Below, piece after piece: positions 1-64,000 of a stretch of 64,000 bases of DNA. The stretch comes from a virus. Its lineage: Duplodnaviria; Heunggongvirae; Uroviricota; Caudoviricetes. The stretch is taken from IMG/VR virus record IMGVR_UViG_2703718815_000003. One strand, 5' to 3'. The position numbers and the translations under genes were made by a program. A model generated the notes under the pieces. That model had not been told where the DNA came from. It saw only the letters and a list, made by a program, of their open reading frames with translations, and ran no database searches. How positions within the stretch are numbered: position 1 is the first letter of the stretch; every line of letters starts with the position of its first letter.

Positions 1-174
1 AAGGATGGAGCGCCAGATGTCAGCCGCTCCATATCGTTCTTGCGACGCAATATCACACGGCTGAACTCAACCAGTTTCTCCGGGGATATATCCTCCTCCG
101 TAGCAAGCGCCTCTAATCGTTCGAGTATGTGGAAGGCTTTTTCCTGGGTAATTGCAGAATGCGATGTGGTCATC

Positions 175-777
175 TCACTCTCCTTTGATGCGAATGCCAG
201 CGGCGCGGGAATCATTCCATCGCTTTACTTCTTCACGAATTACGTCAATGCATTCTTTCGAATCCATTAGGTAATCTTCATCAAAAAGACGTTCCTGTTC
301 GTTTTCTATCGCAACAATGATTGCTTCAACTAACTTTTGTGCCTGAGAATCACTTTCTAACTCTGCTATGCGCTTACTCCCATCCGAGATAACACCTTCG
401 TAATATTCACGCTGTTCGTTGAGTTTTGATTTTGTCTCCTCAAGCTCAACACGCAGCTTCTCAAGCGTTAGGACCATCTCTACGTTCTCCTGCTCAAGAC
501 GTCGGATGTGTTGCTGTCTTTTATCCAGTTCGTCCAGCAGTGCAATCACATCGGGATCACTAGCATCAACTACTGTTACGCGTGATTTTTCATAATGTTC
601 GTCTGCAAAAGTACGCCCTATCTTAAAATATCCGTCATCACCCTCACCGGAACAGGCATAAACAACATGTGCTCCAGATATGCGCTGTATTGACATTTCC
701 TCGCCACAAACAGAGCATTTAGGCGCTGGTTTTGGTGAATAACGTTCACGTAACGTCAGGTAGTAAATCTCATTCAC
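175..777 (-). CDS. hypothetical protein, N-terminal Cys-rich (CxxC) segment and coiled-coil
   Basis: 200-aa ORF; CSVCGEE...YACSGEGDD cysteine pairs then heptad-like acidic region; no recognisable catalytic motif. Confidence 0.4.
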   Translation of the reverse strand: MNEIYYLTLRERYSPKPAPKCSVCGEEMSIQRISGAHVVYACSGEGDDGYFKIGRTFADEHYEKSRVTVVDASDPDVIALLDELDKRQQHIRRLEQENVEMVLTLEKLRVELEETKSKLNEQREYYEGVISDGSKRIAELESDSQAQKLVEAIIVAIENEQERLFDEDYLMDSKECIDVIREEVKRWNDSRAAGIRIKGE

Positions 778-1229
778 TGTTTATTTCCTTTGCGAAGCTC
801 AGCGGCGAAGGCTACTGCGTGATCATGATGTTCAAGTGTGTATGCGCACTCAGCAAACATCTCCACGCCCTGCGCACGTACTTCAGCCAGAAAAGCATCG
901 GTGGCTGGAGTCTCCGTTAATTCGCTAACCCAATTATCTCCGTGTTCCTCGGCACACATCGCATCGAATGCTCGCTCAGATTCTTTCAGGGCTGCATTCT
1001 CCGCCGCTAATGCGTCTCTTTGCGCCCGCAACTTCTCAATTTCGGCAGCCATGTAGTAACCAACCATAGCGAAGACGGCAAAAGAGTTGTCTGCCTCATC
1101 AGGCGACACTGAGGCCATTAGCAGGCCATCGTAAAAATCGTGACTCCCATTGGTGATCGCCACCGCATAGGAGTCGTGGTTCTCGCGCTTGTGAATGAGA
1201 ACTACGGGATTTTCGATTTTGTTACTCAT
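774..1229 (-). CDS. hypothetical protein
   Basis: 151-aa ORF tightly coupled (4-nt overlap) to downstream gene; coiled-coil-like central region. Confidence 0.4.
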   Translation of the reverse strand: MSNKIENPVVLIHKRENHDSYAVAITNGSHDFYDGLLMASVSPDEADNSFAVFAMVGYYMAAEIEKLRAQRDALAAENAALKESERAFDAMCAEEHGDNWVSELTETPATDAFLAEVRAQGVEMFAECAYTLEHHDHAVAFAAELRKGNKQ

Positions 1230-1367
1230 GTGTTTTTCTCTTCTTTGCTGTTACATAAGCACTACCAAGTGCTGGTTTATTTTCACAAATAAGAAAAGGT
1301 AGAAAACAATTTATTTAAGGCCATAAGTTATGGCCTTTATTTATTCATGCAGAAGGATTTGTAGCGC

Positions 1368-1748
1368 CTAATTGCCGGATAAAATGGGTTGAGGTGCTTG
1401 CCAGTAAGCTCCACCGTCCCATGTGAACCCCATGCGAATAAGAGTGTTTATTGCGGCTTTGGTAGACTCTGATTCGACACTGACTTTTCGAAACTCTTGA
1501 ACCTCTTTCGCCAACCTGTATGTAATTGTGCAGGGGACGATTGCAGCCCAGCCTTTCTCATGACTGTTAATGACCATCTGGATGTGACCATCCAGAATAG
1601 GTTGATTAGGCATGTTATTGAAAATGTCTGCCTGTTTTTGAATGTGAAGAAAAAGCCTTGCCAGTGCCATTTGCTCACTACGAGACAAGGGATTATCAAG
1701 AGGACTTTTTGCAAAAGCGGCTATACGCTGTGCATCAATGCCAAACAT
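1368..1748 (-). CDS. hypothetical protein
   Basis: 126-aa ORF, stop/start overlap with upstream gene at 1748. Confidence 0.35.
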   Translation of the reverse strand: MFGIDAQRIAAFAKSPLDNPLSRSEQMALARLFLHIQKQADIFNNMPNQPILDGHIQMVINSHEKGWAAIVPCTITYRLAKEVQEFRKVSVESESTKAAINTLIRMGFTWDGGAYWQAPQPILSGN

Positions 1749-2452
1749 CAGCGCACCTCACCATCTTTATGGCTGGAGTTAACTTCCGCCATTAAATGTC
1801 TGACGTAATCGACAAGAGAGCCACCTGGTGGAATCTGGCATTCCTCAACTAACTGGAAGTAGATATCCGCTGCATTACGTGTATTACTACCCTCGCATAT
1901 TCTTTCTTCCCGAAGTGCATGAAGCTCGCTGATCAAACGGTCACACTCTCCGTTACGCTGATCCACAACGGCCTCAAGCTCTGCGACGCGTTCACCTGGC
2001 GTCTTACCTTCTTTGCGTTGGATGGTAACGACGAAATCGCCAATTGCAGGGACGTTGTAATCCAGCTCAAGGTAGTTTTTGGCACCGCTGCGGACGAACT
2101 CACCCGCGAACATGGTGGCGAACATCGCAGAGGCCACTTCGCCGTTGAAAAGTGACTCCAGATCTAACGGAGTCCCGGCAGCAAGAGCCTCTTTTGCTGT
2201 ATCCATTGCATCCATGAACCGATCAAACTCACTAGCGCGCTTTTCCAGGTCTTTCCATTGCTCGCTCCAACGTTTGGCAACGAAGTCTATGAATGTTTTC
2301 GCGGATTCATCAAAATTCCCCTCAAACTTAACGATGCCTTTATCAATAATGATCTGGCCTACCGCATCCTCTGCATAACCTTTCAATGTAAACTTGAAAG
2401 GAAAATCAGAATGGCCTGTGACGTTAAAATGCTCTAACTGGAGGTTGTTCAT
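1748..2452 (-). CDS. hypothetical protein
   Basis: 234-aa ORF, start preceded by catgtgtttttc context shared by many genes in this window. Confidence 0.4.
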   Translation of the reverse strand: MNNLQLEHFNVTGHSDFPFKFTLKGYAEDAVGQIIIDKGIVKFEGNFDESAKTFIDFVAKRWSEQWKDLEKRASEFDRFMDAMDTAKEALAAGTPLDLESLFNGEVASAMFATMFAGEFVRSGAKNYLELDYNVPAIGDFVVTIQRKEGKTPGERVAELEAVVDQRNGECDRLISELHALREERICEGSNTRNAADIYFQLVEECQIPPGGSLVDYVRHLMAEVNSSHKDGEVR

Positions 2453-2513
2453 GTGTTTTTCTCTTATCGTTTAGTTACTACATTCTTACACAAATTAAGT
2501 AAGTATTTACCTA

Positions 2514-4199
2514 TCATTTAACGCATTTGAAAACGTATACGCTGACTGTGATCCCTGTGTCTTCAAACTCGTTGGTAAACGACTTCCCTCTGGCATAAAC
2601 GTAATTATCCATCGTCATCCAGTCCAGTATTGGCGCAGTGCCCGGCAATACTGCTACAAGACGCCCGCCGACTTTCAGATGCCCCAGCGCAGCCAGCGTG
2701 TGCTCTCTATGACGACCAAGCGAGTACGGCGGGTTCATAACGATTTTGTCGAACTGATAACCTGCGTTGTCCTCAGACCACTTTATGAAGTCGCAGCAAA
2801 TCGTGTTCGTATACCCTTTTCCAAGCAGGATATCAGCGAAGAGAGGTGCGATTTCTATGCAGGTAACATCTTCCAGATCGGCGTTAATATAGGCCAGAAG
2901 ATCCCCACGTCCGGCTTGAGGCTCCAGCAGCTTCTCACCAGGCTTCAATTCAGTGGCTCTGGCAACGTACTCAGCAATCAAGCGTGGGGTAGGGTAGAAC
3001 TGGTGTGATTTTGTATCCGGTATTAAACCGGTAGCCACAATCGTATTTAGCGTATGGCCGATGTCATACGGGAACTGCCAGTGCTTTTTCTCCTGCACGC
3101 CGCCAATGAAGCTCAGTGTGCGCTCAAGCTCTTCCACCTGCGACTTCTGGAGAGCTGAATCAGAGAAGTACCATACGCCTTTGTCTTTGCTCAATCGCCC
3201 GTCACGAAGCGCAGTGCGAACCGGCACGGAGATCGTCTTCTGGATTAACCCGAACTGCTTTGGTGCCCGTGTTTTTGGCGCAGTTCGGCATGGCGCGGGG
3301 ATTGCAGCAGGCATACTGTAAGCCAGCACCTCATTCAACTTCCAGGCCACGTCAGGATGTATTTCAAAGTGAACGTTGCCGTTCTTGAACATCTTCACGC
3401 GCATCAGATTTCCATCGACGTTCATCCAGTCACCGGTCTGGCAGTCGTTTGCTCGATACGCAGCTGATAGCACCTCAGCAGTGCGGTTGATGGTAATAAA
3501 TTCTTTGTGCGCGAAGAAATGAAGCAAGACACGCAGATCGTCGATGTAGTCCTCTTTGCGATAGTTCACGCTAACGCTGTCCCGCCAGAAATCAGAAATG
3601 CAGTCAGCGATTATCAGACGCTCGCTGAAACCGTTTGTCTTATTTGTCTTGTGCGCAGGACTCAGCGCCTTAAACAAGCCATACACGCGCTCAGAGAGAT
3701 ATTTGTGCCTGTCATTCAGCAAATTAAGCATCGTGGGTATGACCGTTTCTGCTTTGAACTCCGGTACACCAACGAACTCTTTAACCTTCATCTGGTAGCC
3801 GGTTCTGTCAGTTTTGATGACTTCCTGTTTGCCCTCTATAAACTGCTCGCGCCACTCATCTCGACGGGAAGCTGGCATGATCAGCAAAACGTTAGTCATG
3901 TCCGTGACCTTCCTCCAGTACTCGGCCCAAATATTCTGTTTCACCCATTCCAGATCGACTTTATCCAACCAACCTCGATTTAAACGCGAGCGATCTTCAT
4001 CTGGTCGATGGTTTAGTCTCAGCAGGCGATTAATCATGTTGTGGCGTTCGTCGCCATAAACGAAGTCGTGAACCTGATACATGAAGGCGATCTCTTTCTC
4101 GCACTCGGCCACAATTTCGTGGATGACGTTCATTTCCTGCCGATAGTCGATAGCAGTGTTTGAGTTGGCATCGTCGATGATGGAAAGGGCTGTATTCAT
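2514..4199 (-). CDS. DNA N6-adenine methyltransferase with large N-terminal domain of unknown function
   Basis: C-terminal ~190 aa carry FYPTP, LEPQAGRGDL (AdoMet-binding) and NPPY catalytic motifs; N-terminal ~370 aa unassigned. Confidence 0.6.
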   Translation of the reverse strand: MNTALSIIDDANSNTAIDYRQEMNVIHEIVAECEKEIAFMYQVHDFVYGDERHNMINRLLRLNHRPDEDRSRLNRGWLDKVDLEWVKQNIWAEYWRKVTDMTNVLLIMPASRRDEWREQFIEGKQEVIKTDRTGYQMKVKEFVGVPEFKAETVIPTMLNLLNDRHKYLSERVYGLFKALSPAHKTNKTNGFSERLIIADCISDFWRDSVSVNYRKEDYIDDLRVLLHFFAHKEFITINRTAEVLSAAYRANDCQTGDWMNVDGNLMRVKMFKNGNVHFEIHPDVAWKLNEVLAYSMPAAIPAPCRTAPKTRAPKQFGLIQKTISVPVRTALRDGRLSKDKGVWYFSDSALQKSQVEELERTLSFIGGVQEKKHWQFPYDIGHTLNTIVATGLIPDTKSHQFYPTPRLIAEYVARATELKPGEKLLEPQAGRGDLLAYINADLEDVTCIEIAPLFADILLGKGYTNTICCDFIKWSEDNAGYQFDKIVMNPPYSLGRHREHTLAALGHLKVGGRLVAVLPGTAPILDWMTMDNYVYARGKSFTNEFEDTGITVSVYVFKCVK

Positions 4200-4302
4200 A
4201 ATTGCACCATTAAGAAGTGATTTGTTTAATGGTGCAATTATTTCAAAAATGAAAAGGTACTAAATAGAAATAAACAGGCAATCCTTCAAATAAAGGCATT
4301 GG

Positions 4303-4974
4303 CTAATCATACTTGGAGGTATTTATCACCAGAATTTTGTTTGTATAAATCTTCTTAATATCCCATGTGACATTACCGGAATACCATTGACCGTTATATA
4401 CTTGGTTTCCAGTTGCACCTGTCATTGTTACATAGACAGGTCTGTCGTAATCGGTTCGTCTATAGTTATATACTCCAACCATAGCAGGCATTACCGCACA
4501 TGGATACCCCATATCTATTGTAAATTGAGGGTCAGAAATAGTGATAAGTTTCGCATCAAGGGGCATCATCTCACCGTGATACACCATTGCGCCTGCGCTG
4601 TTATACATGGCAATGCCATAGCCAGAATGTGGTAACACCATATCAGAAAAAGCATAAACTGTTATTGTTCCGGGGCTACCATTTACCTGATGCAATCTGA
4701 GAGCATTGTATCCGTTACTATGCTCATGAATAAACATCATGTTCGCCTTATTACTGCTTTTTATGAAAAAAAAACATGATTTGTTTGATGGGATTGATGT
4801 TTGAAAAACAGAACCTTTAGATGTAGACATTGTCCCTTTATTAATCAGATTTTGCGGAGTAAATTCTGGACTCATCCACAAACTTCCATCTGATTGAGTA
4901 ATTGACATCCCGAACATAATTATCCCCAGTATGTGTATATGTAAGAACCAAGCCCCGTATATAAATTTGACCAA
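4303..4974 (-). CDS. hypothetical protein (AT-rich gene; start uncertain, may begin at internal Met at 4917)
   Basis: 223-aa ORF, low GC, overlaps upstream ORF by 55 nt in another frame. Confidence 0.3.
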   Translation of the reverse strand: MVKFIYGAWFLHIHILGIIMFGMSITQSDGSLWMSPEFTPQNLINKGTMSTSKGSVFQTSIPSNKSCFFFIKSSNKANMMFIHEHSNGYNALRLHQVNGSPGTITVYAFSDMVLPHSGYGIAMYNSAGAMVYHGEMMPLDAKLITISDPQFTIDMGYPCAVMPAMVGVYNYRRTDYDRPVYVTMTGATGNQVYNGQWYSGNVTWDIKKIYTNKILVINTSKYD

Positions 4975-5201
4975 CTAACCGTATTTCCATTAATAGTAAC
5001 ATTTGGAACAGGTAAATTGATGTAGTTGTCGTTGTTAAGAGGCATTAATGACCACACGGCATGTAGTGATTTACCCGGTGGCGGATTAGAGTACGTCTTA
5101 GAGCCTGATGACGCCGTAAATCGATCAAGAAAAAAAATAGGTGTAAGGAAGCCAGTAACGTTAATTCCTTTATTGTTGTAAATCCCTGTACCGTATGACA
5201 T
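4920..5201 (-). CDS. hypothetical protein (AT-rich)
   Basis: 93-aa ORF; GGGTGA-like RBS upstream of ATG at 5201. Confidence 0.3.
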   Translation of the reverse strand: MSYGTGIYNNKGINVTGFLTPIFFLDRFTASSGSKTYSNPPPGKSLHAVWSLMPLNNDNYINLPVPNVTINGNTVSWSNLYTGLGSYIYTYWG

Positions 5202-5255
5202 TTTTCACCCTTGTTTTTATCAACACAATATGGCCGATCATGCGGCCATATCAGA

Positions 5256-5825
5256 TCAATTAGAGCTTTGAAAGACTTTGTGTGGTTGTGTTGCGAGGTT
5301 ATGTCGATGGCTTAACTCACGCATCATGTCTTCAAGCCGACTCTTTGTGTCGTCGAGTTGGTCGGCCATTGCTCCCAAAAGCTGACGAACGGCCATCGGA
5401 TCATCGCTGTTTAGTGATGGCATTTTATAACCCGCCTGAGAAGACATAAGATTGAACGCAGACATCAACATCGTTAGAGAGGATTTAAGCCCAGCAATTT
5501 CACGATCTTTGCTGGCAATAATCGCCTCACTCTTGTTAGTGTCATCAGTTCGTTGAGTCTCGCTCACCATATCCAAAGTCGCCTGCAACTTATCAGCGCG
5601 CTCTTTTTCAGCAAGATAATGAACACCGAAATGATGTGCTAAAGCTACAACCTGAGTTGGCTCTTCAAAGGTGGACTCAAAATTAAGTGCTGTAACCACT
5701 CTCTCAAATATGGAAACGTCTTCTATTCCTCGAAGAATGGCTAACATTTTGACCAGTTCATTAGCATCCATTTCTTCGAATAAGGCGTTTTGTTCATCAG
5801 CTATCGCTTTGCATTTCTTGCACAT
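5256..5825 (-). CDS. hypothetical protein
   Basis: 189-aa ORF; AAACAAGTTGTTT palindrome 20-30 nt upstream of start. Confidence 0.4.
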   Translation of the reverse strand: MCKKCKAIADEQNALFEEMDANELVKMLAILRGIEDVSIFERVVTALNFESTFEEPTQVVALAHHFGVHYLAEKERADKLQATLDMVSETQRTDDTNKSEAIIASKDREIAGLKSSLTMLMSAFNLMSSQAGYKMPSLNSDDPMAVRQLLGAMADQLDDTKSRLEDMMRELSHRHNLATQPHKVFQSSN

Positions 5826-6122
5826 GTGTTTTTCCTAATGCTTAAACAAGTTGTTTTCTTATTGGCTTTATTGTGATGTGGCATAAAAGGGGAGCAAGCT
5901 AAACGTAAAGGTGCAAACTCTCTATTTCGGTCAACGAAACACAAGGGCCATTTGGCCCTTGTCATTAACACGTTGCTTTACGGACTAGCGGATAAGCGAA
6001 GTAGATCGCCAGACCAATGAGGACGCCATCAGAAATGACAGACATCATCTTTCCCGTAAAATCCACCAACACCGCCATCACCAGAAGAGCAATGACGATC
6101 ACAAGCCGGAATCTCTCAAGCA

Positions 6123-6548
6123 TTAGAGATAAGCATCCAGTGACAACTGAAGCGCCTGGGCGATCTTTTTCAGTGCCTGCTCTTCTTGTTCACCAATGCC
6201 GTCCTGATCGGCAATATCAAGGCACAGACACAGAACATCGACCGCCTCTGGAGTACCCGCAATATCAGACAGCTCACGAATAGCCTGTGCATTAGCAGAA
6301 CGAGGGGACGCTTCGTAACGAGCACGGATATTGGCGCTCATTTGGGCAATTTCACCAGCAAACGGAGAAAACGCAGGCAGAGCTGCAATTGTCTTCTCAA
6401 GAATGGCAATTTCTTTTGCGTCACATGTGCCGTCGGCATAGGAGATCATGTACGCGCCCCACACGGTGGCCTCAACCGCATCACGGTTCTCCATTTTTTT
6501 GACTTCGATAACAGCTTTACGAGTTTTCTTTTTGAAGAAACCTAACAT
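6123..6548 (-). CDS. TerB-like domain protein
   Basis: 141-aa ORF; YADGTCDAKEIAILEK and C-terminal acidic helices resemble the TerB/DjlA-N fold; AGGAAA RBS. Confidence 0.45.
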   Translation of the reverse strand: MLGFFKKKTRKAVIEVKKMENRDAVEATVWGAYMISYADGTCDAKEIAILEKTIAALPAFSPFAGEIAQMSANIRARYEASPRSANAQAIRELSDIAGTPEAVDVLCLCLDIADQDGIGEQEEQALKKIAQALQLSLDAYL

Positions 6549-6641
6549 GTGCTTTCCTTTTATTATTTGTCAAAACAAGTTGTTTTCTAATTACATAAAT
6601 TGCTTACGCAGAGATGGTCAATGCATATGCACTAACAGCCG

Positions 6642-6830
6642 TCAGAAATAACCAAGTACCGAACCAACTGGAAAAACAAAAATCCCAACTACACGAGCCA
6701 AGGTCATGCCAGCCTGAAACTGGAGATCGCCAGAGCAAACAAGTTTTATAATGTTCGATACCCAACCGGCGGCCATAAGGGCAAGAATTGCCAGCCAAAT
6801 TTTTCCAAAGTGATTTGAAAACCAGTTCAT
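6642..6830 (-). CDS. small membrane protein
   Basis: 62-aa ORF with two hydrophobic helices. Confidence 0.3.
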   Translation of the reverse strand: MNWFSNHFGKIWLAILALMAAGWVSNIIKLVCSGDLQFQAGMTLARVVGIFVFPVGSVLGYF

Positions 6831-6839
6831 ACAACCGCC

Positions 6840-7334
6840 TTAGTCACAGCATGATCCTGAGTAACTGGATGAACTTGAGGTATCGCATCCACCGCCATCC
6901 CATCCAGAGTGACAGGACGCTCCACTGGAGTGGTGGTAATTGTCGTCGACGAAGGTGTGGTGATGGATGAATCCGGCATCAAAAGGCTCTGACCGGCTGG
7001 AACGGCTACCGTCGCCAGTGAAACTATAATGAGAACGTAGGCCATTGGTTTCAGCCTCTTTCTTTGAAAATTTTCCATTCGAACTGTCCTTGTTGTTTTT
7101 CTCCTTCACTAAAGGCCGTGCATTTTTCGCTTCGCGTGAAGAGCCAGAGGCAACAATCGCCCCCACGTTCGCAACAACTGACGCTTGATTATCTAAACGT
7201 TCATTCAGCAACCGAACGGTAGTCTCTAGTTCTTCAAGGCGTGACATAACACGACCGCTAAATAATTCGGCCAAAATTTGACGTAAAGAACGAGGGCGTT
7301 TAGTTACAGAAGTGAAATAGGTTTGACGTGCCAT
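6840..7334 (-). CDS. hypothetical protein (C-terminal half low-complexity; gene model uncertain)
   Basis: 164-aa ORF; N-terminal coiled-coil-like, C-terminal S/G/H/C-rich; overlapped by an alternative-frame ORF 6827..7078 that has a signal-peptide-like N-terminus. Confidence 0.3.
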   Translation of the reverse strand: MARQTYFTSVTKRPRSLRQILAELFSGRVMSRLEELETTVRLLNERLDNQASVVANVGAIVASGSSREAKNARPLVKEKNNKDSSNGKFSKKEAETNGLRSHYSFTGDGSRSSRSEPFDAGFIHHHTFVDDNYHHSSGASCHSGWDGGGCDTSSSSSYSGSCCD

Positions 7335-7354
7335 GTGGACTCCATCCAGTGTCA

Positions 7355-7385
7355 GAAAGAGTTGCGGCTGGCGATTGCCAGCCGC
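7355..7385 (-). terminator. stem-loop, candidate intrinsic terminator downstream of rnhA
   Basis: gcggctggc-gatt-gccagccgc 9-bp stem; flanked by T/A-rich sequence. Confidence 0.35.
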
Positions 7386-7482
7386 CTTTCTCGTTCCATC
7401 CTGGAACTGTGTCTTACCGACACATTGTCATCCTGACGCCGATAAGATACATGATTTAAAATGATAGGTAAACACTTACTTA

Positions 7483-8073
7483 CTATTTATTATAAACAAA
7501 ACCAATATCTTTCTTGTGAGGCATATCTGCTGCTGAAAAAGCTGCGATCTTCGCGAGTCGATCACATATTTCATTTTCACGATGCCCGGCGTGACCTTTA
7601 ACCCACTTCCAGCGAACATTATGTCGACTTGCGGCCTCATCCAGACGCTTCCACAGATCAACATTCTTTACCGGTTTTTTGTCAGAAGTCATCCATCCAT
7701 TGCGTTTCCACCATTTCATCCACTGTGTCATGCCGTTTTTCAGATACTGGCTATCAGAGTGCAAAATAACGTTGCATGGATATTTCAAACGCTCCAGCCC
7801 GATAAGTGCCCCCATCATCTCCATGCGGTTATTGGTGGTGCTATGAAAACCATCTGAGAACTCGCGTTCCTCACCACGATACTGGAGAACTATACCGTAA
7901 CCGCCCGGGCCACCCGGATTTTTAAGGCAAGAGCCATCACTGAAGATTTTCACGGTTTTAAGCTGGGGATTGAACTCTACGACAGGCGTTGTGGAATTGG
8001 TGCGGGGAGAATTTTTGTTTTTGGCTTTTTTGCGAGTTTTTTCTTGCGATCGGGCTGGTGTCTTCGTCGTCAT
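7483..8073 (-). CDS. rnhA: ribonuclease HI
   Basis: [47 protein letters not shown] motifs; start set at internal ATG 8073 with AGGAG RBS (ORF track extends to 8160). Confidence 0.85.
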
Positions 8074-8658
8074 ATAAACTCCTGAATCAAGCGCCGCGCC
8101 GATTTTTTTTCCTCGCGCGTGCGCACACGCGTGCGTGTTAATAATTATTAAAATAAACAAATTACTTCCCAGAACAGGTTTTTATAAACCTGAACTGAAC
8201 GAACGAAGTGAGTGAAGTTCACCTCGAACGAAGTGAGAGGTTGTCTTTTCAGGTAATACTCTCCCAGGGAGGTGAGTATAAAAATCCCTCACCAACCTGG
8301 TCGTTTCATAACCTGAAAAGTTATGGTCTAAGTCTACTGCCAGCTTAGACTTGGGAAGTTATGGATGACAGCACCCCAGAACCGAGATCTTCCCACACTT
8401 TATGAAGGGGAGTACTGGATTCAACCTCTCGAAACACCCCAGACTCGACAATCATAAAGTGACCCTTGTCTCCGCTCACTTTGGTTCCCCCTTCCCCGAC
8501 ACCTAAACGGCACCAGTTCTACGCTGGTAGTGAGCTTTTTTAAACCTGACGCCAGTGACGCTTACCCCCACCCATCAGGTCGAGTCTCCAGTCTACGACT
8601 GGAAACTATCAGATCTTAGCACTTACAATTCACTTTATGAATAGTTTGTACTTATCTA

Positions 8659-8913
8659 TCATTGTGATTGATTATTTTCTCTACCATGTAGTTGAACATT
8701 CAAGGCAAACACCTCATTGATCAACTCACCTAAAAGCTGTTCAACAAGTTCGCGATGCTCGCCAAGATGCAAGCACTTAATTGCCCATTCGTACAAGTTG
8801 AAAGCCTGCTCACGATCTTTCATCATTTCACGAGCCTGGGCCAGAAAATCGCTCTCTACGAGCGCAACGACATTAGTCGGGTATGACATGTTGGTTTCCT
8901 TAAAGTGGTTCAT
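8659..8913 (-). CDS. hypothetical protein
   Basis: 84-aa ORF. Confidence 0.35.
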   Translation of the reverse strand: MNHFKETNMSYPTNVVALVESDFLAQAREMMKDREQAFNLYEWAIKCLHLGEHRELVEQLLGELINEVFALNVQLHGRENNQSQ

Positions 8914-8994
8914 AAAATCGATTTTAAAGCGTCTGGGAAGGGGTTCTAGTGGATTCTGTAGTGATGTTCAGGTCTGGAGTCTCTGATACAAAAC

Positions 8995-9052
8995 AGCCTG
9001 CTTCCGTATATTAATAATTAATATGTAGTTATTTATATATACAGAAGCAGGC
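8995..9052. repeat. 57-bp palindromic element, copy 1 (cctgcttccgtatat / AT-rich spacer / atatacagaagcagg)
   Basis: 15-bp inverted repeat with one mismatch; near-identical element at 54318..54372. Confidence 0.6.
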
Positions 9053-9074
9053 TAATTACAGACGCCAGAACAAA

Positions 9075-9668
9075 CTAAGCAGCCTTCTTTGATGGTCTTT
9101 TTTTCCTGATCACATTCGCAGGATCATACCCTCCCAGACTTTTCATGACGTCCAAAGGGATCTTGCTTATAGAGTGCCCAGCGTCCTGACAGAATCCTCG
9201 AAAAACAACGAGCATACTGCCACCTGGGTTGATGTTTACTTCTACCTGACCCAGATTGACGTCAGGCTCGACAAACGCTACGCGGCCACCAGACAGAATA
9301 ATCGTCTCATTCGCACACTCTGTTGCACGCTCATACCACTTTGTATCTAGGGATTGAGGAATTAGCATCACTGTTGTAACTCCGCGAGCCTGCTCACGTA
9401 TAGCCGCATCAATCCAGGGGGAGATTTTGGAGTAGGGTGGATTGAGGAAGGCAATTGTACCTGGCTGTCCCCATTCAGATTTCAAAGCATCACGCTCAAC
9501 GCCTATGAAATTAGGCAGCTTTGCATTGTCCTTGTTGCAGGCAACGTCAACATCAAATGTCACTCCAAGATAACGTTGAATGGCAGAAAACAGCCAGTCA
9601 GGTGTTCTCCAGAGGTCACGAAGAGAGTTGTCGCGCTTTCGCTGTTTGATTTTTTCGGCTGCAATCAT
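9075..9668 (-). CDS. DNA N6-adenine methyltransferase, small phage type
   Basis: 197-aa ORF with NPPY catalytic tetrapeptide (AFLNPPYSK) in a small single-domain protein. Confidence 0.65.
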   Translation of the reverse strand: MIAAEKIKQRKRDNSLRDLWRTPDWLFSAIQRYLGVTFDVDVACNKDNAKLPNFIGVERDALKSEWGQPGTIAFLNPPYSKISPWIDAAIREQARGVTTVMLIPQSLDTKWYERATECANETIILSGGRVAFVEPDVNLGQVEVNINPGGSMLVVFRGFCQDAGHSISKIPLDVMKSLGGYDPANVIRKKRPSKKAA

Positions 9669-9733
9669 CTTCTTTCTCGATAGGTAAGTAAATACCTATT
9701 TTTGCATTTGATTTTATGTCTGGCAATCAAATA

Positions 9734-9778
9734 AAACGCGCCAGAAATGCAAACGAGAAGCTCTCTGGCGCGTTTTTG
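9734..9778. terminator. long hairpin with T-runs on both strands (candidate bidirectional terminator)
   Basis: aaacgcgccaga ... tctggcgcgttt 12-bp stem followed by TTTTT; second hairpin at about 9779..9812. Confidence 0.5.
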
Positions 9779-9851
9779 TGGTGCTGGGTATGTGATTGGC
9801 TTACCCAGCACTATAAAGCTCTCTATGGGCTTTATTTTCAGTAGGGGAACG

Positions 9852-10661
9852 TCATCCAATAGTGTACTCCGCGACAAACTTCTTAACGATCGGTGATTCT
9901 TCGTTCAATGTTAGATTTCCACCGTCTCTAACGGCAATTCCTGTCGCTGGAAATACAGCCATCATTTGCCCAGCCTGAGTTGACGCAGTGTTAAGCGGAT
10001 ACGGTTTTTCTGGATTGCTCATTAAAGCAATCTTAATACTATTACTTGTAGCCTTCTTTTCTGTGAGAAGGTGTCTCATGGAAATTACCGTGTAAACACT
10101 AATATCTGGACCTCCGCTAAACCAATTAAGAAGGTTTAATATCTTATCCTTTGCTTTGACAGGCGCGTTATCGTAAGCGTCTAAAAAAATATCTTTCTCT
10201 AAACCCGCTTTATTGAAAAACGCATCATCTTTATCACTTAGAGCAAAACGAGGACCTCTTGCAGTACGCGCTTTTTTATTTGTGTTGCTATCATTTGACT
10301 GTTGAACTTTTAATTCATCATTAATCTCAACACACCCTTCAACCTCGATGATCCCCAACTGTTCTGGTTCGTTTTCGGCAGCTTCACCACTTTCAGCGTT
10401 AATTACGTTTATAGGCTCATGCGCTAACTCCAACTCATTTAAAGCTGAGCTGAAATCACCTGCTTTTTCTTCATTGAACAGTTCTTCGGCAACATCATCA
10501 GAACTCATGGCTACGCCAGCATCTAGGCCGAGCAGCAGATCGTCAATATCATCAGTATTTTCAACCTGTGCAGCTTTTTTTACTGGTTCATCAAGTGATT
10601 GCAACATGGCTGCCAGCTCGTCCAGATCATCATTTGTCATTACATTTTCAACCGAACTCAT
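9852..10661 (-). CDS. acidic hypothetical protein
   Basis: 269-aa ORF, D/E-rich N-terminal half. Confidence 0.4.
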   Translation of the reverse strand: MSSVENVMTNDDLDELAAMLQSLDEPVKKAAQVENTDDIDDLLLGLDAGVAMSSDDVAEELFNEEKAGDFSSALNELELAHEPINVINAESGEAAENEPEQLGIIEVEGCVEINDELKVQQSNDSNTNKKARTARGPRFALSDKDDAFFNKAGLEKDIFLDAYDNAPVKAKDKILNLLNWFSGGPDISVYTVISMRHLLTEKKATSNSIKIALMSNPEKPYPLNTASTQAGQMMAVFPATGIAVRDGGNLTLNEESPIVKKFVAEYTIG

Positions 10662-10819
10662 GTAAGTCTCCTTCTGTTTGGTTACATTTGCGTTTCGATG
10701 GCTACATTTTGACTAAACCTATCAGGCGGAAAAGTATTAAATACAGGCAGGAAATGATTGAAAGGCGACTGTTCTTTAAAAGAAAGCCTACTTTAAACTT
10801 TTTAAAGTAGGCTTTTGTT

Positions 10820-11377
10820 TTACACAATTTCAGAGGGTAATTTAAAAAATCCGTACTTATTACGTGCCTTAAAGAAGCATTGCATCATTAAGTTTGTGTC
10901 ATATAAGGCACTATGTGCTTTGGCATGATCGTATATAAAGCCAAGAGAGAAGGCCAACTCTTCAAGGCGGGGACGTTTACCGTCTTCTGTGGCCCACAAT
11001 CCCGATAACATAGTATCTATAACAGGAACTTCTGGCAGTCTTACTCCATACCCTGAAAACTCGTGTCGAATAAATGGTATATCAAATGCTTCGCCGTTAT
11101 GAGCAACCCACACACTACATGCCCCCATATAAGCGCCAATTTCGCTGGCATGATTTGACAACAAAGGTTCAGCTGCGAGCTGTTCCAATGAAATGCCATG
11201 AACGGCTTGAGCTTTCGGATCTATGTTTCTGCGAGGGTTAAAACGCATCTCCAGACTATCAATATGTCTCTGTGTCTCCAGTTCATAGCGGGTAATTGCG
11301 ATTTCAATAATTTTATGACCAGCAAGGAAATCCAGTCCCGTAGACTCGATATCGATGCCTGCAACAATCGTTGTCAT
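10820..11377 (-). CDS. DnaQ-like DEDDh 3'-5' exonuclease
   Basis: GIDIESTGL (Exo I), HNGEAFDIPF (Exo II), HSALYDT (Exo III) motifs. Confidence 0.7.
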   Translation of the reverse strand: MTTIVAGIDIESTGLDFLAGHKIIEIAITRYELETQRHIDSLEMRFNPRRNIDPKAQAVHGISLEQLAAEPLLSNHASEIGAYMGACSVWVAHNGEAFDIPFIRHEFSGYGVRLPEVPVIDTMLSGLWATEDGKRPRLEELAFSLGFIYDHAKAHSALYDTNLMMQCFFKARNKYGFFKLPSEIV

Positions 11378-11386
11378 CAGAACTCC

Positions 11387-11806
11387 TTACAACTTCTTAG
11401 CGCCCTTAAGTAGTGCGCTACGTACAAATTGAGCCGCTTTTTTCAAAGTTTCTTCACTGGTTTCACAGACAATCGGATCTTTCCACTTACCTGACACAGT
11501 GTTGAGAATATTGATTTGGTTGCTATCCAGACAAACAGAGATATAAAGCACCGTGCCACCAGCCAGCATCAAATGCATAGGAAACAGAGGCTTTTTACTG
11601 CCTTCACTGAACTGAGACATGGCGATGTTAATGGCTTCACCCACTTGTGTACCAACAAGCCCCTGCGCAGTTTCGAATATGGCACGAATAGCCAGACGAG
11701 CCTCTCGATCGCTCATAAGCGACCGGGAATGTTCGTCCGCTACACGAATCAAAGCCTCTGTTGTTTTCCGATCCAGTTCATCTTCAAGCAACATTTCACT
11801 AAACAT
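11387..11806 (-). CDS. hypothetical protein
   Basis: 139-aa ORF. Confidence 0.4.
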   Translation of the reverse strand: MFSEMLLEDELDRKTTEALIRVADEHSRSLMSDREARLAIRAIFETAQGLVGTQVGEAINIAMSQFSEGSKKPLFPMHLMLAGGTVLYISVCLDSNQINILNTVSGKWKDPIVCETSEETLKKAAQFVRSALLKGAKKL

Positions 11807-11867
11807 TTTTTATCCTTAACCCATTTTGAGAGTTTTATTGTCGCAATGTCGAAGAGGCGAACAATTT

Positions 11868-12512
11868 CTAATGAACGGTCACTCGGCCACAGAACCGGTT
11901 TTCTATCTTTTCTACAGCGTTATCTAGCATTCTCATCACTGATCTGGCTCTTGCTTCAACCGTGCGATATCGGTTGGAAACGACGAAGGTTTGCAGATCT
12001 CCCCTTTGCGGATGCAGGTGAATTTTTGTCAGTTCCCCGCACATCAACGCATCAATACGAGCGACATACAGACGGTCTAATGATGCTCGTTGTGATCGCA
12101 AGTAATCTCGCTCTGAGAGAGCGACTCCCGGGCGTAAGCCAGCAATGGCGTTAAAGTTTGAAATAGCAGTTTTGTGGCAAAACTTTTCGATATCGAGGGC
12201 TAACTCAATACACCGATCTTCATTTGTATGGCCGACCAAATCCAACGTGTAGGCCATAACATCAGCAGGTGTGCGATCGATAACAAAGCCTTCAACACCA
12301 CGCGTAAGTAGCTCTATATGCTTTGCTATTTCCATTTGAATCTGAAGCCGCTCATATAGAGGCATAGAATCACCTACTCGAACACCGAGGCGGCTCATCA
12401 AACTTCCGACACCAGCATCCACGTAAGGGATTCCGTAATGTTTGTCGATATATTTAGCCAGGGTTGTTTTCCCACTGCCCTGAGCACCAGTGATCCCAAT
12501 CCGGTAATCCAT
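11868..12512 (-). CDS. P-loop nucleotide/nucleoside kinase-like protein
   Basis: Walker A GITGAQGSGKTT at N-terminus, small size typical of dNMP/nucleoside kinases. Confidence 0.5.
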   Translation of the reverse strand: MDYRIGITGAQGSGKTTLAKYIDKHYGIPYVDAGVGSLMSRLGVRVGDSMPLYERLQIQMEIAKHIELLTRGVEGFVIDRTPADVMAYTLDLVGHTNEDRCIELALDIEKFCHKTAISNFNAIAGLRPGVALSERDYLRSQRASLDRLYVARIDALMCGELTKIHLHPQRGDLQTFVVSNRYRTVEARARSVMRMLDNAVEKIENRFCGRVTVH

Positions 12513-12988
12513 TACGACCTTCTGTATACGATCTGCGAAAAGCCAGGCTCTTCCTCGCTGGCTCGTTGGGTATAAGCTGTTTCAACAGGCACAAAGCCTA
12601 AATTACGCATCATGCTTGCCGGGAAGAATGCATCGGCGTTTGGCACATCAACGCCGATGTGGGAGAGCCAAATCTCTTCAACATGCGGCATGAATAGCGA
12701 GTAAATTTGTTCCCCGCCAATCACCCACACAGGCTCTGGTAATCGCAACACATCATCCACACCAGCAGGGTAGAATCCATTTGGTACAAAGCCATGAGAG
12801 CGCGTCAAAACGAGGTTATGACGCTCTGGAAGAGGGCGTTTGAGACTTTCCATCGTTTTACGCCCCATAACGACAGTGGCGTTTTTGGTGAGTCTCTTAA
12901 ATAGCTTCAGATCGGTAGAACAACGCCAGGGGAGTTCATTCGCTATGCCGATCTCATAGTTACGGCCAACAGCAGCGATCATCTTCAT
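12512..12988 (-). CDS. folA: dihydrofolate reductase
   Basis: MIAAVGRNYEIG...LPW...VVMGRKT...PLPER...VIGGEQIY aligns with bacterial DHFR. Confidence 0.8.
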   Translation of the reverse strand: MKMIAAVGRNYEIGIANELPWRCSTDLKLFKRLTKNATVVMGRKTMESLKRPLPERHNLVLTRSHGFVPNGFYPAGVDDVLRLPEPVWVIGGEQIYSLFMPHVEEIWLSHIGVDVPNADAFFPASMMRNLGFVPVETAYTQRASEEEPGFSQIVYRRS

Positions 12989-13446
12989 TTGCTCACCTCA
13001 TAGATGACCGGTCGATGGTGAGAGTCGGCTAAAGCGGCACGGAGTCGAGGATCGTGCACCAGCGCAGCGATAAGCAGATCGCCTTTATGCTCCGCTAATG
13101 TGCGCTTAATATGCTTCTCATAACTGGTGCCATTCGGTACGAGATGAAGCCAGTCATAATCAACGCCAAAATCTTTCAGCCATCGTTTAGTTGGCGCTTC
13201 AAGAGTTTCAGAGCGGCTACTGATAAGCACCACTTCAGCCCCTGAGCGAGCAAAACCACGCAACATACGGCTGGTGGGGAAAATGAGTTCATCACCGGCA
13301 ATGAGCTGGCCTGCATCCGCGTCAGATACTGATTTACGATGGCTGGCATTTGCCAGCACACCTTCAATTTCGCATAAGACATACATACCTCTTGCCATAT
13401 CACACCGCCACTGGAACCTTGATCCACGATAGAGGGTCATAGCCAA
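12985..13446 (-). CDS. hypothetical protein
   Basis: 153-aa ORF overlapping thyA end by 46 nt. Confidence 0.35.
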   Translation of the reverse strand: MAMTLYRGSRFQWRCDMARGMYVLCEIEGVLANASHRKSVSDADAGQLIAGDELIFPTSRMLRGFARSGAEVVLISSRSETLEAPTKRWLKDFGVDYDWLHLVPNGTSYEKHIKRTLAEHKGDLLIAALVHDPRLRAALADSHHRPVIYEVSK

Positions 13447-14530
13447 GAATTAAAACCTCGTCCCATTTGAAATCATCCAACTCTGACCATTCATGAGGGA
13501 AAATAACGACCGGATCTGAATGCTCTGGAGCCTGTCGTTTCATTAGCTCACACACACCTTCCATGTGGTTGTTGTACAAATGCACGTCAAAGCCAAAATG
13601 CACAAATGCACCGGCCATGTGACCCGTAATCTTCGCGAGAAAATGAGTGAGAATGCCATAGCCAGCAATATTGAATGGCATACCAACAAAAGTGTCTACG
13701 CTACGCTGTACGAGGCAGGAGTTGAGGATGCGTTTGGGGATTCCAAGTTCATCCAGTTCAGCTTCAGTAACACTGCCGTCCATCTCCAGATCGTATAGCA
13801 TCTTGGTGTAGATAGACTCGTAACCGAGGCGACTGTGTTGAAGACCAATGTCAGTTGCCATCGTTAAACGGGTTTCAAAATCCAGCTCACGACTCCACAA
13901 AGAGAAGACAAAGTGGCAAGGTGGCAGTTTCATATCCTCAAGCTCGCCTACGTTCCATGCGTTAAGCATGATGCGACGATCGGTAGGGTTCGTGCGCAGT
14001 GTATCGACAATACGCTGTAGCTGATCGATTTCACGGGACAGCACTACGCGATCTTCACTGATACCCAGGTATCCCTCGACTTTGTACCCGCGTTCACGGA
14101 AAGTAGCGATCTTGCTCAGATATTCACTATGGCTCACGATGCGGGTATCTTCCCATCGACGCCACTGCTTACCGTAAACCGGCCCCAAATCGCCATTCTC
14201 ATCGGCCCATGCATCCCAAATCTTAACGCCGTTATCCTTGAGAAATTGGATGTTGCCCGTGCCTTTCAGATACCACTCAAGTTCGACAAGCAGTGGCTTA
14301 AGATTTACCGCCTTTCCAGAAATAAGCGGCACAGTCCCACCAGTAAGCATGTAGTAAGAGGGAACGTAGCAGGTGCTTAAAGTACCAGTGCCTGTGCGAT
14401 CATCAGCCTGCACGCCGCTTTTAAGCACCGTCTCAATAACTTTTGCATACGATGCGTTTGTTACCTGACCGTTCGTATGCTCACGATTCAAAAGGAGTGA
14501 CACAAAAACCTCACAAAGATAAGTAACCAC
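13400..14530 (-). CDS. thyA: thymidylate synthase (ThyA type, with insertion)
   Basis: DRTGTGT, WADENGDLGPVYGKQWR, RRIMLNAWNVGELEDMKLPPCH, HLYNNH, YDPLSWIKVPVAV match ThyA; ~45-aa insertion after catalytic Cys. Confidence 0.85.
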   Translation of the reverse strand: MVTYLCEVFVSLLLNREHTNGQVTNASYAKVIETVLKSGVQADDRTGTGTLSTCYVPSYYMLTGGTVPLISGKAVNLKPLLVELEWYLKGTGNIQFLKDNGVKIWDAWADENGDLGPVYGKQWRRWEDTRIVSHSEYLSKIATFRERGYKVEGYLGISEDRVVLSREIDQLQRIVDTLRTNPTDRRIMLNAWNVGELEDMKLPPCHFVFSLWSRELDFETRLTMATDIGLQHSRLGYESIYTKMLYDLEMDGSVTEAELDELGIPKRILNSCLVQRSVDTFVGMPFNIAGYGILTHFLAKITGHMAGAFVHFGFDVHLYNNHMEGVCELMKRQAPEHSDPVVIFPHEWSELDDFKWDEVLILGYDPLSWIKVPVAV

Positions 14531-14580
14531 TTATTAATTACGTGAGTTTACATTTATTGAGAGAACAAGACCAGACAGAT

Positions 14581-14606
14581 AAAAAAATGGTGGCCATAGG
14601 CCACCA
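14581..14606 (-). terminator. intrinsic terminator
   Basis: tggtggcc-ata-ggccacca hairpin preceded on plus strand by A7 (U-tract on minus strand). Confidence 0.6.
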
Positions 14607-14673
14607 AAACGAATAGTCATTCCAGAGTTTTATTACGCATGTTAAATATACACAGATAGATAACTACCTACAA

Positions 14674-15543
14674 TTATTTTTTGATCATTCCGTACATTGC
14701 TGAGGCTTTAGCTTGCTCAACAAAGGAGGATAAATCGACATCACTATAGGTTGGAGACTTCAGAATCTTTCCATCGGAAATTCGAAAACCGATCATCTTA
14801 TCGGTGCCATCAGCATGGCGGAATCCCAGATCTGAAGAGTCGTATTTGCAGTTGGCCACAGCCTGGCGACGTTCCTCAACATCAGCAGGCCATAATTTTG
14901 TCATGTTAGACCGATGAATTTCGCCAACCAGCTCGACGACATTGATACCGAGGAAATCAGCCAGTCGATAAGTCATCATGCACGCCACATAGATTTTGTT
15001 CATTACACGGCGCAGTTCCTGAATCAGCTCAGAATCCTTAACAGTCTTCTTCTCAAGTTTATCTGCCAGCTCTTCGAGCATACATGACGCCTCACGAGCT
15101 TCCTGAAATGGCATTGCCATATCATCGAAAACAGTGTTACCGGGCACAAAAATTGTCTGCATAAAGCGATCAATGCTCTGTTCCTGCGTGTAATAGGTCA
15201 TGCCGGTAGAAATACCACCTTTGATGGAGACCATCGTACCAACACCAACGTATAAAAAGTCGGCCATTGCATCCAGCAGTTGCTCAATATCCCCATTCAT
15301 TGCGGCTGGAATACCTTCCACTACAGCTTCTTCATGAATCAGGCTTGCACGGAGACGAAGCAGCTCTGGTGTCGGCATAACGCGTCTCGGATGCTGGAAG
15401 AGTTCATGAAACTGATCGACCATCTTGTAAATACTTTCAGTGGCTACACCATGGCCTTCATGCAACTCATATGGTTCTGGCTTAAATCCAATGAGTCGAT
15501 CGGTGGCAAGTTTCAGGTGGTCAGTCAGTTTGGTAAAGTTCAT
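14674..15543 (-). CDS. MazG-like nucleotide pyrophosphohydrolase (tentative)
   Basis: start moved to internal ATG 15543 to avoid overlap with nrdB; all-alpha sequence with EExxE / D-rich pairs (IHEEAVVEG...DIEQLLDAMAD). Confidence 0.4.
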   Translation of the reverse strand: MNFTKLTDHLKLATDRLIGFKPEPYELHEGHGVATESIYKMVDQFHELFQHPRRVMPTPELLRLRASLIHEEAVVEGIPAAMNGDIEQLLDAMADFLYVGVGTMVSIKGGISTGMTYYTQEQSIDRFMQTIFVPGNTVFDDMAMPFQEAREASCMLEELADKLEKKTVKDSELIQELRRVMNKIYVACMMTYRLADFLGINVVELVGEIHRSNMTKLWPADVEERRQAVANCKYDSSDLGFRHADGTDKMIGFRISDGKILKSPTYSDVDLSSFVEQAKASAMYGMIKK

Positions 15544-15620
15544 GCTAGTTTTGTTCCTTCTTAATTCTTGTGATCCATTGTGGCCCAGCGTTGCCAGGCC
15601 ACATAATGCTTTGTATCGGT

Positions 15621-16763
15621 TTACAGGTCTGCAAACTGGCTTAGAGAAGCCTTGTCCACGGTAGAATCGATCTGACCTACCAGATATGTGCTTTGCTCTG
15701 CCTCTTGTGGTGCAATTTGCAGTGTGTCGGTTAACAACCACTTGTTCATCCAGACCAGCGGATCTGTGGTAACTTCTGGAAATAAAGCCTTCAGGCCAAG
15801 ACGATTCATAGCCAGATTGGTGCGGTATTTTACATAGGTCTTCAGAATATCCGCGTTTAAACCAATCATCGAACCGTCTTTGAAGAGATAGTCTGCCCAG
15901 TTCATTTCTTGTTCGGCGACTGATTTCATGGTGTCGTAAATGACGTTTTCTTCATCAGCAGCAATCTCTTTCCACAATAAACCTTCGCGACCGGTACGCA
16001 TGAAGCGGATCATGCGTTCAGTTCCTTCGCAATGCAGAGCTTCATCACGGGCAATAAAGCGCATAATTTTGGTGTTACCCTCAAGCAACTTCCGTTCGCC
16101 AAAGGCAAACGTACATGCAAAACTTACATAGAAACGGATCGCCTCAAGCGCATTAATGGACACCAACGTGCGGAAAAGCTGACGGTGCAAAGGGTATGGC
16201 TCCCAGCCATATTCATTTACGTACAGACGTTCAAACTCTTTCTCACCTAACGACTGGCGCTCGCAGGTCATCCCATAAAGCCTGTCATATTCAGCAGAGA
16301 TACTGATCGCTCGGTTGATGATTTCTTCATCCGTAACAATACCGTCAAAAACAATGCTCGGATCGTCCACCATGCCACGAATAATGTGGGTGTAGCTGCG
16401 GCTATGGATAGTCTCAGAGAAAGACCATGTTTCAACCCACGTTTCCAGTTCAGGAATAGAGATAAGCGGCAGCAGCGTTGCATTTGGGCTACGTCCCTGA
16501 ACTGAATCGAGTAACGTTTGATAACGGAGATTGCTCAGAAAAATGTGACGTTCGTGGTCCCGCAGCTTCGTGTTGAAGTCGATACGATCGCTCGAAATAT
16601 CAACTTCTTCCGGCCGCCAGAAGAAAGACAATTGACGTTCAATCAACTTTTCAAAATCACGGTATTTTTGCTGATCGTAACGTGCCACGTTGACAGATTG
16701 TCCGAGGAACATAGGCTCTTTGGTTGCATCATTAGCACCCAAACGGAACGTTGAATATGACAT
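15621..16763 (-). CDS. nrdB: ribonucleotide reductase class Ia beta subunit
   Basis: 380-aa ferritin-like protein with diiron/tyrosyl-radical context (EALHCEG) directly downstream of nrdA. Confidence 0.8.
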
Positions 16764-16869
16764 GTGTTTTTCCTTTTTCTTTTTTGGTGCGTTTAAACAA
16801 GTTGTTATCTTATGTGTTTAAACAAGGCTTACAAATCAAAGAGAAGGTGGGGATATCCCCCACCATATG

Positions 16870-19185
16870 TCAGATTTTGCAGGCTCCGTCGCACTCATCT
16901 TCTGGCTCGACGGCTACAGCTTGCGTCAGTGGATTATGCGGTTCGTCGTCATCACGCTTTCCTGCCCCATCTCTGGTGTTGTGGTAGTAAAGCGTTTTAA
17001 CTCCCATCTTGTAGGCGAGAAGCAAATCTGACAGTAGCGTCATCATTGGGACTTTATCGCCTTCAAAGCGAGAAGGGTCATAGTTGGTATTGGCTGAAAT
17101 AGCCTGGTCAAAGAACTTCTGGATGATCGCCACCTTTGTCAGATAGCCGCGGTTGTCCGGCATATCCCACAGGTATTCATACTGTTCCTTCAGTTTTTCA
17201 AACTCAGGCACGACCATCTTAACGATGCCGTCCTTAGAAGATTTCACCGACACCAGGCCACGAGGCGGTTCGATGCCGTTGGTGGAATTAGTGATCTGGC
17301 TGGAAGTCTCGCATGGCATTTGTGCCGTCAGTGTGGAGTTGCGAAGGCCGTATTTTGCAATACGTTCACGCAGTTCTTCCCACGGCATCTTTAACTCAAA
17401 GTTGGTTTCGCCACTTTCGTCTAATGAAGAACGGTAATGGTCGATCGGCAACTGACCAATTGCGTACTTGGTCTGCTCAAACCAGTCACACTCACCTTTT
17501 GCTTCAGCAAGTCGGCAGCTGGCATCAAGAAGGTAATACTGGATAGCTTCGAACGTTTCATGCACCAGTTTATTGCCAGCGGTATCAGAATAACGAACGC
17601 CATTCTTTGCCAGGTAATAAGCAAAGTTGGTTACACCAATTCCCAAGCTACGACGAGCTTTGGCAGGCACTTCGGCTGCCTCCATCGGATAGTCTTGATA
17701 ATCCAGTAACGAATCCAGTGCAGCAACGGCATAGAACGCCACCTCTTTAAGAGACTCCAGTGAACGGATGGCTCCGAGGTTAAAAGCGGATAAAGTGCAT
17801 AGCGCGATCTCACCGTTCGGGTCGTCGGTAAATGCCAGTGGACGAGTGGGTAGAGTGATCTCCATGCACAGGTTTGACTGGCGAACAGGTGCAAGAGCAG
17901 GAATGAAAGCGCCATGCTCGTTAATATGATCTACGTTCGCAATATAAATTCGGCCCGTGGACGCTCGTTCCTGCATCAGAGATGAGAACAGCTCAATGGC
18001 AGGTACTGACTTCTTGCGAATTGAATCATCGGCTTCGTATTTATGGTACAGCTTTTCAAACAGCTCCTGGTCTGTGAAGAAGGCTTCGTACATATCAGGC
18101 ACATCATGCGGGCTGAACAGAGTGATGTTCTCGCTTCTGACGAGTCGACGGTACATTAGACGGTTACTCATGACGCCGTAATCAAGATGGCGAACGCGGT
18201 TTTCATCAATACCACGGTTATTTTTCACCACCAGCAGACTTTCAACTTCAAGATGCCAGATCGGGTAAAACGCTGTTGCTGCGCCACCACGAACACCACC
18301 TTGCGAACAAGATTTAACAGCCGTCTGGAAATGCTTCAGGAATGGAATAACTCCGGTATGGGTGGCTTCACCATTGCGGATCTCGCTGCCCAGCGCACGG
18401 ATACGGCCAAAACCAATACCAATTCCAGCACGACGTGAAACGTAGTCGATAATTGCGGCTGAAGCTGCACTAATCCCTTTCAGACTATCGCCAGACTCAA
18501 TCAGCACACAACTGGAGAACTGACGGGTTGGAGTACGGACGCCGGCCATGATTGGTGTGGGCAGAGACAGTTTGAACGTACTTGTAACGTCATAGAAACC
18601 TTTGACCATCTCCATACGTGTTTTGCCAGCGCAGTCGTCTTCCCAATTCTGGAACAGACACATGCCTACCAGCATATAGATATGTTGCGGCCCCTCATGA
18701 ATCTCACCAGTAACACGGTTTTGAACGAGGTATTTGCTTTGCAACTGCACCGTAGCTGCATAGCCAAAAAGATCGTCACGTTTCGGCTTAATGTAATTGC
18801 CGAGTTCTTCGATCTCTTCAAACGAATAATGTGTCAGCAAATCCTTGTCATAAACGCCCTTGTTAACGTTCTTGACAATGTGTTGGTAGAAGTTCGGATA
18901 GTCGTAACGACCGAAGGCATCTTTGCGGATTTTAAAAATGTTCAGGCGGGCAGCCACCTGTGAGTAATTTGGTGCTTCTGGTGAGATCAAATCAGCGGCA
19001 GATTTAACCAAAGCCTCATGCAACTGGCTGGTGGTAATCCCATCAAAAATGCTGGCCGCAGCTCCCATTGCTACAGCGGATGCGCTTACACCACGAATGC
19101 CTTCTACGCCATACATTACGACGCGGTTGTATTTTTCTTCGGATAACGGCTCTGTTTGGCCGTTACGTTTTACGATGCTTATCAT
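16870..19185 (-). CDS. nrdA: ribonucleotide reductase class Ia alpha subunit
   Basis: 771 aa; SNLCMEITLPT active-site loop, C-terminal DECDGACKI redox tail. Confidence 0.9.
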   Translation of the reverse strand: MISIVKRNGQTEPLSEEKYNRVVMYGVEGIRGVSASAVAMGAAASIFDGITTSQLHEALVKSAADLISPEAPNYSQVAARLNIFKIRKDAFGRYDYPNFYQHIVKNVNKGVYDKDLLTHYSFEEIEELGNYIKPKRDDLFGYAATVQLQSKYLVQNRVTGEIHEGPQHIYMLVGMCLFQNWEDDCAGKTRMEMVKGFYDVTSTFKLSLPTPIMAGVRTPTRQFSSCVLIESGDSLKGISAASAAIIDYVSRRAGIGIGFGRIRALGSEIRNGEATHTGVIPFLKHFQTAVKSCSQGGVRGGAATAFYPIWHLEVESLLVVKNNRGIDENRVRHLDYGVMSNRLMYRRLVRSENITLFSPHDVPDMYEAFFTDQELFEKLYHKYEADDSIRKKSVPAIELFSSLMQERASTGRIYIANVDHINEHGAFIPALAPVRQSNLCMEITLPTRPLAFTDDPNGEIALCTLSAFNLGAIRSLESLKEVAFYAVAALDSLLDYQDYPMEAAEVPAKARRSLGIGVTNFAYYLAKNGVRYSDTAGNKLVHETFEAIQYYLLDASCRLAEAKGECDWFEQTKYAIGQLPIDHYRSSLDESGETNFELKMPWEELRERIAKYGLRNSTLTAQMPCETSSQITNSTNGIEPPRGLVSVKSSKDGIVKMVVPEFEKLKEQYEYLWDMPDNRGYLTKVAIIQKFFDQAISANTNYDPSRFEGDKVPMMTLLSDLLLAYKMGVKTLYYHNTRDGAGKRDDDEPHNPLTQAVAVEPEDECDGACKI

Positions 19186-19191
19186 GTATCA

Positions 19192-19224
19192 CCAAATAAA
19201 GAGGGCCACTAAATATAGTGGCCC
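19192..19224 (-). terminator. intrinsic terminator
   Basis: gggccact-aaatat-agtggccc hairpin with T-rich tail on minus strand. Confidence 0.5.
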
Positions 19225-19258
19225 ATGTTAATAGATAAGCACTTACCTATCAATGAAA

Positions 19259-19828
19259 TCAAATGAGAGACTTAAGAACATCGCGCACCTGGCGGAACTG
19301 ATCTGTTTGCATACCGGTATGGATGGCAGCCACCGCATCAGCCAAATGTTCGTTTTTGTTCACGAGAACATCCTGTCCAGATTGCTTACGACGCAGCCAC
19401 GGTGCTTTAGGGTGTTTTTTCGTAGCCCACTGGATAATCTCTTCTTTCGATGTAGTAAGTTTATTGCCGACAAAATGCTTGATTTCGTTTGGAGTAACCT
19501 GGATCAATGGCTTATCCACACACGCAAGTACACCGATACAAATACCGTAAGACGTCTGCGAACGAGAGTTTTGGCTCCCAACCGGTAGCTCACAAAAAAC
19601 CATATTTGCCTTATCAATGATTGGCTTCGCAACACGCCATATTTCACTGGCGCGGCGCAGATCGTCACTGTTCACACGAACGGTCTTTTTGTTACTCCCC
19701 GCTTTAGTCTCAACAAGAGTAAGGCCGTGAATCTCAAGTTCGTCCGTCTCAAGGTCTAAAGTGCCCACAGCAAGCCCAAAGTTGCTCATTGAGGGATCAA
19801 CACCAACTACGCTGATTTTTTTACTCAT
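19259..19828 (-). CDS. RuvC-like Holliday junction resolvase (tentative)
   Basis: N-terminal VVGVDPSMSNFGLAV resembles the RuvC/YqgF first acidic motif. Confidence 0.45.
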   Translation of the reverse strand: MSKKISVVGVDPSMSNFGLAVGTLDLETDELEIHGLTLVETKAGSNKKTVRVNSDDLRRASEIWRVAKPIIDKANMVFCELPVGSQNSRSQTSYGICIGVLACVDKPLIQVTPNEIKHFVGNKLTTSKEEIIQWATKKHPKAPWLRRKQSGQDVLVNKNEHLADAVAAIHTGMQTDQFRQVRDVLKSLI

Positions 19829-19837
19829 ATAGTCTCC

Positions 19838-20581
19838 TTACCATGTTCCCCATATAGGGTTTTCCAATAATCTCGCCTCCAACGAATTGGCTACTATTGC
19901 CGTTTGCAACGTTGGTTGGGGATAGTTTGCAAAGTCTGAATACTCATTTTCCTGCGTGACACGTTTATCTGCGGCATGTTTAACACCACTTGCTATGAAA
20001 TGACGCATGATGCCCAATAGCCTCCGACTGTCTGCACTATCGTTTGCTAAAACATGAGGGAGCTGAAGTTCGATTTCTACCATTTCTCCATACTTACCAA
20101 CAAACTGTAGTTTGTCCGCACTGTACTTTTTATCCCTCCTTTGGATAAGGAAACCAGTAAAAGCATCACCTGGCGATGCCAAACTATCCACCCGCTTATT
20201 GGCAAGTCGAATAAGGTTCGTGAAAGCCATACAGTGATGCGCACCCATTCCCCCAAAGACCCCTTCGCTATTAATGTTAAGATCTTCAGTTTCATGGGAT
20301 GCAATAAACCCAGGCCCGACGTTGGGAAGATATCCCCCCTCAACAAAAGGATTAATCAGGATCGGCGCAATACATCCAGGTGGTAGTGATTTCAAACTTT
20401 GCATCAATGGCGTCTCGGATATTAGACCAAGCAACGCGGCGAATTGTACTCCGTCAATATTGTTGCTGCCCCACAGAATACGTGGAGCCGCACCATTGGA
20501 AGTATGCCCATTGATCAGTTTTATCGACTGCATCACTGCAAATACCTGCAAAAACTGCGAGCGGCTTAATTTAAACGACAT
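19838..20581 (-). CDS. hypothetical protein
   Basis: 247-aa ORF between resolvase-like gene and sbcC-like gene. Confidence 0.4.
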   Translation of the reverse strand: MSFKLSRSQFLQVFAVMQSIKLINGHTSNGAAPRILWGSNNIDGVQFAALLGLISETPLMQSLKSLPPGCIAPILINPFVEGGYLPNVGPGFIASHETEDLNINSEGVFGGMGAHHCMAFTNLIRLANKRVDSLASPGDAFTGFLIQRRDKKYSADKLQFVGKYGEMVEIELQLPHVLANDSADSRRLLGIMRHFIASGVKHAADKRVTQENEYSDFANYPQPTLQTAIVANSLEARLLENPIWGTW

Positions 20582-22487
20582 AGCTGCGCCCCTCTTTAAC
20601 TTCCAGCGTAATAGTTTCCCGGAACCATGACTTCATCTCTTTATGGGAGATAATCAGCACAGTACCTCGCTCGCGAGCTTTGGACTCCAGAATACCCATG
20701 AGGCGTTCAAGACCGGCTGTATCGAGTGCATCGTCAATTTCGTCGCCGATAAACAAATCGATGTTTTTACTCGCCCGGTTACTAACCAGATCCTGCAATG
20801 CCAAAGAACACGCAATGCGAACCTTCCGCTTCTCACCACCAGAGAGGGTCTGGAACGACTTACTTGAACCTTTCTTCTGCACACTAATGTTGAATTTGTC
20901 GCGATACTCACCTTTTTTAGTGACATCCATCGTCGACCACTCAGCAGTAATATTCCCGTCAGACAACGTATTGAGATACTCGGCAGTGCGTGTATTCAGG
21001 AAAGGCGTAACAGACGTCAAAATATGAGAACGCACCCCGGCAGGAGAGTAGACCTGACGAGCTTTTTCCAATAGCAACGTTTGTTCCTGAATAGCCTTCA
21101 ACTCATCTTTTAAGGACTTGAAGGTAGACTTACTGGATACCAAGTTATCTTCGTGTCTGGCGATAAGAGCAATAAACGGATTAATCTCTTTTGATATACG
21201 ATCGACCTCAGTACGAGCACGAGTCACAAGAGACTCAATAGCAACAACCTCCTTCTCACGATGACGCAAAGATGAGAGTTGTTTCGTAAGCTCTTCAATC
21301 CGGGCAATGATAGCCGTTACATCAGGTGTCGTTTTAACAAGGGCAGACTCAATGCTTAACGCTTTCTCAAGATTCGTTTTGTGTTTAGCCATTGCCTCTG
21401 CAAGTGTCTTCGCCTGACCAATTTCCTGACGTGCTTGTTCAATGAAATTCTCCTTCACCGTTGATAGATCTTCTTCGCAGTAGGCTTTGCCACAAGTAGG
21501 GCATGGTGATCCTACTTTAGTACCAACCTCTTCTGCTTTGGTCTTAAAATTGCGCGCGCGGCTCATTGCATCAGCCTGACTATTTTCTGTAGCTTTGATG
21601 CTTGCCCGAATATCAGTTATCGCACCACGAACTTTGAGCAACTTGGCGTCATGTTCTTCTTTTGAGGCTAACTTTTTGCGCTCACTTTCGATTGCCTTCT
21701 CGGTATCACGTATCTGTTCGGGAAGAGTGCGGATCTCAAGTTCAACTTCCGTTAACTCAACTTCGGCACTGGCCAGCCCAGCCAGGGCATCGTCATAACG
21801 TTTAGAACGCTCTTGCTCCCATGATTCAGAGGAGGCTTTCGCTGACTCAATTTCTGACTGTGTTGCCTCAATGGTCGAGATTGTCGACTCCAATTTGGTT
21901 TTAACCACATCCATACGTGCGGCAGCTGCATTAGCTCGCTCACGAGCAATAGCGTAGGCGCGTGTCAGTCTGTCAACGCCAGCGGCTTCTTCTACGATGG
22001 TTTTGAGGTTTTTGTCGGACATTCCAGGTAAATCTGGCATAGCTTCTTGGCTCGCATAGATGGAAGCCATGAAAACCTCTTTAGATGCACCGATCAGACG
22101 CTCGACGAACTCCTGCGTCAGCGCATCTTTGCCTTTCGTCATATCGCCATCTTCACCACGAACGATAAGACGATTTTTGAACTCTTTGTGTTTACGGTGA
22201 CGAATGATTGCGTATCTCTTGCCTTCATCCTCGATGGTTACTGCAACACGACAGTTCTTTTCATGGTCGGTAGACAACACATCGTCACCCTTCACACCAT
22301 GAGCTGTTTCGCCATAAAGACACCACATCAGGCTATTCATTAGAGTTGACTTTCCAGAGCCATTACTTGATGCGGAACTATCATCACTATTAACACCCTG
22401 AATAAGCACTAAACCACGCTGATCTAACTCGACCTCCGCGCTGGCGATAGCCATAAAATTCTCAACCTGGAGCTTTAAAAACTTCAT
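20571..22487 (-). CDS. SbcC/Rad50-like recombination ATPase
   Basis: N-terminal Walker A NGSGKST, long coiled-coil with central CPTCG zinc hook, C-terminal ABC signature region. Confidence 0.75.
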   Translation of the reverse strand: MKFLKLQVENFMAIASAEVELDQRGLVLIQGVNSDDSSASSNGSGKSTLMNSLMWCLYGETAHGVKGDDVLSTDHEKNCRVAVTIEDEGKRYAIIRHRKHKEFKNRLIVRGEDGDMTKGKDALTQEFVERLIGASKEVFMASIYASQEAMPDLPGMSDKNLKTIVEEAAGVDRLTRAYAIARERANAAAARMDVVKTKLESTISTIEATQSEIESAKASSESWEQERSKRYDDALAGLASAEVELTEVELEIRTLPEQIRDTEKAIESERKKLASKEEHDAKLLKVRGAITDIRASIKATENSQADAMSRARNFKTKAEEVGTKVGSPCPTCGKAYCEEDLSTVKENFIEQARQEIGQAKTLAEAMAKHKTNLEKALSIESALVKTTPDVTAIIARIEELTKQLSSLRHREKEVVAIESLVTRARTEVDRISKEINPFIALIARHEDNLVSSKSTFKSLKDELKAIQEQTLLLEKARQVYSPAGVRSHILTSVTPFLNTRTAEYLNTLSDGNITAEWSTMDVTKKGEYRDKFNISVQKKGSSKSFQTLSGGEKRKVRIACSLALQDLVSNRASKNIDLFIGDEIDDALDTAGLERLMGILESKARERGTVLIISHKEMKSWFRETITLEVKEGRSYVV

Positions 22488-22716
22488 ATAACACCTCTGA
22501 TACCGTGTGTTAGCTTTTGGCCTTCTTTCAATCTGAACTCCGTATGCGCCGGGAAGGATCTGCGCCTCAATACGCCTTTTCTTGTTAACCTTCCAAGATA
22601 AAACGCTACGGGATTTCCTTGTGGCGGGTAGGGCTTGTGAAACATCACCGTCTGGCCTCGTTCAAGTCTTTTCATCGTGATGGCAAAGTCTCGAAAGCTC
22701 CCATAACGACTTTGCT

Positions 22717-23802
22717 TCACACAGCCTCCGAACTCTCCGCTTCGGTGAGGATTTCCTGACACAAAATATCCAATTTGCTCAGATCAAATCCGCCGTCAGT
22801 ATCGTGGACAATCTTGCAATAAGCAGATACCGACTCTCCCAGGCTATCGATTTTGCTGGTTTCAGTTGTGCTGGCTGTCCCTTCCATCATTGATGACTTA
22901 CGGATGAAGTTGCACACGACACCTTTTGCACCCATTGTTTTGAGGATGTTCTGGTACTTAATGCCTTCTTCATCGTTCTCAATTACGGCGCGGAAACGCA
23001 CGTAGTTGCCGCGAATTTGGTCATCAGCAACATCATCTTCCAGGTTAATGAATTTAGGCGCACTGGTTTCGTAGTGACTGAAACTGCCGTCCGGGTTTAC
23101 GATCATGTAGCCAGCCAGAGATCCAACATCTCCCCAATTTTGATGAGTCAGTGCACCGACACTGATAACTCCAGGAATGACCTCTTTGTGGTTGTGGTAA
23201 TGCCCACTAAGCACGAGACGAAAGCCGATATCCTTTAACTCCTGCGCATCGATACCGACGTCAGGCATTGTTGGAATGGCTTTGTTAATGGATGTATGGA
23301 TAACAACGTCATGATTATCACCTTCTACGCTCTTACGTAATGCTTTCAGATCGCTGATAAGCTCCGCATGATTGTTACGCCAGCTAATCAGGTGGACAGT
23401 CACATCACCAATTTTTATTGAGTGTGGGCGCTTGCCACATACGATTACCACGCCGATAGAACTCAGCGATGCTGCTGCGTTGGCGCTATATACTGAATCG
23501 TTGGTTTCAAGATCGTGATTACCGGCCAGCATTACTACTGTCAGATCAAGCTCGTTGATAATCCACTTGTACGTTTCAGTTACGTAATGCAAAACAGAAG
23601 GGGACACAGTTCCTCGGACGTGAAATGTATCACCGGCAACCAACATGTACTTACAACCGGCCTTCTTCATGGCGATGGCTGCTTCTTTCGTTGCTTCCAA
23701 CTGTATTTCAAGTCTGGAGTTAAGCCCCTCAGCGTTCGTCGTGGAGAACGCATCCCATTTGTGGTAGTGGCAGTCAGAAATGACGCCGTATGGCAAAGTC
23801 AT
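22717..23802 (-). CDS. SbcD/Mre11-like nuclease
   Basis: calcineurin-like phosphoesterase motifs AGDTFH, GNHD, SGHYHNH. Confidence 0.8.
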   Translation of the reverse strand: MTLPYGVISDCHYHKWDAFSTTNAEGLNSRLEIQLEATKEAAIAMKKAGCKYMLVAGDTFHVRGTVSPSVLHYVTETYKWIINELDLTVVMLAGNHDLETNDSVYSANAAASLSSIGVVIVCGKRPHSIKIGDVTVHLISWRNNHAELISDLKALRKSVEGDNHDVVIHTSINKAIPTMPDVGIDAQELKDIGFRLVLSGHYHNHKEVIPGVISVGALTHQNWGDVGSLAGYMIVNPDGSFSHYETSAPKFINLEDDVADDQIRGNYVRFRAVIENDEEGIKYQNILKTMGAKGVVCNFIRKSSMMEGTASTTETSKIDSLGESVSAYCKIVHDTDGGFDLSKLDILCQEILTEAESSEAV

Positions 23803-24056
23803 GTATTTTTCCTTTGTGGTTATTTTGATACAAATTCTAAGAGCAATGAGGAGGTAAACAACTATGCATAACGGTATGTTAGGAATGAAACGAGCGCCTT
23901 AATATACAAAATTTATAAGTAAGTATATACCTATTTATCGTGGCGCAACTTTGCTTGTCTGTATGACTAAAAATAAGACAGGATCACTGTAGAACGCTAT
24001 GAGAGCTATTTTGAGGGGACGTAGATTCTATCTACGCCAATATACGATCTGGAGGG

Positions 24057-24701
24057 TTACAGCGCGTCAGTGGGCTTTTTACGCGCTGCGTTTATGCTTA
24101 TGACGCCAGCTTTTGGACGTGGGTCAACAAGGTTAAGCTCTTCTTCGCTGTGGTATTCGAGGTCGAACTCACGTTTTACATGTCTGATGTAGATTGCGGT
24201 GAGCAGGCTATCTTTGGTCAGAAAGTGTCCGTAGGATTTGCGGATCACTTCTTCTACTTTCTCGATTTTCTCACCACCCATACAGAGATGATTAAACCGG
24301 CTGTGTTTCCGCAACATTTCGTCTACTGGGCCTGAGTAAACCTTGTCTACTTTCCCAAAACGGATGATTTTCCCTGTGTCTGCGGATACGAGGCAAATCA
24401 GCTTGTCTGGTGATAAACGATCTCGCCACGTCACACCTGAACGGAGTGTGTTGAAGTAGGGAGCATCCAATCCGATGATCGGTTTACGAAATGCGAGTAA
24501 TGGAACGTACCTGATGCAACTGTTTAAATGAAAATTCACACCAGCCTTATCAAGTTTAATTCTGGTTTCGTAGATCGGGCACTTCGCCGCTATACCGCAG
24601 ATGTCACAAAGCAACTTCTGCTTATTCAGGTTGGAATTTGATTCGATAGTGTAGGAGCCGTCTTCAAGACGACGAACCCAGCGCGTGCGTTTTAGATCCA
24701 T
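24057..24701 (-). CDS. hypothetical protein
   Basis: 214-aa ORF. Confidence 0.4.
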   Translation of the reverse strand: MDLKRTRWVRRLEDGSYTIESNSNLNKQKLLCDICGIAAKCPIYETRIKLDKAGVNFHLNSCIRYVPLLAFRKPIIGLDAPYFNTLRSGVTWRDRLSPDKLICLVSADTGKIIRFGKVDKVYSGPVDEMLRKHSRFNHLCMGGEKIEKVEEVIRKSYGHFLTKDSLLTAIYIRHVKREFDLEYHSEEELNLVDPRPKAGVISINAARKKPTDAL

Positions 24702-24787
24702 ATGTCATTTTTCTGTGATTGTTAGCCGAGGCAACGATAACCCACCAGGTGCGCCGAAGGTAGTAAATGCCTGTTTTAATTATTCAC

Positions 24788-24861
24788 ATATCCACAGGAT
24801 AGATCCTAATAAAGAGATCCATAGATAGATCCTTGTATAGATCAAATAAGATCCCCGATCG
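24788..24861. promoter_or_regulatory. origin-like region: DnaA-box-like ATATCCACA followed by six GATC sites
   Basis: ATATCCACA at 24788..24796; GATC at 24802, 24817, 24829, 24841, 24851, 24858, five in AGATCC context at roughly helical spacing. Confidence 0.55.
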
Positions 24862-24900
24862 CTGTAAGCCGCGCCACGACTGGTCTGAAGCCATGTTCAT

Positions 24901-25002
24901 GTATGCTGTCAGCGGTAATTGATAGTCTGTCAGCGGTTCACCGTATGCTGCCAACTGTTTTTGGTATTCTGTCAGCGGCAAATCAAGTATGCTGTCAGCG
25001 GT
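24901..25002 (+). repeat. iteron array upstream of repA (5 direct repeats of GTATGCTGTCAGCGGT)
   Basis: copies at 24901, 24925, 24943, 24966, 24987, spaced 18-24 bp. Confidence 0.8.
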
Positions 25003-25022
25003 TGAATGACAAAGGTGTCCAC

Positions 25023-26117
25023 ATGTCCACAAAAAATAAAAAAGGTAAAAATAACAAAGAAGTAGAAGATAATCTCGACAACTTTGAAGAAGGTTCCCTT
25101 GAATTGTACACAGGGGAACTTGTCCCTAATAGCAACAATACAGTCCAACCAATTGCGTTGATGCGGCTGGGATTGTTCGTGCCCACGCTCAAGGGGACAA
25201 AATACAGCAAGCGTAACAAGCCAAATGAGATCGATGCTTCAAAGGAGCTTGTTCAGCTCGAAGTAGCCCGTTCTGAAGGCTATTCCGATATCAAGATAAC
25301 CGGTCCTCGTCTCGACATGGATCATGATTTCAAAACGTGGGTGGGCGTTGTGCGTTCGCTGGCAGAATACGGCGAACCTAACGGTCGTGTCGAGTTAAGC
25401 ATCACGAAATTTGCGAAGTTTTGTGGCTATCCATCGTCACAGATCCGCAAAACACTCCGCGACCGGCTTACAAACAGTCTTTTGAAGATCATGCGTACAA
25501 CTCTGTCTTTCCAGAGAACGTATGAAGAAAAGAACGTCGACGGCTCTAACAAGATCTCGCTTCTGATGGTGCACCTCATCAATAGCGTGGACTACAACGA
25601 GCAGAAAGATACGGTGGTGTTCTATGCAGAACCGAAGCTGGCCGAACTATATCGCTTTGACCATAAGGTTCTTTTGCAGTTAAAGGTTATCAATAAGCTA
25701 CCACGCAAAGAAACAGCACAGGCTCTGTACACCTTCATCGAAAGTCTTCCAACCAAGCCTGCGCCGGTATCGCTTGCTCGATTGCGTGCGCGACTCAATT
25801 TGAGTAGCAGGAATGTCAGCTCGCAGAATCAGACTATACGCAACGGCTTAAAAGCTCTCCAAGATTTGGGTTATCTCGAATACAGCGAGATTAAGCGAGG
25901 GCGGTCGATCTATATCCAGATTCACAGCCGCAATCCAAAACTCAAAGTCGCACCGCCAAAACCTGAAGACATCGAACCCAAAAAACTAGATGAGAAAGCT
26001 GGGGAAATTGATGCCAAACAGAACATTATCAACAAGATAACCGAACTTTCGCAGAATTTGACGCCTGAAAATATCAAGATGATTGAGATCCTTTCCAATA
26101 GTCTCAAACTGCTTTGA
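25023..26117 (+). CDS. repA: iteron-binding replication initiator RepA-like protein
   Basis: only long plus-strand ORF here; bracketed by direct-repeat arrays; start placed at ATG 25023 after last upstream iteron (ORF track starts at 24903 inside the iterons). Confidence 0.65.
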   Translation: MSTKNKKGKNNKEVEDNLDNFEEGSLELYTGELVPNSNNTVQPIALMRLGLFVPTLKGTKYSKRNKPNEIDASKELVQLEVARSEGYSDIKITGPRLDMDHDFKTWVGVVRSLAEYGEPNGRVELSITKFAKFCGYPSSQIRKTLRDRLTNSLLKIMRTTLSFQRTYEEKNVDGSNKISLLMVHLINSVDYNEQKDTVVFYAEPKLAELYRFDHKVLLQLKVINKLPRKETAQALYTFIESLPTKPAPVSLARLRARLNLSSRNVSSQNQTIRNGLKALQDLGYLEYSEIKRGRSIYIQIHSRNPKLKVAPPKPEDIEPKKLDEKAGEIDAKQNIINKITELSQNLTPENIKMIEILSNSLKLL

Positions 26118-26649
26118 TATGCTGTCAGCGGTGAAATGTATGCTATCAGCGGCTATTTTTCTGAAAAGTATGCTGTAAACGGTTAAATATATGCTACCAG
26201 CGGTATAGTGAGATGAACGTATGCTGTGGGCGGTAAATCATCTATCACCACTCAATGCTCTGTCATACCTCCCCAGTGGTTACTAACCTCGAAGAGTGCA
26301 TTCCATATAGGTTTGCGCTCACTAACATTCTATTGCTATTGCGCTGATTGCTTGTAGTGAAAGGCATTTATTGCCTGCTGCTCCCTGATAGAACGTATGC
26401 TGTCAGCGGTGTTTTATTGAGGAATTTTTGTTTGGATATGCTATCAGCGGTAATTAATGGTATATGTCAGACCTTCGTATGCTGCCAGCGGTAATTTTGT
26501 TCTGGTTATACCCATACCGGTACACATTATTCATGCAATGTCTTAAGTATGCTGTCAGCGGTAAAAAATCGAGTAAAGTATGCTGTGAGCGGTGAGATAG
26601 ACTCTCGATATGCTATCAGCGGTAGTTGATTGTGTATGCTGTCAGCGGT
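26118..26649 (+). repeat. iteron arrays downstream of repA (12 direct repeats in two clusters)
   Basis: copies at 26118, 26138, 26169, 26189, 26219 and 26395, 26436, 26477, 26547, 26578, 26608, 26634. Confidence 0.8.
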
Positions 26650-26696
26650 GACGACTATGAAATATGACTGCGGAACGTGCCGCAGTCAGTTTGCAT

Positions 26697-26909
26697 TTAG
26701 TGTATTTTCTTTAACAGACCCCAAAGTGTTCCGGCTTTTGTAGTCAGTTTTCCTGTTTCTGGATCGTACATACGCCATTCACGCCGCTGGTGGACGATAT
26801 ACCCATCTTCACGTTCCAGACGCTCAAGAATGCCAGGCTGCTTGAAACCCTTAGCACGCCAGTAGCCGCTTGTTTTCTCGATTTCCAGACCTGCCAGTGT
26901 TAATGCCAT
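26697..26909 (-). CDS. hypothetical protein
   Basis: 70-aa ORF. Confidence 0.3.
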   Translation of the reverse strand: MALTLAGLEIEKTSGYWRAKGFKQPGILERLEREDGYIVHQRREWRMYDPETGKLTTKAGTLWGLLKKIH

Positions 26910-27244
26910 TATCCAACCTCCTTGCAGTCATCGAAAAGGTAGCTTTGCTGAGAAGCGTGAACACCATAGAAGCCCTTGTATTTGTTGTATACGAAGTGGT
27001 CTTCTCCGACGCCGGTTAATTTGCCATTACGATTTGTGAGATATGGGGATGACAACACTCGATCGTCACGCACAACATAGAACTGGTCGCCGCTGTCTAC
27101 GACCATCGCTCCATATGGTGCTTTTATGACGTCGGTAAGAGCGCCATTCTTAACGTCGGCTACAGACATTTCACACTGATAAACAGTGGTGTCGGCCACA
27201 ACGATCGAAGAAAGGAACAACAGCGCGAATGGGATGGTCTTCAT
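26909..27244 (-). CDS. secreted protein (signal peptide)
   Basis: N-terminal MKTIPFALLFLSSIVVA signal-like sequence. Confidence 0.4.
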   Translation of the reverse strand: MKTIPFALLFLSSIVVADTTVYQCEMSVADVKNGALTDVIKAPYGAMVVDSGDQFYVVRDDRVLSSPYLTNRNGKLTGVGEDHFVYNKYKGFYGVHASQQSYLFDDCKEVG

Positions 27245-27459
27245 GCTGCCACCTCTTTGATTACATCAAATGCTGAATTAAATACGAGCACGATAGCCAA
27301 AGCGTTTATGACTACGTCGTGCACCGGGGAAAAGACTTTACGAATGACACCAGTGAAAATGCAGTCGATGACAAAAGCTATTGAAACGATGAGTAACAAG
27401 TATTCAATAAAAATCTTCATGATAGGTAGATACTAACTTATATAAATTTTACTGTAAAC

Positions 27460-27735
27460 TCACTCAAAAGTGCTGATGCTTAAAATACGCTCAAGATGTT
27501 CGGCATCTTCATCACTGATTTGTTGAGTCTCTTCTACGTACCAACAGTTGCCGTTATGCCAACAAACACCATCATCATCAACCATCACTGAATCAGCGTC
27601 ATGACCTGTATATTCAACGAGAATACGCTGGATCAGCGCGTCAGTTTCTTCGTCGTTAAGGCCATCGGCTTTGACCATAAAAAGCGGAAACACGTCATAG
27701 ACAGTGCTGGTAACGATTCGAACTAAAACTCTCAT
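27460..27735 (-). CDS. hypothetical protein
   Basis: 91-aa acidic ORF. Confidence 0.35.
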   Translation of the reverse strand: MRVLVRIVTSTVYDVFPLFMVKADGLNDEETDALIQRILVEYTGHDADSVMVDDDGVCWHNGNCWYVEETQQISDEDAEHLERILSISTFE

Positions 27736-27790
27736 GTGTTTTTCCTTTTGTGGTTAGTGTTTACTTATTTTGTTAGTTATGAATAGGCGA

Positions 27791-28216
27791 TCAATCTTCT
27801 TGTTTAGGGAAAAACTGTTCAATAACTCTGTCAACGGCTGTGTCTATATGGAGTAGATGCCACACAACCATATCTTTGCTTCCCATGCCTTGTGTGAATA
27901 TCACGTCATACTTACGCCATGCGCAGTGGAACCAATATGCTGAGTCATCAATTGGTAAATCCTCTCCCGCCTCTTTGAAGTATTTCAGCAGCATTGCCTG
28001 CTCTGCCGTTGGCGTTGGACCTATTTCCTGAGCGTACATACGGATGAATCGCTGCCAGTCTGTCTCCTCGGGGGTTGGATCTGGTGGGGTCATTTCTGCG
28101 ATAGCGTTTCGTAGTTGATGCGCCCAATCAGGTTCAGGAAAGCCTTTTGCTGCTTCATCATCAATAACATCCAGAGCCACGTTTGCGGCATCGTAGAGTT
28201 TCTTAATAGCTGTCAT
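27791..28216 (-). CDS. hypothetical protein
   Basis: 141-aa ORF; AAACAAATTATTT palindrome-like motif upstream. Confidence 0.4.
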   Translation of the reverse strand: MTAIKKLYDAANVALDVIDDEAAKGFPEPDWAHQLRNAIAEMTPPDPTPEETDWQRFIRMYAQEIGPTPTAEQAMLLKYFKEAGEDLPIDDSAYWFHCAWRKYDVIFTQGMGSKDMVVWHLLHIDTAVDRVIEQFFPKQED

Positions 28217-28265
28217 GTTTTCTTATCCTTTTAAACAAATTATTTTCTTAATAAGATAATTGCGA

Positions 28266-28291
28266 TAAAAAAGGCGTCCAACTGGACGCCT
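28266..28291 (-). terminator. intrinsic terminator
   Basis: aggcgtcc-aact-ggacgcct hairpin with A6 on plus strand (U6 on minus). Confidence 0.65.
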
Positions 28292-28307
28292 GAACTTTTT
28301 AGGGGAG

Positions 28308-29138
28308 TTATTTCACTGTAATGAAAGGAGTGTTAGCCCCTTGAGTCATGTACTGCGGTAACTGGCCATTCCATTTATTGATGGCTTCCAGTTCCATAAC
28401 GTTCGGGTTTTGACGCAGAGCTTCACCGCGCAGACGAATGGCGTCTGCTTCTGCTTGCGCACGAGCACGGATAGCATCAGCTTCACCATTAGCCTGTTCA
28501 CGTAGCATATTCGCCTCAGCTTTACGTTGTTCAACTTCCTGCTGACGTTGCAGAGTACGCTGGTTAGCCGTTACTTTGGCGTTAATAGATTCAATGACGG
28601 TTTTTGGGTAATCAGGCTTTCCAACCCATGACAGGCTCAGTACCTCAATACCAACCGGAGACATCTCTTTCTGAATATCTTTCAGTGCGTTGTCCAGCAA
28701 TTGTGCCTTACCACCGTCGATAAATGAGTCAGTGGTCATACGGCTGGCCAAACGGTTTAGAGAGTCGGCAATTTTCTGACGCAGATCTGATTCGGTGATA
28801 TCGTCTACGCCTTTGCGATAGGTCTGGAACACCGTCGTTACCTTGTCACGATTAACCAGATACGCAACGCCAATTTTGTGACCAATAGCAGTACCGTCAC
28901 TCATCTGGAATGTGAACGGCTCGTCGTAGGTCTTCATTTGTTTGAAGGTCGGGAATACGTAAAGTTCGGTGTTAAGACCTGTCCATTGGCGACCAACGCC
29001 AACTACTTCACCAATCCCTTTGTCTTCACCTAATTTGTTTACTTTGATGCCAACGTATCCAGGCTCCACGCGATCACAGCCAGTAAGACCCATTGTGCAA
29101 ACAGCGGCCACGATCACTGCCAGTAAACCTTTCTTCAT
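28308..29138 (-). CDS. SPFH/band-7 domain lipoprotein
   Basis: lipobox LTGC after signal peptide; SPFH-like core followed by Ala/Glu/Arg-rich coiled-coil. Confidence 0.6.
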   Translation of the reverse strand: MKKGLLAVIVAAVCTMGLTGCDRVEPGYVGIKVNKLGEDKGIGEVVGVGRQWTGLNTELYVFPTFKQMKTYDEPFTFQMSDGTAIGHKIGVAYLVNRDKVTTVFQTYRKGVDDITESDLRQKIADSLNRLASRMTTDSFIDGGKAQLLDNALKDIQKEMSPVGIEVLSLSWVGKPDYPKTVIESINAKVTANQRTLQRQQEVEQRKAEANMLREQANGEADAIRARAQAEADAIRLRGEALRQNPNVMELEAINKWNGQLPQYMTQGANTPFITVK

Positions 29139-29141
29139 TAC

Positions 29142-29342
29142 TTACTTCTCCTTCGAATTGATGAGTGACTTTAGAAACTTACGACCTGCAATAAACCCGA
29201 TCACAGGAGCGCCAAAAGCAACGATGATTCCAAGCATTACGGCAATGTCGCTTTTAGTAGAGATCAGCGACGGAACCAGCAAACAGTAGATGAAAACTAC
29301 AGATAGACCTGTAACTACTGCCATAAGATAGAGTTTGATCAT
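29142..29342 (-). CDS. small two-helix membrane protein (operon partner of SPFH gene)
   Basis: 66-aa ORF, two hydrophobic segments, 3-nt gap to SPFH gene. Confidence 0.4.
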   Translation of the reverse strand: MIKLYLMAVVTGLSVVFIYCLLVPSLISTKSDIAVMLGIIVAFGAPVIGFIAGRKFLKSLINSKEK

Positions 29343-29403
29343 GTGTTTTCCTATGTGGTTATTGTGTGCTAATGATAAGTAAGTGCTTATACATTTTCAA
29401 TAT

Positions 29404-29429
29404 ACAAAAAAGGCGTCCGTTTGGACGCC
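29404..29429 (-). terminator. intrinsic terminator
   Basis: ggcgtcc-gttt-ggacgcc hairpin preceded by A7 on plus strand. Confidence 0.65.
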
Positions 29430-29435
29430 TGATAA

Positions 29436-31775
29436 TTAATCTTCTAGTTCTTCTGTTGGTGATGTCTTCTCTCGTCGGTCATCTATCGTCTGTAAAGCCG
29501 CAATGATTTCAGCTAGTGGCTTCTCCCGATACATCTCGACGATCTGTGATTTGGTGTATTTCTTGTCACCAATTTCAACTCGCCCGCTGGCGTTCTTTGG
29601 CAGGTATCCTTCTTCCAGCATGTACTCGACGAGCGACTCGATAACGTCGAGGCCACGAGTAGGATCGAAGTAGAATTTCCAGGTGCATTTGCCATACGGT
29701 GGTGCAACTTTGTTTTTGATGCACTCTGCGCCTACGTCCTGACCGATCTTCTCTTTCCCATCCTTCATCACCGATGCACCGAGACGGATGCGCACAGAAG
29801 CGTAAAACTTCGGTGAATCGCCGCCTGGCGACGTAGTAGGGTCGCCAAACATTACACCGATTTTTGTGCGAACCTGATTCAAGAAGATGATGCAGGCGTT
29901 GTATTTGCGTGCCCACAAAGCCAGAGTAGGGAAGTTCGCACTCGTCGCACGAGCCAGTGCCGTATTGTCGTTCATGTTCAGCTGATCTTTGTCTTTGGCA
30001 GTGCCTTCAGCCATCTTTTCGAACTTCTCGGCTTTGGAGTTCGGAACCATAGACGCAAGTGAGTCAGCCACGATACAGATAGGTGCTGATTCAGGAATAA
30101 GCTCTTCATCACGTACCAATTTAAGAATTGTGCCGATCAACTCTACAGAGTCTTCGAAGGTATCAGGCTGCTTGTATACCCACTGACCGTCATCCTCATC
30201 TGCGTTCAGACCATTGGCGACAGCCAGGCCAACGTCAAAACTGTTTTCATGATCGAGGAATACCGCCAGACCATCTTGTTTTTGAGCGGAGATCATCGCT
30301 GCTGTTGCAAGGAATGTGTTGTGGCTGATAATCCCGTTAGACCAGAAAGAGTGTGTTTCCGGCATCGCTACGTCGAACGTTGGTGCTTCACCTTCCTCAA
30401 TAGCCACGACTTCGTCGTAGAACAAGTTAGAGCCAATTACCGCTGCCAGTTGTGCAAACAGATGCTCGTTAAAACGATTCTTTCTGCCAATGAAGGAGAC
30501 ATAGATTTCTCGCAGTTTGTCTATTCCGACACGATCGCCGCGGCCAATAACGTGGTCTACCAGAGCGTAGTCTTCACGGGTGGTCTTGGTGAGCGACTCG
30601 TAGAGTGATTTCACTAAGCCGCTGATGTGCGGAACATAGCCTGAGTAAGTGCGGTCAAAACCAATGTCCCGTTTGGTTGCCACTGATAAACGTGCCGGAG
30701 ATTCGAAACCAATCGTTGACAGAAAAAGGTCGTAATTAGAGCCACTGAATGACAGCCGGTAATATGTATTTTCATAACCCGCGACGTGTTTTTCAGAGAT
30801 AGTTGACGTAATCCCCAGATTCAGGAGCATGAGGCGAATTTGCTGTAGCAGCAGCCCACTCGCGCTCACAACCTCAATGCAGCGACCATCATTGACGTGG
30901 CATTCCAGCTCAAAGTAGCCGCGAAGGAATGCAATTTGAGCCTCGCTATTGGCGCGACGCACACTCAACGGAACCTGCTTGCCAGCAGCTTTCTCATACT
31001 CCAGACCATATTCTTTAAAAAGCAGCGAACGCACCTCTTTGCTAAACAGCACATGGTCTTCCGAGCCGTTATGTTTTCTCGTAACTGGCATCTTGTCTGA
31101 TACCAGCGAAATGAGGCGGTAGTACTCATCCTTGATGAAAGGATCTGTGTTAGAAAAATTCACTGAATTTTCAGAGGCCACGTATCCGTCAGCAATTAAA
31201 TAGCCCATCAGTTTTGCGATATTGGCATCCAGGTGCTGATCGCCGAATTGATGTGTGCCAACCATTGAAGGAATCGTGTCGCCTACACTGATTTTTTCAG
31301 CATGTCGCCAGACGACATTACCTAAGTCGTCAACCACACGGATTGGGTGACGGAACGTAGCCTCGATATAACCGCCTGATGCCAGCTTAATACGCTTGAA
31401 TTTGCGACGGTTGTTCCATGTCAGGTGTGAGGTCTTCTCTATCACGCCATTTTCATTGATGAGTCCAACGTTATGCTCTACATCGCGAGTAGTGCATGTC
31501 GCTTTGTACCCTTCAATCTCAAACAACTCTTTCACTGTTACCATTCCACGCTCCGTCAGCAGCATGGTGTCTGCGGTAACACATTTCCCTGCACTTGGAG
31601 GACCGAATACTTCGACGATACGACCACATGGGAAGCCGCCATCGTAACGACCGGAAATAGCTTTGTTTAACGGTGGAAAGCCTGTATCAATCCAATGAGT
31701 TACTTTCTGAATTTCGTCGTTGCTACCGATTTTCTTTTTCAGAGCAAGTGCCAGTGCGGATTTTCCTTTTGCCAT
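29436..31775 (-). CDS. RecA-like recombinase interrupted by an intein
   Basis: extein: Walker A GPPSAGK|T split by insert, plus NQVRTKIGVMFGDPTTSPGGDSPKFYASVR RecA core; extein about 357 aa. Confidence 0.8.
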   Translation of the reverse strand: MAKGKSALALALKKKIGSNDEIQKVTHWIDTGFPPLNKAISGRYDGGFPCGRIVEVFGPPSAGKCVTADTMLLTERGMVTVKELFEIEGYKATCTTRDVEHNVGLINENGVIEKTSHLTWNNRRKFKRIKLASGGYIEATFRHPIRVVDDLGNVVWRHAEKISVGDTIPSMVGTHQFGDQHLDANIAKLMGYLIADGYVASENSVNFSNTDPFIKDEYYRLISLVSDKMPVTRKHNGSEDHVLFSKEVRSLLFKEYGLEYEKAAGKQVPLSVRRANSEAQIAFLRGYFELECHVNDGRCIEVVSASGLLLQQIRLMLLNLGITSTISEKHVAGYENTYYRLSFSGSNYDLFLSTIGFESPARLSVATKRDIGFDRTYSGYVPHISGLVKSLYESLTKTTREDYALVDHVIGRGDRVGIDKLREIYVSFIGRKNRFNEHLFAQLAAVIGSNLFYDEVVAIEEGEAPTFDVAMPETHSFWSNGIISHNTFLATAAMISAQKQDGLAVFLDHENSFDVGLAVANGLNADEDDGQWVYKQPDTFEDSVELIGTILKLVRDEELIPESAPICIVADSLASMVPNSKAEKFEKMAEGTAKDKDQLNMNDNTALARATSANFPTLALWARKYNACIIFLNQVRTKIGVMFGDPTTSPGGDSPKFYASVRIRLGASVMKDGKEKIGQDVGAECIKNKVAPPYGKCTWKFYFDPTRGLDVIESLVEYMLEEGYLPKNASGRVEIGDKKYTKSQIVEMYREKPLAEIIAALQTIDDRREKTSPTEELED
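30318..31583 (-). mobile_element. intein with LAGLIDADG homing-endonuclease domain inside the recombinase P-loop
   Basis: begins with Cys after GPPSAGK, block B TFRHP, LAGLIDADG-like LMGYLIADGY and LRGYFELE, ends ...IISHN followed by Thr (+1 nucleophile). Confidence 0.7.
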
Positions 31776-31777
31776 GA

Positions 31778-32050
31778 TCAGGCTCCTTTTGTTTCGTTGA
31801 TTCGTTTTAAAGCGGCGGATTCATCGAATACAATCGCATCGTGGTTAAGGAGTCTGGATACACGAGCGAGGATTTTTACGACCTGCTCGCTGACTAATCC
31901 AAACTCGCGATCTGTCGCTTTCATTCCGGCAGCGCCTAGAATTGACGGCAGTGCGATGACAGCGTACTCACCGTGATAAAAGACAATCTCTTTTGCCAGT
32001 TGGGTGGGGGTGGTTGTAGCGCCATTAATAATCGATTTAAGCATTAGCAA
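31778..32050 (-). CDS. hypothetical protein
   Basis: 90-aa ORF. Confidence 0.3.
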   Translation of the reverse strand: MLMLKSIINGATTTPTQLAKEIVFYHGEYAVIALPSILGAAGMKATDREFGLVSEQVVKILARVSRLLNHDAIVFDESAALKRINETKGA

Positions 32051-32988
32051 TACCTTTCGAATGGAAGAACAAACACTTCAAGGTCTTCAAGGAACGAACG
32101 GAAATTCAGCTCGTAGCACAGTTGCTCGAATGCTTTCACGTCACGATTGCCTTTGATTGTTTCGATTTCGGTAGGCGGAAACTTCGTCTCAATCAGGTTC
32201 ATTAGCGTGATGTTTCTCTTGAACGCTTCGAGCATTCGACAGCCTGTTTTCTCGTTGAAGGCATTCTTCGCTAGTTTGTTGAAGGCGGTCTTATGACGTC
32301 CTTTGTCAACCACGATTGAGCCGTCGTTGATGCCGCGTACCATCGTTGCGACACTTCCCCATTCATGCAGCAGCTCTTTCGCACCGCCAGCACCAATGCC
32401 ACCAACACCGCTAATGTTGTCCGATTTATCGCCTTGTAATGCTTTTGCTTCCAAAAATGCGCGAGGAGTAGCGAATCCTGTCAGCTCCGCAAATTGCTCA
32501 AAATTAACCTGCTTGTTTTTGGCGTCTTCACGCAGGCTTACCCAGCTTACGTTTTCACGAACTAACTGAAGCCAGTCGCTATCGCCTGTTAACAGATAGA
32601 TGTGTTCAACGGTTGGCTGCGGTGCCATGCGGGATACCAGCAGCCCGGCCAGATCATCCGCTTCTGCATCTTTTGCAATGAGTTGGGTAACTCCAAGCGC
32701 GGTCATCATTTTGAGGATGTATGGCTTCTGGATAGCAAAGCCTTCCTTCATCTTTTTCATATCAGGATCGTCGTCGCGATTTGCTTTGTAGTCCGGGTAA
32801 AAGTCGCGACGCTTGTCACTAAATCCATCCCAAAGAATCATAGGCCGGGCATGGAGGATGGAGGCATAACGACGGACGTTCTTAACAAAGCCGAAAGCAG
32901 CCTGTACTTCCATTTCGCCGTTGTGCAATTTGTCAGATTGTTGGTGGTAATAGCCCAGGCTATTGCCATCTACGAAGAGATAATTCAC
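32044..32988 (-). CDS. 5'-3' exonuclease / flap endonuclease
   Basis: LFVDGNSLGYY, AKDAEADD, LLTGDSDWLQL, QGDKSDNISGVGGIG motifs; start moved to GTG 32988 with GGAAGGA RBS because the longer ORF would include the upstream terminator hairpin. Confidence 0.8.
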   Translation of the reverse strand: MNYLFVDGNSLGYYHQQSDKLHNGEMEVQAAFGFVKNVRRYASILHARPMILWDGFSDKRRDFYPDYKANRDDDPDMKKMKEGFAIQKPYILKMMTALGVTQLIAKDAEADDLAGLLVSRMAPQPTVEHIYLLTGDSDWLQLVRENVSWVSLREDAKNKQVNFEQFAELTGFATPRAFLEAKALQGDKSDNISGVGGIGAGGAKELLHEWGSVATMVRGINDGSIVVDKGRHKTAFNKLAKNAFNEKTGCRMLEAFKRNITLMNLIETKFPPTEIETIKGNRDVKAFEQLCYELNFRSFLEDLEVFVLPFERYC

Positions 32989-33004
32989 CGGTACATTCCT
33001 TCCA

Positions 33005-33035
33005 AAAAGTAAGGCGTCCGTAGACGCCTTACTGG
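33005..33035 (-). terminator. intrinsic terminator
   Basis: taaggcgtc-cgta-gacgcctta hairpin with T-run on minus strand. Confidence 0.55.
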
Positions 33036-33048
33036 TCACGTAATGGGA

Positions 33049-34077
33049 TTACAGAGAGTCCAGCTCTCTCAGTAGGTCATCCAGACCTTCATCTTCCGTC
33101 GCAGATGCGGTTGCTACAGATGTCGCTGCGACTGCTTCAGACTCTTTGACTGATACGGCAACGGCAGCGGAACTTGCCTCTGGTTTAAATTCAGTTTCAA
33201 CGGCACGGAGGATTTCTTCATCAACCAGACTGGTTGGTTCAGAAGCCGGTGTGTGCGCGGTTGCTACAGCCGTCGCTCCTTCTGTATGACCAGTGACAGA
33301 GCCAAATCCAGGTAGTGCCGCAGCCGATGTTTTCGCGGTTGAGGAAATTGCTGGTGCAGATGCTGCGGCAGTTGGTGCAGCGATGCCAATCAGACGACCC
33401 ATAGTGCGAACTGTCGACAGAAGACGAGTTTCATCAGCCTGATTTGCGTATGCGATCAGATCATGCTGGGTGTTCCAGAATTTATCTTCGATATCGCCTT
33501 TGTAGACTTTACGCTTAGGCGAGACGTCATATTTGGTATCGCGACCAGAGCCAGTACGTTTAATCAGGAATGCGTAGCCTTCCTCTTTGCTCAGTGGATT
33601 GCCGATATCATCAGCGATGTCTTCGGTGATTGCTTTGCAGATATCATCGAATACAGTAGACGGCAGCTCGATTAATTGGCATTTCTCAGCATCTGCGAAA
33701 TCCTCACGAGCTGAAAGAATGCCGTTGACCAGGTAGCGAGGAGTGGCACGCATTTGACCGATGCGTTCTTCCATTGCTTTGTTACCCTTGTGACGAGCGC
33801 GACCTTCCATCACCATTTCGCATAGCTGACAAGCGCGACCGTGAGTATGTTGCTCACAAATATAAGCGTTGGTTGCTTCTTTACCGTCCTCGTTCTGATA
33901 CTTAACGTAGTGCATACCGAAAGTCTGGAAGAACTTACCGTTTGGGTCGTCCTTATTCGGGAAGATACGGATATAGTTGACGCCATCTTTTAAGCGAGTC
34001 AGATCAACGTTGTTACCACGTTTGGCGGCAATGTCTTCACGAGTTTTGTTAAGCAAATCAAGTAATGTCTTAGACAT
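33049..34077 (-). CDS. single-stranded DNA-binding protein (tentative)
   Basis: Cys/His cluster (CEQHTHGRACQLC), Ala/Ser/Thr-rich linker and acidic C-terminal tail DEGLDDLLRELDSL. Confidence 0.5.
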   Translation of the reverse strand: MSKTLLDLLNKTREDIAAKRGNNVDLTRLKDGVNYIRIFPNKDDPNGKFFQTFGMHYVKYQNEDGKEATNAYICEQHTHGRACQLCEMVMEGRARHKGNKAMEERIGQMRATPRYLVNGILSAREDFADAEKCQLIELPSTVFDDICKAITEDIADDIGNPLSKEEGYAFLIKRTGSGRDTKYDVSPKRKVYKGDIEDKFWNTQHDLIAYANQADETRLLSTVRTMGRLIGIAAPTAAASAPAISSTAKTSAAALPGFGSVTGHTEGATAVATAHTPASEPTSLVDEEILRAVETEFKPEASSAAVAVSVKESEAVAATSVATASATEDEGLDDLLRELDSL

Positions 34078-34194
34078 GTGTTTCTCCTTGTTGTGATTTG
34101 GCCGATGGCGCTATGCGCGTTGGGCTTTCGTTCATTCGTGGCTCTTTCGAGCTGTTCAATGATAGATCAGTACTTACTTATTATCTATCAAAAA

Positions 34195-34626
34195 TCAACG
34201 GGGAGTAATAAAGCGTTCGGAGCCTAATCGCTCCAATTCAACAATGGCCATCTTCGACGCCTGAACGATCATGTCTCGGCGATGCGAAAAGGCGGCGACA
34301 GCATGTTTGTATATGTCTGCGATGTGCCGTGCTTCATCCAACTTCTGCCGTTTAGACAGATACTGTGGGTTTGTTTTAACCTTAGCGTCCAGTACAGATT
34401 CGTTGAACTTAATGCCGTTCATACTCAAGTTCTTACGCTCTGTGTCGTATAGCTTTGCTTCAACAGCTTCAAGGTTAAGTTTTGCCTCTGCGACACTTCT
34501 TTCTGCATGAGCGAGTTTTGAGCCATATTCCATCAACAGGCGGGGTTGTCTACGCCAGACTTCTTCCAGATTGTCTCGGTCAAACTCGAGATCAGACATT
34601 ATTTTCTCGTAAATATCGGTGATCAT
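34195..34626 (-). CDS. hypothetical protein
   Basis: 143-aa ORF. Confidence 0.4.
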   Translation of the reverse strand: MITDIYEKIMSDLEFDRDNLEEVWRRQPRLLMEYGSKLAHAERSVAEAKLNLEAVEAKLYDTERKNLSMNGIKFNESVLDAKVKTNPQYLSKRQKLDEARHIADIYKHAVAAFSHRRDMIVQASKMAIVELERLGSERFITPR

Positions 34627-34713
34627 GTGCTTTCCTTTTTACTTATCATCTTATATTGATTATATCATTGTGATGATAAGGCAAGGAGTTCGAGGATAGG
34701 GGATATGAGGGGA

Positions 34714-34743
34714 TAAGAGAAAACATGGCCATAGAGGCCATGT
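34714..34743 (-). terminator. intrinsic terminator
   Basis: acatggcc-ataga-ggccatgt hairpin followed on minus strand by TTTTCTCTTAT. Confidence 0.6.
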
Positions 34744-34751
34744 TTATTGGA

Positions 34752-37700
34752 TCACGACTTAATAGTTTCTGCTACGTCGGCTAATATCGCTTCTAGTCGT
34801 TCTCCCTCTTCAGGTCTGAAGTAAAGAATGTTGGGGTTAAACCCGTAAAAGACTGTAACGTCAAGGTCTGGAAGATACTCCTTCCTACCGACTAAATCGG
34901 ATGGCTTGTTTTTGTTGTTAAACAATGCCGTTGCCCGACTGCCACACGTCAGCACATAGGTCGGACGTACCAGATTGATCTCTTCACGCATAAAGTCGGT
35001 GAACTGGCCGATCTCGTCTTTGGTGTAGTCCTTTTCTTTGTCTTTCACCTTTTTGCAAACGCCTGTGACATAGAGATCGCCCATGCGCAAATCTCCAGCC
35101 GTCAACAGCTTGGCCTTAAAATCGTCGTATCCGTTCTCCATGAAGTAACCGGTTCGAGCATCATTGCCGTTTGCATTGTCCAGAATGATCATGATTTTCG
35201 GCTTAATACCAATGCTGGGGCGGATTAGTTCATCACCTAAGCCCATTTCAGCCGCCATCCGTGTCATGAGTGCGTTAATTTCAGCCGATCGTTTGGGGTT
35301 CATCTCAAACGGACGTGAGGCTTTAACTGCGTCTATGACAAGGTTTCCCATCAATTCTGCCTGGTCGCGGAGACGCTCTGGATCAGTTGCTGGCAGACTG
35401 CCAGGCTCGATGGCTGCAAATGCCCCTACTTTTTGCAGCGATTCGCGAACTCGACTATTACAGGCACGTTTCTCGACAGCTTCTTCGAATTGCGCAAGTG
35501 ACTCGAATTTGCCGCCAACCTTTTCTCGCGCTCTCATGATGGCCTGGCAGCCATTCTCAGAACACCCCTTCACAGCAGAGAAGGGCGCATACAGCACCTG
35601 GCTGCCATCTTCAAGCGTGCGGATCTCGATTCGGTTTGATGACACGTTAACGTCTGGTGGCAATACGCGAATACCATAGGTCAGCGCATCTTTAACCAGC
35701 CCCTGGTGTTTATCTTCGCCAAGAATAGTGAGAGCAGCAGCGAAAAACTCTGCGGGGTAATGAGTTTTCAACCACATAGATTGATAACTGATTAAGGAGT
35801 AAGCAACAGAGTGTGATTTGTTGAACTGGTAGGCACCATTTTTTTCGAATGCGGTCCAGATCTCCTTCGCTTTCATCTCTGATAGCCCTGGATGTGACGC
35901 TGTAACACGTACTGCGTTTATAGGTAGTGTTGCTCCGTGCTCAAGTGCCTCTTCGACAGTTTTCAGAGTTCCGTCTTCGCATTTAAAATGTTCCGCACGG
36001 TGAATGCGCTGCGTAGTGCCATCTTCCAGTTCAACGTCTATCCAGCCAGCTTGAGCCTGAACGATGAACTTCTCGCCCATGCTCTTCATTTTTTCCATGT
36101 CCTTTTTGCCGATCGCTTTACGAACACCGTCAGCTTCAGCCATTGTGAAGCCAGCAAGCAATCGAGTCGCGTTCATCGTCTGTTCCTGATAGAGAATCAC
36201 GCCATTTGTTTCTGCGGTAAGTTCATCAAGAACGGGGTGTAATGATTCCGGCGTCATAAAGCCTTTGGCGACAGAAACATAATCATCCAACATGCCTGAC
36301 TGAATTGGTCCCGGCCGGAAGAGCGCAGTCGTAGCAACAACCGTTTTAAAGCTCATTGGCTCAATTCCACCACCTAAATCTTTAAGCAGCTTGCGCATTG
36401 GGCCTGATTCAAGCTGGAAAACACCTTGAGTGTACCCAGCAGCAAAACCATCCAGCACCTTGCGATCTTCAAGAGAAATGGCATCAAGATTGATATCTTC
36501 ACCTGTGTTCTCTTTTATGTAGCGTTTTGCACTATCGAGCAAATCGAGAGTTGCCAGACCGAGTACGTCCAGCTTAATTAGGCCCATAGCCTCGCAGTAA
36601 CGCTTGTCAAATGCGATACAACGCGCGTCACCACGGCGTTCAACCGGTGTACGTTCTGTCAGAGGAACACCTGCTACGATCATCCCTGCCGCATGTCTAC
36701 CAAAGCCACGCATAAGGCTTTGTAACTTGCAGGCTGCATTGAATGCATCAGGATATTTTGTTGCGTATTTGTCGAGACTTGCCAGTTGTTCGCGCAGTTC
36801 TTCCAATGGAAGGCTATCATCCTCGACGTTCTTCAGTTCTTTTGATACCGCCATATCTGCGGACTCCACACCATAAATACGAGCGGTGTCACGTAGTGCA
36901 GAGGCTGCGCCCAGATATGTGAAGTTCGGAATACCCGCAACGTAATCTTCGCCGTAGCGTTCATTCAGATACTCGATCACTTCATGGCGACGTGCCTGGC
37001 TGAAGTCCAAATCCGCATCCGGCAAGTCGAGACGCTCAGGGTTGATGAAACGTTCAAACAGAAGACCGTGACGGATTGGGTCGACGTTGGTTATGCCTAT
37101 GCACCATGCCACCAAAGAGCCAGCAGAGGAACCACGACCAGGCCCAACGGGAATGCCAGTTTCACGACTATGATTCATCAGATCGCGCACCATCAGGAAG
37201 TAACCACAGAATCCCAGGCGAGTCAGCGTGTCCATTTCGTACTTTAGCCGCTCAACATAAACCCTGTTCTCAGAAGCCGGTGGTGTGTAGCCAAACTCTT
37301 TTGTGGTAAGACGTTTACGCAGCCCAGCAACGGCCAGTTTCATCAGAGTTGCAGGCTCGTCGTCTGCCATCTTTGGCAGTGCTGGTGGCAATTCATGCCA
37401 GCGCCATGTGCAGGCATCGATAATGGTATCCTGCGTTGTTGAGGCCATTGCAGCTGTTACCGGCACATCCATGCGAACGGAGAAGGCTTTAAGCGCCTCA
37501 AGGAGATGGCGGCGACCATTGACGGCGTTATCTCGCTGGTGGGGGATACGCAGACGATGCGGCTGGTCGATTTTGATGTTGTTCGTAACCATGTGCGCAA
37601 TGTCTTTAATGTCTGCATCGTCGATCGATTCGTAATAAGCGGGATAGAACGCCACTGGCTCTATTTTCAATGCGCTGGCGACTTTCATCGCCCGGACGTT

Positions 37701-38270
37701 AATCTGGTCGTAGAATGGGGTAGGATGCGGATAAACCACACTATAGAAGTTGTCTTTTCCACCCGCTGTAATCAGTGTGCTTATAATTTTTGCAAAATCG
37801 TTGCGTTGGAACACGCTACCGATGTCGGAAGTAAGCAGGATGATGTTGCCTTTGGCATATGTAGAAACCAACTGTTCGAGCGAGAGACGCGGTACAAAGT
37901 AGAACTGTTCTCGTGTGTTGGCCGCCGTCATTAGTTCGCAGATGTCGCGATATCCTTGCTCATTTTTAATTAGAGCGGTAAACGAGTAGTTACGTCCCCG
38001 CTCTAATGATTCCATACATCTCATAGATTCTTTAGCAAGTTTAGCCCGGTGCTCGTATGTGGGATCATCAACAATGTTTAGTTTCACACCACAAATAACC
38101 GCCATGTCGTCACCAGCGGCACGTTGTAGTGGAATAACACTTGCAATATTCATGCTATCTGCTGAAATTACAGCGGTGTAGCCAGCTTCTCTGGCAATCT
38201 TCACCGCGTTTTCTGCTTTTAGAGCCGACTCCCCAAGTGAGAAGTCAGTTCGAACCATCAGTGCCTTCAT
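34752..38270 (-). CDS. dnaE: DNA polymerase III alpha-type (DnaE-like) replicative polymerase
   Basis: 1172 aa; N-terminal PHP-like domain; GPGRGSSAGSLVAWCIGITNVDPIRHGLLFERFINPER core motif. Confidence 0.85.
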   Translation of the reverse strand: MKALMVRTDFSLGESALKAENAVKIAREAGYTAVISADSMNIASVIPLQRAAGDDMAVICGVKLNIVDDPTYEHRAKLAKESMRCMESLERGRNYSFTALIKNEQGYRDICELMTAANTREQFYFVPRLSLEQLVSTYAKGNIILLTSDIGSVFQRNDFAKIISTLITAGGKDNFYSVVYPHPTPFYDQINVRAMKVASALKIEPVAFYPAYYESIDDADIKDIAHMVTNNIKIDQPHRLRIPHQRDNAVNGRRHLLEALKAFSVRMDVPVTAAMASTTQDTIIDACTWRWHELPPALPKMADDEPATLMKLAVAGLRKRLTTKEFGYTPPASENRVYVERLKYEMDTLTRLGFCGYFLMVRDLMNHSRETGIPVGPGRGSSAGSLVAWCIGITNVDPIRHGLLFERFINPERLDLPDADLDFSQARRHEVIEYLNERYGEDYVAGIPNFTYLGAASALRDTARIYGVESADMAVSKELKNVEDDSLPLEELREQLASLDKYATKYPDAFNAACKLQSLMRGFGRHAAGMIVAGVPLTERTPVERRGDARCIAFDKRYCEAMGLIKLDVLGLATLDLLDSAKRYIKENTGEDINLDAISLEDRKVLDGFAAGYTQGVFQLESGPMRKLLKDLGGGIEPMSFKTVVATTALFRPGPIQSGMLDDYVSVAKGFMTPESLHPVLDELTAETNGVILYQEQTMNATRLLAGFTMAEADGVRKAIGKKDMEKMKSMGEKFIVQAQAGWIDVELEDGTTQRIHRAEHFKCEDGTLKTVEEALEHGATLPINAVRVTASHPGLSEMKAKEIWTAFEKNGAYQFNKSHSVAYSLISYQSMWLKTHYPAEFFAAALTILGEDKHQGLVKDALTYGIRVLPPDVNVSSNRIEIRTLEDGSQVLYAPFSAVKGCSENGCQAIMRAREKVGGKFESLAQFEEAVEKRACNSRVRESLQKVGAFAAIEPGSLPATDPERLRDQAELMGNLVIDAVKASRPFEMNPKRSAEINALMTRMAAEMGLGDELIRPSIGIKPKIMIILDNANGNDARTGYFMENGYDDFKAKLLTAGDLRMGDLYVTGVCKKVKDKEKDYTKDEIGQFTDFMREEINLVRPTYVLTCGSRATALFNNKNKPSDLVGRKEYLPDLDVTVFYGFNPNILYFRPEEGERLEAILADVAETIKS

Positions 38271-38450
38271 GTGTTTTTACCTTTCTGGTTTTTTTGATTT
38301 TGTCATTGGGGAAGCCTACGAACTTCCCATACATCGAAATCGCAACTTCTTTTGCTGATTGGTGACAATCGGGCTTGTCTGGACACCCCAGACAAGTCTT
38401 GCCAGTTTCAGAAGCAGCGATAAGAGAGCCGAAACATCCTTTACGCACGA

Positions 38451-39686
38451 TTAACCAAATATTTTTTGAACAACTTCACGAGCCGCTTGCGCAGAAGCTG
38501 AAGGGAGTTTGTTAATGAAAGAACGCTCAATACCTGTCACAAAGTCGCCTCGCATCATTCCAATCTTGGCCGACAACAAAAGCTCACGAGGCCCAATTGG
38601 CTGGCTGATAAGGTGTTCTTCATATCCATCGCGAACGATACCGGCAAACTTAACCATCTTTTCAGCGTATTCATCCACGATGCCGGCATTTATCAACATG
38701 TTGATCTCTGCCTCTTTGCTCATGTATTTCACATTCGAAACGATGCCAAAACGTGAAAAGTTCGCGGCGTTCTGGATGTTTGTACCCTGGTACAAGCCGG
38801 TTTCATCACCAGAACCGTTTGTGTTGCCAGTGCCAATGAAAGCAAACCGTTCATGCGGAGTAATGCGACGCCATTCTGGAGTCGCCTCTTTGATGACCAA
38901 CGCTTCACCTTCCAGCACTGGCTGATACACGCCAAGAATCTGTGGAAACGCAAAGTCGTATTCATCCGCGAGGTAAACCCAGCCATGCTTCATTGCGAGC
39001 GCAAGCAAGCCAGGCTCGAAATACGTAGAGCCATCACGCGCCAGAATTTGTCCCGTAACATGAGCCTCTTCCATTGATGCTGTATGTTGGGCACGGATTA
39101 ACGGACGATTGAGCAAAGCACATAGTTGTGTAGGCAATGAAGATTTGCCTGTTCCTGCATGACCCCACAAATAGCCAGGTATGCCAAGTTCAAGCATCAT
39201 GAAAATGTCTTTGATCAGTTCGAAGTCGCCATATACGTATCCCTTCTTCACTTCTGGAACGAACTCTGGAAACGGCGTATTGACGTTGACGCTAACCATG
39301 AGCGGCGTCCCACGTTTTGTTCCGAGTTCTTTCACCGTTACATTTAGCAGTTCGTGAGCTGCGACCAGATCTGTCTTGTACTCAACTGTGCCTGTGTAGC
39401 CTGGGCTACTGGTCACGCCAGATGATTTGGCCATTTCGCTTTTTTGCTCGGCACGTTTAGCTTGAATTGCATCAAGTGCCTTTTTCGATAGCGTTGGCTC
39501 ATCTGGAAACTGTGTTGTGTACATTTTCAGTACGGTGTCAGGATCGGCATCTTTTACTGACTCAGGAATGCCCTCGCAATTACCATTGGCTACATGGGAC
39601 TTAAAATAGTGAAATGATTTTCCGCACCACTTGCAAACAAGGTAATCAGAAGGATTTTTTTCATTTTGCAGTGCAGTAGTAGTCAT
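38451..39686 (-). CDS. AAA+ ATPase, CobS/MoxR-like
   Basis: Walker A GHAGTGKSS, Walker B VYLADEYDF. Confidence 0.7.
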   Translation of the reverse strand: MTTTALQNEKNPSDYLVCKWCGKSFHYFKSHVANGNCEGIPESVKDADPDTVLKMYTTQFPDEPTLSKKALDAIQAKRAEQKSEMAKSSGVTSSPGYTGTVEYKTDLVAAHELLNVTVKELGTKRGTPLMVSVNVNTPFPEFVPEVKKGYVYGDFELIKDIFMMLELGIPGYLWGHAGTGKSSLPTQLCALLNRPLIRAQHTASMEEAHVTGQILARDGSTYFEPGLLALAMKHGWVYLADEYDFAFPQILGVYQPVLEGEALVIKEATPEWRRITPHERFAFIGTGNTNGSGDETGLYQGTNIQNAANFSRFGIVSNVKYMSKEAEINMLINAGIVDEYAEKMVKFAGIVRDGYEEHLISQPIGPRELLLSAKIGMMRGDFVTGIERSFINKLPSASAQAAREVVQKIFG

Positions 39687-39781
39687 GCGTTTTTCCTTTG
39701 TTTTCTAATGAGCGTTCAACTTCTTATATAAATATATCATTATCTATCGTAAGTGGTTACTTATCGTTAAGGCTGTTTTGT

Positions 39782-41890
39782 TCACTTTAAAATGATACGA
39801 GATAGTTCAGTAACTACAGATGAACCAAGACTATCAACGCTCGTTACCAGGGCATGATTTGAGTAAAATCTCTCCGGTGCATCAGTCATGATGCCAATTG
39901 CCATCAAATCAATGTCAGTCTGCGTTTCAATTTGCTTCGCAACTGAACGCAAATGAGCGTCAAAACCTCTCCCAACAGCCCACGGCGCGCCATCACTCAG
40001 AACAAGCATGATCTTCCTGTCCTCCAAGCGACCGGAAAATAACGATGCAAGGCTGGCTATGCTTTCACCATCCACGTTATTAAGAAGTGGGAATGTGTAG
40101 CCTACGCACCCCATACGTGAGCGAACTTCGCGAGAATTTGCTTTTTCATTCCAATTTTTGATGATAGGTAGCATTAAAGATTCAAAGCGAGAGAACTCAT
40201 ATTTGATAGCCTTAAGTTCTCCTGCTGCCATATGACTGCCAAATGTAGTGAAGCCGGTGATAATGTTGGGAACATTTATTCGATCAAGTGCATCGGCGAT
40301 GGTATATGCACTTGCAAGAGCTAGTTTTATCGTTTCGCCACTCATTGAACCCGATAAATCAATCACTTGTTGAACACAGGCGTTAACGGCTTTAGATTCT
40401 TCTTTTTTACGAAACACGCGATCATCATTCATTGTTAATCTGTAGATACTTGAACCATGAATGCGCCCCCGACGCTGGCCAGGTATAAACTGAACTCTGT
40501 TTCTGCTTGCTATTGCACGTTCCAGGTCTTTTGCCAGCGTCGACGAAACACCTGACGAAAGGTGCTTTTCAATATATTTGTCGAAGAGTTGGTTGCCTTC
40601 AGGAACGATGCGATAACGGCTGATTGGATATCCACCTAAATCAATATCGGAGAATGTTTTAATAAGCCGTTTGATATGGGCTTCTGCCTGATCAATCGAG
40701 CCGATGAAGTCGTATGAGCGATTGTATGGCCTGTATTCGCTTTTCGAGCTTTCTGTTAACTCGCTTTTAATCGTTTCGGATAGCGCATCTTCTGTCATGC
40801 CTCCGACTTCATCTTCCATGCTATCCAACTCCTCTAAAGCCTCTTCCAGACTCATTTTTGACGGAGTTGGAATGTCTGAAGAGCCGTCTTCTGTCGTTTT
40901 TCTTTTTTCGTGGTCAGCGGTTAATGATTCTGACGCCGCGTTATCAGAAGCATCAGAATCTGATACCGCTTTATCATTTTCTGTATCATCGAATATTGTT
41001 TCTGATGATTCAGGATTATCTGAATCATCACTGTCGTTATTATCATTTTTGTGCTTACTATGTGACTCTGATTTAATAGATTTGTGATTATCTAACGATG
41101 AGGGTGTCTCATGATCTTCGTTGTCTTCATTGTTTTCTCCAGAGGCATCCGTCTGGTCAGCGTCTGAAGGATCGGAAGTTTTTCCCGGAGCTGACTCCTT
41201 ACCTTTGCTTTCACTTTCAGTGTCTTTGAGGATCTTAGCTATGGTCGCAGCCACCTTTACACAATCCTCGGTGCAAGACATGTTACGCACGGCCACATCG
41301 ATACCATGTTCTTTTAATAATGAAATTGGTTTCTCAATGACAGGCCAATATTCATCCATGAAATCTACGAACGGTGCTTGGCCATCCCAGGCTCTTACAA
41401 CCGGACAGAGAAAGAAGTTTAGAACAAGCGCGCGCTGATCTTTGCCACAATAAGCAATAGCCTCTGAAGCCTTTGGTTTAAAGACTTTTTCGATTATAAG
41501 GCGCTGAGTTGCCATCAGATTACGTCCTGTTCCGTTAAAGACCTGACCCATTTTTCGCTCGATGAACACGTCTTCTAAGGCATTCCATAGCGACCAGGAA
41601 GGAACGCGTCCTTTTTCTCTCATTTTGTTGGACACACGAATATCGGTAAACAAAATGTGAGCAACCTCATGATCGAGAAATCCGCGCACAGCATTCATCA
41701 ATGCCGGTGTTGCGTTATCCGGGATTGATGGGATGTTTACGAGAATTGGCTCTCCATCATCGTTATAGCGTACATAAGCGTCGTCCCCTCGTTCTGCAAC
41801 AGGGATGTTTTTACCTGAAAGGAGAGCGACTACTCGTTTTACACTGTCACGGAAGTCCTGAACCTCTTTGATGGAACGTTTTTTAGACAT
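39782..41890 (-). CDS. von Willebrand factor A domain protein, CobT-like
   Basis: central acidic low-complexity region; C-terminal vWA with MIDAS motif DLSGSMSGE. Confidence 0.65.
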   Translation of the reverse strand: MSKKRSIKEVQDFRDSVKRVVALLSGKNIPVAERGDDAYVRYNDDGEPILVNIPSIPDNATPALMNAVRGFLDHEVAHILFTDIRVSNKMREKGRVPSWSLWNALEDVFIERKMGQVFNGTGRNLMATQRLIIEKVFKPKASEAIAYCGKDQRALVLNFFLCPVVRAWDGQAPFVDFMDEYWPVIEKPISLLKEHGIDVAVRNMSCTEDCVKVAATIAKILKDTESESKGKESAPGKTSDPSDADQTDASGENNEDNEDHETPSSLDNHKSIKSESHSKHKNDNNDSDDSDNPESSETIFDDTENDKAVSDSDASDNAASESLTADHEKRKTTEDGSSDIPTPSKMSLEEALEELDSMEDEVGGMTEDALSETIKSELTESSKSEYRPYNRSYDFIGSIDQAEAHIKRLIKTFSDIDLGGYPISRYRIVPEGNQLFDKYIEKHLSSGVSSTLAKDLERAIASRNRVQFIPGQRRGRIHGSSIYRLTMNDDRVFRKKEESKAVNACVQQVIDLSGSMSGETIKLALASAYTIADALDRINVPNIITGFTTFGSHMAAGELKAIKYEFSRFESLMLPIIKNWNEKANSREVRSRMGCVGYTFPLLNNVDGESIASLASLFSGRLEDRKIMLVLSDGAPWAVGRGFDAHLRSVAKQIETQTDIDLMAIGIMTDAPERFYSNHALVTSVDSLGSSVVTELSRIILK

Positions 41891-41988
41891 GGCTAATCCT
41901 TTGTTATGAAAACAAATTATTTACTAGTGTGTTTAATGTAGCACTGCGCGAACAGGGAACTAAGCCATTCGCGCAGGGAGAAGAGGGG

Positions 41989-42201
41989 TTAACAGATTCT
42001 GACGGCTAAAGACCCGGAGCCGGTATTGAGAAGCGTGAAGCGTTTGTTGTTAAGTTCGAATATAAATCCAGTTGTGTCATTCACACCAACCTGAATCTGC
42101 TCATTCGGTAGATCGGTGAGGATGTCAGCTACACACTCATCAGCTAATTTCTGTACGTGTCCGATCTCAAGAGCGATTAGGCTGGAAATAGTGGTGTTCA
42201 T
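41989..42201 (-). CDS. hypothetical protein
   Basis: 70-aa ORF. Confidence 0.3.
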   Translation of the reverse strand: MNTTISSLIALEIGHVQKLADECVADILTDLPNEQIQVGVNDTTGFIFELNNKRFTLLNTGSGSLAVRIC

Positions 42202-42377
42202 TCAATCAATCCATTCTAACTTATACTATGGTAAGGAATACTACTAAAATTTGTATCAATACTGAATACATTCATATCATATGCAAGTTGATTTTCTTAC
42301 CTGTTTTGGGCTAATTTTTCTCCGTGCAATGGCCTTTAAACGGTCTTTTAAGTGCCTATCGAAAAAATGATAATAGC

Positions 42378-42405
42378 TTTACAACCCTAACCTTTGATGT
42401 AATAT
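42378..42405 (+). promoter_or_regulatory. candidate sigma70 promoter for the XRE regulator gene
   Basis: TTTACA - 16 nt - TAATAT, followed by palindrome GGTAAGCACTTACC before the start codon. Confidence 0.4.
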
Positions 42406-42451
42406 CGGTAAGCACTTACCAGAGAGAATTGAACGCGCAAAGGTTGTAACC

Positions 42452-42838
42452 ATGTCTGATAACAAGATTGAATTTATAGAAAGTCGCTACGCTGCTTTTA
42501 TCGCAGGGTTGATTGAATCCTCACCTATGAGCCAGGCCCAGATAGCCAAAACAATTGGGTATAAAAACGCCAACAACCTTTCTTTAATTAAAAGCGGCAA
42601 AATTCCTTTGCCTATCGATAAGGTTCGTCCGCTGGCGCTGGCACTGGGCATTGAGCCAAGTCGTCTTATGATGATGGTGCTGGAAGAACGCCAACCCGAA
42701 CTCGCAGCATTTTTATACAAAGAAGGCACTGCTCCTCTTAACGAGGACGAAAAACAGGTTCTTGCTGCATATAACGAGCGATTCGGTAAAGAGAAAGGCG
42801 CATCACAAAAGGTTGTTGAGGCCATAAAGTCTCTATGA
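42452..42838 (+). CDS. XRE-family helix-turn-helix transcriptional regulator
   Basis: HTH SQAQIAKTIGYKNANNLSLIKSGK; plus-strand gene convergent with recombinase. Confidence 0.65.
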   Translation: MSDNKIEFIESRYAAFIAGLIESSPMSQAQIAKTIGYKNANNLSLIKSGKIPLPIDKVRPLALALGIEPSRLMMMVLEERQPELAAFLYKEGTAPLNEDEKQVLAAYNERFGKEKGASQKVVEAIKSL

Positions 42839-43936
42839 AAAATTTACACGAATAAGCTCTGTTGATAGACGATCTCCCTTAAATTTGTGGTCAATTTCGT
42901 CTAAATCCGGTTGCTCTACGATTGATGCGATGTACGTCGAGAAACTTTCTAAGGCGTCTCGCATCTCGTCCATATAATCGTGACGGTCGTAGACCCGATC
43001 TATCCCCTCAAGACTGTGGTTCATGATTTTACGTGATACCTCCTGGCTTATGCCTAATGCTGGGAAGTAACTACGCGCAGTACGGCGCAAATCTCGGGGT
43101 GTAAATGGCTCAAGCTCCATCAGTTCTGGTCGTTCCAGAATACGACGTAATGCCTGGGCTATTGCCACTTTAGACATAGGAAGGTCTTTCCCGATTTTTT
43201 TATTCGAAGGCACGAGCCACTGGCTGTCTTTACCATATTCGAACAACTCTTCAATACAAGTGCGCATTAATGAGCTTAAAGGCAGAGAATGCTCACGGGC
43301 AGATTTGTTCCTCTTGCCTTGATTCCAAACCCCACGCTTAAGATTGAACTCACTTTTTTTAGCCCGCAGTACTTCGTCAGGTCGTCTTGCTGATACAAGA
43401 CACAGTCTGGCCGCCCATTTTGTACCAGCGCACACATTGAAGTAGTCCCATATATTCCAGAACACCCATACCTCTGCGTCAGTCAGCTTCCGCTCGCGGG
43501 GCGTGGGCTTTGCGCCACCGGCAACTTTGTTAAGTGACATATCGTTTAACGGTGACACGTCTATCATCCCCTGGAAGGCGCACCAGCTAAGGAACTGCTT
43601 CATCAGAGAGAAAACGCGGCGGCCCATAACAATTTTGCCATCCAGTATTAGTGGGTTGACCAGTTGGTTCACCATGAACCTATTAATATCACTTACTTTT
43701 ACATCGGCAATGTGCGGCAAAACATGTATCAAAATACAATGAACAGCGATCTCTGGCCGACGTCTGGTTATCAGCAGAGATAAGCGAGTGAATAACATGA
43801 ATGCGTCCGAGAATCTCATGTCATTGCTAACCTGGGAGATCATAACGGCCTGCATTTGAGATGCTCTTTCGAGATACTCAATCGCCTCTTTTGAGGTGTT
43901 CTCCGCAGCGCGTGCTCTGTCAAAGCTATTTTTCAT
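42833..43936 (-). CDS. tyrosine recombinase / integrase
   Basis: C-terminal catalytic region with ...RRPDEV..., TPRDLRRTARSY and HSLEGIDRVYDRHDY (R-K-H-R-H-Y-type arrangement). Confidence 0.75.
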   Translation of the reverse strand: MKNSFDRARAAENTSKEAIEYLERASQMQAVMISQVSNDMRFSDAFMLFTRLSLLITRRRPEIAVHCILIHVLPHIADVKVSDINRFMVNQLVNPLILDGKIVMGRRVFSLMKQFLSWCAFQGMIDVSPLNDMSLNKVAGGAKPTPRERKLTDAEVWVFWNIWDYFNVCAGTKWAARLCLVSARRPDEVLRAKKSEFNLKRGVWNQGKRNKSAREHSLPLSSLMRTCIEELFEYGKDSQWLVPSNKKIGKDLPMSKVAIAQALRRILERPELMELEPFTPRDLRRTARSYFPALGISQEVSRKIMNHSLEGIDRVYDRHDYMDEMRDALESFSTYIASIVEQPDLDEIDHKFKGDRLSTELIRVNFS

Positions 43937-44032
43937 ATGACAATCACCGAGTTACGCCGATGTACTGTATAAGTAAACAGTATATTAGGCATAGATTCTT
44001 ATAGGATCAAGAGTAAAAGTAACTCATTTTTA

Positions 44033-44071
44033 CTAATGATTCCATACATAGTAGGTATGGAATCATTTAGA
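44033..44071. promoter_or_regulatory. palindromic operator-like site upstream of recombinase gene
   Basis: AATGATTCCATAC-ATAGTAG-GTATGGAATCATT perfect 13-bp inverted repeat. Confidence 0.5.
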
Positions 44072-44148
44072 CGTCGTTTTTTAAATTTTAAGGTAAACAG
44101 GAGTGAGTTTGGTGGGGAATAAAAAACGGCTCCTGTGAGCCGTTAAAA

Positions 44149-44397
44149 TCAGAGGGTGCTGACGTATGCAGCCAGTTCTGTGTATCCGCCAATCGGCTGG
44201 CCATCGATCAGCACCTGGGGGATAGTCTCTACCGGTTTATCAACAATTTCACTTAGTTTTTCCTTGTCGATACCGGCAGTGGTGATGTCGATGTACTCAT
44301 AATCACCGTAGCCATGTCCCTTTAGTTGCTTCGCCAGCTCAACCGCACGTTTGCAGTATGAGCAGTTATCTCGTCCGTAGATAACGACTTTCATCAC
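44149..44397 (-). CDS. glutaredoxin
   Basis: 82 aa; CSYC active site, TIPQVLIDGQPIGGYTEL glutathione-site motif. Confidence 0.8.
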   Translation of the reverse strand: MMKVVIYGRDNCSYCKRAVELAKQLKGHGYGDYEYIDITTAGIDKEKLSEIVDKPVETIPQVLIDGQPIGGYTELAAYVSTL

Positions 44398-44668
44398 TTC
44401 ACCTCGTGCAACTGCTGTTCATTAACGATGATTGTGTCAATTTCGTAGCCGTGGATGCGTGGCTTTGGCTTCACTGCCTGACGAGCTGCGCGACGCGCCT
44501 GTTTACGTTTGTTTCCCATATAGAGTCCTTTCAAGTGAGTAAGTGTCGTGACTATAGCTAAAATGAATAGGTGAGTCATTACCTATTTAATGTGTTTGGT
44601 TACTAAGCAGAAATGGCTTTGTGAGGTTGACACATTAGAAACGGCAAGACAGCTTTAAACTAGCTGAA

Positions 44669-45790
44669 ATGGTATGGTCGATTAGGTATCATTCAGTTTC
44701 AAAATTAACCAAAGACACTGATAAAATGCCTGTTTTGTTAATCCTCATACTTGGGACAGTGATGATTATTTTCTGGGATACCGTCAAGGAAAACGTAGAG
44801 GTCATAGGTACACTTGCCACTTCACTTGCATTTTTCGCCACAGCATGGGCCGCTTACGAGGCAAGGCATAGTGCAAAGGCAGCAATGAGGGCCACTAGGC
44901 TGACGGCAGCTTCACTCCTTGAAATGAAAAAAGCCTCTTTTAAGGAATGGTACGGCATATTACTTGAACAGCATAATAGATTACTTGAGGATGTTAACAA
45001 GACCTTGCAGGATGATAGGGAACTTAATGCAAAACTGGGAACGAATCTCATCAAGGCTATTTATTACCATGTAACCAAAAACTCCGTTTACATTAAATAT
45101 ATTAACCACATAGTTTTAATTCTTGATTATTTAGATAAAGACTTCTATTCGCCGTCATCAGCCGATTATGAAAAGAGAGCTTACATAGAACAGCTGCGCA
45201 ACAGCATTAGTCCTAATGTAAGCCTGCTGATAGCTACATTCGGCCTTAATATTGACACTAATAAAACCTATGACGCAAAGAGGCTTTACAGCCTGCTAAG
45301 CAAGTATAACTTCTTCGAAGGCCAACTTTTTTTTGAAGAAGCAATATCGAAAGTTCATTATTTGGACTCTTATGCTGCTGTGATATTTGATAACGAATAC
45401 CGAAAAGATGTAGAGTTTTATGTTGAAGAAATGGTTCGAGGTCGTGAGACCCCTAAAATCGATTCAAGATATCGTCATTTAAGGGCTACGTTCGCAATTC
45501 TGTGGTCTTACAACAACCCCTGCCGACAACATTTGCTTCAAAGATTTAATGACCTACCTATGCATATGCGAAACAGCATTGAGCTGAGGATGGAAAATGC
45601 AGCCGATAAAGTAGCTGAGTTCAACTCTTTGTTACTTGGTTTTATAGGCTGGGAGCTTAGAATCGCAGGTAATAAAGTGAGGGTGATCAAGGATGAAAAA
45701 CATTTAAAGAGGCTAATAAAACTCAACGATAAGTATCCTATTCCCCCCCCGAGAGAAAGGTATTCTGTTAACCAATGGTTTCACCAATAG
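44669..45790 (+). CDS. membrane-anchored hypothetical protein (plus-strand moron; 3' end may be frameshifted at a C8 tract)
   Basis: 373-aa ORF, N-terminal hydrophobic helices; C8 run at 45743..45750; +1 frame stays open to 45957. Confidence 0.45.
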   Translation: MVWSIRYHSVSKLTKDTDKMPVLLILILGTVMIIFWDTVKENVEVIGTLATSLAFFATAWAAYEARHSAKAAMRATRLTAASLLEMKKASFKEWYGILLEQHNRLLEDVNKTLQDDRELNAKLGTNLIKAIYYHVTKNSVYIKYINHIVLILDYLDKDFYSPSSADYEKRAYIEQLRNSISPNVSLLIATFGLNIDTNKTYDAKRLYSLLSKYNFFEGQLFFEEAISKVHYLDSYAAVIFDNEYRKDVEFYVEEMVRGRETPKIDSRYRHLRATFAILWSYNNPCRQHLLQRFNDLPMHMRNSIELRMENAADKVAEFNSLLLGFIGWELRIAGNKVRVIKDEKHLKRLIKLNDKYPIPPPRERYSVNQWFHQ

Positions 45791-45961
45791 ATTCGCTGAT
45801 GAGATTAAAAATAGTCTGTCTATGTATAAGTTAGAAAATGCCTATTTAGCACTCAACTCTAATCAACACAAAGAAAAGGTGATTGATGAAATTGTTGTTG
45901 AAGTTGAGAAAATTGTCGATAAATTTAAAGCAGAACTTGATTCTTTGGATTTCAACTAAGC

Positions 45962-45990
45962 AAAAAGGGGCCGAAGCCCCTTTAATTATT
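45962..45990. terminator. bidirectional intrinsic terminator
   Basis: aggggc-cgaa-gcccct hairpin with TTAATTATTT on plus strand and TTTTT on minus strand. Confidence 0.65.
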
Positions 45991-46069
45991 TGCGCTGAAA
46001 AAAGTGTTGCTAGGATGTTAGCAAGCTATGGTTAAGAACGTCTGCCGCAATTGTCTATCACAGCGTTGA

Positions 46070-46135
46070 GCGGTCTGGTTTATGTTAGCGGAGTCTTAAT
46101 CTGGGTGATTAAAAGGCCAAACCGCTCAACGCTGT
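46070..46135. repeat. perfect 16-bp inverted repeat (long stem-loop) downstream of tRNA cluster
   Basis: cacagcgttgagcggt ... accgctcaacgctgtg with a ~34-nt loop. Confidence 0.6.
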
Positions 46136-46138
46136 GTC

Positions 46139-46225
46139 TGGCGGAGAGTAATGGAATCGAACCATCATCGCTTGCGCAATGGGACGGTTTTCAAGACCGC
46201 TTGAGCACCATGCTCCCTACTCTCC
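46139..46225 (-). tRNA. tRNA-Ser (anticodon UGA), CCA encoded
   Basis: manual fold: acceptor GGAGAGT/ACTCTCC, anticodon loop CTTGAAA, long variable arm, T-loop TTCGATT. Confidence 0.75.
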
Positions 46226-46438
46226 AGTTGTTGTGGTGCCGGGGGCTTCCCGGTGTCCTTTGGCTGGTTATCCACCGTGGACGGAGCCAATAGTCATCAC
46301 AAAGGATCAATATAACCATTTCCCCGCGTGCGCTTAGCCGCATTCACCACAACGAAAAGAGCACTGTATGACGTTTGCACGGACTTACGCTTAAAACAGG
46401 GCAGTCTCGGCGGTTCTCAATGCTCTTTCCTGTTGTGT

Positions 46439-46514
46439 TGGTGCCGGTTAACGGATTCGAACCGCCGACCATTCGCTTACAAGGCGACTGCTCTACCAAC
46501 TGAGCTAAACCGGC
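46439..46514 (-). tRNA. tRNA-Thr (anticodon UGU), CCA encoded
   Basis: manual fold: acceptor GCCGGTT/AACCGGC, D-arm GCTCAGTTGGTAGAGC, anticodon loop CTTGTAA, T-loop TTCGAAT. Confidence 0.75.
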
Positions 46515-46518
46515 AATT

Positions 46519-46605
46519 TGGTGGGGAGTGATGGAGTCGAACCACCCGAGTCGCAATGACAGTAGATTTACAGTCTACACCGCTACCTCTACGGACTAAC
46601 TCCCC
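46519..46605 (-). tRNA. tRNA-Tyr (anticodon GUA), CCA encoded
   Basis: manual fold: acceptor GGGGAGT/ACTCCCC, anticodon stem GTAGA/TCTAC with loop CTGTAAA, long variable arm. Confidence 0.75.
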
Positions 46606-46610
46606 TAAAT

Positions 46611-46685
46611 TGGCGATGGTGGGTGGATTCGAACCACCGACCAGTTGGTTAACAGCCAACTGCTCTACCGCTGAGCTACACCATC
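46611..46685 (-). tRNA. tRNA-Asn (anticodon GUU), CCA encoded
   Basis: manual fold: acceptor GATGGTG/CACCATC, anticodon stem GTTGG/CCAAC with loop CTGTTAA, T-loop TTCGAAT. Confidence 0.75.
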
Positions 46686-47463
46686 AATTCGGCACTGCCA
46701 GTATTTATTACTCAACAGTGCCAATCGCGACGGTTTAGTTTCTGCCAGGAAACGCACCGCTACTTGCACTTTTCGTTAGTGCCAGACGCTTTCGACTTCG
46801 CTCAATAGTAGAAGGCAAAATCTTTAAGTAGATGATGTTTCTGAGGACAGCACCTACTTTGTAATTTATACAATGTGATGTATGGAATCATTTGTTGTGA
46901 AAACAGGCACCAATGGCAACAGTGGTTAAACCTACACAACAATCCTGTCTTCACAACGTTGAGGCCACTACTCCGATTGAATGTTTGCCCAACATGTTAC
47001 ATATCAACGCTCGCCGGTATCTCTGTGAATAGAACCTTAGAATTGATAAAAATGTAATGGCCTCAACGTTGTGTGCTGGCTAACCATACCAGCCGGGCTA
47101 CGTCGCCGCTTTTTAACCCAGTATAAACGACATAATTGAACAAAATGACGTAACAGGATGGGCGGTCAGAGGCTAAGAATCCGGGAGTCATATGGAGTTG
47201 AAAATATACCGACCGCCCATTCTGTTACTTCATCGGAGGGAACACTCATGTTCCCTCCTGCGTTCTGCAATCACACTCGCTCAGTGTGTCCCATTTCGGT
47301 AACGAGGCTGGAAACTGACCTCGCTGGTGTTTGGCTTATTAGGCTACTGCCAGATAGACTTCTTCGTTTGCACTTGTATTTAAGTTCAAACAGTCGCGTC
47401 TCAACGAAAACAAAGTCATCTTATACATAAAAGATAAGTAAGTAAATACTTATTATTGTGTTT

Positions 47464-47754
47464 TTATTCGGTTGTGACTTTTTTGATCAAGGCCACTCTA
47501 CGACTAGGTGTTCTTGTGATGGTGGCAGTGAATCGTTTCGCTTGGATAGTAATGGTTTCGTTCTCCTTAAGTTGCCCGTAGCGAGTTTCCACCAGGGTGC
47601 CAAGACGCCACAGACCATCATCGATACGTTTATGACTAGCAAATTTAATCAGCAACAGTTTTACGACTAACTGACCTACGTAAAAGGCGAATGCGACTCC
47701 GGCCGCTAAGCAATAGGTGGCCAACCACCAGTCCCAAGAAGTTAAATTGCTCAT
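47464..47754 (-). CDS. small membrane protein
   Basis: 96-aa ORF with N-terminal hydrophobic helix. Confidence 0.35.
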   Translation of the reverse strand: MSNLTSWDWWLATYCLAAGVAFAFYVGQLVVKLLLIKFASHKRIDDGLWRLGTLVETRYGQLKENETITIQAKRFTATITRTPSRRVALIKKVTTE

Positions 47755-47899
47755 TTTCTAACCTTTGTTTCATGAACTACCCGATACACACGCTTTCCGA
47801 TGCACAGTGTTTTGGTTTTAAGTTCCTGCTTAATTAAATCACGACAGATGCCGAAGCCGATAAGGAAGCCACCCATAAAAGCTAATGAGATGTATGGAA

Positions 47900-48115
47900 T
47901 CATTTTAACGCTCCTGATTCTACTAATTGCTGTAGCAATAATTTCCCTTTATCAGTTAACTGGTAGTTGGCCGAGCACCACGTTTCAGAAACGTTTGCAA
48001 CCAACCCTAAACGCTCTAACTTAGCTCGCGTTTTAGGCTTCCAGTACTCAGGGAACTCCGGCCACTTACTGATTTCATGAAGCGTTTCTTTCTCCCTTTT
48101 ACTTAATACGATCAT
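47900..48115 (-). CDS. hypothetical protein
   Basis: 71-aa ORF overlapping ligase gene end by 4 nt. Confidence 0.3.
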   Translation of the reverse strand: MIVLSKREKETLHEISKWPEFPEYWKPKTRAKLERLGLVANVSETWCSANYQLTDKGKLLLQQLVESGALK

Positions 48116-49434
48116 TCTTTATCTCCGATTCGATCTTCGGTATCGCGTAAGCAACGCGGCCATTTCAGTCGTGGGTGGCGTAAGCTGCCATCAGGTGTTT
48201 TCTCGTGACAATGAACCTCGACAATACGACCACGGTACTTCTCTTTGTTGTTCCAGATCTCGTCCAGATATTTATGCTTAATGCCACTCGCACGAACGAT
48301 GACGCCGTTTTCAAGACGAATAACAATTTTTCCAAGCGTGTTGGCAAAACCAGAGTCCGGGTCGCCCGGCTCAAAATCGATAATTTCACCATCTTCTGAA
48401 TCTTCGTCTTTTAACTTCCACCAGCTGCGGGTACGTTTAAACTCGTAAACAGAGTTCGGATCTTTGCCCATCTCCCCTTCTTCGTTATCGTCCAGGCGTT
48501 TCATGAAGCGTTCGATGAAGTCTTCGTGGCTATGGATGATGTAGAACGGATGTAGGTGAATGTCTTGCGCGTAGTCTTCACTGCGATCGTTTTTGAACAA
48601 CGCCACGAGAATAGCCAGGCGCTCTTTCAGCTTCATACCTGTCTTTGCATACTCTTTGGATTTAGCCTGTGCCCGCCATTCCGGTAGGAAGAAGTCGAAA
48701 ACATGATAAATAGCGCCAATTGCCTGCACGTTCTTTTTGCGCAATGCAGATACGGACTGGTTAAATGAACCGGCTGTTCCTTCACCATCGAAGAAGATGT
48801 GTTTGTGGCCTGAAAGTTTGCCTAATTCGAGCATGGCTGGCTTTAGGTGATCGAGAGACGTGATTGGATTACCAGTACGAGAAAGGAAGTTCACCTCTTC
48901 CTCGTCAACAATAACCTCGCAAATTACTCGCAAACCATCGAGCTTAAGGCTGCCAATCATCGGCCATTTTGCTTTAGGATTTGGCTTGAAGGGGTATTTG
49001 TCGCCTTTTTCTTTATACGGTGACGCCAGCTGCACCTCAAATTTCGGAATGGGATTTTCAAAAACCTTGTTGCATAGGCTAATCCCAACACCCGCTTTCG
49101 GGTCTTTTAAGAGGAAACGACGGAACACGTCCTGCCCATCGGCGCACATTGACGCCACGATAGACTCAACAGCAGCTATTGCTGCGTTCCCCGTCAGCTC
49201 GCGAGAGGCCAGCTTATTCAGTATATCAATGGCTTTTTCGTCACTTGGGACGGACTCACTAAGCGGCTCTGCCACTTTGTATTTCTTTACCCCAAAACGG
49301 ATGAAAGGGTTGAGCATCAATGAAACCATGCTTTGCTCGAAGTCATCCATGTTGGCCAATGCCTCTTTTTTTGCATTGGTTCCCATAGCTTTCATTTCGT
49401 CCAGCTTATGCTTAAGTGCGATCAACTTTTTCAT
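48112..49434 (-). CDS. ATP-dependent DNA ligase
   Basis: nucleotidyltransferase motif I KLDGLR, later FFDGEGTAG, EGEMGKD and WWKLK motifs. Confidence 0.7.
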   Translation of the reverse strand: MKKLIALKHKLDEMKAMGTNAKKEALANMDDFEQSMVSLMLNPFIRFGVKKYKVAEPLSESVPSDEKAIDILNKLASRELTGNAAIAAVESIVASMCADGQDVFRRFLLKDPKAGVGISLCNKVFENPIPKFEVQLASPYKEKGDKYPFKPNPKAKWPMIGSLKLDGLRVICEVIVDEEEVNFLSRTGNPITSLDHLKPAMLELGKLSGHKHIFFDGEGTAGSFNQSVSALRKKNVQAIGAIYHVFDFFLPEWRAQAKSKEYAKTGMKLKERLAILVALFKNDRSEDYAQDIHLHPFYIIHSHEDFIERFMKRLDDNEEGEMGKDPNSVYEFKRTRSWWKLKDEDSEDGEIIDFEPGDPDSGFANTLGKIVIRLENGVIVRASGIKHKYLDEIWNNKEKYRGRIVEVHCHEKTPDGSLRHPRLKWPRCLRDTEDRIGDKE

Positions 49435-49913
49435 TGTTGTTTTGCCTCCATATGTTGATCGATTTGCTCATGTGTTTCTTTTGTTGTTTCTTCAAGCAAC
49501 GCCGCATACACGTCAGTGATCGCTGTTTGTGATGTGGTGCTCTTCTTAACCATGCTATTAATCGTTACACTGTCACGTTTTCGTTTTATAGTTCTGGCTT
49601 GTTTATTCCGTTCTTCAACCTCCTTAATGAGCGCGGTCATATCTTCGAAATACAGAGATTCTCCTTTACGAATCTCTTCAACCATCATTTTTAACGCCTT
49701 GCATTTGCCTGCTTTGATAGCGGTTGCGCACGACTGGAATGAAGTTCGAGGAAGACGATTTTCTTTGAAGGCAAGAATGGTGTGCTGGCAAACGGAGTAG
49801 CTGCAATATGCCGACTCACCGTTTATCTTTACTTCCTCACAACGAAGTGAATAACCATTATTTCCTGAAATAGAAGGGATTTTTGACAAATCAGCTTTCA
49901 CAACTACCGCCAT
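49431..49913 (-). CDS. hypothetical protein
   Basis: 160-aa ORF, Cys-containing N-terminal half and basic C-terminal half. Confidence 0.4.
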   Translation of the reverse strand: MAVVVKADLSKIPSISGNNGYSLRCEEVKINGESAYCSYSVCQHTILAFKENRLPRTSFQSCATAIKAGKCKALKMMVEEIRKGESLYFEDMTALIKEVEERNKQARTIKRKRDSVTINSMVKKSTTSQTAITDVYAALLEETTKETHEQIDQHMEAKQQ

Positions 49914-49968
49914 AAATAATCTTGTACTTACCTATCGTTATTTGCGTAAAAAACGACGCGCGGAGAGA

Positions 49969-50745
49969 TTACCAACTTCCCCAGCTAACCATCTTGCGCT
50001 GATTGCTTTCTAAGCGATAGGGGACAAGAAGCTCTGTGACATGATTGGTGGCGTATGATTTGGCCTCTTGCTCTATCATCGGTAATTCGTTAGCAATCCT
50101 GACCACCTTCCAAGCAAATTCCGCCATTACGCCATCACATGCCTTCCCAGCATCAATAACGATATGCACCAGATCCAACTGGCTTTTGCACATGTCGCAA
50201 AGAGACGCATACTCACTCTCTCTGATTACATTTACGGCATCATTAGCCCCTTTATTAAGCAAGACTTCCAACAGGTTTTTCGGGGTAACGAAATCTGCTT
50301 TCAGAGATAATGTCTTTTCACCACTTATCGAACGCAAGTACTCTTCGTAGTTATTCTTCATCAAACCGCTGCTGCGCATTGCTAGAACTGCTTCTTGAAT
50401 GGCCGCTTCAATAGTTTCGTCGTTTGAAAGACAAAAAACGGTATTTGTGTAGATCACTTTGCCATCCATCCATGCACCAACCTGCACTTTAAGACTGAGC
50501 GGGTTTTCTTTGCTAATAAAAACAACTAATGCAGAACGCCGTGCACAAGAAGGTTCACCCCATACGTGTAACTCAACTTTCAGATAAGGTAGCCCTGGTA
50601 GCGGGATCTCAACCAAACGAGTGGCGATATGATCCATTGCTGTTTTTACCGCTTTTTCAATGATGTCTAGTCGATTGCTCTCGCTGATTTCTAAACCAGT
50701 TTTATCAATGATGTCGCAGGCTAATTTCTGAATTTCGTCTTTCAT
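49969..50745 (-). CDS. hypothetical protein
   Basis: 258-aa ORF. Confidence 0.4.
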   Translation of the reverse strand: MKDEIQKLACDIIDKTGLEISESNRLDIIEKAVKTAMDHIATRLVEIPLPGLPYLKVELHVWGEPSCARRSALVVFISKENPLSLKVQVGAWMDGKVIYTNTVFCLSNDETIEAAIQEAVLAMRSSGLMKNNYEEYLRSISGEKTLSLKADFVTPKNLLEVLLNKGANDAVNVIRESEYASLCDMCKSQLDLVHIVIDAGKACDGVMAEFAWKVVRIANELPMIEQEAKSYATNHVTELLVPYRLESNQRKMVSWGSW

Positions 50746-50820
50746 ACCAACTCCTAGCTAACAGATGAAAGTATTCTTACAGAAAGATAAGTAATCATCT
50801 ACTTATTTTAGCGGCACTTG

Positions 50821-52074
50821 TTACGATAGCGCCTTAATGCCCAAAACCTTGCTTTGCAACTCCAACTGTTTGGTATACGGTTTTGCCCGATAATAGGCTT
50901 TGATAATTTGTTCTGGCGTTGCATCGCCTGGGTCGAGTCCTTCCTCGCCCAAACATGCTACTTTGACATTAAGACCAATACTGGTCAGTCGCCTGGCTGC
51001 GGCCATAGTGTTGCGTATAGCTTGCTTTTCACTATCCCACATCATGATCACATTACGTAATCCACGCGCCTTGAGCGTCAGGAACGCGCCCAACTGATCT
51101 TCTGCATCCTGAGTGGTGTTACCAGATAGATGCATCCCGAACGTTCCTATCGGTTCCACGTAATCACGTAATGTTTCTTCATCAAAAATAGCTCGTTTAA
51201 CTCCCATAACATCGAACGCCCCCTCACAGACAACTACAGTCTGTTTGCCGACCGCATTATGGCCGTTGTAGAGAAACTTACCTGAAGCTGGAAGCTGCAT
51301 AGGAAAGAGGTAGCGACGTTCAGCTGTACCGGTAATGTCTCGCCCCTGAAATGTCTTCATTACCCCATCCAGATCGTAAACCGGTATCAGTATTCGCATA
51401 TCGAATATCTGTCCTTTAACCTGATCTGTATACGGATCTACATAAGCGTGCTTGCCTTCGACGCAGTATCGTAGGTCAAAATACTTTGCCATTTCAGGTG
51501 ATATGTTTCGTTCAACCAGATAGTCTGGAAGACGGCCATCTATAGGAAGCTCGTAATGACGAGGGAGTGCAACTGGCCCCTCTAACTCGACTGTGCTTGC
51601 AAGCACTAGCTCTTCTTTCTTTGGTGCCCACCCCTGGGAAAGAAGGGCGTTCTGCACATATTCCTCGAACTGTCGTCGTGATTTGCCGCTGTAGTGCTTG
51701 AGGAAGACCAGCTTATTGAACTGAATCTCTTCGGGATGATCACCAGCGAAGCATTTACCGACGCCACTGGTCAGATTGAAATATACCTTCCAGTTGGAGC
51801 TGCCGCATACCGGACACTCTTTGATATTCACTTCACGACCGCGAGCACTCACGCCTCCACGTCGATAAACGATACCTTCAGTATCCAACCATTGTTCAAA
51901 ATCTAATTCGGCAATTAGCTCTTTCAGCTCGCTCACGATAATTCCACTTTTAACAGGCAATATTGTGACCAACCTAAATGTTGATATAACATAAAGGCTC
52001 ATGTGTTTTTCTTTTGTGGTTTGGCAAAAGAAAAGTTGTTTCACCAATGAATCAAGCGTGGAGGTGTTCTCCAC
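50821..52074 (-). CDS. DNA primase (zinc-ribbon + TOPRIM)
   Basis: CPVCGSS...GKCFAGDH zinc-binding segment; TOPRIM VVVCEGAFDVMGV and later IMMWDSE. Confidence 0.7.
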   Translation of the reverse strand: MENTSTLDSLVKQLFFCQTTKEKHMSLYVISTFRLVTILPVKSGIIVSELKELIAELDFEQWLDTEGIVYRRGGVSARGREVNIKECPVCGSSNWKVYFNLTSGVGKCFAGDHPEEIQFNKLVFLKHYSGKSRRQFEEYVQNALLSQGWAPKKEELVLASTVELEGPVALPRHYELPIDGRLPDYLVERNISPEMAKYFDLRYCVEGKHAYVDPYTDQVKGQIFDMRILIPVYDLDGVMKTFQGRDITGTAERRYLFPMQLPASGKFLYNGHNAVGKQTVVVCEGAFDVMGVKRAIFDEETLRDYVEPIGTFGMHLSGNTTQDAEDQLGAFLTLKARGLRNVIMMWDSEKQAIRNTMAAARRLTSIGLNVKVACLGEEGLDPGDATPEQIIKAYYRAKPYTKQLELQSKVLGIKALS

Positions 52075-52083
52075 GCTTATTTT

Positions 52084-53424
52084 TTAGGTAACGTCTAAGA
52101 TTCGCTCAATGAAGCGCATTTGTTCGAGGTTTTGTTTAACGCGAATGCTGATCCCTCCCTGCTGGTTACGCGAACCAGCAAAGTAGAGACGAGCCTCTCC
52201 TTTCGCTTCTTCTTCTTCGGTTTTGTTGATCGTTATTACCAGGTCAGCAATACGTACTTTTTCGATGTTGTCGGCAGCGTGCATCATTGTGGCAACTTCT
52301 GACGCGCCACCTTCACGGTTTGTTTGCGATGCTGTGATACCAGCAACGTTGTGTTTGTCATAAAGAGCACGTAAATCGGTGTAGATACTACGAATGTTGG
52401 CGCGATCATCACGAAGGTCATAACTGGCACGCATCAAATCTGCGTAGTCGACAACAAGCATGTCAGGCACCATGCCATTGGCTTTCATGCTGTTAAGCAT
52501 ACGGTCCAGATCTGCCGGTGACATACTTCCTGACGGACGCTCAACAACCCACAAACTACCAATCCCCTTAGTGGCTCCCAACTCTGCCAACTTACGATGA
52601 ACTTCATCGCGCCGTTCCACCAGCTTGGACATTTCCGTCTCCGACAATCTTGCATCAAAGCGGTCGGACAAAATGTTGGTGTGAACCTCCAGCGAGAGAT
52701 ACAGAACATTGTAGCCAGCAAGCGTTGCGTTTATGGAAAACTCACCCATTGCGGTCGATTTACCGGATTTAGCGAACCCCATGAAAAGCACCATTTCGCG
52801 CTTTGCCCAGCCTTTTTGGTACAGCAACCTATCGAGAAGAGGGAGTCCTGTTGTAATACTGTTTGGTACATACTCCTCTGAAGCCTCATATTCACGCGCT
52901 TTCAATCGCTCACTTGCGGAGGTGTAGTAGTCATAGATTCCGGTCGCTTCGTTCGATCCAATCTGCTGAACCTTGGCCATGATTGCCATCGCCCCCTGAA
53001 AGTCGCCTTTCTCTTTCAGTTCAGCAGCCTTAATCAGAGCATCATCAAACGCTACGCTTTTTGCGAAGGTTGATACCTGGTCAACCATGTACGAGGTATC
53101 GGACAATTTTTCTGCAAGGATGCGCTTAAACGCAGCAACAACATCGGCGAATAGTTCCTCACGGATAGTCTTATCGCGTTTCGCACGCTTAAGCATATCC
53201 AGAATTGCAGATGAAGAGGGCGCGCTCTTGTACATACGGTAATAGCCCGAAACCATATTAACCAATATGGCATTGGCCGCATTGGCAAATTGGCTAGGCA
53301 CAACCAGATCTCCCGCACGAGTAAGAAACTCGTGATCACGACAAAAATATGCCGTCAGTCTGTTCTGGAAATCTTCATCAAACTCTTCGGACAGCCCGCG
53401 TCCTGTATGGCAAAGTTCGGTCAT
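52084..53424 (-). CDS. replicative DNA helicase, DnaB family
   Basis: Walker A GFAKSGKST in C-terminal RecA-like domain, N-terminal helical domain; adjacent to primase. Confidence 0.7.
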   Translation of the reverse strand: MTELCHTGRGLSEEFDEDFQNRLTAYFCRDHEFLTRAGDLVVPSQFANAANAILVNMVSGYYRMYKSAPSSSAILDMLKRAKRDKTIREELFADVVAAFKRILAEKLSDTSYMVDQVSTFAKSVAFDDALIKAAELKEKGDFQGAMAIMAKVQQIGSNEATGIYDYYTSASERLKAREYEASEEYVPNSITTGLPLLDRLLYQKGWAKREMVLFMGFAKSGKSTAMGEFSINATLAGYNVLYLSLEVHTNILSDRFDARLSETEMSKLVERRDEVHRKLAELGATKGIGSLWVVERPSGSMSPADLDRMLNSMKANGMVPDMLVVDYADLMRASYDLRDDRANIRSIYTDLRALYDKHNVAGITASQTNREGGASEVATMMHAADNIEKVRIADLVITINKTEEEEAKGEARLYFAGSRNQQGGISIRVKQNLEQMRFIERILDVT

Positions 53425-53467
53425 GTGCTTTCCTTTGTTTTTTAAACAAATTGTTTTCTAGTATTAG

Positions 53468-54217
53468 TTAATTAGATAGGGGATCAATAAACCGCCGTGC
53501 TTCTTCCAGTTCTTCTGGAAAGTGGGCGGAAATAAGGCGCTCTGGAACGATTTCCATTAGCCAGATAGCGGAGAAAATTGCGCGTATGCGCTTGCTGCGG
53601 GGGATGGTGCGTAAACGCTCCAGAATCCACTCAAAATAGCTTTCCTGGATCGGGTTGAACTGCATGTCTCCTATATGCTTAAAGCTAACCAGAGAGTCAT
53701 CCAGACGGGTTGTTGCGCGTCTGGCTAATTTCTCTTCAAATATCTCAATCAGTTCTGGCTGCCACAAATGCTGTGGGCGAGGCAGCTTGTCCCACAGACG
53801 TCGTGCAGCTGCGGAAAGAACGGTGGAGATAAAGTAGTCGTATGAGCAGCAATAGCGGTCAGCAAACTGGCGTGCTTTCCATAGCGACGTTTTATTGGCA
53901 GTCGACAACTCCTGATAAGGCAGGCGTTTTAACCCGGTGGTGAACGGAGCTGTTTCAAAGTGTTCGCGACCGTGCGTCAGCATGATATTTGAGTACTGAC
54001 GTTTGTATGCCTCCGTAAACAGACAGGTGGCCATAAGAGGATGCATGTCGCGGTAATCAAACCACTTCGTATCGAAGAGTTCAGCCTCGTCTTTGCAGCG
54101 CGACAAACCAATGTTTTCAGCAACCCACTTATCCATAACAGCGGTATTCCACTCTGTCATGAAGTCGTACTGGTCGTTGTCGATGGTGTCGAAAAAGATT
54201 TGGCTCATGTGGCTCAC
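53468..54217 (-). CDS. hypothetical protein (position suggests helicase-associated function)
   Basis: 249-aa ORF immediately upstream of the helicase gene. Confidence 0.35.
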   Translation of the reverse strand: MSHMSQIFFDTIDNDQYDFMTEWNTAVMDKWVAENIGLSRCKDEAELFDTKWFDYRDMHPLMATCLFTEAYKRQYSNIMLTHGREHFETAPFTTGLKRLPYQELSTANKTSLWKARQFADRYCCSYDYFISTVLSAAARRLWDKLPRPQHLWQPELIEIFEEKLARRATTRLDDSLVSFKHIGDMQFNPIQESYFEWILERLRTIPRSKRIRAIFSAIWLMEIVPERLISAHFPEELEEARRFIDPLSN

Positions 54218-54317
54218 CTGGTAGGTAGTTACTTACTTATCACAATGAGCTGATGATAGCGATTGGTGGCAGTTTTTGGAAGTGGAAACGGAAGGGAGTT
54301 GTTCTGGTGGGTATCTT

Positions 54318-54372
54318 TTGAAAGACCTGCTTCCGTATATTTAATAAGTTACTTATTATTTATATACAGAAA
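54318..54372. repeat. 57-bp palindromic element, copy 2
   Basis: cctgcttccgtatat ... atatacagaaacagg; near-identical to 8995..9052. Confidence 0.6.
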
Positions 54373-54386
54373 CAGGTCATGAATAC

Positions 54387-56090
54387 TTAATTATTAAGCA
54401 ATCTGCTCACACGTAGTTTGTTAAGACTTGATCTAGAGGCCAGTTTCGTTAATGCACCTATTGCTTTATTCGTGATTTTTTGCTGTTCTTCTGTTAGTTC
54501 TTGCATACTTTTGAATCTGAGCAACCCCTTTCTCACTAAATCCAAAGCATCCTGATTGCGGGATAATATCCACTTTAAATAATCATCTTCAGAGAAACTG
54601 TTAAGATATGCTATGTCACTATGATTAAATTTGCCTTCAATTATTTTGTATAAAACATTCTCTAAATTAGTCTCTTCAGGCTTCTTATTCATCAATTTTT
54701 TTTGAATTAGCAGACCTAACTTTTCGTTACCAAATATCTCTACATACAAATTCCGAAAAGCAGTATAAGCATCATCTTGGCTAACAAAGGCATCTGCATA
54801 TGCCTCTATATAACTATCACAATCAATCTCCAATCTATTTAAGATATCAATCAAGCCTATGAAGTGAGCAACAGGTATGTGTGAAAGATTGTCGTTAATT
54901 ACACATTTTATCTTAGAAATAAACTCAGATTCATTGTCCTTGAATGAGTCACTAAAAATATCCCAAACATTGTTAACCTCACATAAAGCCTTGTGTTCTT
55001 TATATTGTTTATTTTTTTCTTCTATTATACCTCGAATATTGCTTTCAGTAGAAAGATAACCATTCTTGAGATAAAAATCTATGTCATCATCGAAAGCAAT
55101 TTCCGCTCGTTCATAAATAATATCAAGACTATTAATAAATGAATATACAGAATCATCCTTTTTATCATCTAACATGTAATCAAATACATGTATGTTTTTA
55201 ATTGATTCTTTAAACAAGGCATAATCAACACCTGGAACACCAGAATAGTAAACCACTGAAAACAGAACCAATCTATTGATAAAACTTTCTCTAACCTTAT
55301 CCTCTGCCAAGCTTAGCTCATTCCTAAGATTAACCAGAGATGTTTTTATTTTATTTAATATACGGATATTTTTAATGCCTAAGTCATTTGCTAAGACTTT
55401 TAACAAAAGAAAATCAGAATCAGTTTCATAAAAAACTTTACGTAAGTTCTTCTCAGGCGTAGGATCGTATTTTATTTCGACATCAATTACTTTTTCTCTG
55501 TACTCTAAAAACTGTTTTTTTGCAGTTTCATCATGTAAATTATCTTCATTTAAAATTAGAACAACTTTGCAGCCTTTTCTTCTTGCCAATTCATCAATTA
55601 CCCCCATAATTTCTTTAACTTCTAGCGAATTACCTTTTCTTTCAACATCATCAATACAAACCAAATAATTATTAACAAATTTATACTCAAGAGATGACAG
55701 CAGGTTATCTGTTTTGAACCCAAAAAAATCGTTCTTTCCGAAATGTATTAAAAATTTTGACAAGGAGTTGTATTTCAACCATCCCAAAAACCCATTTCTA
55801 TAACGAATCATAGTTCGATCCGTTTCAGATAAAATTAGTTCTTTATATTTCTTTTCATTAATTGGTGTGGCACAATGATAAAGAGCTTTTTTAATATCAC
55901 CAATAGAGTTAACCCCAAACAAAGAAACATACGAATATGCATTAAAATCTAATCCTTCAGAATGCTTAGTATAAAAACTATTCCAATAATGAGTTTTACC
56001 AACGCCCCAATCTCCTTTTATGACGGCAACCCGATGATCTGAAACTAGAAAATTTTTTAGAAATGATTCTATCGATTCCATTAGTATCAA
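54387..56090 (-). CDS. KAP-family P-loop NTPase
   Basis: KAP-type Walker A GDWGVGKT and Walker B-like LVCIDDVER; gene markedly more AT-rich than neighbours. Confidence 0.6.
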   Translation of the reverse strand: MILMESIESFLKNFLVSDHRVAVIKGDWGVGKTHYWNSFYTKHSEGLDFNAYSYVSLFGVNSIGDIKKALYHCATPINEKKYKELILSETDRTMIRYRNGFLGWLKYNSLSKFLIHFGKNDFFGFKTDNLLSSLEYKFVNNYLVCIDDVERKGNSLEVKEIMGVIDELARRKGCKVVLILNEDNLHDETAKKQFLEYREKVIDVEIKYDPTPEKNLRKVFYETDSDFLLLKVLANDLGIKNIRILNKIKTSLVNLRNELSLAEDKVRESFINRLVLFSVVYYSGVPGVDYALFKESIKNIHVFDYMLDDKKDDSVYSFINSLDIIYERAEIAFDDDIDFYLKNGYLSTESNIRGIIEEKNKQYKEHKALCEVNNVWDIFSDSFKDNESEFISKIKCVINDNLSHIPVAHFIGLIDILNRLEIDCDSYIEAYADAFVSQDDAYTAFRNLYVEIFGNEKLGLLIQKKLMNKKPEETNLENVLYKIIEGKFNHSDIAYLNSFSEDDYLKWILSRNQDALDLVRKGLLRFKSMQELTEEQQKITNKAIGALTKLASRSSLNKLRVSRLLNN

Positions 56091-56102
56091 TCCTTTAATT
56101 CA

Positions 56103-56129
56103 TATATTGGGCGTAACAAACGCCCAATA
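56103..56129. repeat. hairpin/palindrome between parG-like gene and KAP NTPase gene
   Basis: atattgggcg-taacaaa-cgcccaatat 10-bp inverted repeat. Confidence 0.5.
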
Positions 56130-56132
56130 TAA

Positions 56133-56492
56133 TCAACCTTTCTTCATCAACTCTCGTTTAATTTCATCGGTACGCATCGTAACGTCGGCAGCTGTGATCG
56201 CCTCGTTAAGCTTCACGATGTCCTCGATTTCCTGCGGTGACTTCTCTGCCAGATGGAAAATGGCTGCTCGAATCACGTCAGAACGAGTGAACTTCTCGAA
56301 GCGAGGGATGAACTTCATCATCTCCAGCAGTTCGAAGTATTCGTCCTCCAGTGACATTGTGCGGCTTTTAATTTTCTCTTTGCCACGAGTCGGGCGTCCC
56401 TGTGGTCTGACTGGTTGGCGCAAAGGAGTTGTGTTCTTAGCCGGTGCATCAGGCTCTTTGCGCTTTGCTAGGTCACCCATTTTCATGGACAT
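56133..56492 (-). CDS. ParG/ParB-like small partition protein (RHH-type, tentative)
   Basis: 119 aa; basic disordered N-terminus, C-terminal strand-helix-helix-like segment; start overlaps parA stop. Confidence 0.45.
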   Translation of the reverse strand: MSMKMGDLAKRKEPDAPAKNTTPLRQPVRPQGRPTRGKEKIKSRTMSLEDEYFELLEMMKFIPRFEKFTRSDVIRAAIFHLAEKSPQEIEDIVKLNEAITAADVTMRTDEIKRELMKKG

Positions 56493-57160
56493 TATTCTTC
56501 TTCCTCCAGACTCAACAGATAATCTACAAATTCTTCAAACTCGGCTTCCGCCTTTTTGTCGCGCTCGCTACCGGTCATTTCAAAGATAGAACGACCAGAC
56601 TCTTCCGCATCATCATAGACGTTGCGGTTATATAGATTGACTGGCGCAGACTCGATTCCAAACGTCTCAACAATCTCTTTAGCCGCCAGAATGCGAGACA
56701 CTTGTGATGGCAAAGCCGGGCACTGGTTCATGACCGCGCGGACCTTCACTTTATCGTTTACATTGCGAACATTGTCGATAATAGGATCGATGTCACGTAA
56801 AGATTTCAAATCACGACGCTTAGGACGCAGCGGGATAATGATAACGTCAGCCATCAGCATCGCTTGTCGCTGAATTTCGGAGTCGAAGCCACCAGCATCT
56901 ACCACTACAAACTCAGCTCTACCCTGAAGCGATTTTAGGTGCTTAATGATGTCATCCTGAACGTATGCAAAAGGAATCAGCTCAAGGTCTTCGTTCTGTC
57001 GACGGTCTTCACACCAGCTCGTTGTCGTGCGCTGAATATCTATATCGGTAATATAAACCTTCTTCTTCTTTTTGACTTTCAGGCAAACGGCAATTTGCTG
57101 GGCAACGGTGGATTTGCCAGGCCCGCCCTTTGTGCCGCCAACCACAAAGATCTTGGTCAT
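56492..57160 (-). CDS. parA: ParA-family partition ATPase (small type Ib)
   Basis: deviant Walker A VVGGTKGGPGKST, Walker B FVVVDAGG. Confidence 0.8.
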   Translation of the reverse strand: MTKIFVVGGTKGGPGKSTVAQQIAVCLKVKKKKKVYITDIDIQRTTTSWCEDRRQNEDLELIPFAYVQDDIIKHLKSLQGRAEFVVVDAGGFDSEIQRQAMLMADVIIIPLRPKRRDLKSLRDIDPIIDNVRNVNDKVKVRAVMNQCPALPSQVSRILAAKEIVETFGIESAPVNLYNRNVYDDAEESGRSIFEMTGSERDKKAEAEFEEFVDYLLSLEEEE

Positions 57161-57478
57161 TGGAGAGTTCCCTTTGCGTATATAATTATCGTCTGAAACA
57201 ACTTGTTTTCTTATATGTGATATAGCCTAAATGCCTACGGCTGCGGTGTAAAGGTTAAATGGTAGGTTGTGATTAACAATTGGCAATCATAGCTTGTATT
57301 TGTCTGTTGAAAAAAGTAACAATGACCTCTATATTACAAGTACGGTGATATGCCGTACACAATTTGATAATGCACACGTAATGGGCTATAGCCTTTTAAA
57401 GTAATTTTTGAGTCGAAAACTCAGTTTGAACAGAGGAGATTGATGGCCTTCCTACATCACGGCCATCAGGAGGAATAC

Positions 57479-57748
57479 ATGTCAGCACTAAAAAAGCAGC
57501 GCATCGATTTGAGATTAACCGATGACGATAAAAGCATCATCGAGGAAGCTGCCGCAATGTCTAACCAGAGCATTACTCAGTTTATGGTTAGCAGTGCATC
57601 TGAACGTGCCGTGAAAGTTATAGAGCAACACCGTAGACTAGTTCTGAATGAAGAATCCTGGAATCTGGTTATGGACGCTATAAGCAATCCTCCGGCACCG
57701 AACGACAAGCTGAAACGAGCTGCTGATCGTCTGAAAAGCATGGAGTAG
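57479..57748 (+). CDS. TacA-like RHH antitoxin
   Basis: 89 aa from internal ATG 57479 with AGGAGG RBS; MSALKKQRIDLRLTDDDKSIIEEAA... matches GNAT-associated antitoxins. Confidence 0.65.
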   Translation: MSALKKQRIDLRLTDDDKSIIEEAAAMSNQSITQFMVSSASERAVKVIEQHRRLVLNEESWNLVMDAISNPPAPNDKLKRAADRLKSME

Positions 57749-57755
57749 TTTACTC

Positions 57756-58277
57756 GTGAGCAATACAACGATAGAGATTTTCTCTGGAGAGAAAGATTAT
57801 GATCTAAACGGTTTTGATTGCGGCGAAGAGTCACTAAACGCCTTTTTAGCCAACCACTTAAAAAGGCAGCATGAGGGAAAAATTCTTCGTGCTTATGTGC
57901 TTTGCACTCAAGAAGAAAGGCCAAAAGTGTTAGGATATTACACTTTGTCAGGTAGTTGTTTTGAAAAGGAGTCCTTACCTTCAAGAAGCAAACAAAAGAA
58001 GGTTCCTTATCGGAATGTTCCAAGTGTTACTTTGGGTAGGCTGGCTTTGGACAAGTCCCTTCAAGGTCAAGGATTTGGCTCAATGCTTGTAACACATGCA
58101 ATGCGCGTTGTGTACAATGCATCTCTTGCTGTAGGCATTCATGGACTTTTCGTTGAGGCGTTAAATGACAAAGCCAAGGCGTTTTATAAAAGTTTAGGCT
58201 TTATCCAGCTGGTTGGTAACAACGAGCGTTCTTTGTTCTATCCTACAAAATCTATCGAAAAATTGTTCGAAGAATAA
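57756..58277 (+). CDS. GNAT-family acetyltransferase toxin (TacT-like)
   Basis: 173 aa, GTG start 8 nt after antitoxin stop; acetyl-CoA motif QGQGFGSMLV. Confidence 0.7.
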   Translation: MSNTTIEIFSGEKDYDLNGFDCGEESLNAFLANHLKRQHEGKILRAYVLCTQEERPKVLGYYTLSGSCFEKESLPSRSKQKKVPYRNVPSVTLGRLALDKSLQGQGFGSMLVTHAMRVVYNASLAVGIHGLFVEALNDKAKAFYKSLGFIQLVGNNERSLFYPTKSIEKLFEE

Positions 58278-58445
58278 TGTGTTCCCCTCATTTGAGGGGA
58301 ACTTCGACATCACCAACCACAAACCCTCTCTCCCATCGTATTGTGAAAAAGGATTTGGCGTTCGGTTTCTTCAGTCATTACATCATTATTGCTGATATAG
58401 ATAGGCTCAGCCCCATCGCAGAACAACACGCTGGCTGTTTGTGGT

Positions 58446-58697
58446 TTAATGACGCACCCACTTATCATACAACTCACGATGAACGGCAGAAGCATCTTTC
58501 TGACGTATTTTACTGCTCGTCTCATTCACCACTTTCACTGTGTTTTGAAGTCGTTTTCTGTCTTCCTGTTTTGCCTTCTCTTCCATTGCTCGTCGCGCCG
58601 CATTCCCGCCCATCGTGTAAGCGCCGACAAGAACGAAAAGAACGGCAGCCAGCGTAATCAAAGCAACTTTTAGCTTTGTCATCAGGCTGCCTAGCAT
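58446..58697 (-). CDS. small membrane protein with coiled-coil (spanin- or holin-associated candidate)
   Basis: 83 aa, N-terminal TM helix then charged helix. Confidence 0.3.
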   Translation of the reverse strand: MLGSLMTKLKVALITLAAVLFVLVGAYTMGGNAARRAMEEKAKQEDRKRLQNTVKVVNETSSKIRQKDASAVHRELYDKWVRH

Positions 58698-58698
58698 A

Positions 58699-59418
58699 TT
58701 AGACCATCCCTTTCTGGTGTTTTCTTACCTGCGACCAGGCAATGAATCCTGCCACAACAATAGTGGCAATACCGAAGATGATGCGTACTGTATCCCCGCT
58801 AGAGATATGACCTTGTGCTTTATCCATAGCAGCGGAAACCTGCGGCATAACATCGGCCAGCTGCGCCAGACCAATACCTGCTGTAACAGTTGCGCCTGCG
58901 GTTTCTTTAGTTACAGGAACAGCCTTCACGGTTTTCACCGGCTTAACAACGCCAGCTCGACGCAGACCTTCCTCAATAACTTCTGCCGCATACCAGGTGT
59001 TCAGCGTTTTTAGCGGGCCTCGGCCATTCTCGTGGCGAATGATTGCCTCAACCAAAGGTCGAAGGATGTCGTAATCATGCAGATCGATGATCATGTCTGC
59101 GGTTACACCAACGGCTTTAGACACCTCATTAATGTAGGCGTCAGTATTGTTTTCATTCGGCGGTGCCCAGCGTTCAATAACTTCACGAATGGTATCGATA
59201 CTTGTGCCGTCTTTTGCGCGACGTTTATCGTGGTAGGTAATTAGAGTCACCGCCAGCGCACGAATCCCCCAAACAGGGTCTTTAAACGTGCAAAAGCGCG
59301 GTTCGTCTGGATTCGCAACCAGACCTTGCCACGGTGATCCTTTATCAAGATTACCGGGGTTATTATTACGAATGCCTCTCGGAGTCTTCATCCTTGATCT
59401 CCTGTTATTGCAGTCCAC
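58699..59418 (-). CDS. hypothetical protein with C-terminal transmembrane anchor (possible cell-wall-acting protein)
   Basis: 239 aa; conserved-looking GIRNNNPGNL motif; C-terminal hydrophobic helix. Confidence 0.3.
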   Translation of the reverse strand: MDCNNRRSRMKTPRGIRNNNPGNLDKGSPWQGLVANPDEPRFCTFKDPVWGIRALAVTLITYHDKRRAKDGTSIDTIREVIERWAPPNENNTDAYINEVSKAVGVTADMIIDLHDYDILRPLVEAIIRHENGRGPLKTLNTWYAAEVIEEGLRRAGVVKPVKTVKAVPVTKETAGATVTAGIGLAQLADVMPQVSAAMDKAQGHISSGDTVRIIFGIATIVVAGFIAWSQVRKHQKGMV

Positions 59419-59740
59419 TTTTTACGCCATACGCGGCTAACCCCAAAAGCAGTGCGGTAATAATGAACGACGTTATTTTAGAAACAATGCCGCCAAAGAA
59501 CCCACTTGAGATGGAATCTAACCGGTTAAGGAGTTTGTCCAGATTGGAGTGTTGAATACTATGTTGCGCCGGGGTCATATCACCAAAGTAGGTTTTCAGC
59601 TGATCATTGACCTCCTGGCCAATTTCTTCACGTAGCTCTTTACCTAATTTGCCGACAACTTCACGCGCAACGATAGCGGCAATGCGCTCTACCTGCTCTG
59701 GCGTTACGCCTGCCATCTCGTTCGACATTATTTCCTCCAT
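59405..59740 (-). CDS. tail-anchored small membrane protein
   Basis: 111 aa, single C-terminal TM helix. Confidence 0.3.
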   Translation of the reverse strand: MEEIMSNEMAGVTPEQVERIAAIVAREVVGKLGKELREEIGQEVNDQLKTYFGDMTPAQHSIQHSNLDKLLNRLDSISSGFFGGIVSKITSFIITALLLGLAAYGVKSGLQ

Positions 59741-59802
59741 GAATCGTCAAATCGGGATGGCGGTTTTATATCATAAAACGCCCACACTTGGTAGGTAAGT
59801 AC

Positions 59803-60642
59803 TTACACATGAGCGCCGTAAATTGCCCCAACTTTAGTCCAAGTTGGAGCATTACCAGTAACAGCTTTACCAGCTGCTCCGCCGTTATATTCTGTACCGT
59901 TACCTTGAGTATTACATCTTCCTCCAGCAGCACCGACATTACCACCCGAACCGCCTGTATATGCACTAAGAGACCCCTCACCAACAGATCCTTTACCAGG
60001 AGCGGAAATAGTACCAGCAGTTGCACCGGAACTCATATGAGAGGAAGACCCACCAGCACCGAATGGGCGACCACCGCCACCACCAAATATTAGTTTACCC
60101 CTGTTACCGCCGCCACCGCCGCCGCCACCTCCAGCGATTGCACCATTATTCGTAATACGCAAGCGTGTACCGATGCCATTATTAATTGCGTTACCACCAG
60201 CAGCACCGGCAGCGTTACTACCACCATTGCCACCGCGTCCATAGACAGTCACACCTGCGTTGATTACAAGGCTGATATAAGAGTTGGTAAGTGAACTCGG
60301 GAAATCTAAACATGGCACGCCGCTACTGGACGACACCAGATCCCCTGTAATGGTAACAACGACTGGCGTCGCCCCCTGGGATTTTAAATAGTTGATCAGT
60401 GTGTCTTTGTTGTAGTTATGATTCGCACCGATGCTGTACTGAACTTCTTTAGATCGCCCGGCCATTTGAGACATTGAACCAGCCGCTGGCAGTTGCACCG
60501 CCGTTCGAGCCGCACTCATCCATCTCTGGCCTGTCACACTGACAGCCGAAGACCCAATCCAACCGGGAACACCGACAATTGGCACATCTAATCTCCTTTT
60601 TGATGTGAATATCCTGAATTGGTGAGGGTGGCCCCTCACCAT
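59803..60642 (-). CDS. glycine-rich protein, possible tail-fibre adhesin/accessory protein
   Basis: 279 aa with poly-Gly stretches (GGGGGGGGGN, GGGGGRPFGAGG) immediately downstream of tail fibre gene. Confidence 0.4.
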   Translation of the reverse strand: MVRGHPHQFRIFTSKRRLDVPIVGVPGWIGSSAVSVTGQRWMSAARTAVQLPAAGSMSQMAGRSKEVQYSIGANHNYNKDTLINYLKSQGATPVVVTITGDLVSSSSGVPCLDFPSSLTNSYISLVINAGVTVYGRGGNGGSNAAGAAGGNAINNGIGTRLRITNNGAIAGGGGGGGGGNRGKLIFGGGGGRPFGAGGSSSHMSSGATAGTISAPGKGSVGEGSLSAYTGGSGGNVGAAGGRCNTQGNGTEYNGGAAGKAVTGNAPTWTKVGAIYGAHV

Positions 60643-60651
60643 TCACCTTGA

Positions 60652-63600
60652 TTACATTTTTGCCTTCAGTTCGCGCACTTCCTCGCGCAGCTCTTTGACA
60701 GCCTCGACCAACATGCCGATAACGCCGTTGTAGTTAAGACGCAGACGAGGCTCTCCTGACTGATCGTTATGGTCAACCGTTACCAGTTCAGGCTGAACAT
60801 TCTGGACGTCCTGAGCGATGAGGCCGCCAGACTGCTCATACCGGTCACAGACCTGAATCTCGTACAGAACACCTTCGATCCGATCCAGCTTGTCGAGCGC
60901 TCGTTCAATCTTGCGAATATTGCGTTTGCTACGACGGTCAGAGCGGATATAAACGTCATTAAAGCTGCCATTACCGCCACAAACCCAAGTACCATCATTC
61001 TGGAGGTATGCGTTCGCATCCGTGCCGTTTGCGGTACGTGAGTTGTTGATCATGTAAAAACCAAACTGACTGTTTCCCAAGCCACCCAAGAAGAATTTGC
61101 GATCCGCGTGGTCTTGTCTCAACAACGCTTGTGCAGAGCTTGTACTTACAGCGTTCCTCCCGAAGATGACGTTCTGGTTACGCATATCTATCCACGCGCC
61201 AGAGCCGCTGTTGATGGAAAAACGGTTGGCGTAAACCCACGCACTTGACGTGATGTCACCCGTTACACTCAACGGCTTAAGGCTTTGCAGCGTGCTATTA
61301 ACGAACCTAAAAACATGGGCGCTATTGGCGTAAACATCCAGAATGCCATCTCCGTTCTGTTTAAAGCCGGTGTCATTGTCACCCAGAACAATGGAATTAC
61401 CGCCAAGACCATTGACCACACCCAGCCCAAGACCACCGTTAACAACAGCACCATTGCCCATTGTTACTCTGCCATTAGTGAGATCTACATAAAATGGACG
61501 AAGCGAACCTATATCACCATTTTCTCCCTGGTCTTTTGCTGTCGGGATAAGGTAAAAATTATTTTCGGAACGGCGAAAAATCATCCCGTATGCCGCATCG
61601 TAAATGCGTAACCCATCCGTAGAGCGGATCTTAAGCTGTCCGGACATCGTACCGCCGCTGTTTTTCATAAATAGCGCATCAATCCAGCCTGCAAATCCCG
61701 ACTTATTAATGTATAAATTTCCATCATTTGCCAGAATGCCTCCACCTTGCGTCTTGAGGGGCTGACTCACATTTTGCAGCGTCAGCACACCAGTCATTGT
61801 TCCGCCAGAAATCGGTAACGCACCGACATCAGCCGCAGTGGGTTTGAGAGCAGTGTTGTAATCTCTGCGCCAGGCAGGGGCATACGCGCTACCGTGATTA
61901 ATATAGGTGAACTGAGCACTGGCAATACCACCTCCGGTTGTCGTTGTAGGCGTAGTAACTCGGATGGTCATTGCGCCTTCGTGACCTAAAACCTCGATAA
62001 CCGCACCAGCAAGACAAATATTGCCGACACCTGTATCAGTGATAATTTTATTGTCGGCATATGACCAAGAGCCTTTCATCATCCAATACGGTACGGCGAA
62101 AGCACCACGCTCCTTCAGCCATGCGATAAATTCAGCGGTAGTCCAGTTGCCAGCCCCAGTACTGTATGACGCGCTAAACGTCTGTGCAGCCCCAACATCT
62201 TTCGCTGTGGGTTTATGAGCAGTGGTATAGACCTGCGCCCAACCAGACCAATTCGCTGTCGAAGTATCACGGCGTGAACGAACATAAACCGGTGCATGAG
62301 CACCATCCGTTCCGCTCCAGCCAACAAGCATCTCGCCCTCACCAGAAGCACTCGCACCTTTCATGTGCAATACGTTGCCATACATGGTCGGGTAGCTATT
62401 GTTGTACGCCTCATACATTTGAATGCCAGCAGTGCCTTGAGTAGAGCCGCTTAACGCCGTAACTCGGCCACGAGATACCAATGTATTAATATTGATATCG
62501 CCTGAACCATCAAACTTAACACCATTGATGTTTCTCGCTGTTTGCAACTTCGTAGCCGTTGAAGCATTGCCATTCAAGCTACCATTTACGCCACCAGTAA
62601 CATTGAGTCCATTAGCGATCGTAACAGCACCATTGGCATTGTTAATGATAAGCGGCCTTAAACTATTATAGGTTCCCAGGCTGTTACCCGAATTGGTCAA
62701 CATGAAATATGTGTTTGAACCATCGTTTCGGATAAAGAATCCGTAGCTTCCGTAGGCAATGCGCAGACCATTCGCCGATTTTGAAATGATCTCACCAGTA
62801 GCCGTTAAACCGCCGTTGAGATTTCCTCCGGTTATTGGTAATGCGCCGACATCCGTGGCGGTCGGTTTAATGTGCGAACTGTAAATGACATATACCGTTC
62901 CATCAGTAAGACCAGTTGGTTTATTCGCTGTATAAGTTGGTGATGTATGAATCGTTACGCTGGCGTTACTGGTATAATCCCACTGAATATTAACACCTGT
63001 GGCGTAATTACCTATTTCAACATAAACATCATAGGTATCACCGGATGTATTCACCCATGCAAAATTAGTAAATCCAACCGATGTCCGTCGCCATAATGCA
63101 CCAGTAATACCCTTTGGATTTCCATTTCCGGCACGCAGAACCAGCTCAGAGATGCCTGCTTGATGCGGGGAGCCAACGTTATACCCTGCACCACCAATCA
63201 GGCTTATGTAAACCACGGAACTGGCCTGTGGCATGGTTACAGTTGCCAGCTTGAACCATCCGGCACCACCACTAAAAGATATTGTTGCTGAGTTGATCGT
63301 GCCTATAGACCTTGGAGTTAGCTCAATGTTTTTAGAACCGTCAAACGACACCCCATTAATAGTACGCGCAGTCTGCAACTTCGTAGCAGTAGCCGCATTA
63401 CCTGTTGTATTCTGATTACCAGTCGTATTAACACCTGGCAAATTAATATTTGCAGTACCATCAAAGCTCACGCCGCCGATAGTTCTTGCCGTCTGTAGTT
63501 TTGTAGCAGTTGCGGCATTACCAGTGGTGTTCTGATTACCCGTAGTATTTACACCTGGAAGGTTGATATTTGCAGAACCGTCGAAACCAACTCCACCGAT

Positions 63601-63966
63601 AGATCTTGCCGTCTGCAATTTCGTTGCTGTACTTGCATTACCATTTAATGTTCCGGTGATACCACCAGTAACAGACAACGGACCTGAAACTGTTCCTCCG
63701 GTTGTTGGCAGTGCTCCAATATCTAACGGCGTCGGTTTCTGATGTGTGCTATACATCGTATAAACAACACCATAGGTAACGCTGGAAGGCTTACTCGCTG
63801 AATATGTTGGCGATGTATAAATAGAAACTGACGCATTTGCAGTACAATCCCAATGGATATTTACACTCGTCGCATAATTGCCAATTTCAACGTAAATATC
63901 ATATGTATCGCCGGATGTGTTGATCCAGGCGAAATTCGCTAATCCGACAGCTGTACGCTTCCACAA
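60652..63966 (-). CDS. tail fibre protein with C-terminal intramolecular chaperone domain (5' end beyond window)
   Basis: repeated NINLPGVNTTGNQNTTGNAATATKLQTARTIGGVSFDG modules; C-terminal ...YIRSDRRSKRNI... Ser-Lys motif; ORF open to the window edge. Confidence 0.75.
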   Translation of the reverse strand: MWKRTAVGLANFAWINTSGDTYDIYVEIGNYATSVNIHWDCTANASVSIYTSPTYSASKPSSVTYGVVYTMYSTHQKPTPLDIGALPTTGGTVSGPLSVTGGITGTLNGNASTATKLQTARSIGGVGFDGSANINLPGVNTTGNQNTTGNAATATKLQTARTIGGVSFDGTANINLPGVNTTGNQNTTGNAATATKLQTARTINGVSFDGSKNIELTPRSIGTINSATISFSGGAGWFKLATVTMPQASSVVYISLIGGAGYNVGSPHQAGISELVLRAGNGNPKGITGALWRRTSVGFTNFAWVNTSGDTYDVYVEIGNYATGVNIQWDYTSNASVTIHTSPTYTANKPTGLTDGTVYVIYSSHIKPTATDVGALPITGGNLNGGLTATGEIISKSANGLRIAYGSYGFFIRNDGSNTYFMLTNSGNSLGTYNSLRPLIINNANGAVTIANGLNVTGGVNGSLNGNASTATKLQTARNINGVKFDGSGDININTLVSRGRVTALSGSTQGTAGIQMYEAYNNSYPTMYGNVLHMKGASASGEGEMLVGWSGTDGAHAPVYVRSRRDTSTANWSGWAQVYTTAHKPTAKDVGAAQTFSASYSTGAGNWTTAEFIAWLKERGAFAVPYWMMKGSWSYADNKIITDTGVGNICLAGAVIEVLGHEGAMTIRVTTPTTTTGGGIASAQFTYINHGSAYAPAWRRDYNTALKPTAADVGALPISGGTMTGVLTLQNVSQPLKTQGGGILANDGNLYINKSGFAGWIDALFMKNSGGTMSGQLKIRSTDGLRIYDAAYGMIFRRSENNFYLIPTAKDQGENGDIGSLRPFYVDLTNGRVTMGNGAVVNGGLGLGVVNGLGGNSIVLGDNDTGFKQNGDGILDVYANSAHVFRFVNSTLQSLKPLSVTGDITSSAWVYANRFSINSGSGAWIDMRNQNVIFGRNAVSTSSAQALLRQDHADRKFFLGGLGNSQFGFYMINNSRTANGTDANAYLQNDGTWVCGGNGSFNDVYIRSDRRSKRNIRKIERALDKLDRIEGVLYEIQVCDRYEQSGGLIAQDVQNVQPELVTVDHNDQSGEPRLRLNYNGVIGMLVEAVKELREEVRELKAKM

Positions 63967-64000
63967 AGCACCTGTAATTCCTTTGGGGTTTCCATTGCCT

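What the first reader, a model, noticed from the sequence alone, without database searches (positions are those of the whole stretch)
54220..56130. AT-rich KAP-type P-loop NTPase gene bracketed by palindromes: candidate defence or exclusion gene
The 567-aa ORF carries the KAP-type Walker A (GDWGVGKT) and a matching Walker B (LVCIDDVER) and is much more AT-rich than the flanking replication and partition genes, suggesting recent acquisition. It is flanked by a 10-bp hairpin on the parG side and the 57-bp palindromic element on the other. KAP NTPases recur in defence contexts, and this solo gene sits in the plasmid-maintenance part of the element.
Basis: partly seen in the sequence, partly recalled or inferred. 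Interest (0 to 1): 0.7.

Follow-up and report, generated by a model that had tools for sequence, protein, structure and literature searches.

The report
Candidate defence NTPase in phage-plasmid hotspot
An AT-rich, single-gene KAP-like ATPase sits as swappable cargo at the end of the partition operon of an SSU5-like phage-plasmid of E. coli/Shigella; it is most likely an untested anti-phage defence gene of a kind shown to work in 2026, so it is a sound candidate rather than a new kind of system.

Summary
A 564-aa ORF (54387..56081, minus strand; 567 aa from an upstream TTG) carries GDWGVGKT and LVCIDDVER. It has 30.6% GC against 46% for the window, and lies between a 12-bp hairpin and a ~55-nt palindrome.

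The window is an SSU5-like phage-plasmid. The gene is the only cargo of a variable slot between the stop codon of the parG-like gene and a backbone-conserved, terminator-like palindrome. Other relatives carry DUF2971 (PADLOC PDC-S31) genes there, or nothing.

The protein is a soluble KAP-like NTPase. It passes the Pfam threshold marginally and has no transmembrane insert. A 300-aa alpha-solenoid follows the NTPase domain, with no recognisable effector. It belongs to a large family of uniform length that is always found solo and nearly always on mobile elements. Two homologues lie in the P2 GpA–GpQ defence hotspot, one beside PD-T4-10 and one beside PDC-S31.

Best explanation: a single-gene, NTP-dependent anti-phage or anti-MGE protein expressed in the plasmid state. 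This function is inferred, not tested.

The palindromes are not cassette ends, and low GC is a family trait rather than evidence of recent arrival.

Novelty: new member of a known kind. Interest is moderate.

The parts
54387..56081 (-). CDS of the 564-aa soluble KAP-like P-loop NTPase (an alternative TTG start at 56090 gives 567 aa). RBS-like AAAGGA lies 9 nt upstream of the ATG.
   Evidence: PHROG 4740 E 3e-164; Pfam KAP_NTPase 22.1 bits
55311..56081 (-). N-terminal NTPase domain, residues 1-257: an alpha/beta P-loop core with a non-hydrophobic helical insert at residues 76-133.
55992..56015 (-). Walker A, GDWGVGKT (residues 23-30).
   Evidence: read in the sequence; invariant G23 W25 G26 G28 K29 T30
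55638..55664 (-). Walker B, LVCIDDVER (residues 140-148).
   Evidence: read in the sequence; invariant C142 D144 D145 E147 R148
54390..55310 (-). C-terminal all-alpha (solenoid-like) domain, residues 258-564. It is the fastest-diverging part of the protein.
54381..56132 (.). Cargo cassette of about 1.75 kb: everything between the conserved backbone on the left and the parG-like stop codon on the right.
   Evidence: alignments with Cyrano, SSU5 and pMTY18780-3 and with the empty site in Salmonella plasmid AnCo3
56103..56131 (-). Perfect 12-bp GC-containing hairpin between the parG-like stop and the NTPase start. Every cargo variant has a different hairpin at this position. Probably an attenuator or RNA-stability element (inferred).
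54324..54378 (-). The ~55-57 nt imperfect palindrome. It is a conserved backbone element, forms a strong RNA hairpin on the minus strand and is followed by UUUC/UUUU. Probably the intrinsic terminator of the par(+cargo) transcript (inferred).
56133..57160 (-). parA (56492-57160) and the 119-aa parG-like partner (56133-56492). This is the upstream operon from which the cargo is probably read.
   Evidence: No room for a separate promoter in the 51-nt gap, and no credible promoter hit.
53468..54217 (-). 249-aa conserved hypothetical gene, the first gene of the helicase/primase replication block and the downstream backbone neighbour.

Best explanation
The gene is accessory cargo in a variable slot of an SSU5-like phage-plasmid. 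It most likely encodes a single-protein, NTP-dependent defence or exclusion factor that protects the lysogen, and so the plasmid prophage, from other phages or invading DNA.

Shown:
- It is a full-length, selectively maintained, soluble KAP-like NTPase with an intact catalytic set: Walker A Lys29, Walker B Asp144/Asp145/Glu147, and the conserved residues Asn178 and Arg240.
- A 300-aa alpha-solenoid follows the NTPase domain.
- It sits between the parG-like stop codon and a conserved terminator-like palindrome, in the same orientation as parA and the parG-like gene.

Inferred:
- It is transcribed by read-through from the par promoter, and is therefore expressed during plasmid-state lysogeny.
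- The variable C-terminal solenoid recognises a phage-derived protein or nucleic acid.
- Nucleotide binding and hydrolysis switch or oligomerise the protein, as in STAND/AAA+ relatives and in validated KAP defence proteins.
- Because no nuclease, protease, TIR, SIR2 or membrane domain is present, the output is probably one of two things: the NTPase activity itself (nucleotide drain), or NTP-driven binding or remodelling of a phage replication or packaging complex or of DNA.
For: Identity of the element:
- 99.1-99.9% nt identity to E. coli/Shigella SSU5-like phage-plasmids.

The slot is variable:
- Backbone conservation stops at ~54380 and resumes at 56133.
- An empty site has about 30 bp there.
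- In an evenly spaced sample of 30 plasmids the slot holds a single DUF2971 gene in about 21, KAP in 2, DUF2971 plus two other genes in 2, other hypothetical genes in 3, an IS100 in 1, and nothing in 1.
- DUF2971 cargo matches PADLOC PDC-S31 at E 3e-41 and 2e-33.

Family:
- Pfam KAP_NTPase is above the gathering score.
- All 76 aligned homologues hit PDC-S49, best E 4e-34.
- 2256 50%-identity cluster representatives match at E <= 1e-30, and the top 150 are all full-length at 530-604 aa.

Context of 10 homologues outside SSU5-like elements (all solo, 8 on recognisable mobile elements):
- P2-like prophage GpA-GpQ hotspot, directly beside PD-T4-10 A+B at E 4e-74 and 2e-168.
- The same hotspot beside a PDC-S31 protein.
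- Beside prophage S24 repressors, twice.
- Between portal and TerL of a prophage.
- ICEs, twice.
- A small integrative mobilisable element.
- GpA-GpQ is the main P2 defence hotspot according to PMC13586616.

Selection:
- dN/dS is 0.23 against the 76% allele: 0.13 in the N-terminal part and 0.26 in the C-terminal part.
- Divergence is confined to the cargo and graded toward the C-terminus.

Precedent:
- KAP NTPases fused to C-terminal regions of unknown function gave up to 6-log protection, dependent on Walker B and on the C-terminal region (PMC13552941).
- The single-gene KAP system 'Reve' from a P4 hotspot protects (PMC13586616).
- Tmn is a KAP defence NTPase.
- QatA is a KAP NTPase that binds DNA and forms 7-8-mers (PMC13279940).
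- Curing an SSU5-like plasmid of Klebsiella raised phage EOP 10-100-fold. That plasmid carries DUF2971 in the slot, not KAP.
Against: - No experiment exists for this protein or its close homologues.
- The PADLOC match covers mainly the NTPase domain (residues 3-223 against positions 8-214 of a 624-position model), and PDC-S49 is itself only a candidate.
- There are no hits to PifA, Tmn or QatA models for this protein.
- No effector domain is recognisable, so the output step is speculative.
- Transcription from the par promoter and termination at the palindrome are inferred from geometry only. The hairpin after the parG-like gene lacks a U-tract, and the simple terminator scan reported neither element.
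- Substitutions among near-identical alleles are not enriched in the C-terminal domain (p = 0.52).
- Some copies are frameshifted.
- 30% GC DNA in E. coli may be H-NS-silenced. This rests on my own knowledge and was not tested.
Confidence: 0.6

Rival explanations
1. The gene serves competition between mobile elements rather than defence against lytic phages. It would be a superinfection-exclusion or anti-plasmid factor that keeps related SSU5-like phage-plasmids, other plasmids or ICEs out of the cell.
For: - It is carried only on mobile elements, including inside the conjugation modules of ICEs.
- It sits next to the par and replication genes.
- Curing Kp1604 p2 also raised transformation efficiency.
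- PifA of F is a KAP protein known for exclusion.
Against: - The same family sits in P2 hotspots beside PD-T4-10, which acts on lytic phages.
- The validated KAP proteins were scored against lytic phages.
- The two roles are not mutually exclusive.
Confidence: 0.15
2. The gene is a passenger with no current phenotype: a selfish or decaying gene, possibly silenced, that hitch-hikes in a recombination-prone slot.
For: - It is present in only ~9% of Escherichia/Shigella and ~24% of Klebsiella backbone matches.
- Frameshifted copies exist (CP022461, CP109700, CP109716).
- One allele varies at the family-invariant N238.
- At 30% GC it is a likely target of xenogeneic silencing (my own knowledge).
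Against: - dN/dS is 0.13-0.26.
- Intact full-length ORFs are kept in four alleles down to 40% identity.
- The catalytic residues are invariant, and the family is very large with a uniform architecture.
Confidence: 0.12
3. The gene is a plasmid-maintenance accessory: an NTPase that assists partition, replication initiation or copy-number control of the phage-plasmid.
For: - It is located between the par and replication operons and is co-oriented with both.
- The best fold matches are the initiator-clade AAA+ proteins Cdc6/ORC, TnsC and MuB.
- QatA binds DNA.
Against: - It is absent from most SSU5-like elements, and the slot can be empty or hold unrelated DUF2971 genes.
- Homologues occur in integrated prophages and ICEs, which have no par or replication genes of this type.
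Confidence: 0.05
4. The gene is a counter-defence (anti-defence) factor that helps the phage-plasmid overcome host immunity.
For: Phage accessory slots mix defence and anti-defence genes, and SSU5-like elements of S. sonnei carry the anti-retron gene Rad.
Against: - At 564 aa it is large for an inhibitor.
- It has STAND/KAP sensor-like architecture.
- It is related to PADLOC defence candidates and to validated KAP defences.
Confidence: 0.05

Closest known systems
Single-gene KAP P-loop NTPase defences (EF_KAP and three metagenomic KAP proteins; PLoS Biol 2026, PMC13552941)
   Same: One polypeptide with an N-terminal KAP-type NTPase and a ~300-aa C-terminal region with no known domain. Carried on mobile elements. 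In those proteins, defence requires Walker B and the C-terminal region.
   Different: EF_KAP has transmembrane helices (one N-terminal, one inside the NTPase domain), whereas this protein has none. No sequence was available for a direct comparison. The hosts are Gram-positive or gut Firmicutes. This protein is untested.
PADLOC PDC-S49 (candidate single-gene defence, PADLOC-DB 2.0)
   Same: It is the only PADLOC family hit by all 76 homologues (best E 4e-34). It is also a single gene of similar size, with models of 619-629 positions.
   Different: The match is essentially limited to the NTPase third of the model (residues 3-223 against positions 8-214 of 624). The scores are far below self-family scores (77 bits against >500 bits within the family). 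It is therefore a sister family, not a member. PDC-S49 itself has no published validation in the searchable library.
[quoted passage not shown]
   Same: A solo KAP-domain gene in a phage or satellite defence hotspot of Enterobacteria, missed by DefenseFinder and PADLOC system calls, and shown to protect against several phage families.
   Different: It comes from P4, not from an SSU5-like element.
Tmn (transmembrane KAP/YobI-like NTPase) and PifA of plasmid F
   Same: KAP-type NTPases on plasmids that restrict phages. NTPase motifs are required for Tmn.
   Different: Tmn has two TM helices inserted after Walker A and acts at the membrane. The window protein is soluble and gives no hit to PADLOC tmn or PifA models at E <= 1. 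One distant homologue touches PifA at E 2e-4.
QatA of qatABCD
   Same: [quoted passage not shown] It binds ss/dsDNA and forms 7-8-mers, which gives a plausible biochemical model.
   Different: QatA works within a four-gene operon and is dispensable for part of the defence. The window gene is solo, and there is no PADLOC QatA hit.
STAND/Avs-type anti-phage NTPases
   Different: There is no N-terminal effector domain (only 16 residues precede strand 1). At 564 aa it is much shorter. The Pfam nSTAND3 hit is below threshold (16.3 against 27.2 bits).
P2 (GpA-GpQ) and P4 defence hotspots
   Same: A fixed intergenic slot in a temperate element in which unrelated small defence cargos are exchanged between near-identical backbones. 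The same two cargo families (this NTPase and DUF2971/PDC-S31) occur in P2 hotspots.
   Different: Here the slot is the 3' end of a plasmid partition operon of a phage-plasmid. I found no description of this slot in the searchable literature.

Membership tests
KAP family P-loop NTPase (Pfam PF07693; Aravind et al. 2004, cited from my own knowledge) | Pfam PF07693 profile match at or above the gathering score | tested here: met
   22.1 bits against a cut-off of 20, E 1e-4, residues 15-257 on profile positions 12-278 of 293. This is marginal. Most homologues carry a precomputed PF07693 hit.
KAP family P-loop NTPase (Pfam PF07693; Aravind et al. 2004, cited from my own knowledge) | Walker A of the form G-x-W-G-x-G-K-[ST] | tested here: met
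   GDWGVGKT at residues 23-30. G23 W25 G26 G28 K29 T30 are invariant in 76 homologues.
KAP family P-loop NTPase (Pfam PF07693; Aravind et al. 2004, cited from my own knowledge) | Walker B hhhhDD followed by a conserved acidic-Arg pair | tested here: met
   LVCIDDVER at residues 140-148. C142 D144 D145 E147 R148 are invariant.
KAP family P-loop NTPase (Pfam PF07693; Aravind et al. 2004, cited from my own knowledge) | Two or four transmembrane helices inserted into the NTPase domain between Walker A and Walker B (the hallmark of many prokaryotic members) | tested here: not met
   The highest 19-residue Kyte-Doolittle mean is 1.35, and it lies outside the insert. Only 3 of 76 homologues reach 1.6. 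The AF2 model shows a charged/amphipathic helical insert at residues 76-133 at the equivalent position.
KAP family P-loop NTPase (Pfam PF07693; Aravind et al. 2004, cited from my own knowledge) | NTP binding and hydrolysis | not testable with these tools
   Only the conservation of catalytic residues supports it.
PADLOC PDC-S49 (candidate defence) | Full-length match to a PDC-S49 HMM | tested here: not met
   The best model matches residues 3-223 to positions 8-214 of 624 (77.5 bits). The only long alignment (residues 4-374) scores 21.9 bits.
PADLOC PDC-S49 (candidate defence) | Single-gene system with no obligatory partner | tested here: met
   There is no conserved neighbour in the 10 non-SSU5 contexts examined, nor in the SSU5 slot.
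Tmn / PifA / QatA (named KAP defence proteins) | Match to the PADLOC HMM of the family | tested here: not met
   At E <= 1 the window protein hits only PDC-S49 models. One of the 76 homologues touches PifA at E 2.4e-4.
STAND NTPases (Avs-like) | NTPase plus helical sensor plus a separate effector domain, and a profile match to a STAND family | tested here: not met
Anti-phage defence gene (functional class) | Reduces phage infection when expressed; phenotype lost in catalytic mutants | not testable with these tools
   Only guilt by association and precedent from other KAP proteins.
Defence hotspot of a temperate element | A fixed position between conserved backbone genes, with alternative unrelated cargos, some of them known or candidate defences, and an empty-site variant | tested here: met
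   Boundaries at ~54380 and 56133. Cargo types KAP, DUF2971/PDC-S31, other hypotheticals and IS100. Empty site in AnCo3. None of the cargos is an experimentally validated system.

The most novel reading that the evidence does not exclude
SSU5-like phage-plasmids have a previously undescribed defence-cargo slot built into the 3' end of their partition operon, between the parG-like stop codon and the operon terminator. Swappable single-gene immunity factors would therefore be co-expressed with plasmid segregation functions.

The soluble, effector-less KAP-like family found there has more than 2000 clusters at 50% identity. It would be a new experimentally unvalidated class of one-protein defence whose output is the NTPase or oligomer itself.

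This would also supply a defence function to the S. sonnei/E. coli phage-plasmids, which DefenseFinder reports as defence-less. The assumption that these elements are the pWPMR2-like clade is inferred from host and abundance only.
Probability: 0.35. Interest if true: 0.55.

Novelty: new member of a known kind. Interest (0 to 1): 0.42.

Why it matters
If confirmed, three things would follow.

1. A large, uniform and completely uncharacterised protein family would gain a function. The family is annotated only as 'P-loop NTPase fold protein' and lives on prophages, ICEs and phage-plasmids.

2. A defence hotspot would be defined in SSU5-like phage-plasmids. These are common in clinical E. coli, Shigella sonnei, Salmonella and Klebsiella, and current tools see few or no defence systems in them.

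3. It would offer a compact model, with no membrane anchor and no recognisable effector, for how KAP/STAND-like NTPases stop phages.

It could matter in practice for phage therapy against Klebsiella and Shigella strains that carry these elements. It would not change the general picture, because single-gene KAP defences were demonstrated in 2026.

Tried and rejected
- **NCBIfam:** no hit.
- **Sequence search of PDB** with the full-length and C-terminal profiles: only noise, best E 0.036-0.75.
- **Foldseek against PDB:** only weak AAA+/STAND matches, E >= 2e-4, TM <= 0.28.
- **afdb50 library:** unavailable.
- **Rfam** on 53000-58500: nothing.
- **Promoter/terminator scan:** no more sites than in shuffles. 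The only promoter-like site near the start overlaps the start codon, and neither palindrome met the scan's criteria.
- **The two palindromes as matched cassette ends:** rejected. They share no sequence, the left one is backbone and present at the empty site, and the right one differs in every cargo type.
- **Transposon or integron insertion:** rejected. No recombinase, no direct repeats at the junctions, and exchange looks like homologous recombination in conserved flanks.
- **Link to the published defence phenotype of Kp1604 plasmid p2:** rejected for this gene. p2 carries DUF2971 in the slot, not KAP.
- **C-terminal enrichment of substitutions among near-identical alleles:** not significant.
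- **Literature searches:**
  - 'PDC-S49' returned nothing.
  - 'pWPMR2' returned only the surveillance preprint.
  - The sequence of 'Reve' could not be obtained.
Full report
**1. What is in the sequence**

The minus strand of 54387-56090 holds a 567-aa ORF counted from a TTG. RefSeq annotation of 99.8%-identical plasmids, and all close homologues, use the ATG at 56081. That gives 564 aa, WP_000443723, annotated as 'P-loop NTPase fold protein'.

GDWGVGKT (residues 23-30) and LVCIDDVER (residues 140-148) are present.

The ORF has 30.6% GC. The window as a whole has 45.6%. Every other 1695-nt window lies between 39.3% and about 52% (mean 46.0, sd 2.3). GC3 is 25%, against 46-57% in the neighbouring par, replication and lysis genes.

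A perfect 12-bp hairpin lies at 56103-56131, with no match in 100 shuffles. An imperfect ~55-nt palindrome lies at 54324-54378.

**2. What the element is**

The region is 99.1-99.9% identical to about 20 E. coli/Shigella plasmids of ~110 kb and to Escherichia phage CMS-2020a. Its flanks match phages Cyrano, PhiR41_1 and SSU5. The window is therefore an SSU5-like phage-plasmid.

The gene order on the minus strand is: parA, a 119-aa parG-like gene, the NTPase, a 249-aa conserved gene, a DnaB-like helicase, then a primase.

**3. The gene is the cargo of a variable slot**

I aligned the window with Cyrano, SSU5 and pMTY18780-3. Backbone conservation ends at about 54380 and resumes exactly at the parG-like stop codon at 56133.

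What other elements carry in the same place:
- Cyrano has a 267-aa DUF2971 protein.
- SSU5 has a DUF2971 protein plus two hypotheticals.
- pMTY18780-3 has two hypotheticals.
- Kp1604 p2 has DUF2971.
- Salmonella plasmid AnCo3 has nothing, with about 30 bp between the palindrome and the parG-like stop.

In an evenly spaced sample of 30 plasmids in which both flanks matched, cargo size implies the following: about 21 with a single DUF2971 gene, 2 with DUF2971 plus other genes, 2 with the NTPase, 3 with other hypotheticals, 1 with an IS100 insertion and 1 empty.

The DUF2971 proteins match PADLOC candidate PDC-S31 at E 3e-41 and 2e-33.

**4. The palindromes**

The 57-bp element is backbone. It is conserved in seven SSU5-like elements from Escherichia, Salmonella and Klebsiella, including the empty site. 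Transcribed on the minus strand, it forms a -28.7 kcal/mol hairpin (z = -7.0) followed by UUUC/UUUU. I infer that it is the intrinsic terminator of the par transcript. The slot would then lie inside the operon, upstream of its terminator.

The hairpin after the parG-like gene differs in sequence in every cargo type, including the Klebsiella allele. It lacks a clear U-tract in the window. It may attenuate read-through or stabilise the RNA.

The 51-nt gap leaves no room for a separate promoter, and the scan found none that is credible. Expression by read-through from the par promoter during plasmid-state lysogeny is the simplest reading. This is inferred.

The two palindromes are unrelated to each other and are not cassette ends.

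**5. The protein**

*Sequence families.*
- Pfam KAP_NTPase scores 22.1 bits against a cut-off of 20, over residues 15-257.
- PHROG 4740 (function unknown) matches end to end at E 3e-164.
- NCBIfam gives nothing.
- PADLOC gives only PDC-S49, at E 2e-22, essentially over the NTPase domain.
- All 76 aligned homologues hit PDC-S49, best E 4e-34. That makes PDC-S49 a sister family rather than the same family.

*Conserved residues.* The invariant residues are the Walker A set, Y51/S53/F55/G56, C142/D144/D145/E147/R148, G160, E196/K197, N238/R240 and R557. N178 is nearly invariant.

*Transmembrane segments.* None is present. The maximum 19-residue hydropathy is 1.35.

*Structure.*
- The AF2 model (pLDDT 89.6, pTM 0.75) shows an alpha/beta NTPase in residues 1-~257. 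It has a helical, non-hydrophobic insert at residues 76-133, where canonical KAP proteins carry TM helices. An all-alpha domain spans residues 258-564.
- Foldseek finds nothing close.

No nuclease, protease, TIR, SIR2 or pore-forming module is recognisable.

**6. Family size and distribution**

An exhaustive profile search found 9119 cluster representatives at E <= 1e-3 and 2256 at E <= 1e-30. The best 150 all align end to end and are 530-604 aa long. This is a large family with one architecture.

In plasmids, 138 records encode a homologue. Four alleles occupy the same slot of ~110-kb SSU5-like elements:
- 95-100% identity in 19 E. coli/Shigella records.
- 76% identity in 4 E. coli records.
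- 44% identity in Citrobacter and Salmonella.
- ~40% identity in Klebsiella (75 Klebsiella records carry a homologue; every sampled one is ~40% identical and lies on a plasmid of roughly 90-320 kb, most ~110 kb).

One 99% allele was seen on 928 contigs, named from Shigella sonnei.

**7. Composition is a family trait**

The Klebsiella allele has 31% GC in a 49% backbone. Homologues in Salmonella, Pseudomonas, Pantoea and others are 2-23 GC points below their flanks — only 2 points in the Thalassocella locus, whose flanks are themselves 42% GC, and 5-23 points in the other five. Low GC therefore marks membership of a mobile, AT-rich gene pool. It does not mark recent arrival in this lineage.

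**8. Selection and mosaicism**

Against the 76% allele, dN/dS is 0.23 overall, 0.13 in the N-terminal part and 0.26 in the C-terminal part.

The backbones are 96-100% identical. Within the gene, nucleotide identity falls from ~95-88% to ~70% toward the 3' half, then jumps back to 98% at 54297. dS is also higher in the C-terminal half. This points to recombination or domain replacement rather than positive selection alone.

Among near-identical alleles, substitutions are not enriched in the C-domain.

**9. Genomic context elsewhere**

I examined ten homologues outside SSU5-like elements. All are solo.
- Two lie in P2-like prophages between GpA and the portal GpQ. One is directly beside PD-T4-10 A+B (E 4e-74 and 2e-168). 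The other is beside a DUF2971/PDC-S31 protein. PMC13586616 states that GpA-GpQ is the main P2 defence hotspot.
- Two lie next to the S24 repressor of Pseudomonas prophages.
- One lies between portal and TerL of a Luteolibacter prophage.
- Two lie inside ICE conjugation modules.
- One lies in a small integrase-relaxase element.
- One lies beside a Phd/YefM-type pair.
- One lies in a variable region near an RHS toxin.

The two cargo families that alternate in the SSU5 slot therefore also co-occur in the best-known phage defence hotspot.

**10. Literature**

- KAP NTPases fused to C-terminal regions of unknown function protect E. faecalis by up to six logs. Protection requires Walker B and the C-terminal region (PMC13552941).
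- 'Reve', a single-gene KAP protein from a P4 hotspot, protects E. coli (PMC13586616).
- Tmn is a membrane KAP defence.
- QatA is a soluble KAP NTPase that binds DNA and forms 7-8-mers.
- Curing an SSU5-like Klebsiella plasmid raised phage EOP 10-100-fold and also raised transformation. That plasmid has DUF2971, not the NTPase, in the slot.
- A DefenseFinder survey found few systems in SSU5-like elements and none in the pWPMR2-like S. sonnei clade.
- I found no description of this slot.

**11. Verdict**

The most likely reading is a single-gene, NTP-dependent defence or exclusion protein carried as swappable cargo and expressed with the par operon. My confidence in the functional class is about 0.6.

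The sensing role of the C-terminal solenoid, and the output step (nucleotide drain, or NTP-driven binding or remodelling of a phage complex or of DNA), are inferred and could be wrong.

The rivals are inter-element exclusion only, an inert or decaying passenger, a maintenance accessory, and counter-defence.

The protein works like, and is distantly related to, KAP defence NTPases. It fails the transmembrane hallmark of canonical KAP proteins and is not a full-length member of PDC-S49. I file it as a new, untested member of a known kind, of moderate interest.

Noticed in passing
window 57440-58277 (+): A second variable slot lies between parA and the lysis cassette. Here it holds a TacA-like antitoxin (Pfam TacA1, E 9e-26) and a GNAT acetyltransferase toxin (TacT/KacT-like). 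Related plasmids carry 250-aa plus 127-aa hypotheticals, a 185-aa hypothetical, or nothing at this position.
   Followed up: partly
window 54300-55480 versus L013 (NZ_CP031136) 1501-3207: Mosaic allele. The backbones are 96-100% identical, but nucleotide identity within the NTPase gene decays from ~95% to ~70% toward the 3' half and snaps back to 98% at 54297. dS is also higher in the C-terminal half. This suggests recombinational replacement of the C-terminal domain.
   Followed up: partly
window 56103-56131; L002 ~3810-3840; L004 ~4170-4200; L012 ~4985-5005: Every cargo type has its own, different GC-rich hairpin immediately after the parG-like stop codon. The role (attenuator, RNA stabiliser or recombination scar) is unknown.
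   Followed up: partly
L001 (pSTEC409_1) 908-3025: In this otherwise 99.8%-identical plasmid an IS1A interrupts the DnaB-like helicase gene. That element may therefore be replication- or phage-defective.
   Followed up: no
L015/L016 (Yersinia enterocolitica) 10001-12590; L007 (Pantoea stewartii) 8108-11665: In P2-like prophages the NTPase homologue is adjacent to DUF2971/PDC-S31 in one case and to PD-T4-10 A+B in the other. So the P2 GpA-GpQ hotspot and the SSU5 slot draw on the same cargo pool.
   Followed up: yes
plasmid hits CP022461.1 (S. sonnei), CP109700.1 and CP109716.1 (Klebsiella): tblastn matches to the NTPase are split into 2-3 pieces, which suggests frameshifted or pseudogenised copies in some lineages. 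One near-identical allele also varies at the family-invariant N238.
   Followed up: no
window 56133-56492 (-): The 119-aa 'parG-like' protein has no Pfam hit at E <= 0.01. The Cyrano record annotates it as a RelE/ParE toxin. Its role as the centromere-binding partner of ParA is inferred from position only.
   Followed up: no
L020 2550-4151: In a small integrase-relaxase element that carries an NTPase homologue, an MtlR-like protein and a 300-aa unknown lie nearby. This recalls the 'mannitol repressor' component of the Aernus system described in PMC13586616. There were no PADLOC hits.
   Followed up: partly

Follow-up and report, generated by a model that had tools for sequence, protein, structure and literature searches.

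A mosaic tail-fibre tip with a gp38-type adhesin in an SSU5-like phage-plasmid of Escherichia coli

In the T2- and S16-type phages, the published model of the long tail fibre tip has an intramolecular chaperone domain (IMC) removed first, after which a monomeric gp38 attaches (PMC7917993, PMC9569957, PMC6851490). The published cleavage sites are DLNVS^SDRRIKK in S16 and DVYIR^SDGRLKI in a T2-like fPS-phage (PMC7917993). Our search of the literature found no description of gp38 outside the Straboviridae. A further feature of gp38, lying outside its Pfam definition, is a conserved triplet of Trp residues that plugs into the trimeric end of the fibre.

Here, we analyze a locus in a 64,000-nt stretch of caudovirus DNA (IMG/VR record IMGVR_UViG_2703718815_000003; hereafter the window). 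This locus very probably encodes the part of the long tail fibre that recognises the host in an SSU5-like phage-plasmid of E. coli, with an architecture of the T2/S16 type. The locus matched 487 plasmid records, nearly all from E. coli or Enterobacter, non-mobilisable and about 105-120 kb in size, with SSU5 and CMS-2020a among the further matches. The SSU5-group plasmids show collinear high-identity DNA around it (fibre, lysis genes, TA pair and parA), and CP059946 has the same flanking genes. The initial annotation of this DNA had recognized a fibre with a C-terminal chaperone and a tip adhesin, which our analysis upholds, but had overlooked that chaperone and adhesin together make up a known functional unit, the T2/S16-type tip. 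The features discussed below are collected in Table 1.

Table 1. Features of the fibre and adhesin locus, in window coordinates
Feature	Coordinates	Strand	Basis or remark
Tail-fibre gene	60652..64000, runs past window end	(-)	C-terminal 1115 codons plus stop TAA 60652-60654
Module A1, distal 114 aa of a 177-aa beta module; start outside window	63658..63999	(-)	Self-comparison
Repeats R1-R3, tandem, 40 + 40 + 28 aa	63319..63642	(-)	TRF period 120
1.15-kb cassette R-A2-G-R	62493..63642	(-)	Both ends inside R repeats
Module A2, second copy of the 177-aa beta module	62788..63318	(-)	76.8% aa identical to full-length A1
Segment G, T4 gp34-like trimerisation/beta-helix stretch	62590..62787	(-)	Pfam, PDB
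Repeat core R4, junction of cassette and CP059946-like distal part	62488..62571	(-)	Self-comparison
Distal shaft and tip modules, aa 524-1019	60943..62430	(-)	Homologous to Mu/P1 tail fibre S
Intramolecular chaperone domain (IMC), 96 aa	60655..60942	(-)	Pfam Peptidase_S74
SDRRSK, putative Ser nucleophile and Lys five residues on (S74 dyad, Ser-x4-Lys)	60925..60942	(-)	NDVYIRSDRRSK
Intergenic RNA hairpin	60615..60645, between fibre stop and gp38 start	(-)	dG -26.1 kcal/mol, z -3.3
gp38-type adhesin gene, 260 aa	59803..60585	(-)	Start GTG 60585; Shine-Dalgarno AAGGAG at 60593-60598
Gp38_N attachment domain	60460..60579	(-)	Pfam and 6F45_D alignment
Receptor-binding GRM/HVS (polyglycine sandwich) block	59828..60228	(-)	98% nt identical to PaulHMueller (Bas45) gp38

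Fibre tip, chaperone domain and adjacent adhesin gene

The fibre reading frame terminates at 60652 and remains open as far as 63999; the window portion corresponds to residues 578-1692 of a 100% identical database protein of 1692 aa (P0001). The start previously placed at 63966 was produced artificially by the edge of the window together with the ORF caller, the truncation of the gene having been missed. Its identification as a tail fibre is supported by three Gp34_trimer matches and one Peptidase_S74 match in Pfam, together with PHROG tail-fibre families. The distal shaft and tip are homologous to the structures PDB 5YVQ (2.4e-64) and 8JU3 (2.7e-54) and are 97.9% identical to CP059946 at the nucleotide level, with the tip 99% identical to SSU5 gp21 in amino acids. 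The last roughly 100 residues before the predicted cleavage site resemble residues 351-430 of Mu S.

The C-terminal domain matches Peptidase_S74 (PF13884; 8.2e-11, 42.5 bits, the cut-off being 22 bits) over residues 1020-1074 of the 1115 visible in the window. Position 1 of the profile coincides precisely with SDRRSK, and the match supports the Ser-Lys autoproteolytic chaperone that the initial annotation had proposed. In an alignment with the S16 gp37 IMC (6F45_A), SDRRSK falls on the S16 SDRRIK. We accordingly predict self-cleavage between Arg (60943-60945) and Ser (60940-60942), i.e., NDVYIR^SDRRSK.

Directly downstream of the fibre stop lies a gene with its own Shine-Dalgarno sequence. Its true start is the GTG behind AAGGAG, as in the annotation of relatives (783 nt), rather than position 60642. 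The hairpin between the two genes has the core GGTGAGGG-GCCA-CCCTCACC at 60621-60640; it has no U-tract. The product matches Pfam GP38 (PF05268; 1.8e-70, 237.6 bits) and Gp38_N (PF21721; 1.2e-14, 54.5 bits), the cut-off being 25 bits for each, as well as PHROG 2056 (1.7e-92). Further, the S16 adhesin (PDB 6F45_D) aligns to residues 27-277 of the 279-aa ORF translation with an E-value of 1.3e-47. Glycine makes up 23% of the protein and 36% of residues 111-245, with runs of Gly9 (60106-60132) and Gly5. Thus, the extremely glycine-rich product, earlier likened to a tip adhesin, is, to judge from its sequence, a bona fide T2/S16-type gp38 adhesin. Of the conserved Trp triplet, two members remain (in the contexts GW and RW). 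The position of the third is occupied by Ser in this protein and by Asn in a homologue from an Enterobacter plasmid; SSU5-type adhesins that sit on a 99%-identical tip retain the Trp.

From these elements, we propose an assembly pathway that would follow the published model. The fibre protein of roughly 1700 aa would trimerise, its shaft being a string of exchangeable beads (A1, A2, the ATKLQTAR repeats, and T4-gp34-like and Mu-S-like segments), with the S74 IMC nucleating trimer folding. The IMC would then cleave itself off at the Arg-Ser bond via the dyad of Ser and Lys(+5), and one gp38 monomer would dock through its N-terminal helical domain on the newly exposed end of the trimer, thereby becoming part of the virion. 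Its glycine-rich C-terminal domain, a presumptive polyglycine-II sandwich, would display hypervariable loops binding an outer-membrane protein, predicted to be OmpA. The roughly 100 residues before the cleavage site are Mu-S-like and not T-even-like, so the docking geometry cannot simply be transferred from 6F45.

The glycine-rich protein could instead be a T4-type gp38, i.e., a non-structural assembly chaperone, with the fibre's own tip binding the receptor. Several database records indeed call its T-even homologues a "distal long tail fiber assembly catalyst", and the tip preceding the IMC is homologous to Mu S, a direct receptor binder. Yet the protein has the full GP38 adhesin domain with its glycine-rich motifs, matches the S16 adhesin structure as above and is 85% identical in amino acids to the adhesin of phage Bas45. 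Moreover, T4 gp38 is very different in sequence (PMC6851490), and the fibre already has a chaperone of its own in the IMC. We hence regard an assembly-chaperone role as highly improbable and treat the protein as an adhesin in what follows.

Mosaic structure of the fibre shaft

The initial annotation had counted at least two copies of a large module and three of a module of about 40 aa. The former are A1 and A2, with a true module length of 177 aa; they match each other at 63693-63999 and 62823-63129 (blastn E 2e-36). An AF2 model of A2 is all-beta (pLDDT 58.6), and its comparison with PDB folds gave no significant match. Between A2 and the distal shaft, segment G matches T4 gp34 structures (PDB 4UXE/5NXF, E about 3e-20), with the best Gp34_trimer stretch at aa 375-452 (62644-62877). 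The short repeats conform to the consensus GNAxTATKLQTARxIxGVxFDGxxNIxL, with or without a 12-aa linker. Three tandem units are indeed seen, two of 40 aa and one consisting of the 28-aa core, and a fourth core (R4) stands apart.

These repeats had been described as nearly identical at the DNA level, and might on that account be recent in-situ duplications serving as substrates of intragenic recombination that resizes the fibre and switches host range. Repeat families are present and relatives differ in copy number: across 120 related fibre clusters, A modules number 1-3 and R repeats 3-6, variation that the earlier proposal had called for. However, the copies are far from identical. Within the window, A1 and A2 share 70.5% of their nucleotides and 70% of their amino acids, with a longest exact match of 11 nt, and the R repeats are 67-77% identical in nucleotides with longest exact matches of 7-14 nt. 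Efficient RecA-type recombination usually needs roughly 25 nt of identity or more, a length that none of the exact matches reaches, which counts against intragenic recombination. R1 and R2 are 90% identical in amino acids yet 77% in nucleotides, which points to old copies under purifying selection.

The R-A2-G-R cassette shares 97.8% of its nucleotides with the fibre gene of pAMPD01, an SSU5-like plasmid, against 70% between A2 and A1, which indicates import rather than local duplication. Its identity to pB188_p0111, a P1-like plasmid, is 93%, and P1-like plasmids carry the A2 cassette at 93-96% nucleotide identity. On its two sides the DNA resembles CP059946, at 97.9% identity over 3.2 kb (59400-62571) and at 92.8% on the A1 side (63359-64000), and the overlaps between the CP059946-like and pAMPD01-like segments fall in the R repeats. 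With the cassette junctions inside them, the R repeats are linkers between genomes and not hot spots of intragenic duplication. Thus, what looked like internal "duplications" arose when distinct fibre alleles recombined at conserved short repeats, and in-situ duplication is improbable. The locus is accordingly a clear case of fibres rebuilt via cassette swaps at short conserved linkers.

Composition of the adhesin and its predicted receptor

The adhesin is likewise a chimera, with a phage-plasmid-type attachment half and a T-even receptor-binding half joined at the first glycine-rich motif. The attachment half is only about 66-70% identical in nucleotides to any T-even gp38 and matches only other phage-plasmids. 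The receptor-binding block, in turn, differs from that of Escherichia phage PaulHMueller (Bas45) at 8 positions in 401 nt, with an identical run of 161 nt at 59966-60126. A presumed exchange of this block would have one breakpoint at the first glycine-rich motif and the other close to the 3' end. Identity to the RB49-group gp38 proteins is 80-85% in amino acids.

The near-identity of the receptor-binding half to the gp38 of Bas45, which depends on OmpA (PMC8594841), leads us to predict OmpA as the receptor, with somewhat better than even confidence. RB49 and its relatives Cognac49 and Whisky49 have likewise been tested and are OmpA-dependent. A swap of the distal half of gp38 suffices to change the receptor (bioRxiv 10.64898/2026.04.02.716166). 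We keep OmpA as a prediction in view of the Ser in place of the third Trp, the Mu-S-like tip and two properties of gp38 that also favor the same architecture being directed at a different porin or at O antigen: the substitution of one residue within the hypervariable loops can be enough to alter which porin is recognised (bioRxiv 10.64898/2026.04.02.716166), and the RB49-group gp38 also recognises some O antigens. Four residues do differ from Bas45 in the C-terminal 150 codons. However, they are confined to a glycine-rich stretch and the extreme C-terminus, the aligned loop regions are identical, and the characterised relatives Bas45 and RB49 both require OmpA. A receptor other than OmpA is therefore rather unlikely.

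In conjunction, these observations raise the possibility, which we put slightly short of even, that a T-even-type gp38 works on a temperate SSU5-like fibre, with two Trp prongs on a Mu-S-like tip, and that its receptor cassette was exchanged very recently with a virulent Tequatrovirus. If so, resident phage-plasmids and superinfecting T-even phages would draw on one pool of receptor-binding cassettes, and either could be retargeted. In a widespread family of phage-plasmids from E. coli and Enterobacter, some members of which carry resistance genes (PMC9600943), this locus determines the host range, and it permits a sequence-based receptor call (OmpA, as predicted). It also documents traffic of receptor-binding domains between temperate phage-plasmids and virulent T-even phages, which bears on host-range prediction in phage therapy and on engineered adhesin swaps.

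Comparison with known fibre systems

The fibre and adhesin locus is an ordinary kind of system that is already understood, and it reveals no new mechanism. Segments of the fibre are common to the mosaic fibres of Mu (S), P1 (S) and T4 (gp34/gp37), as witnessed by the matches to 5YVQ, 8JU3 and 4UXE; in contrast to these, it has no invertible segment and no separate assembly chaperone of the Tfa/U type. The S74 chaperones of the endosialidase endoNF and of the T5 L-shaped fibre pb1 are likewise C-terminal, with Ser-x4-Lys at the first residue. Here, unlike in those proteins, release of the domain is presumed to open up the site at which a second protein, the adhesin, docks, as it does in T2/S16.

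SSU5 belongs to the same element family, with a fibre tip 99% and an IMC 94% identical in amino acids. In its gp21 fibre, a single A-like module of diverged sequence is accompanied by two R repeats. Its gp22 adhesin begins with Gp38_N, as here, but comprises 178 aa without the glycine sandwich, and its gene is followed by three extra genes, one of them Cor-like. A near-identical tip and IMC (94-99% in amino acids) thus carries different adhesins in SSU5 and in the window.

A close counterpart in plan is the S16/T2-type tip (gp37 IMC plus gp38, PDB 6F45), which shares with our locus the order of fibre gene then adhesin gene, a fibre ending in a (here predicted) self-cleaving S74 chaperone with an SDRRxK site, and an adhesin composed of Gp38_N attachment and glycine-rich receptor-binding domains. 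The carrier differs, being an SSU5-like phage-plasmid here and Straboviridae there, as do the Mu-S-like stretch of about 100 aa before the cleavage site, the Ser replacing the third docking Trp and a shaft of other modules. The gp38 of the Tequatrovirus Bas45, finally, has the receptor-binding half in common with the window, whereas in the attachment half the identity is only about 66%.

An SSU5-like phage-plasmid and the neighbourhood of the fibre gene

A search of PLSDB recovered 487 plasmids matching the 4.3-kb region under study, nearly all of them non-mobilisable, about 105-120 kb in size and hosted by E. coli, Enterobacter or Citrobacter. The phages CMS-2020a and SSU5 also match this region. 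The flanking genes common to the window and the matching records code for a holin, an endolysin, spanins, a TacA/GNAT toxin-antitoxin pair and ParA. Because of these plasmid and phage matches and the identical flanking gene set, the window is assigned by sequence comparison to an SSU5-like phage-plasmid, of which it is a piece. Beside parA, a low-GC patch (GC 0.33) codes for a P-loop NTPase of the KAP family (567 aa; Pfam, 1e-4), which also hits PDC-S49, a candidate defence family in PADLOC (2.3e-22); relatives have other genes there (DUF2971, AAA ATPase), and the locus is probably a variable anti-phage islet adjoining parA. The window also has a four-tRNA cluster.

Features of the window, with the best matches of the fibre DNA and of the gp38 gene
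Feature	Position	Strand	Description
Fibre gene	60652 to beyond 64000	-	stop 60652-60654
A1, A2	63658-63999; 62788-63318	-	copies of 177-aa module; start of A1 outside window
R1-R3	63319-63642	-	tandem array of period 120
R4	62488-62571	-	fourth repeat core
G	62590-62787	-	gp34-like segment
IMC	60655-60942	-	C-terminal chaperone; SDRRSK at 60925-60942
Hairpin	60615-60645	-	between fibre stop and gp38 Shine-Dalgarno
gp38	59803-60585	-	glycine-rich adhesin
Putative holin	59405-59740	-	phrog_5093; lysis cassette 58310-59740 directly after gp38
Endolysin	58699-59418	-	phrog_873; lysis cassette
Overlapping pair of small ORFs	58446-58697 and 58310-525	-	positions match SSU5 Rz-like spanins
TacA-like antitoxin + GNAT acetyltransferase toxin pair, ParA-type partition ATPase	57440-58277 (+) and 56492-57160 (-)		just downstream of lysis genes
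KAP NTPase	54387-56090	-	
tRNA cluster	46139-46685	-	Ser-TGA, Thr-TGT, Tyr-GTA, Asn-GTT
Fibre DNA	59400-62571		best match CP059946, 97.9% nt; segment also takes in gp38
Fibre DNA	62493-63642		best match pAMPD01 (another SSU5-like plasmid, different distal end), 97.8% nt
Fibre DNA	62495-63560		pB188_p0111 (P1-like plasmid), 93% nt
Fibre DNA	63359-64000		best match CP059946, 92.8% nt
gp38 vs Bas45	gene nt 1-342		115 mismatches, 66% identity
gp38 vs Bas45	gene nt 358-758		8 mismatches, 161-nt identical run included, 98% identity
gp38 vs Bas45	gene last 25 nt		11 mismatches, low identity

Repeats and mosaic structure of the fibre gene

The final 1115 residues of a 1692-aa database protein (P0001) are 100% identical to the translation of the window. 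The fibre start called at TTG 63966 is an artefact; the frame is still open at 63999. The internal repeats exist well beyond chance (63693-63999 versus 62823-63129, blastn E 2e-36), comprising two copies of a beta module (A1 and A2) and the shorter "ATKLQTAR" units of 28/40 aa (R1-R4). Their earlier description as nearly identical did not hold up: within the window the large copies share just 70.5% of their nucleotides and 70% of their amino acids (76.8% aa identity over the full 177 aa), the short repeats show 67-77% nt identity among copies, and runs of exact identity reach at most 11 nt in the modules and 7-14 nt in the short repeats. The 90% protein identity of R1 and R2, against 77% for their DNA, points to old copies under protein-level selection. 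The fibre self-comparison was by a diagonal BLOSUM scan, self-BLASTP having returned the trivial self-hit only.

A conserved 'H/L-KPT-x-x-D-V/I-GA' motif closes each globular module of the fibre (visible-protein aa ~88-100, 378-392, 590-600 and 722-735; e.g., 62824-62868). It is the sole similarity between the otherwise unrelated modules A and M2, which makes it a possible second kind of linker for recombination. For the 177-aa module, we found no match among PDB sequences and none in Pfam except over the last ~30 residues. The AlphaFold2 model built from 7 aligned sequences is all-beta and of low confidence (pLDDT 58.6, pTM 0.61), and Foldseek against the PDB returned for it nothing at E <=0.001 and a query-normalised TM-score never above 0.42, with generic beta-sandwiches only.

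Compared with its relatives, the fibre DNA is a three-piece mosaic, with the overlaps between pieces located in the R repeats. Because the overlaps fall there, the second module came in as an R-A2-G-R cassette when distinct fibre alleles recombined at these conserved units. This mosaic favours inter-genome cassette exchange as the mechanism of repeat variation, in place of the recombination between near-identical internal copies proposed initially. A recent tandem duplication as the origin of the module pair was rejected on the identity figures together with the cassette match. Copy number does differ between relatives, as first anticipated: 1-3 A modules and 3-6 repeats occur among the 120 best-scoring fibre clusters. 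In the CP059946 fibre, a single A module is accompanied by four tandem repeats; in that of CP075488, 2 + 2 repeats flank an insert of unrelated sequence (about 180 aa), and that of SSU5 has two repeats.

The chaperone and a chimeric adhesin

Both suggestions made for the distal end of the locus are supported by its sequence. First, the Ser-Lys chaperone at the fibre C-terminus is recovered as Pfam Peptidase_S74 (visible-protein aa 1020-1074, from profile position 1), and this intramolecular chaperone (IMC) aligns to that of S16 gp37 (6F45_A). The predicted cleavage context, NDVYIR-SDRRSK, can be set beside the published sites DLNVS^SDRRIKK of S16 gp37 and DVYIR^SDGRLKI of T2-like Yersinia phages (PMC7917993). 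Over the ~100 residues ahead of the predicted site, the fibre is similar to tail fibre S of Mu (5YVQ, 5.2e-33) rather than to T-even gp37. Second, the glycine-rich neighbour is identified by its profile matches as a gp38 adhesin (Pfam GP38, 1.8e-70; Gp38_N, the attachment domain, 1.2e-14; PHROG 2056 'host specificity', 1.7e-92), and it aligns with S16 gp38 (6F45_D, 1.3e-47) across nearly its full length. Its true start is the GTG at 60585, seven bases after AAGGAG, yielding 260 aa in agreement with the annotation of relatives. The published model, given as valid for 'the vast majority of T-even-like phages', is that loss of the IMC uncovers the surface for docking and that the trimer is then capped by a single gp38 monomer (PMC9569957, PMC6851490, PMC7917993). 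A stable hairpin ahead of gp38, which has no U-tract (dG -26 kcal/mol, z -3.3), might tune gp38 versus fibre expression (1:3 stoichiometry) or shield the upstream mRNA.

The gp38 gene is split in its relationship to that of Bas45 (Tequatrovirus phage PaulHMueller), with the 5' breakpoint lying where the first glycine-rich motif (VYGRGG) is encoded. Searches run separately on each half confirm the split: the 3' half matches Bas45 at 97.5% and Krischvirus phages at 87-91%, and the 5' half stays at <=70% against every T-even phage, reaching about 95% with the phage-plasmid CMS-2020a only. Just 4 residues in the C-terminal 150 codons differ from Bas45; the alignment places them in a Gly-rich stretch and at the very end of the protein, and shows no difference in the variable loops. 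Bas45 requires OmpA (PMC8594841), and so do RB49 and its relatives Cognac49 and Whisky49 (PMC9569957), whose gp38 proteins are 80-84% identical to that of the window; moreover, exchange of the gp38 distal half alone switches the receptor (bioRxiv 10.64898/2026.04.02.716166). On these grounds we predict, with moderate confidence, that the receptor is OmpA. We go no higher since single loop substitutions can alter specificity (bioRxiv 10.64898/2026.04.02.716166) and RB49-clade gp38 can also use some O antigens (PMC9569957).

Tip modularity and comparison with known systems

The gp38 of one Enterobacter plasmid shares its attachment half with that of the window and has different variable loops. 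In SSU5 and many Enterobacter plasmids, the tip and IMC are 94-99% identical to those of the window, and the fibre is followed by the SSU5-type 'tail fiber adhesin', of 178 aa, with Gp38_N and the gp38 C-terminal strand, in which an unrelated ~100-aa segment replaces the glycine-rich sandwich (7273-7809 in the relative L003; 4106-4642 in L007); by its sequence, this is a gp38 derivative. Three small genes come after it, including one for a Cor-like lipoprotein, all absent from the window. The plasmid pAMPD01 has neither IMC nor adhesin. Its 1365-aa tail fibre (L006 4156-8253, NZ_CP058309.1) is labelled 'short-chain fatty acid transporter', as is that of CP088541, an evident misannotation.

About 83 plasmid records have this S74 tip at >=80% identity and 87 a Gp38_N-bearing gene, the two accession sets being compared as totals. 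A constant pairing of the S74 tip with full gp38 was rejected: in many relatives with an IMC, the short adhesin of the SSU5 type takes its place, and pAMPD01 lacks both. The rule read from these sequences is an IMC paired with some Gp38_N adhesin, which need not be the glycine-rich gp38. The third of the three Trp 'prongs' described for S16, a conserved docking residue of Gp38_N, is replaced by Ser/Asn in full-length phage-plasmid gp38 from E. coli and Enterobacter (window 60460-60579; 1501-2289 in the relative L008), and is kept in the 178-aa adhesins (L003 7273-7809) on a 99%-identical fibre tip; the substitution seems to be tolerated.

The exact fibre protein is already present in NCBI, and relatives are annotated as 'receptor-recognizing protein', the SSU5 record calling its homologue a tail fibre adhesin. 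Recent gp38 papers handle the adhesin as a feature of the Straboviridae. We found nothing specific on gp38 in SSU5-like elements or phage-plasmids in the open-access literature, which is weak evidence of absence. What is new is modest, namely a chimeric adhesin with a receptor-binding cassette almost identical to that of a T-even phage, and clean cassette junctions in the fibre. By the sequence-testable criteria, and in its predicted function, the locus is a T2/S16-type fibre tip (gp37-IMC plus gp38) on an SSU5-like phage-plasmid.
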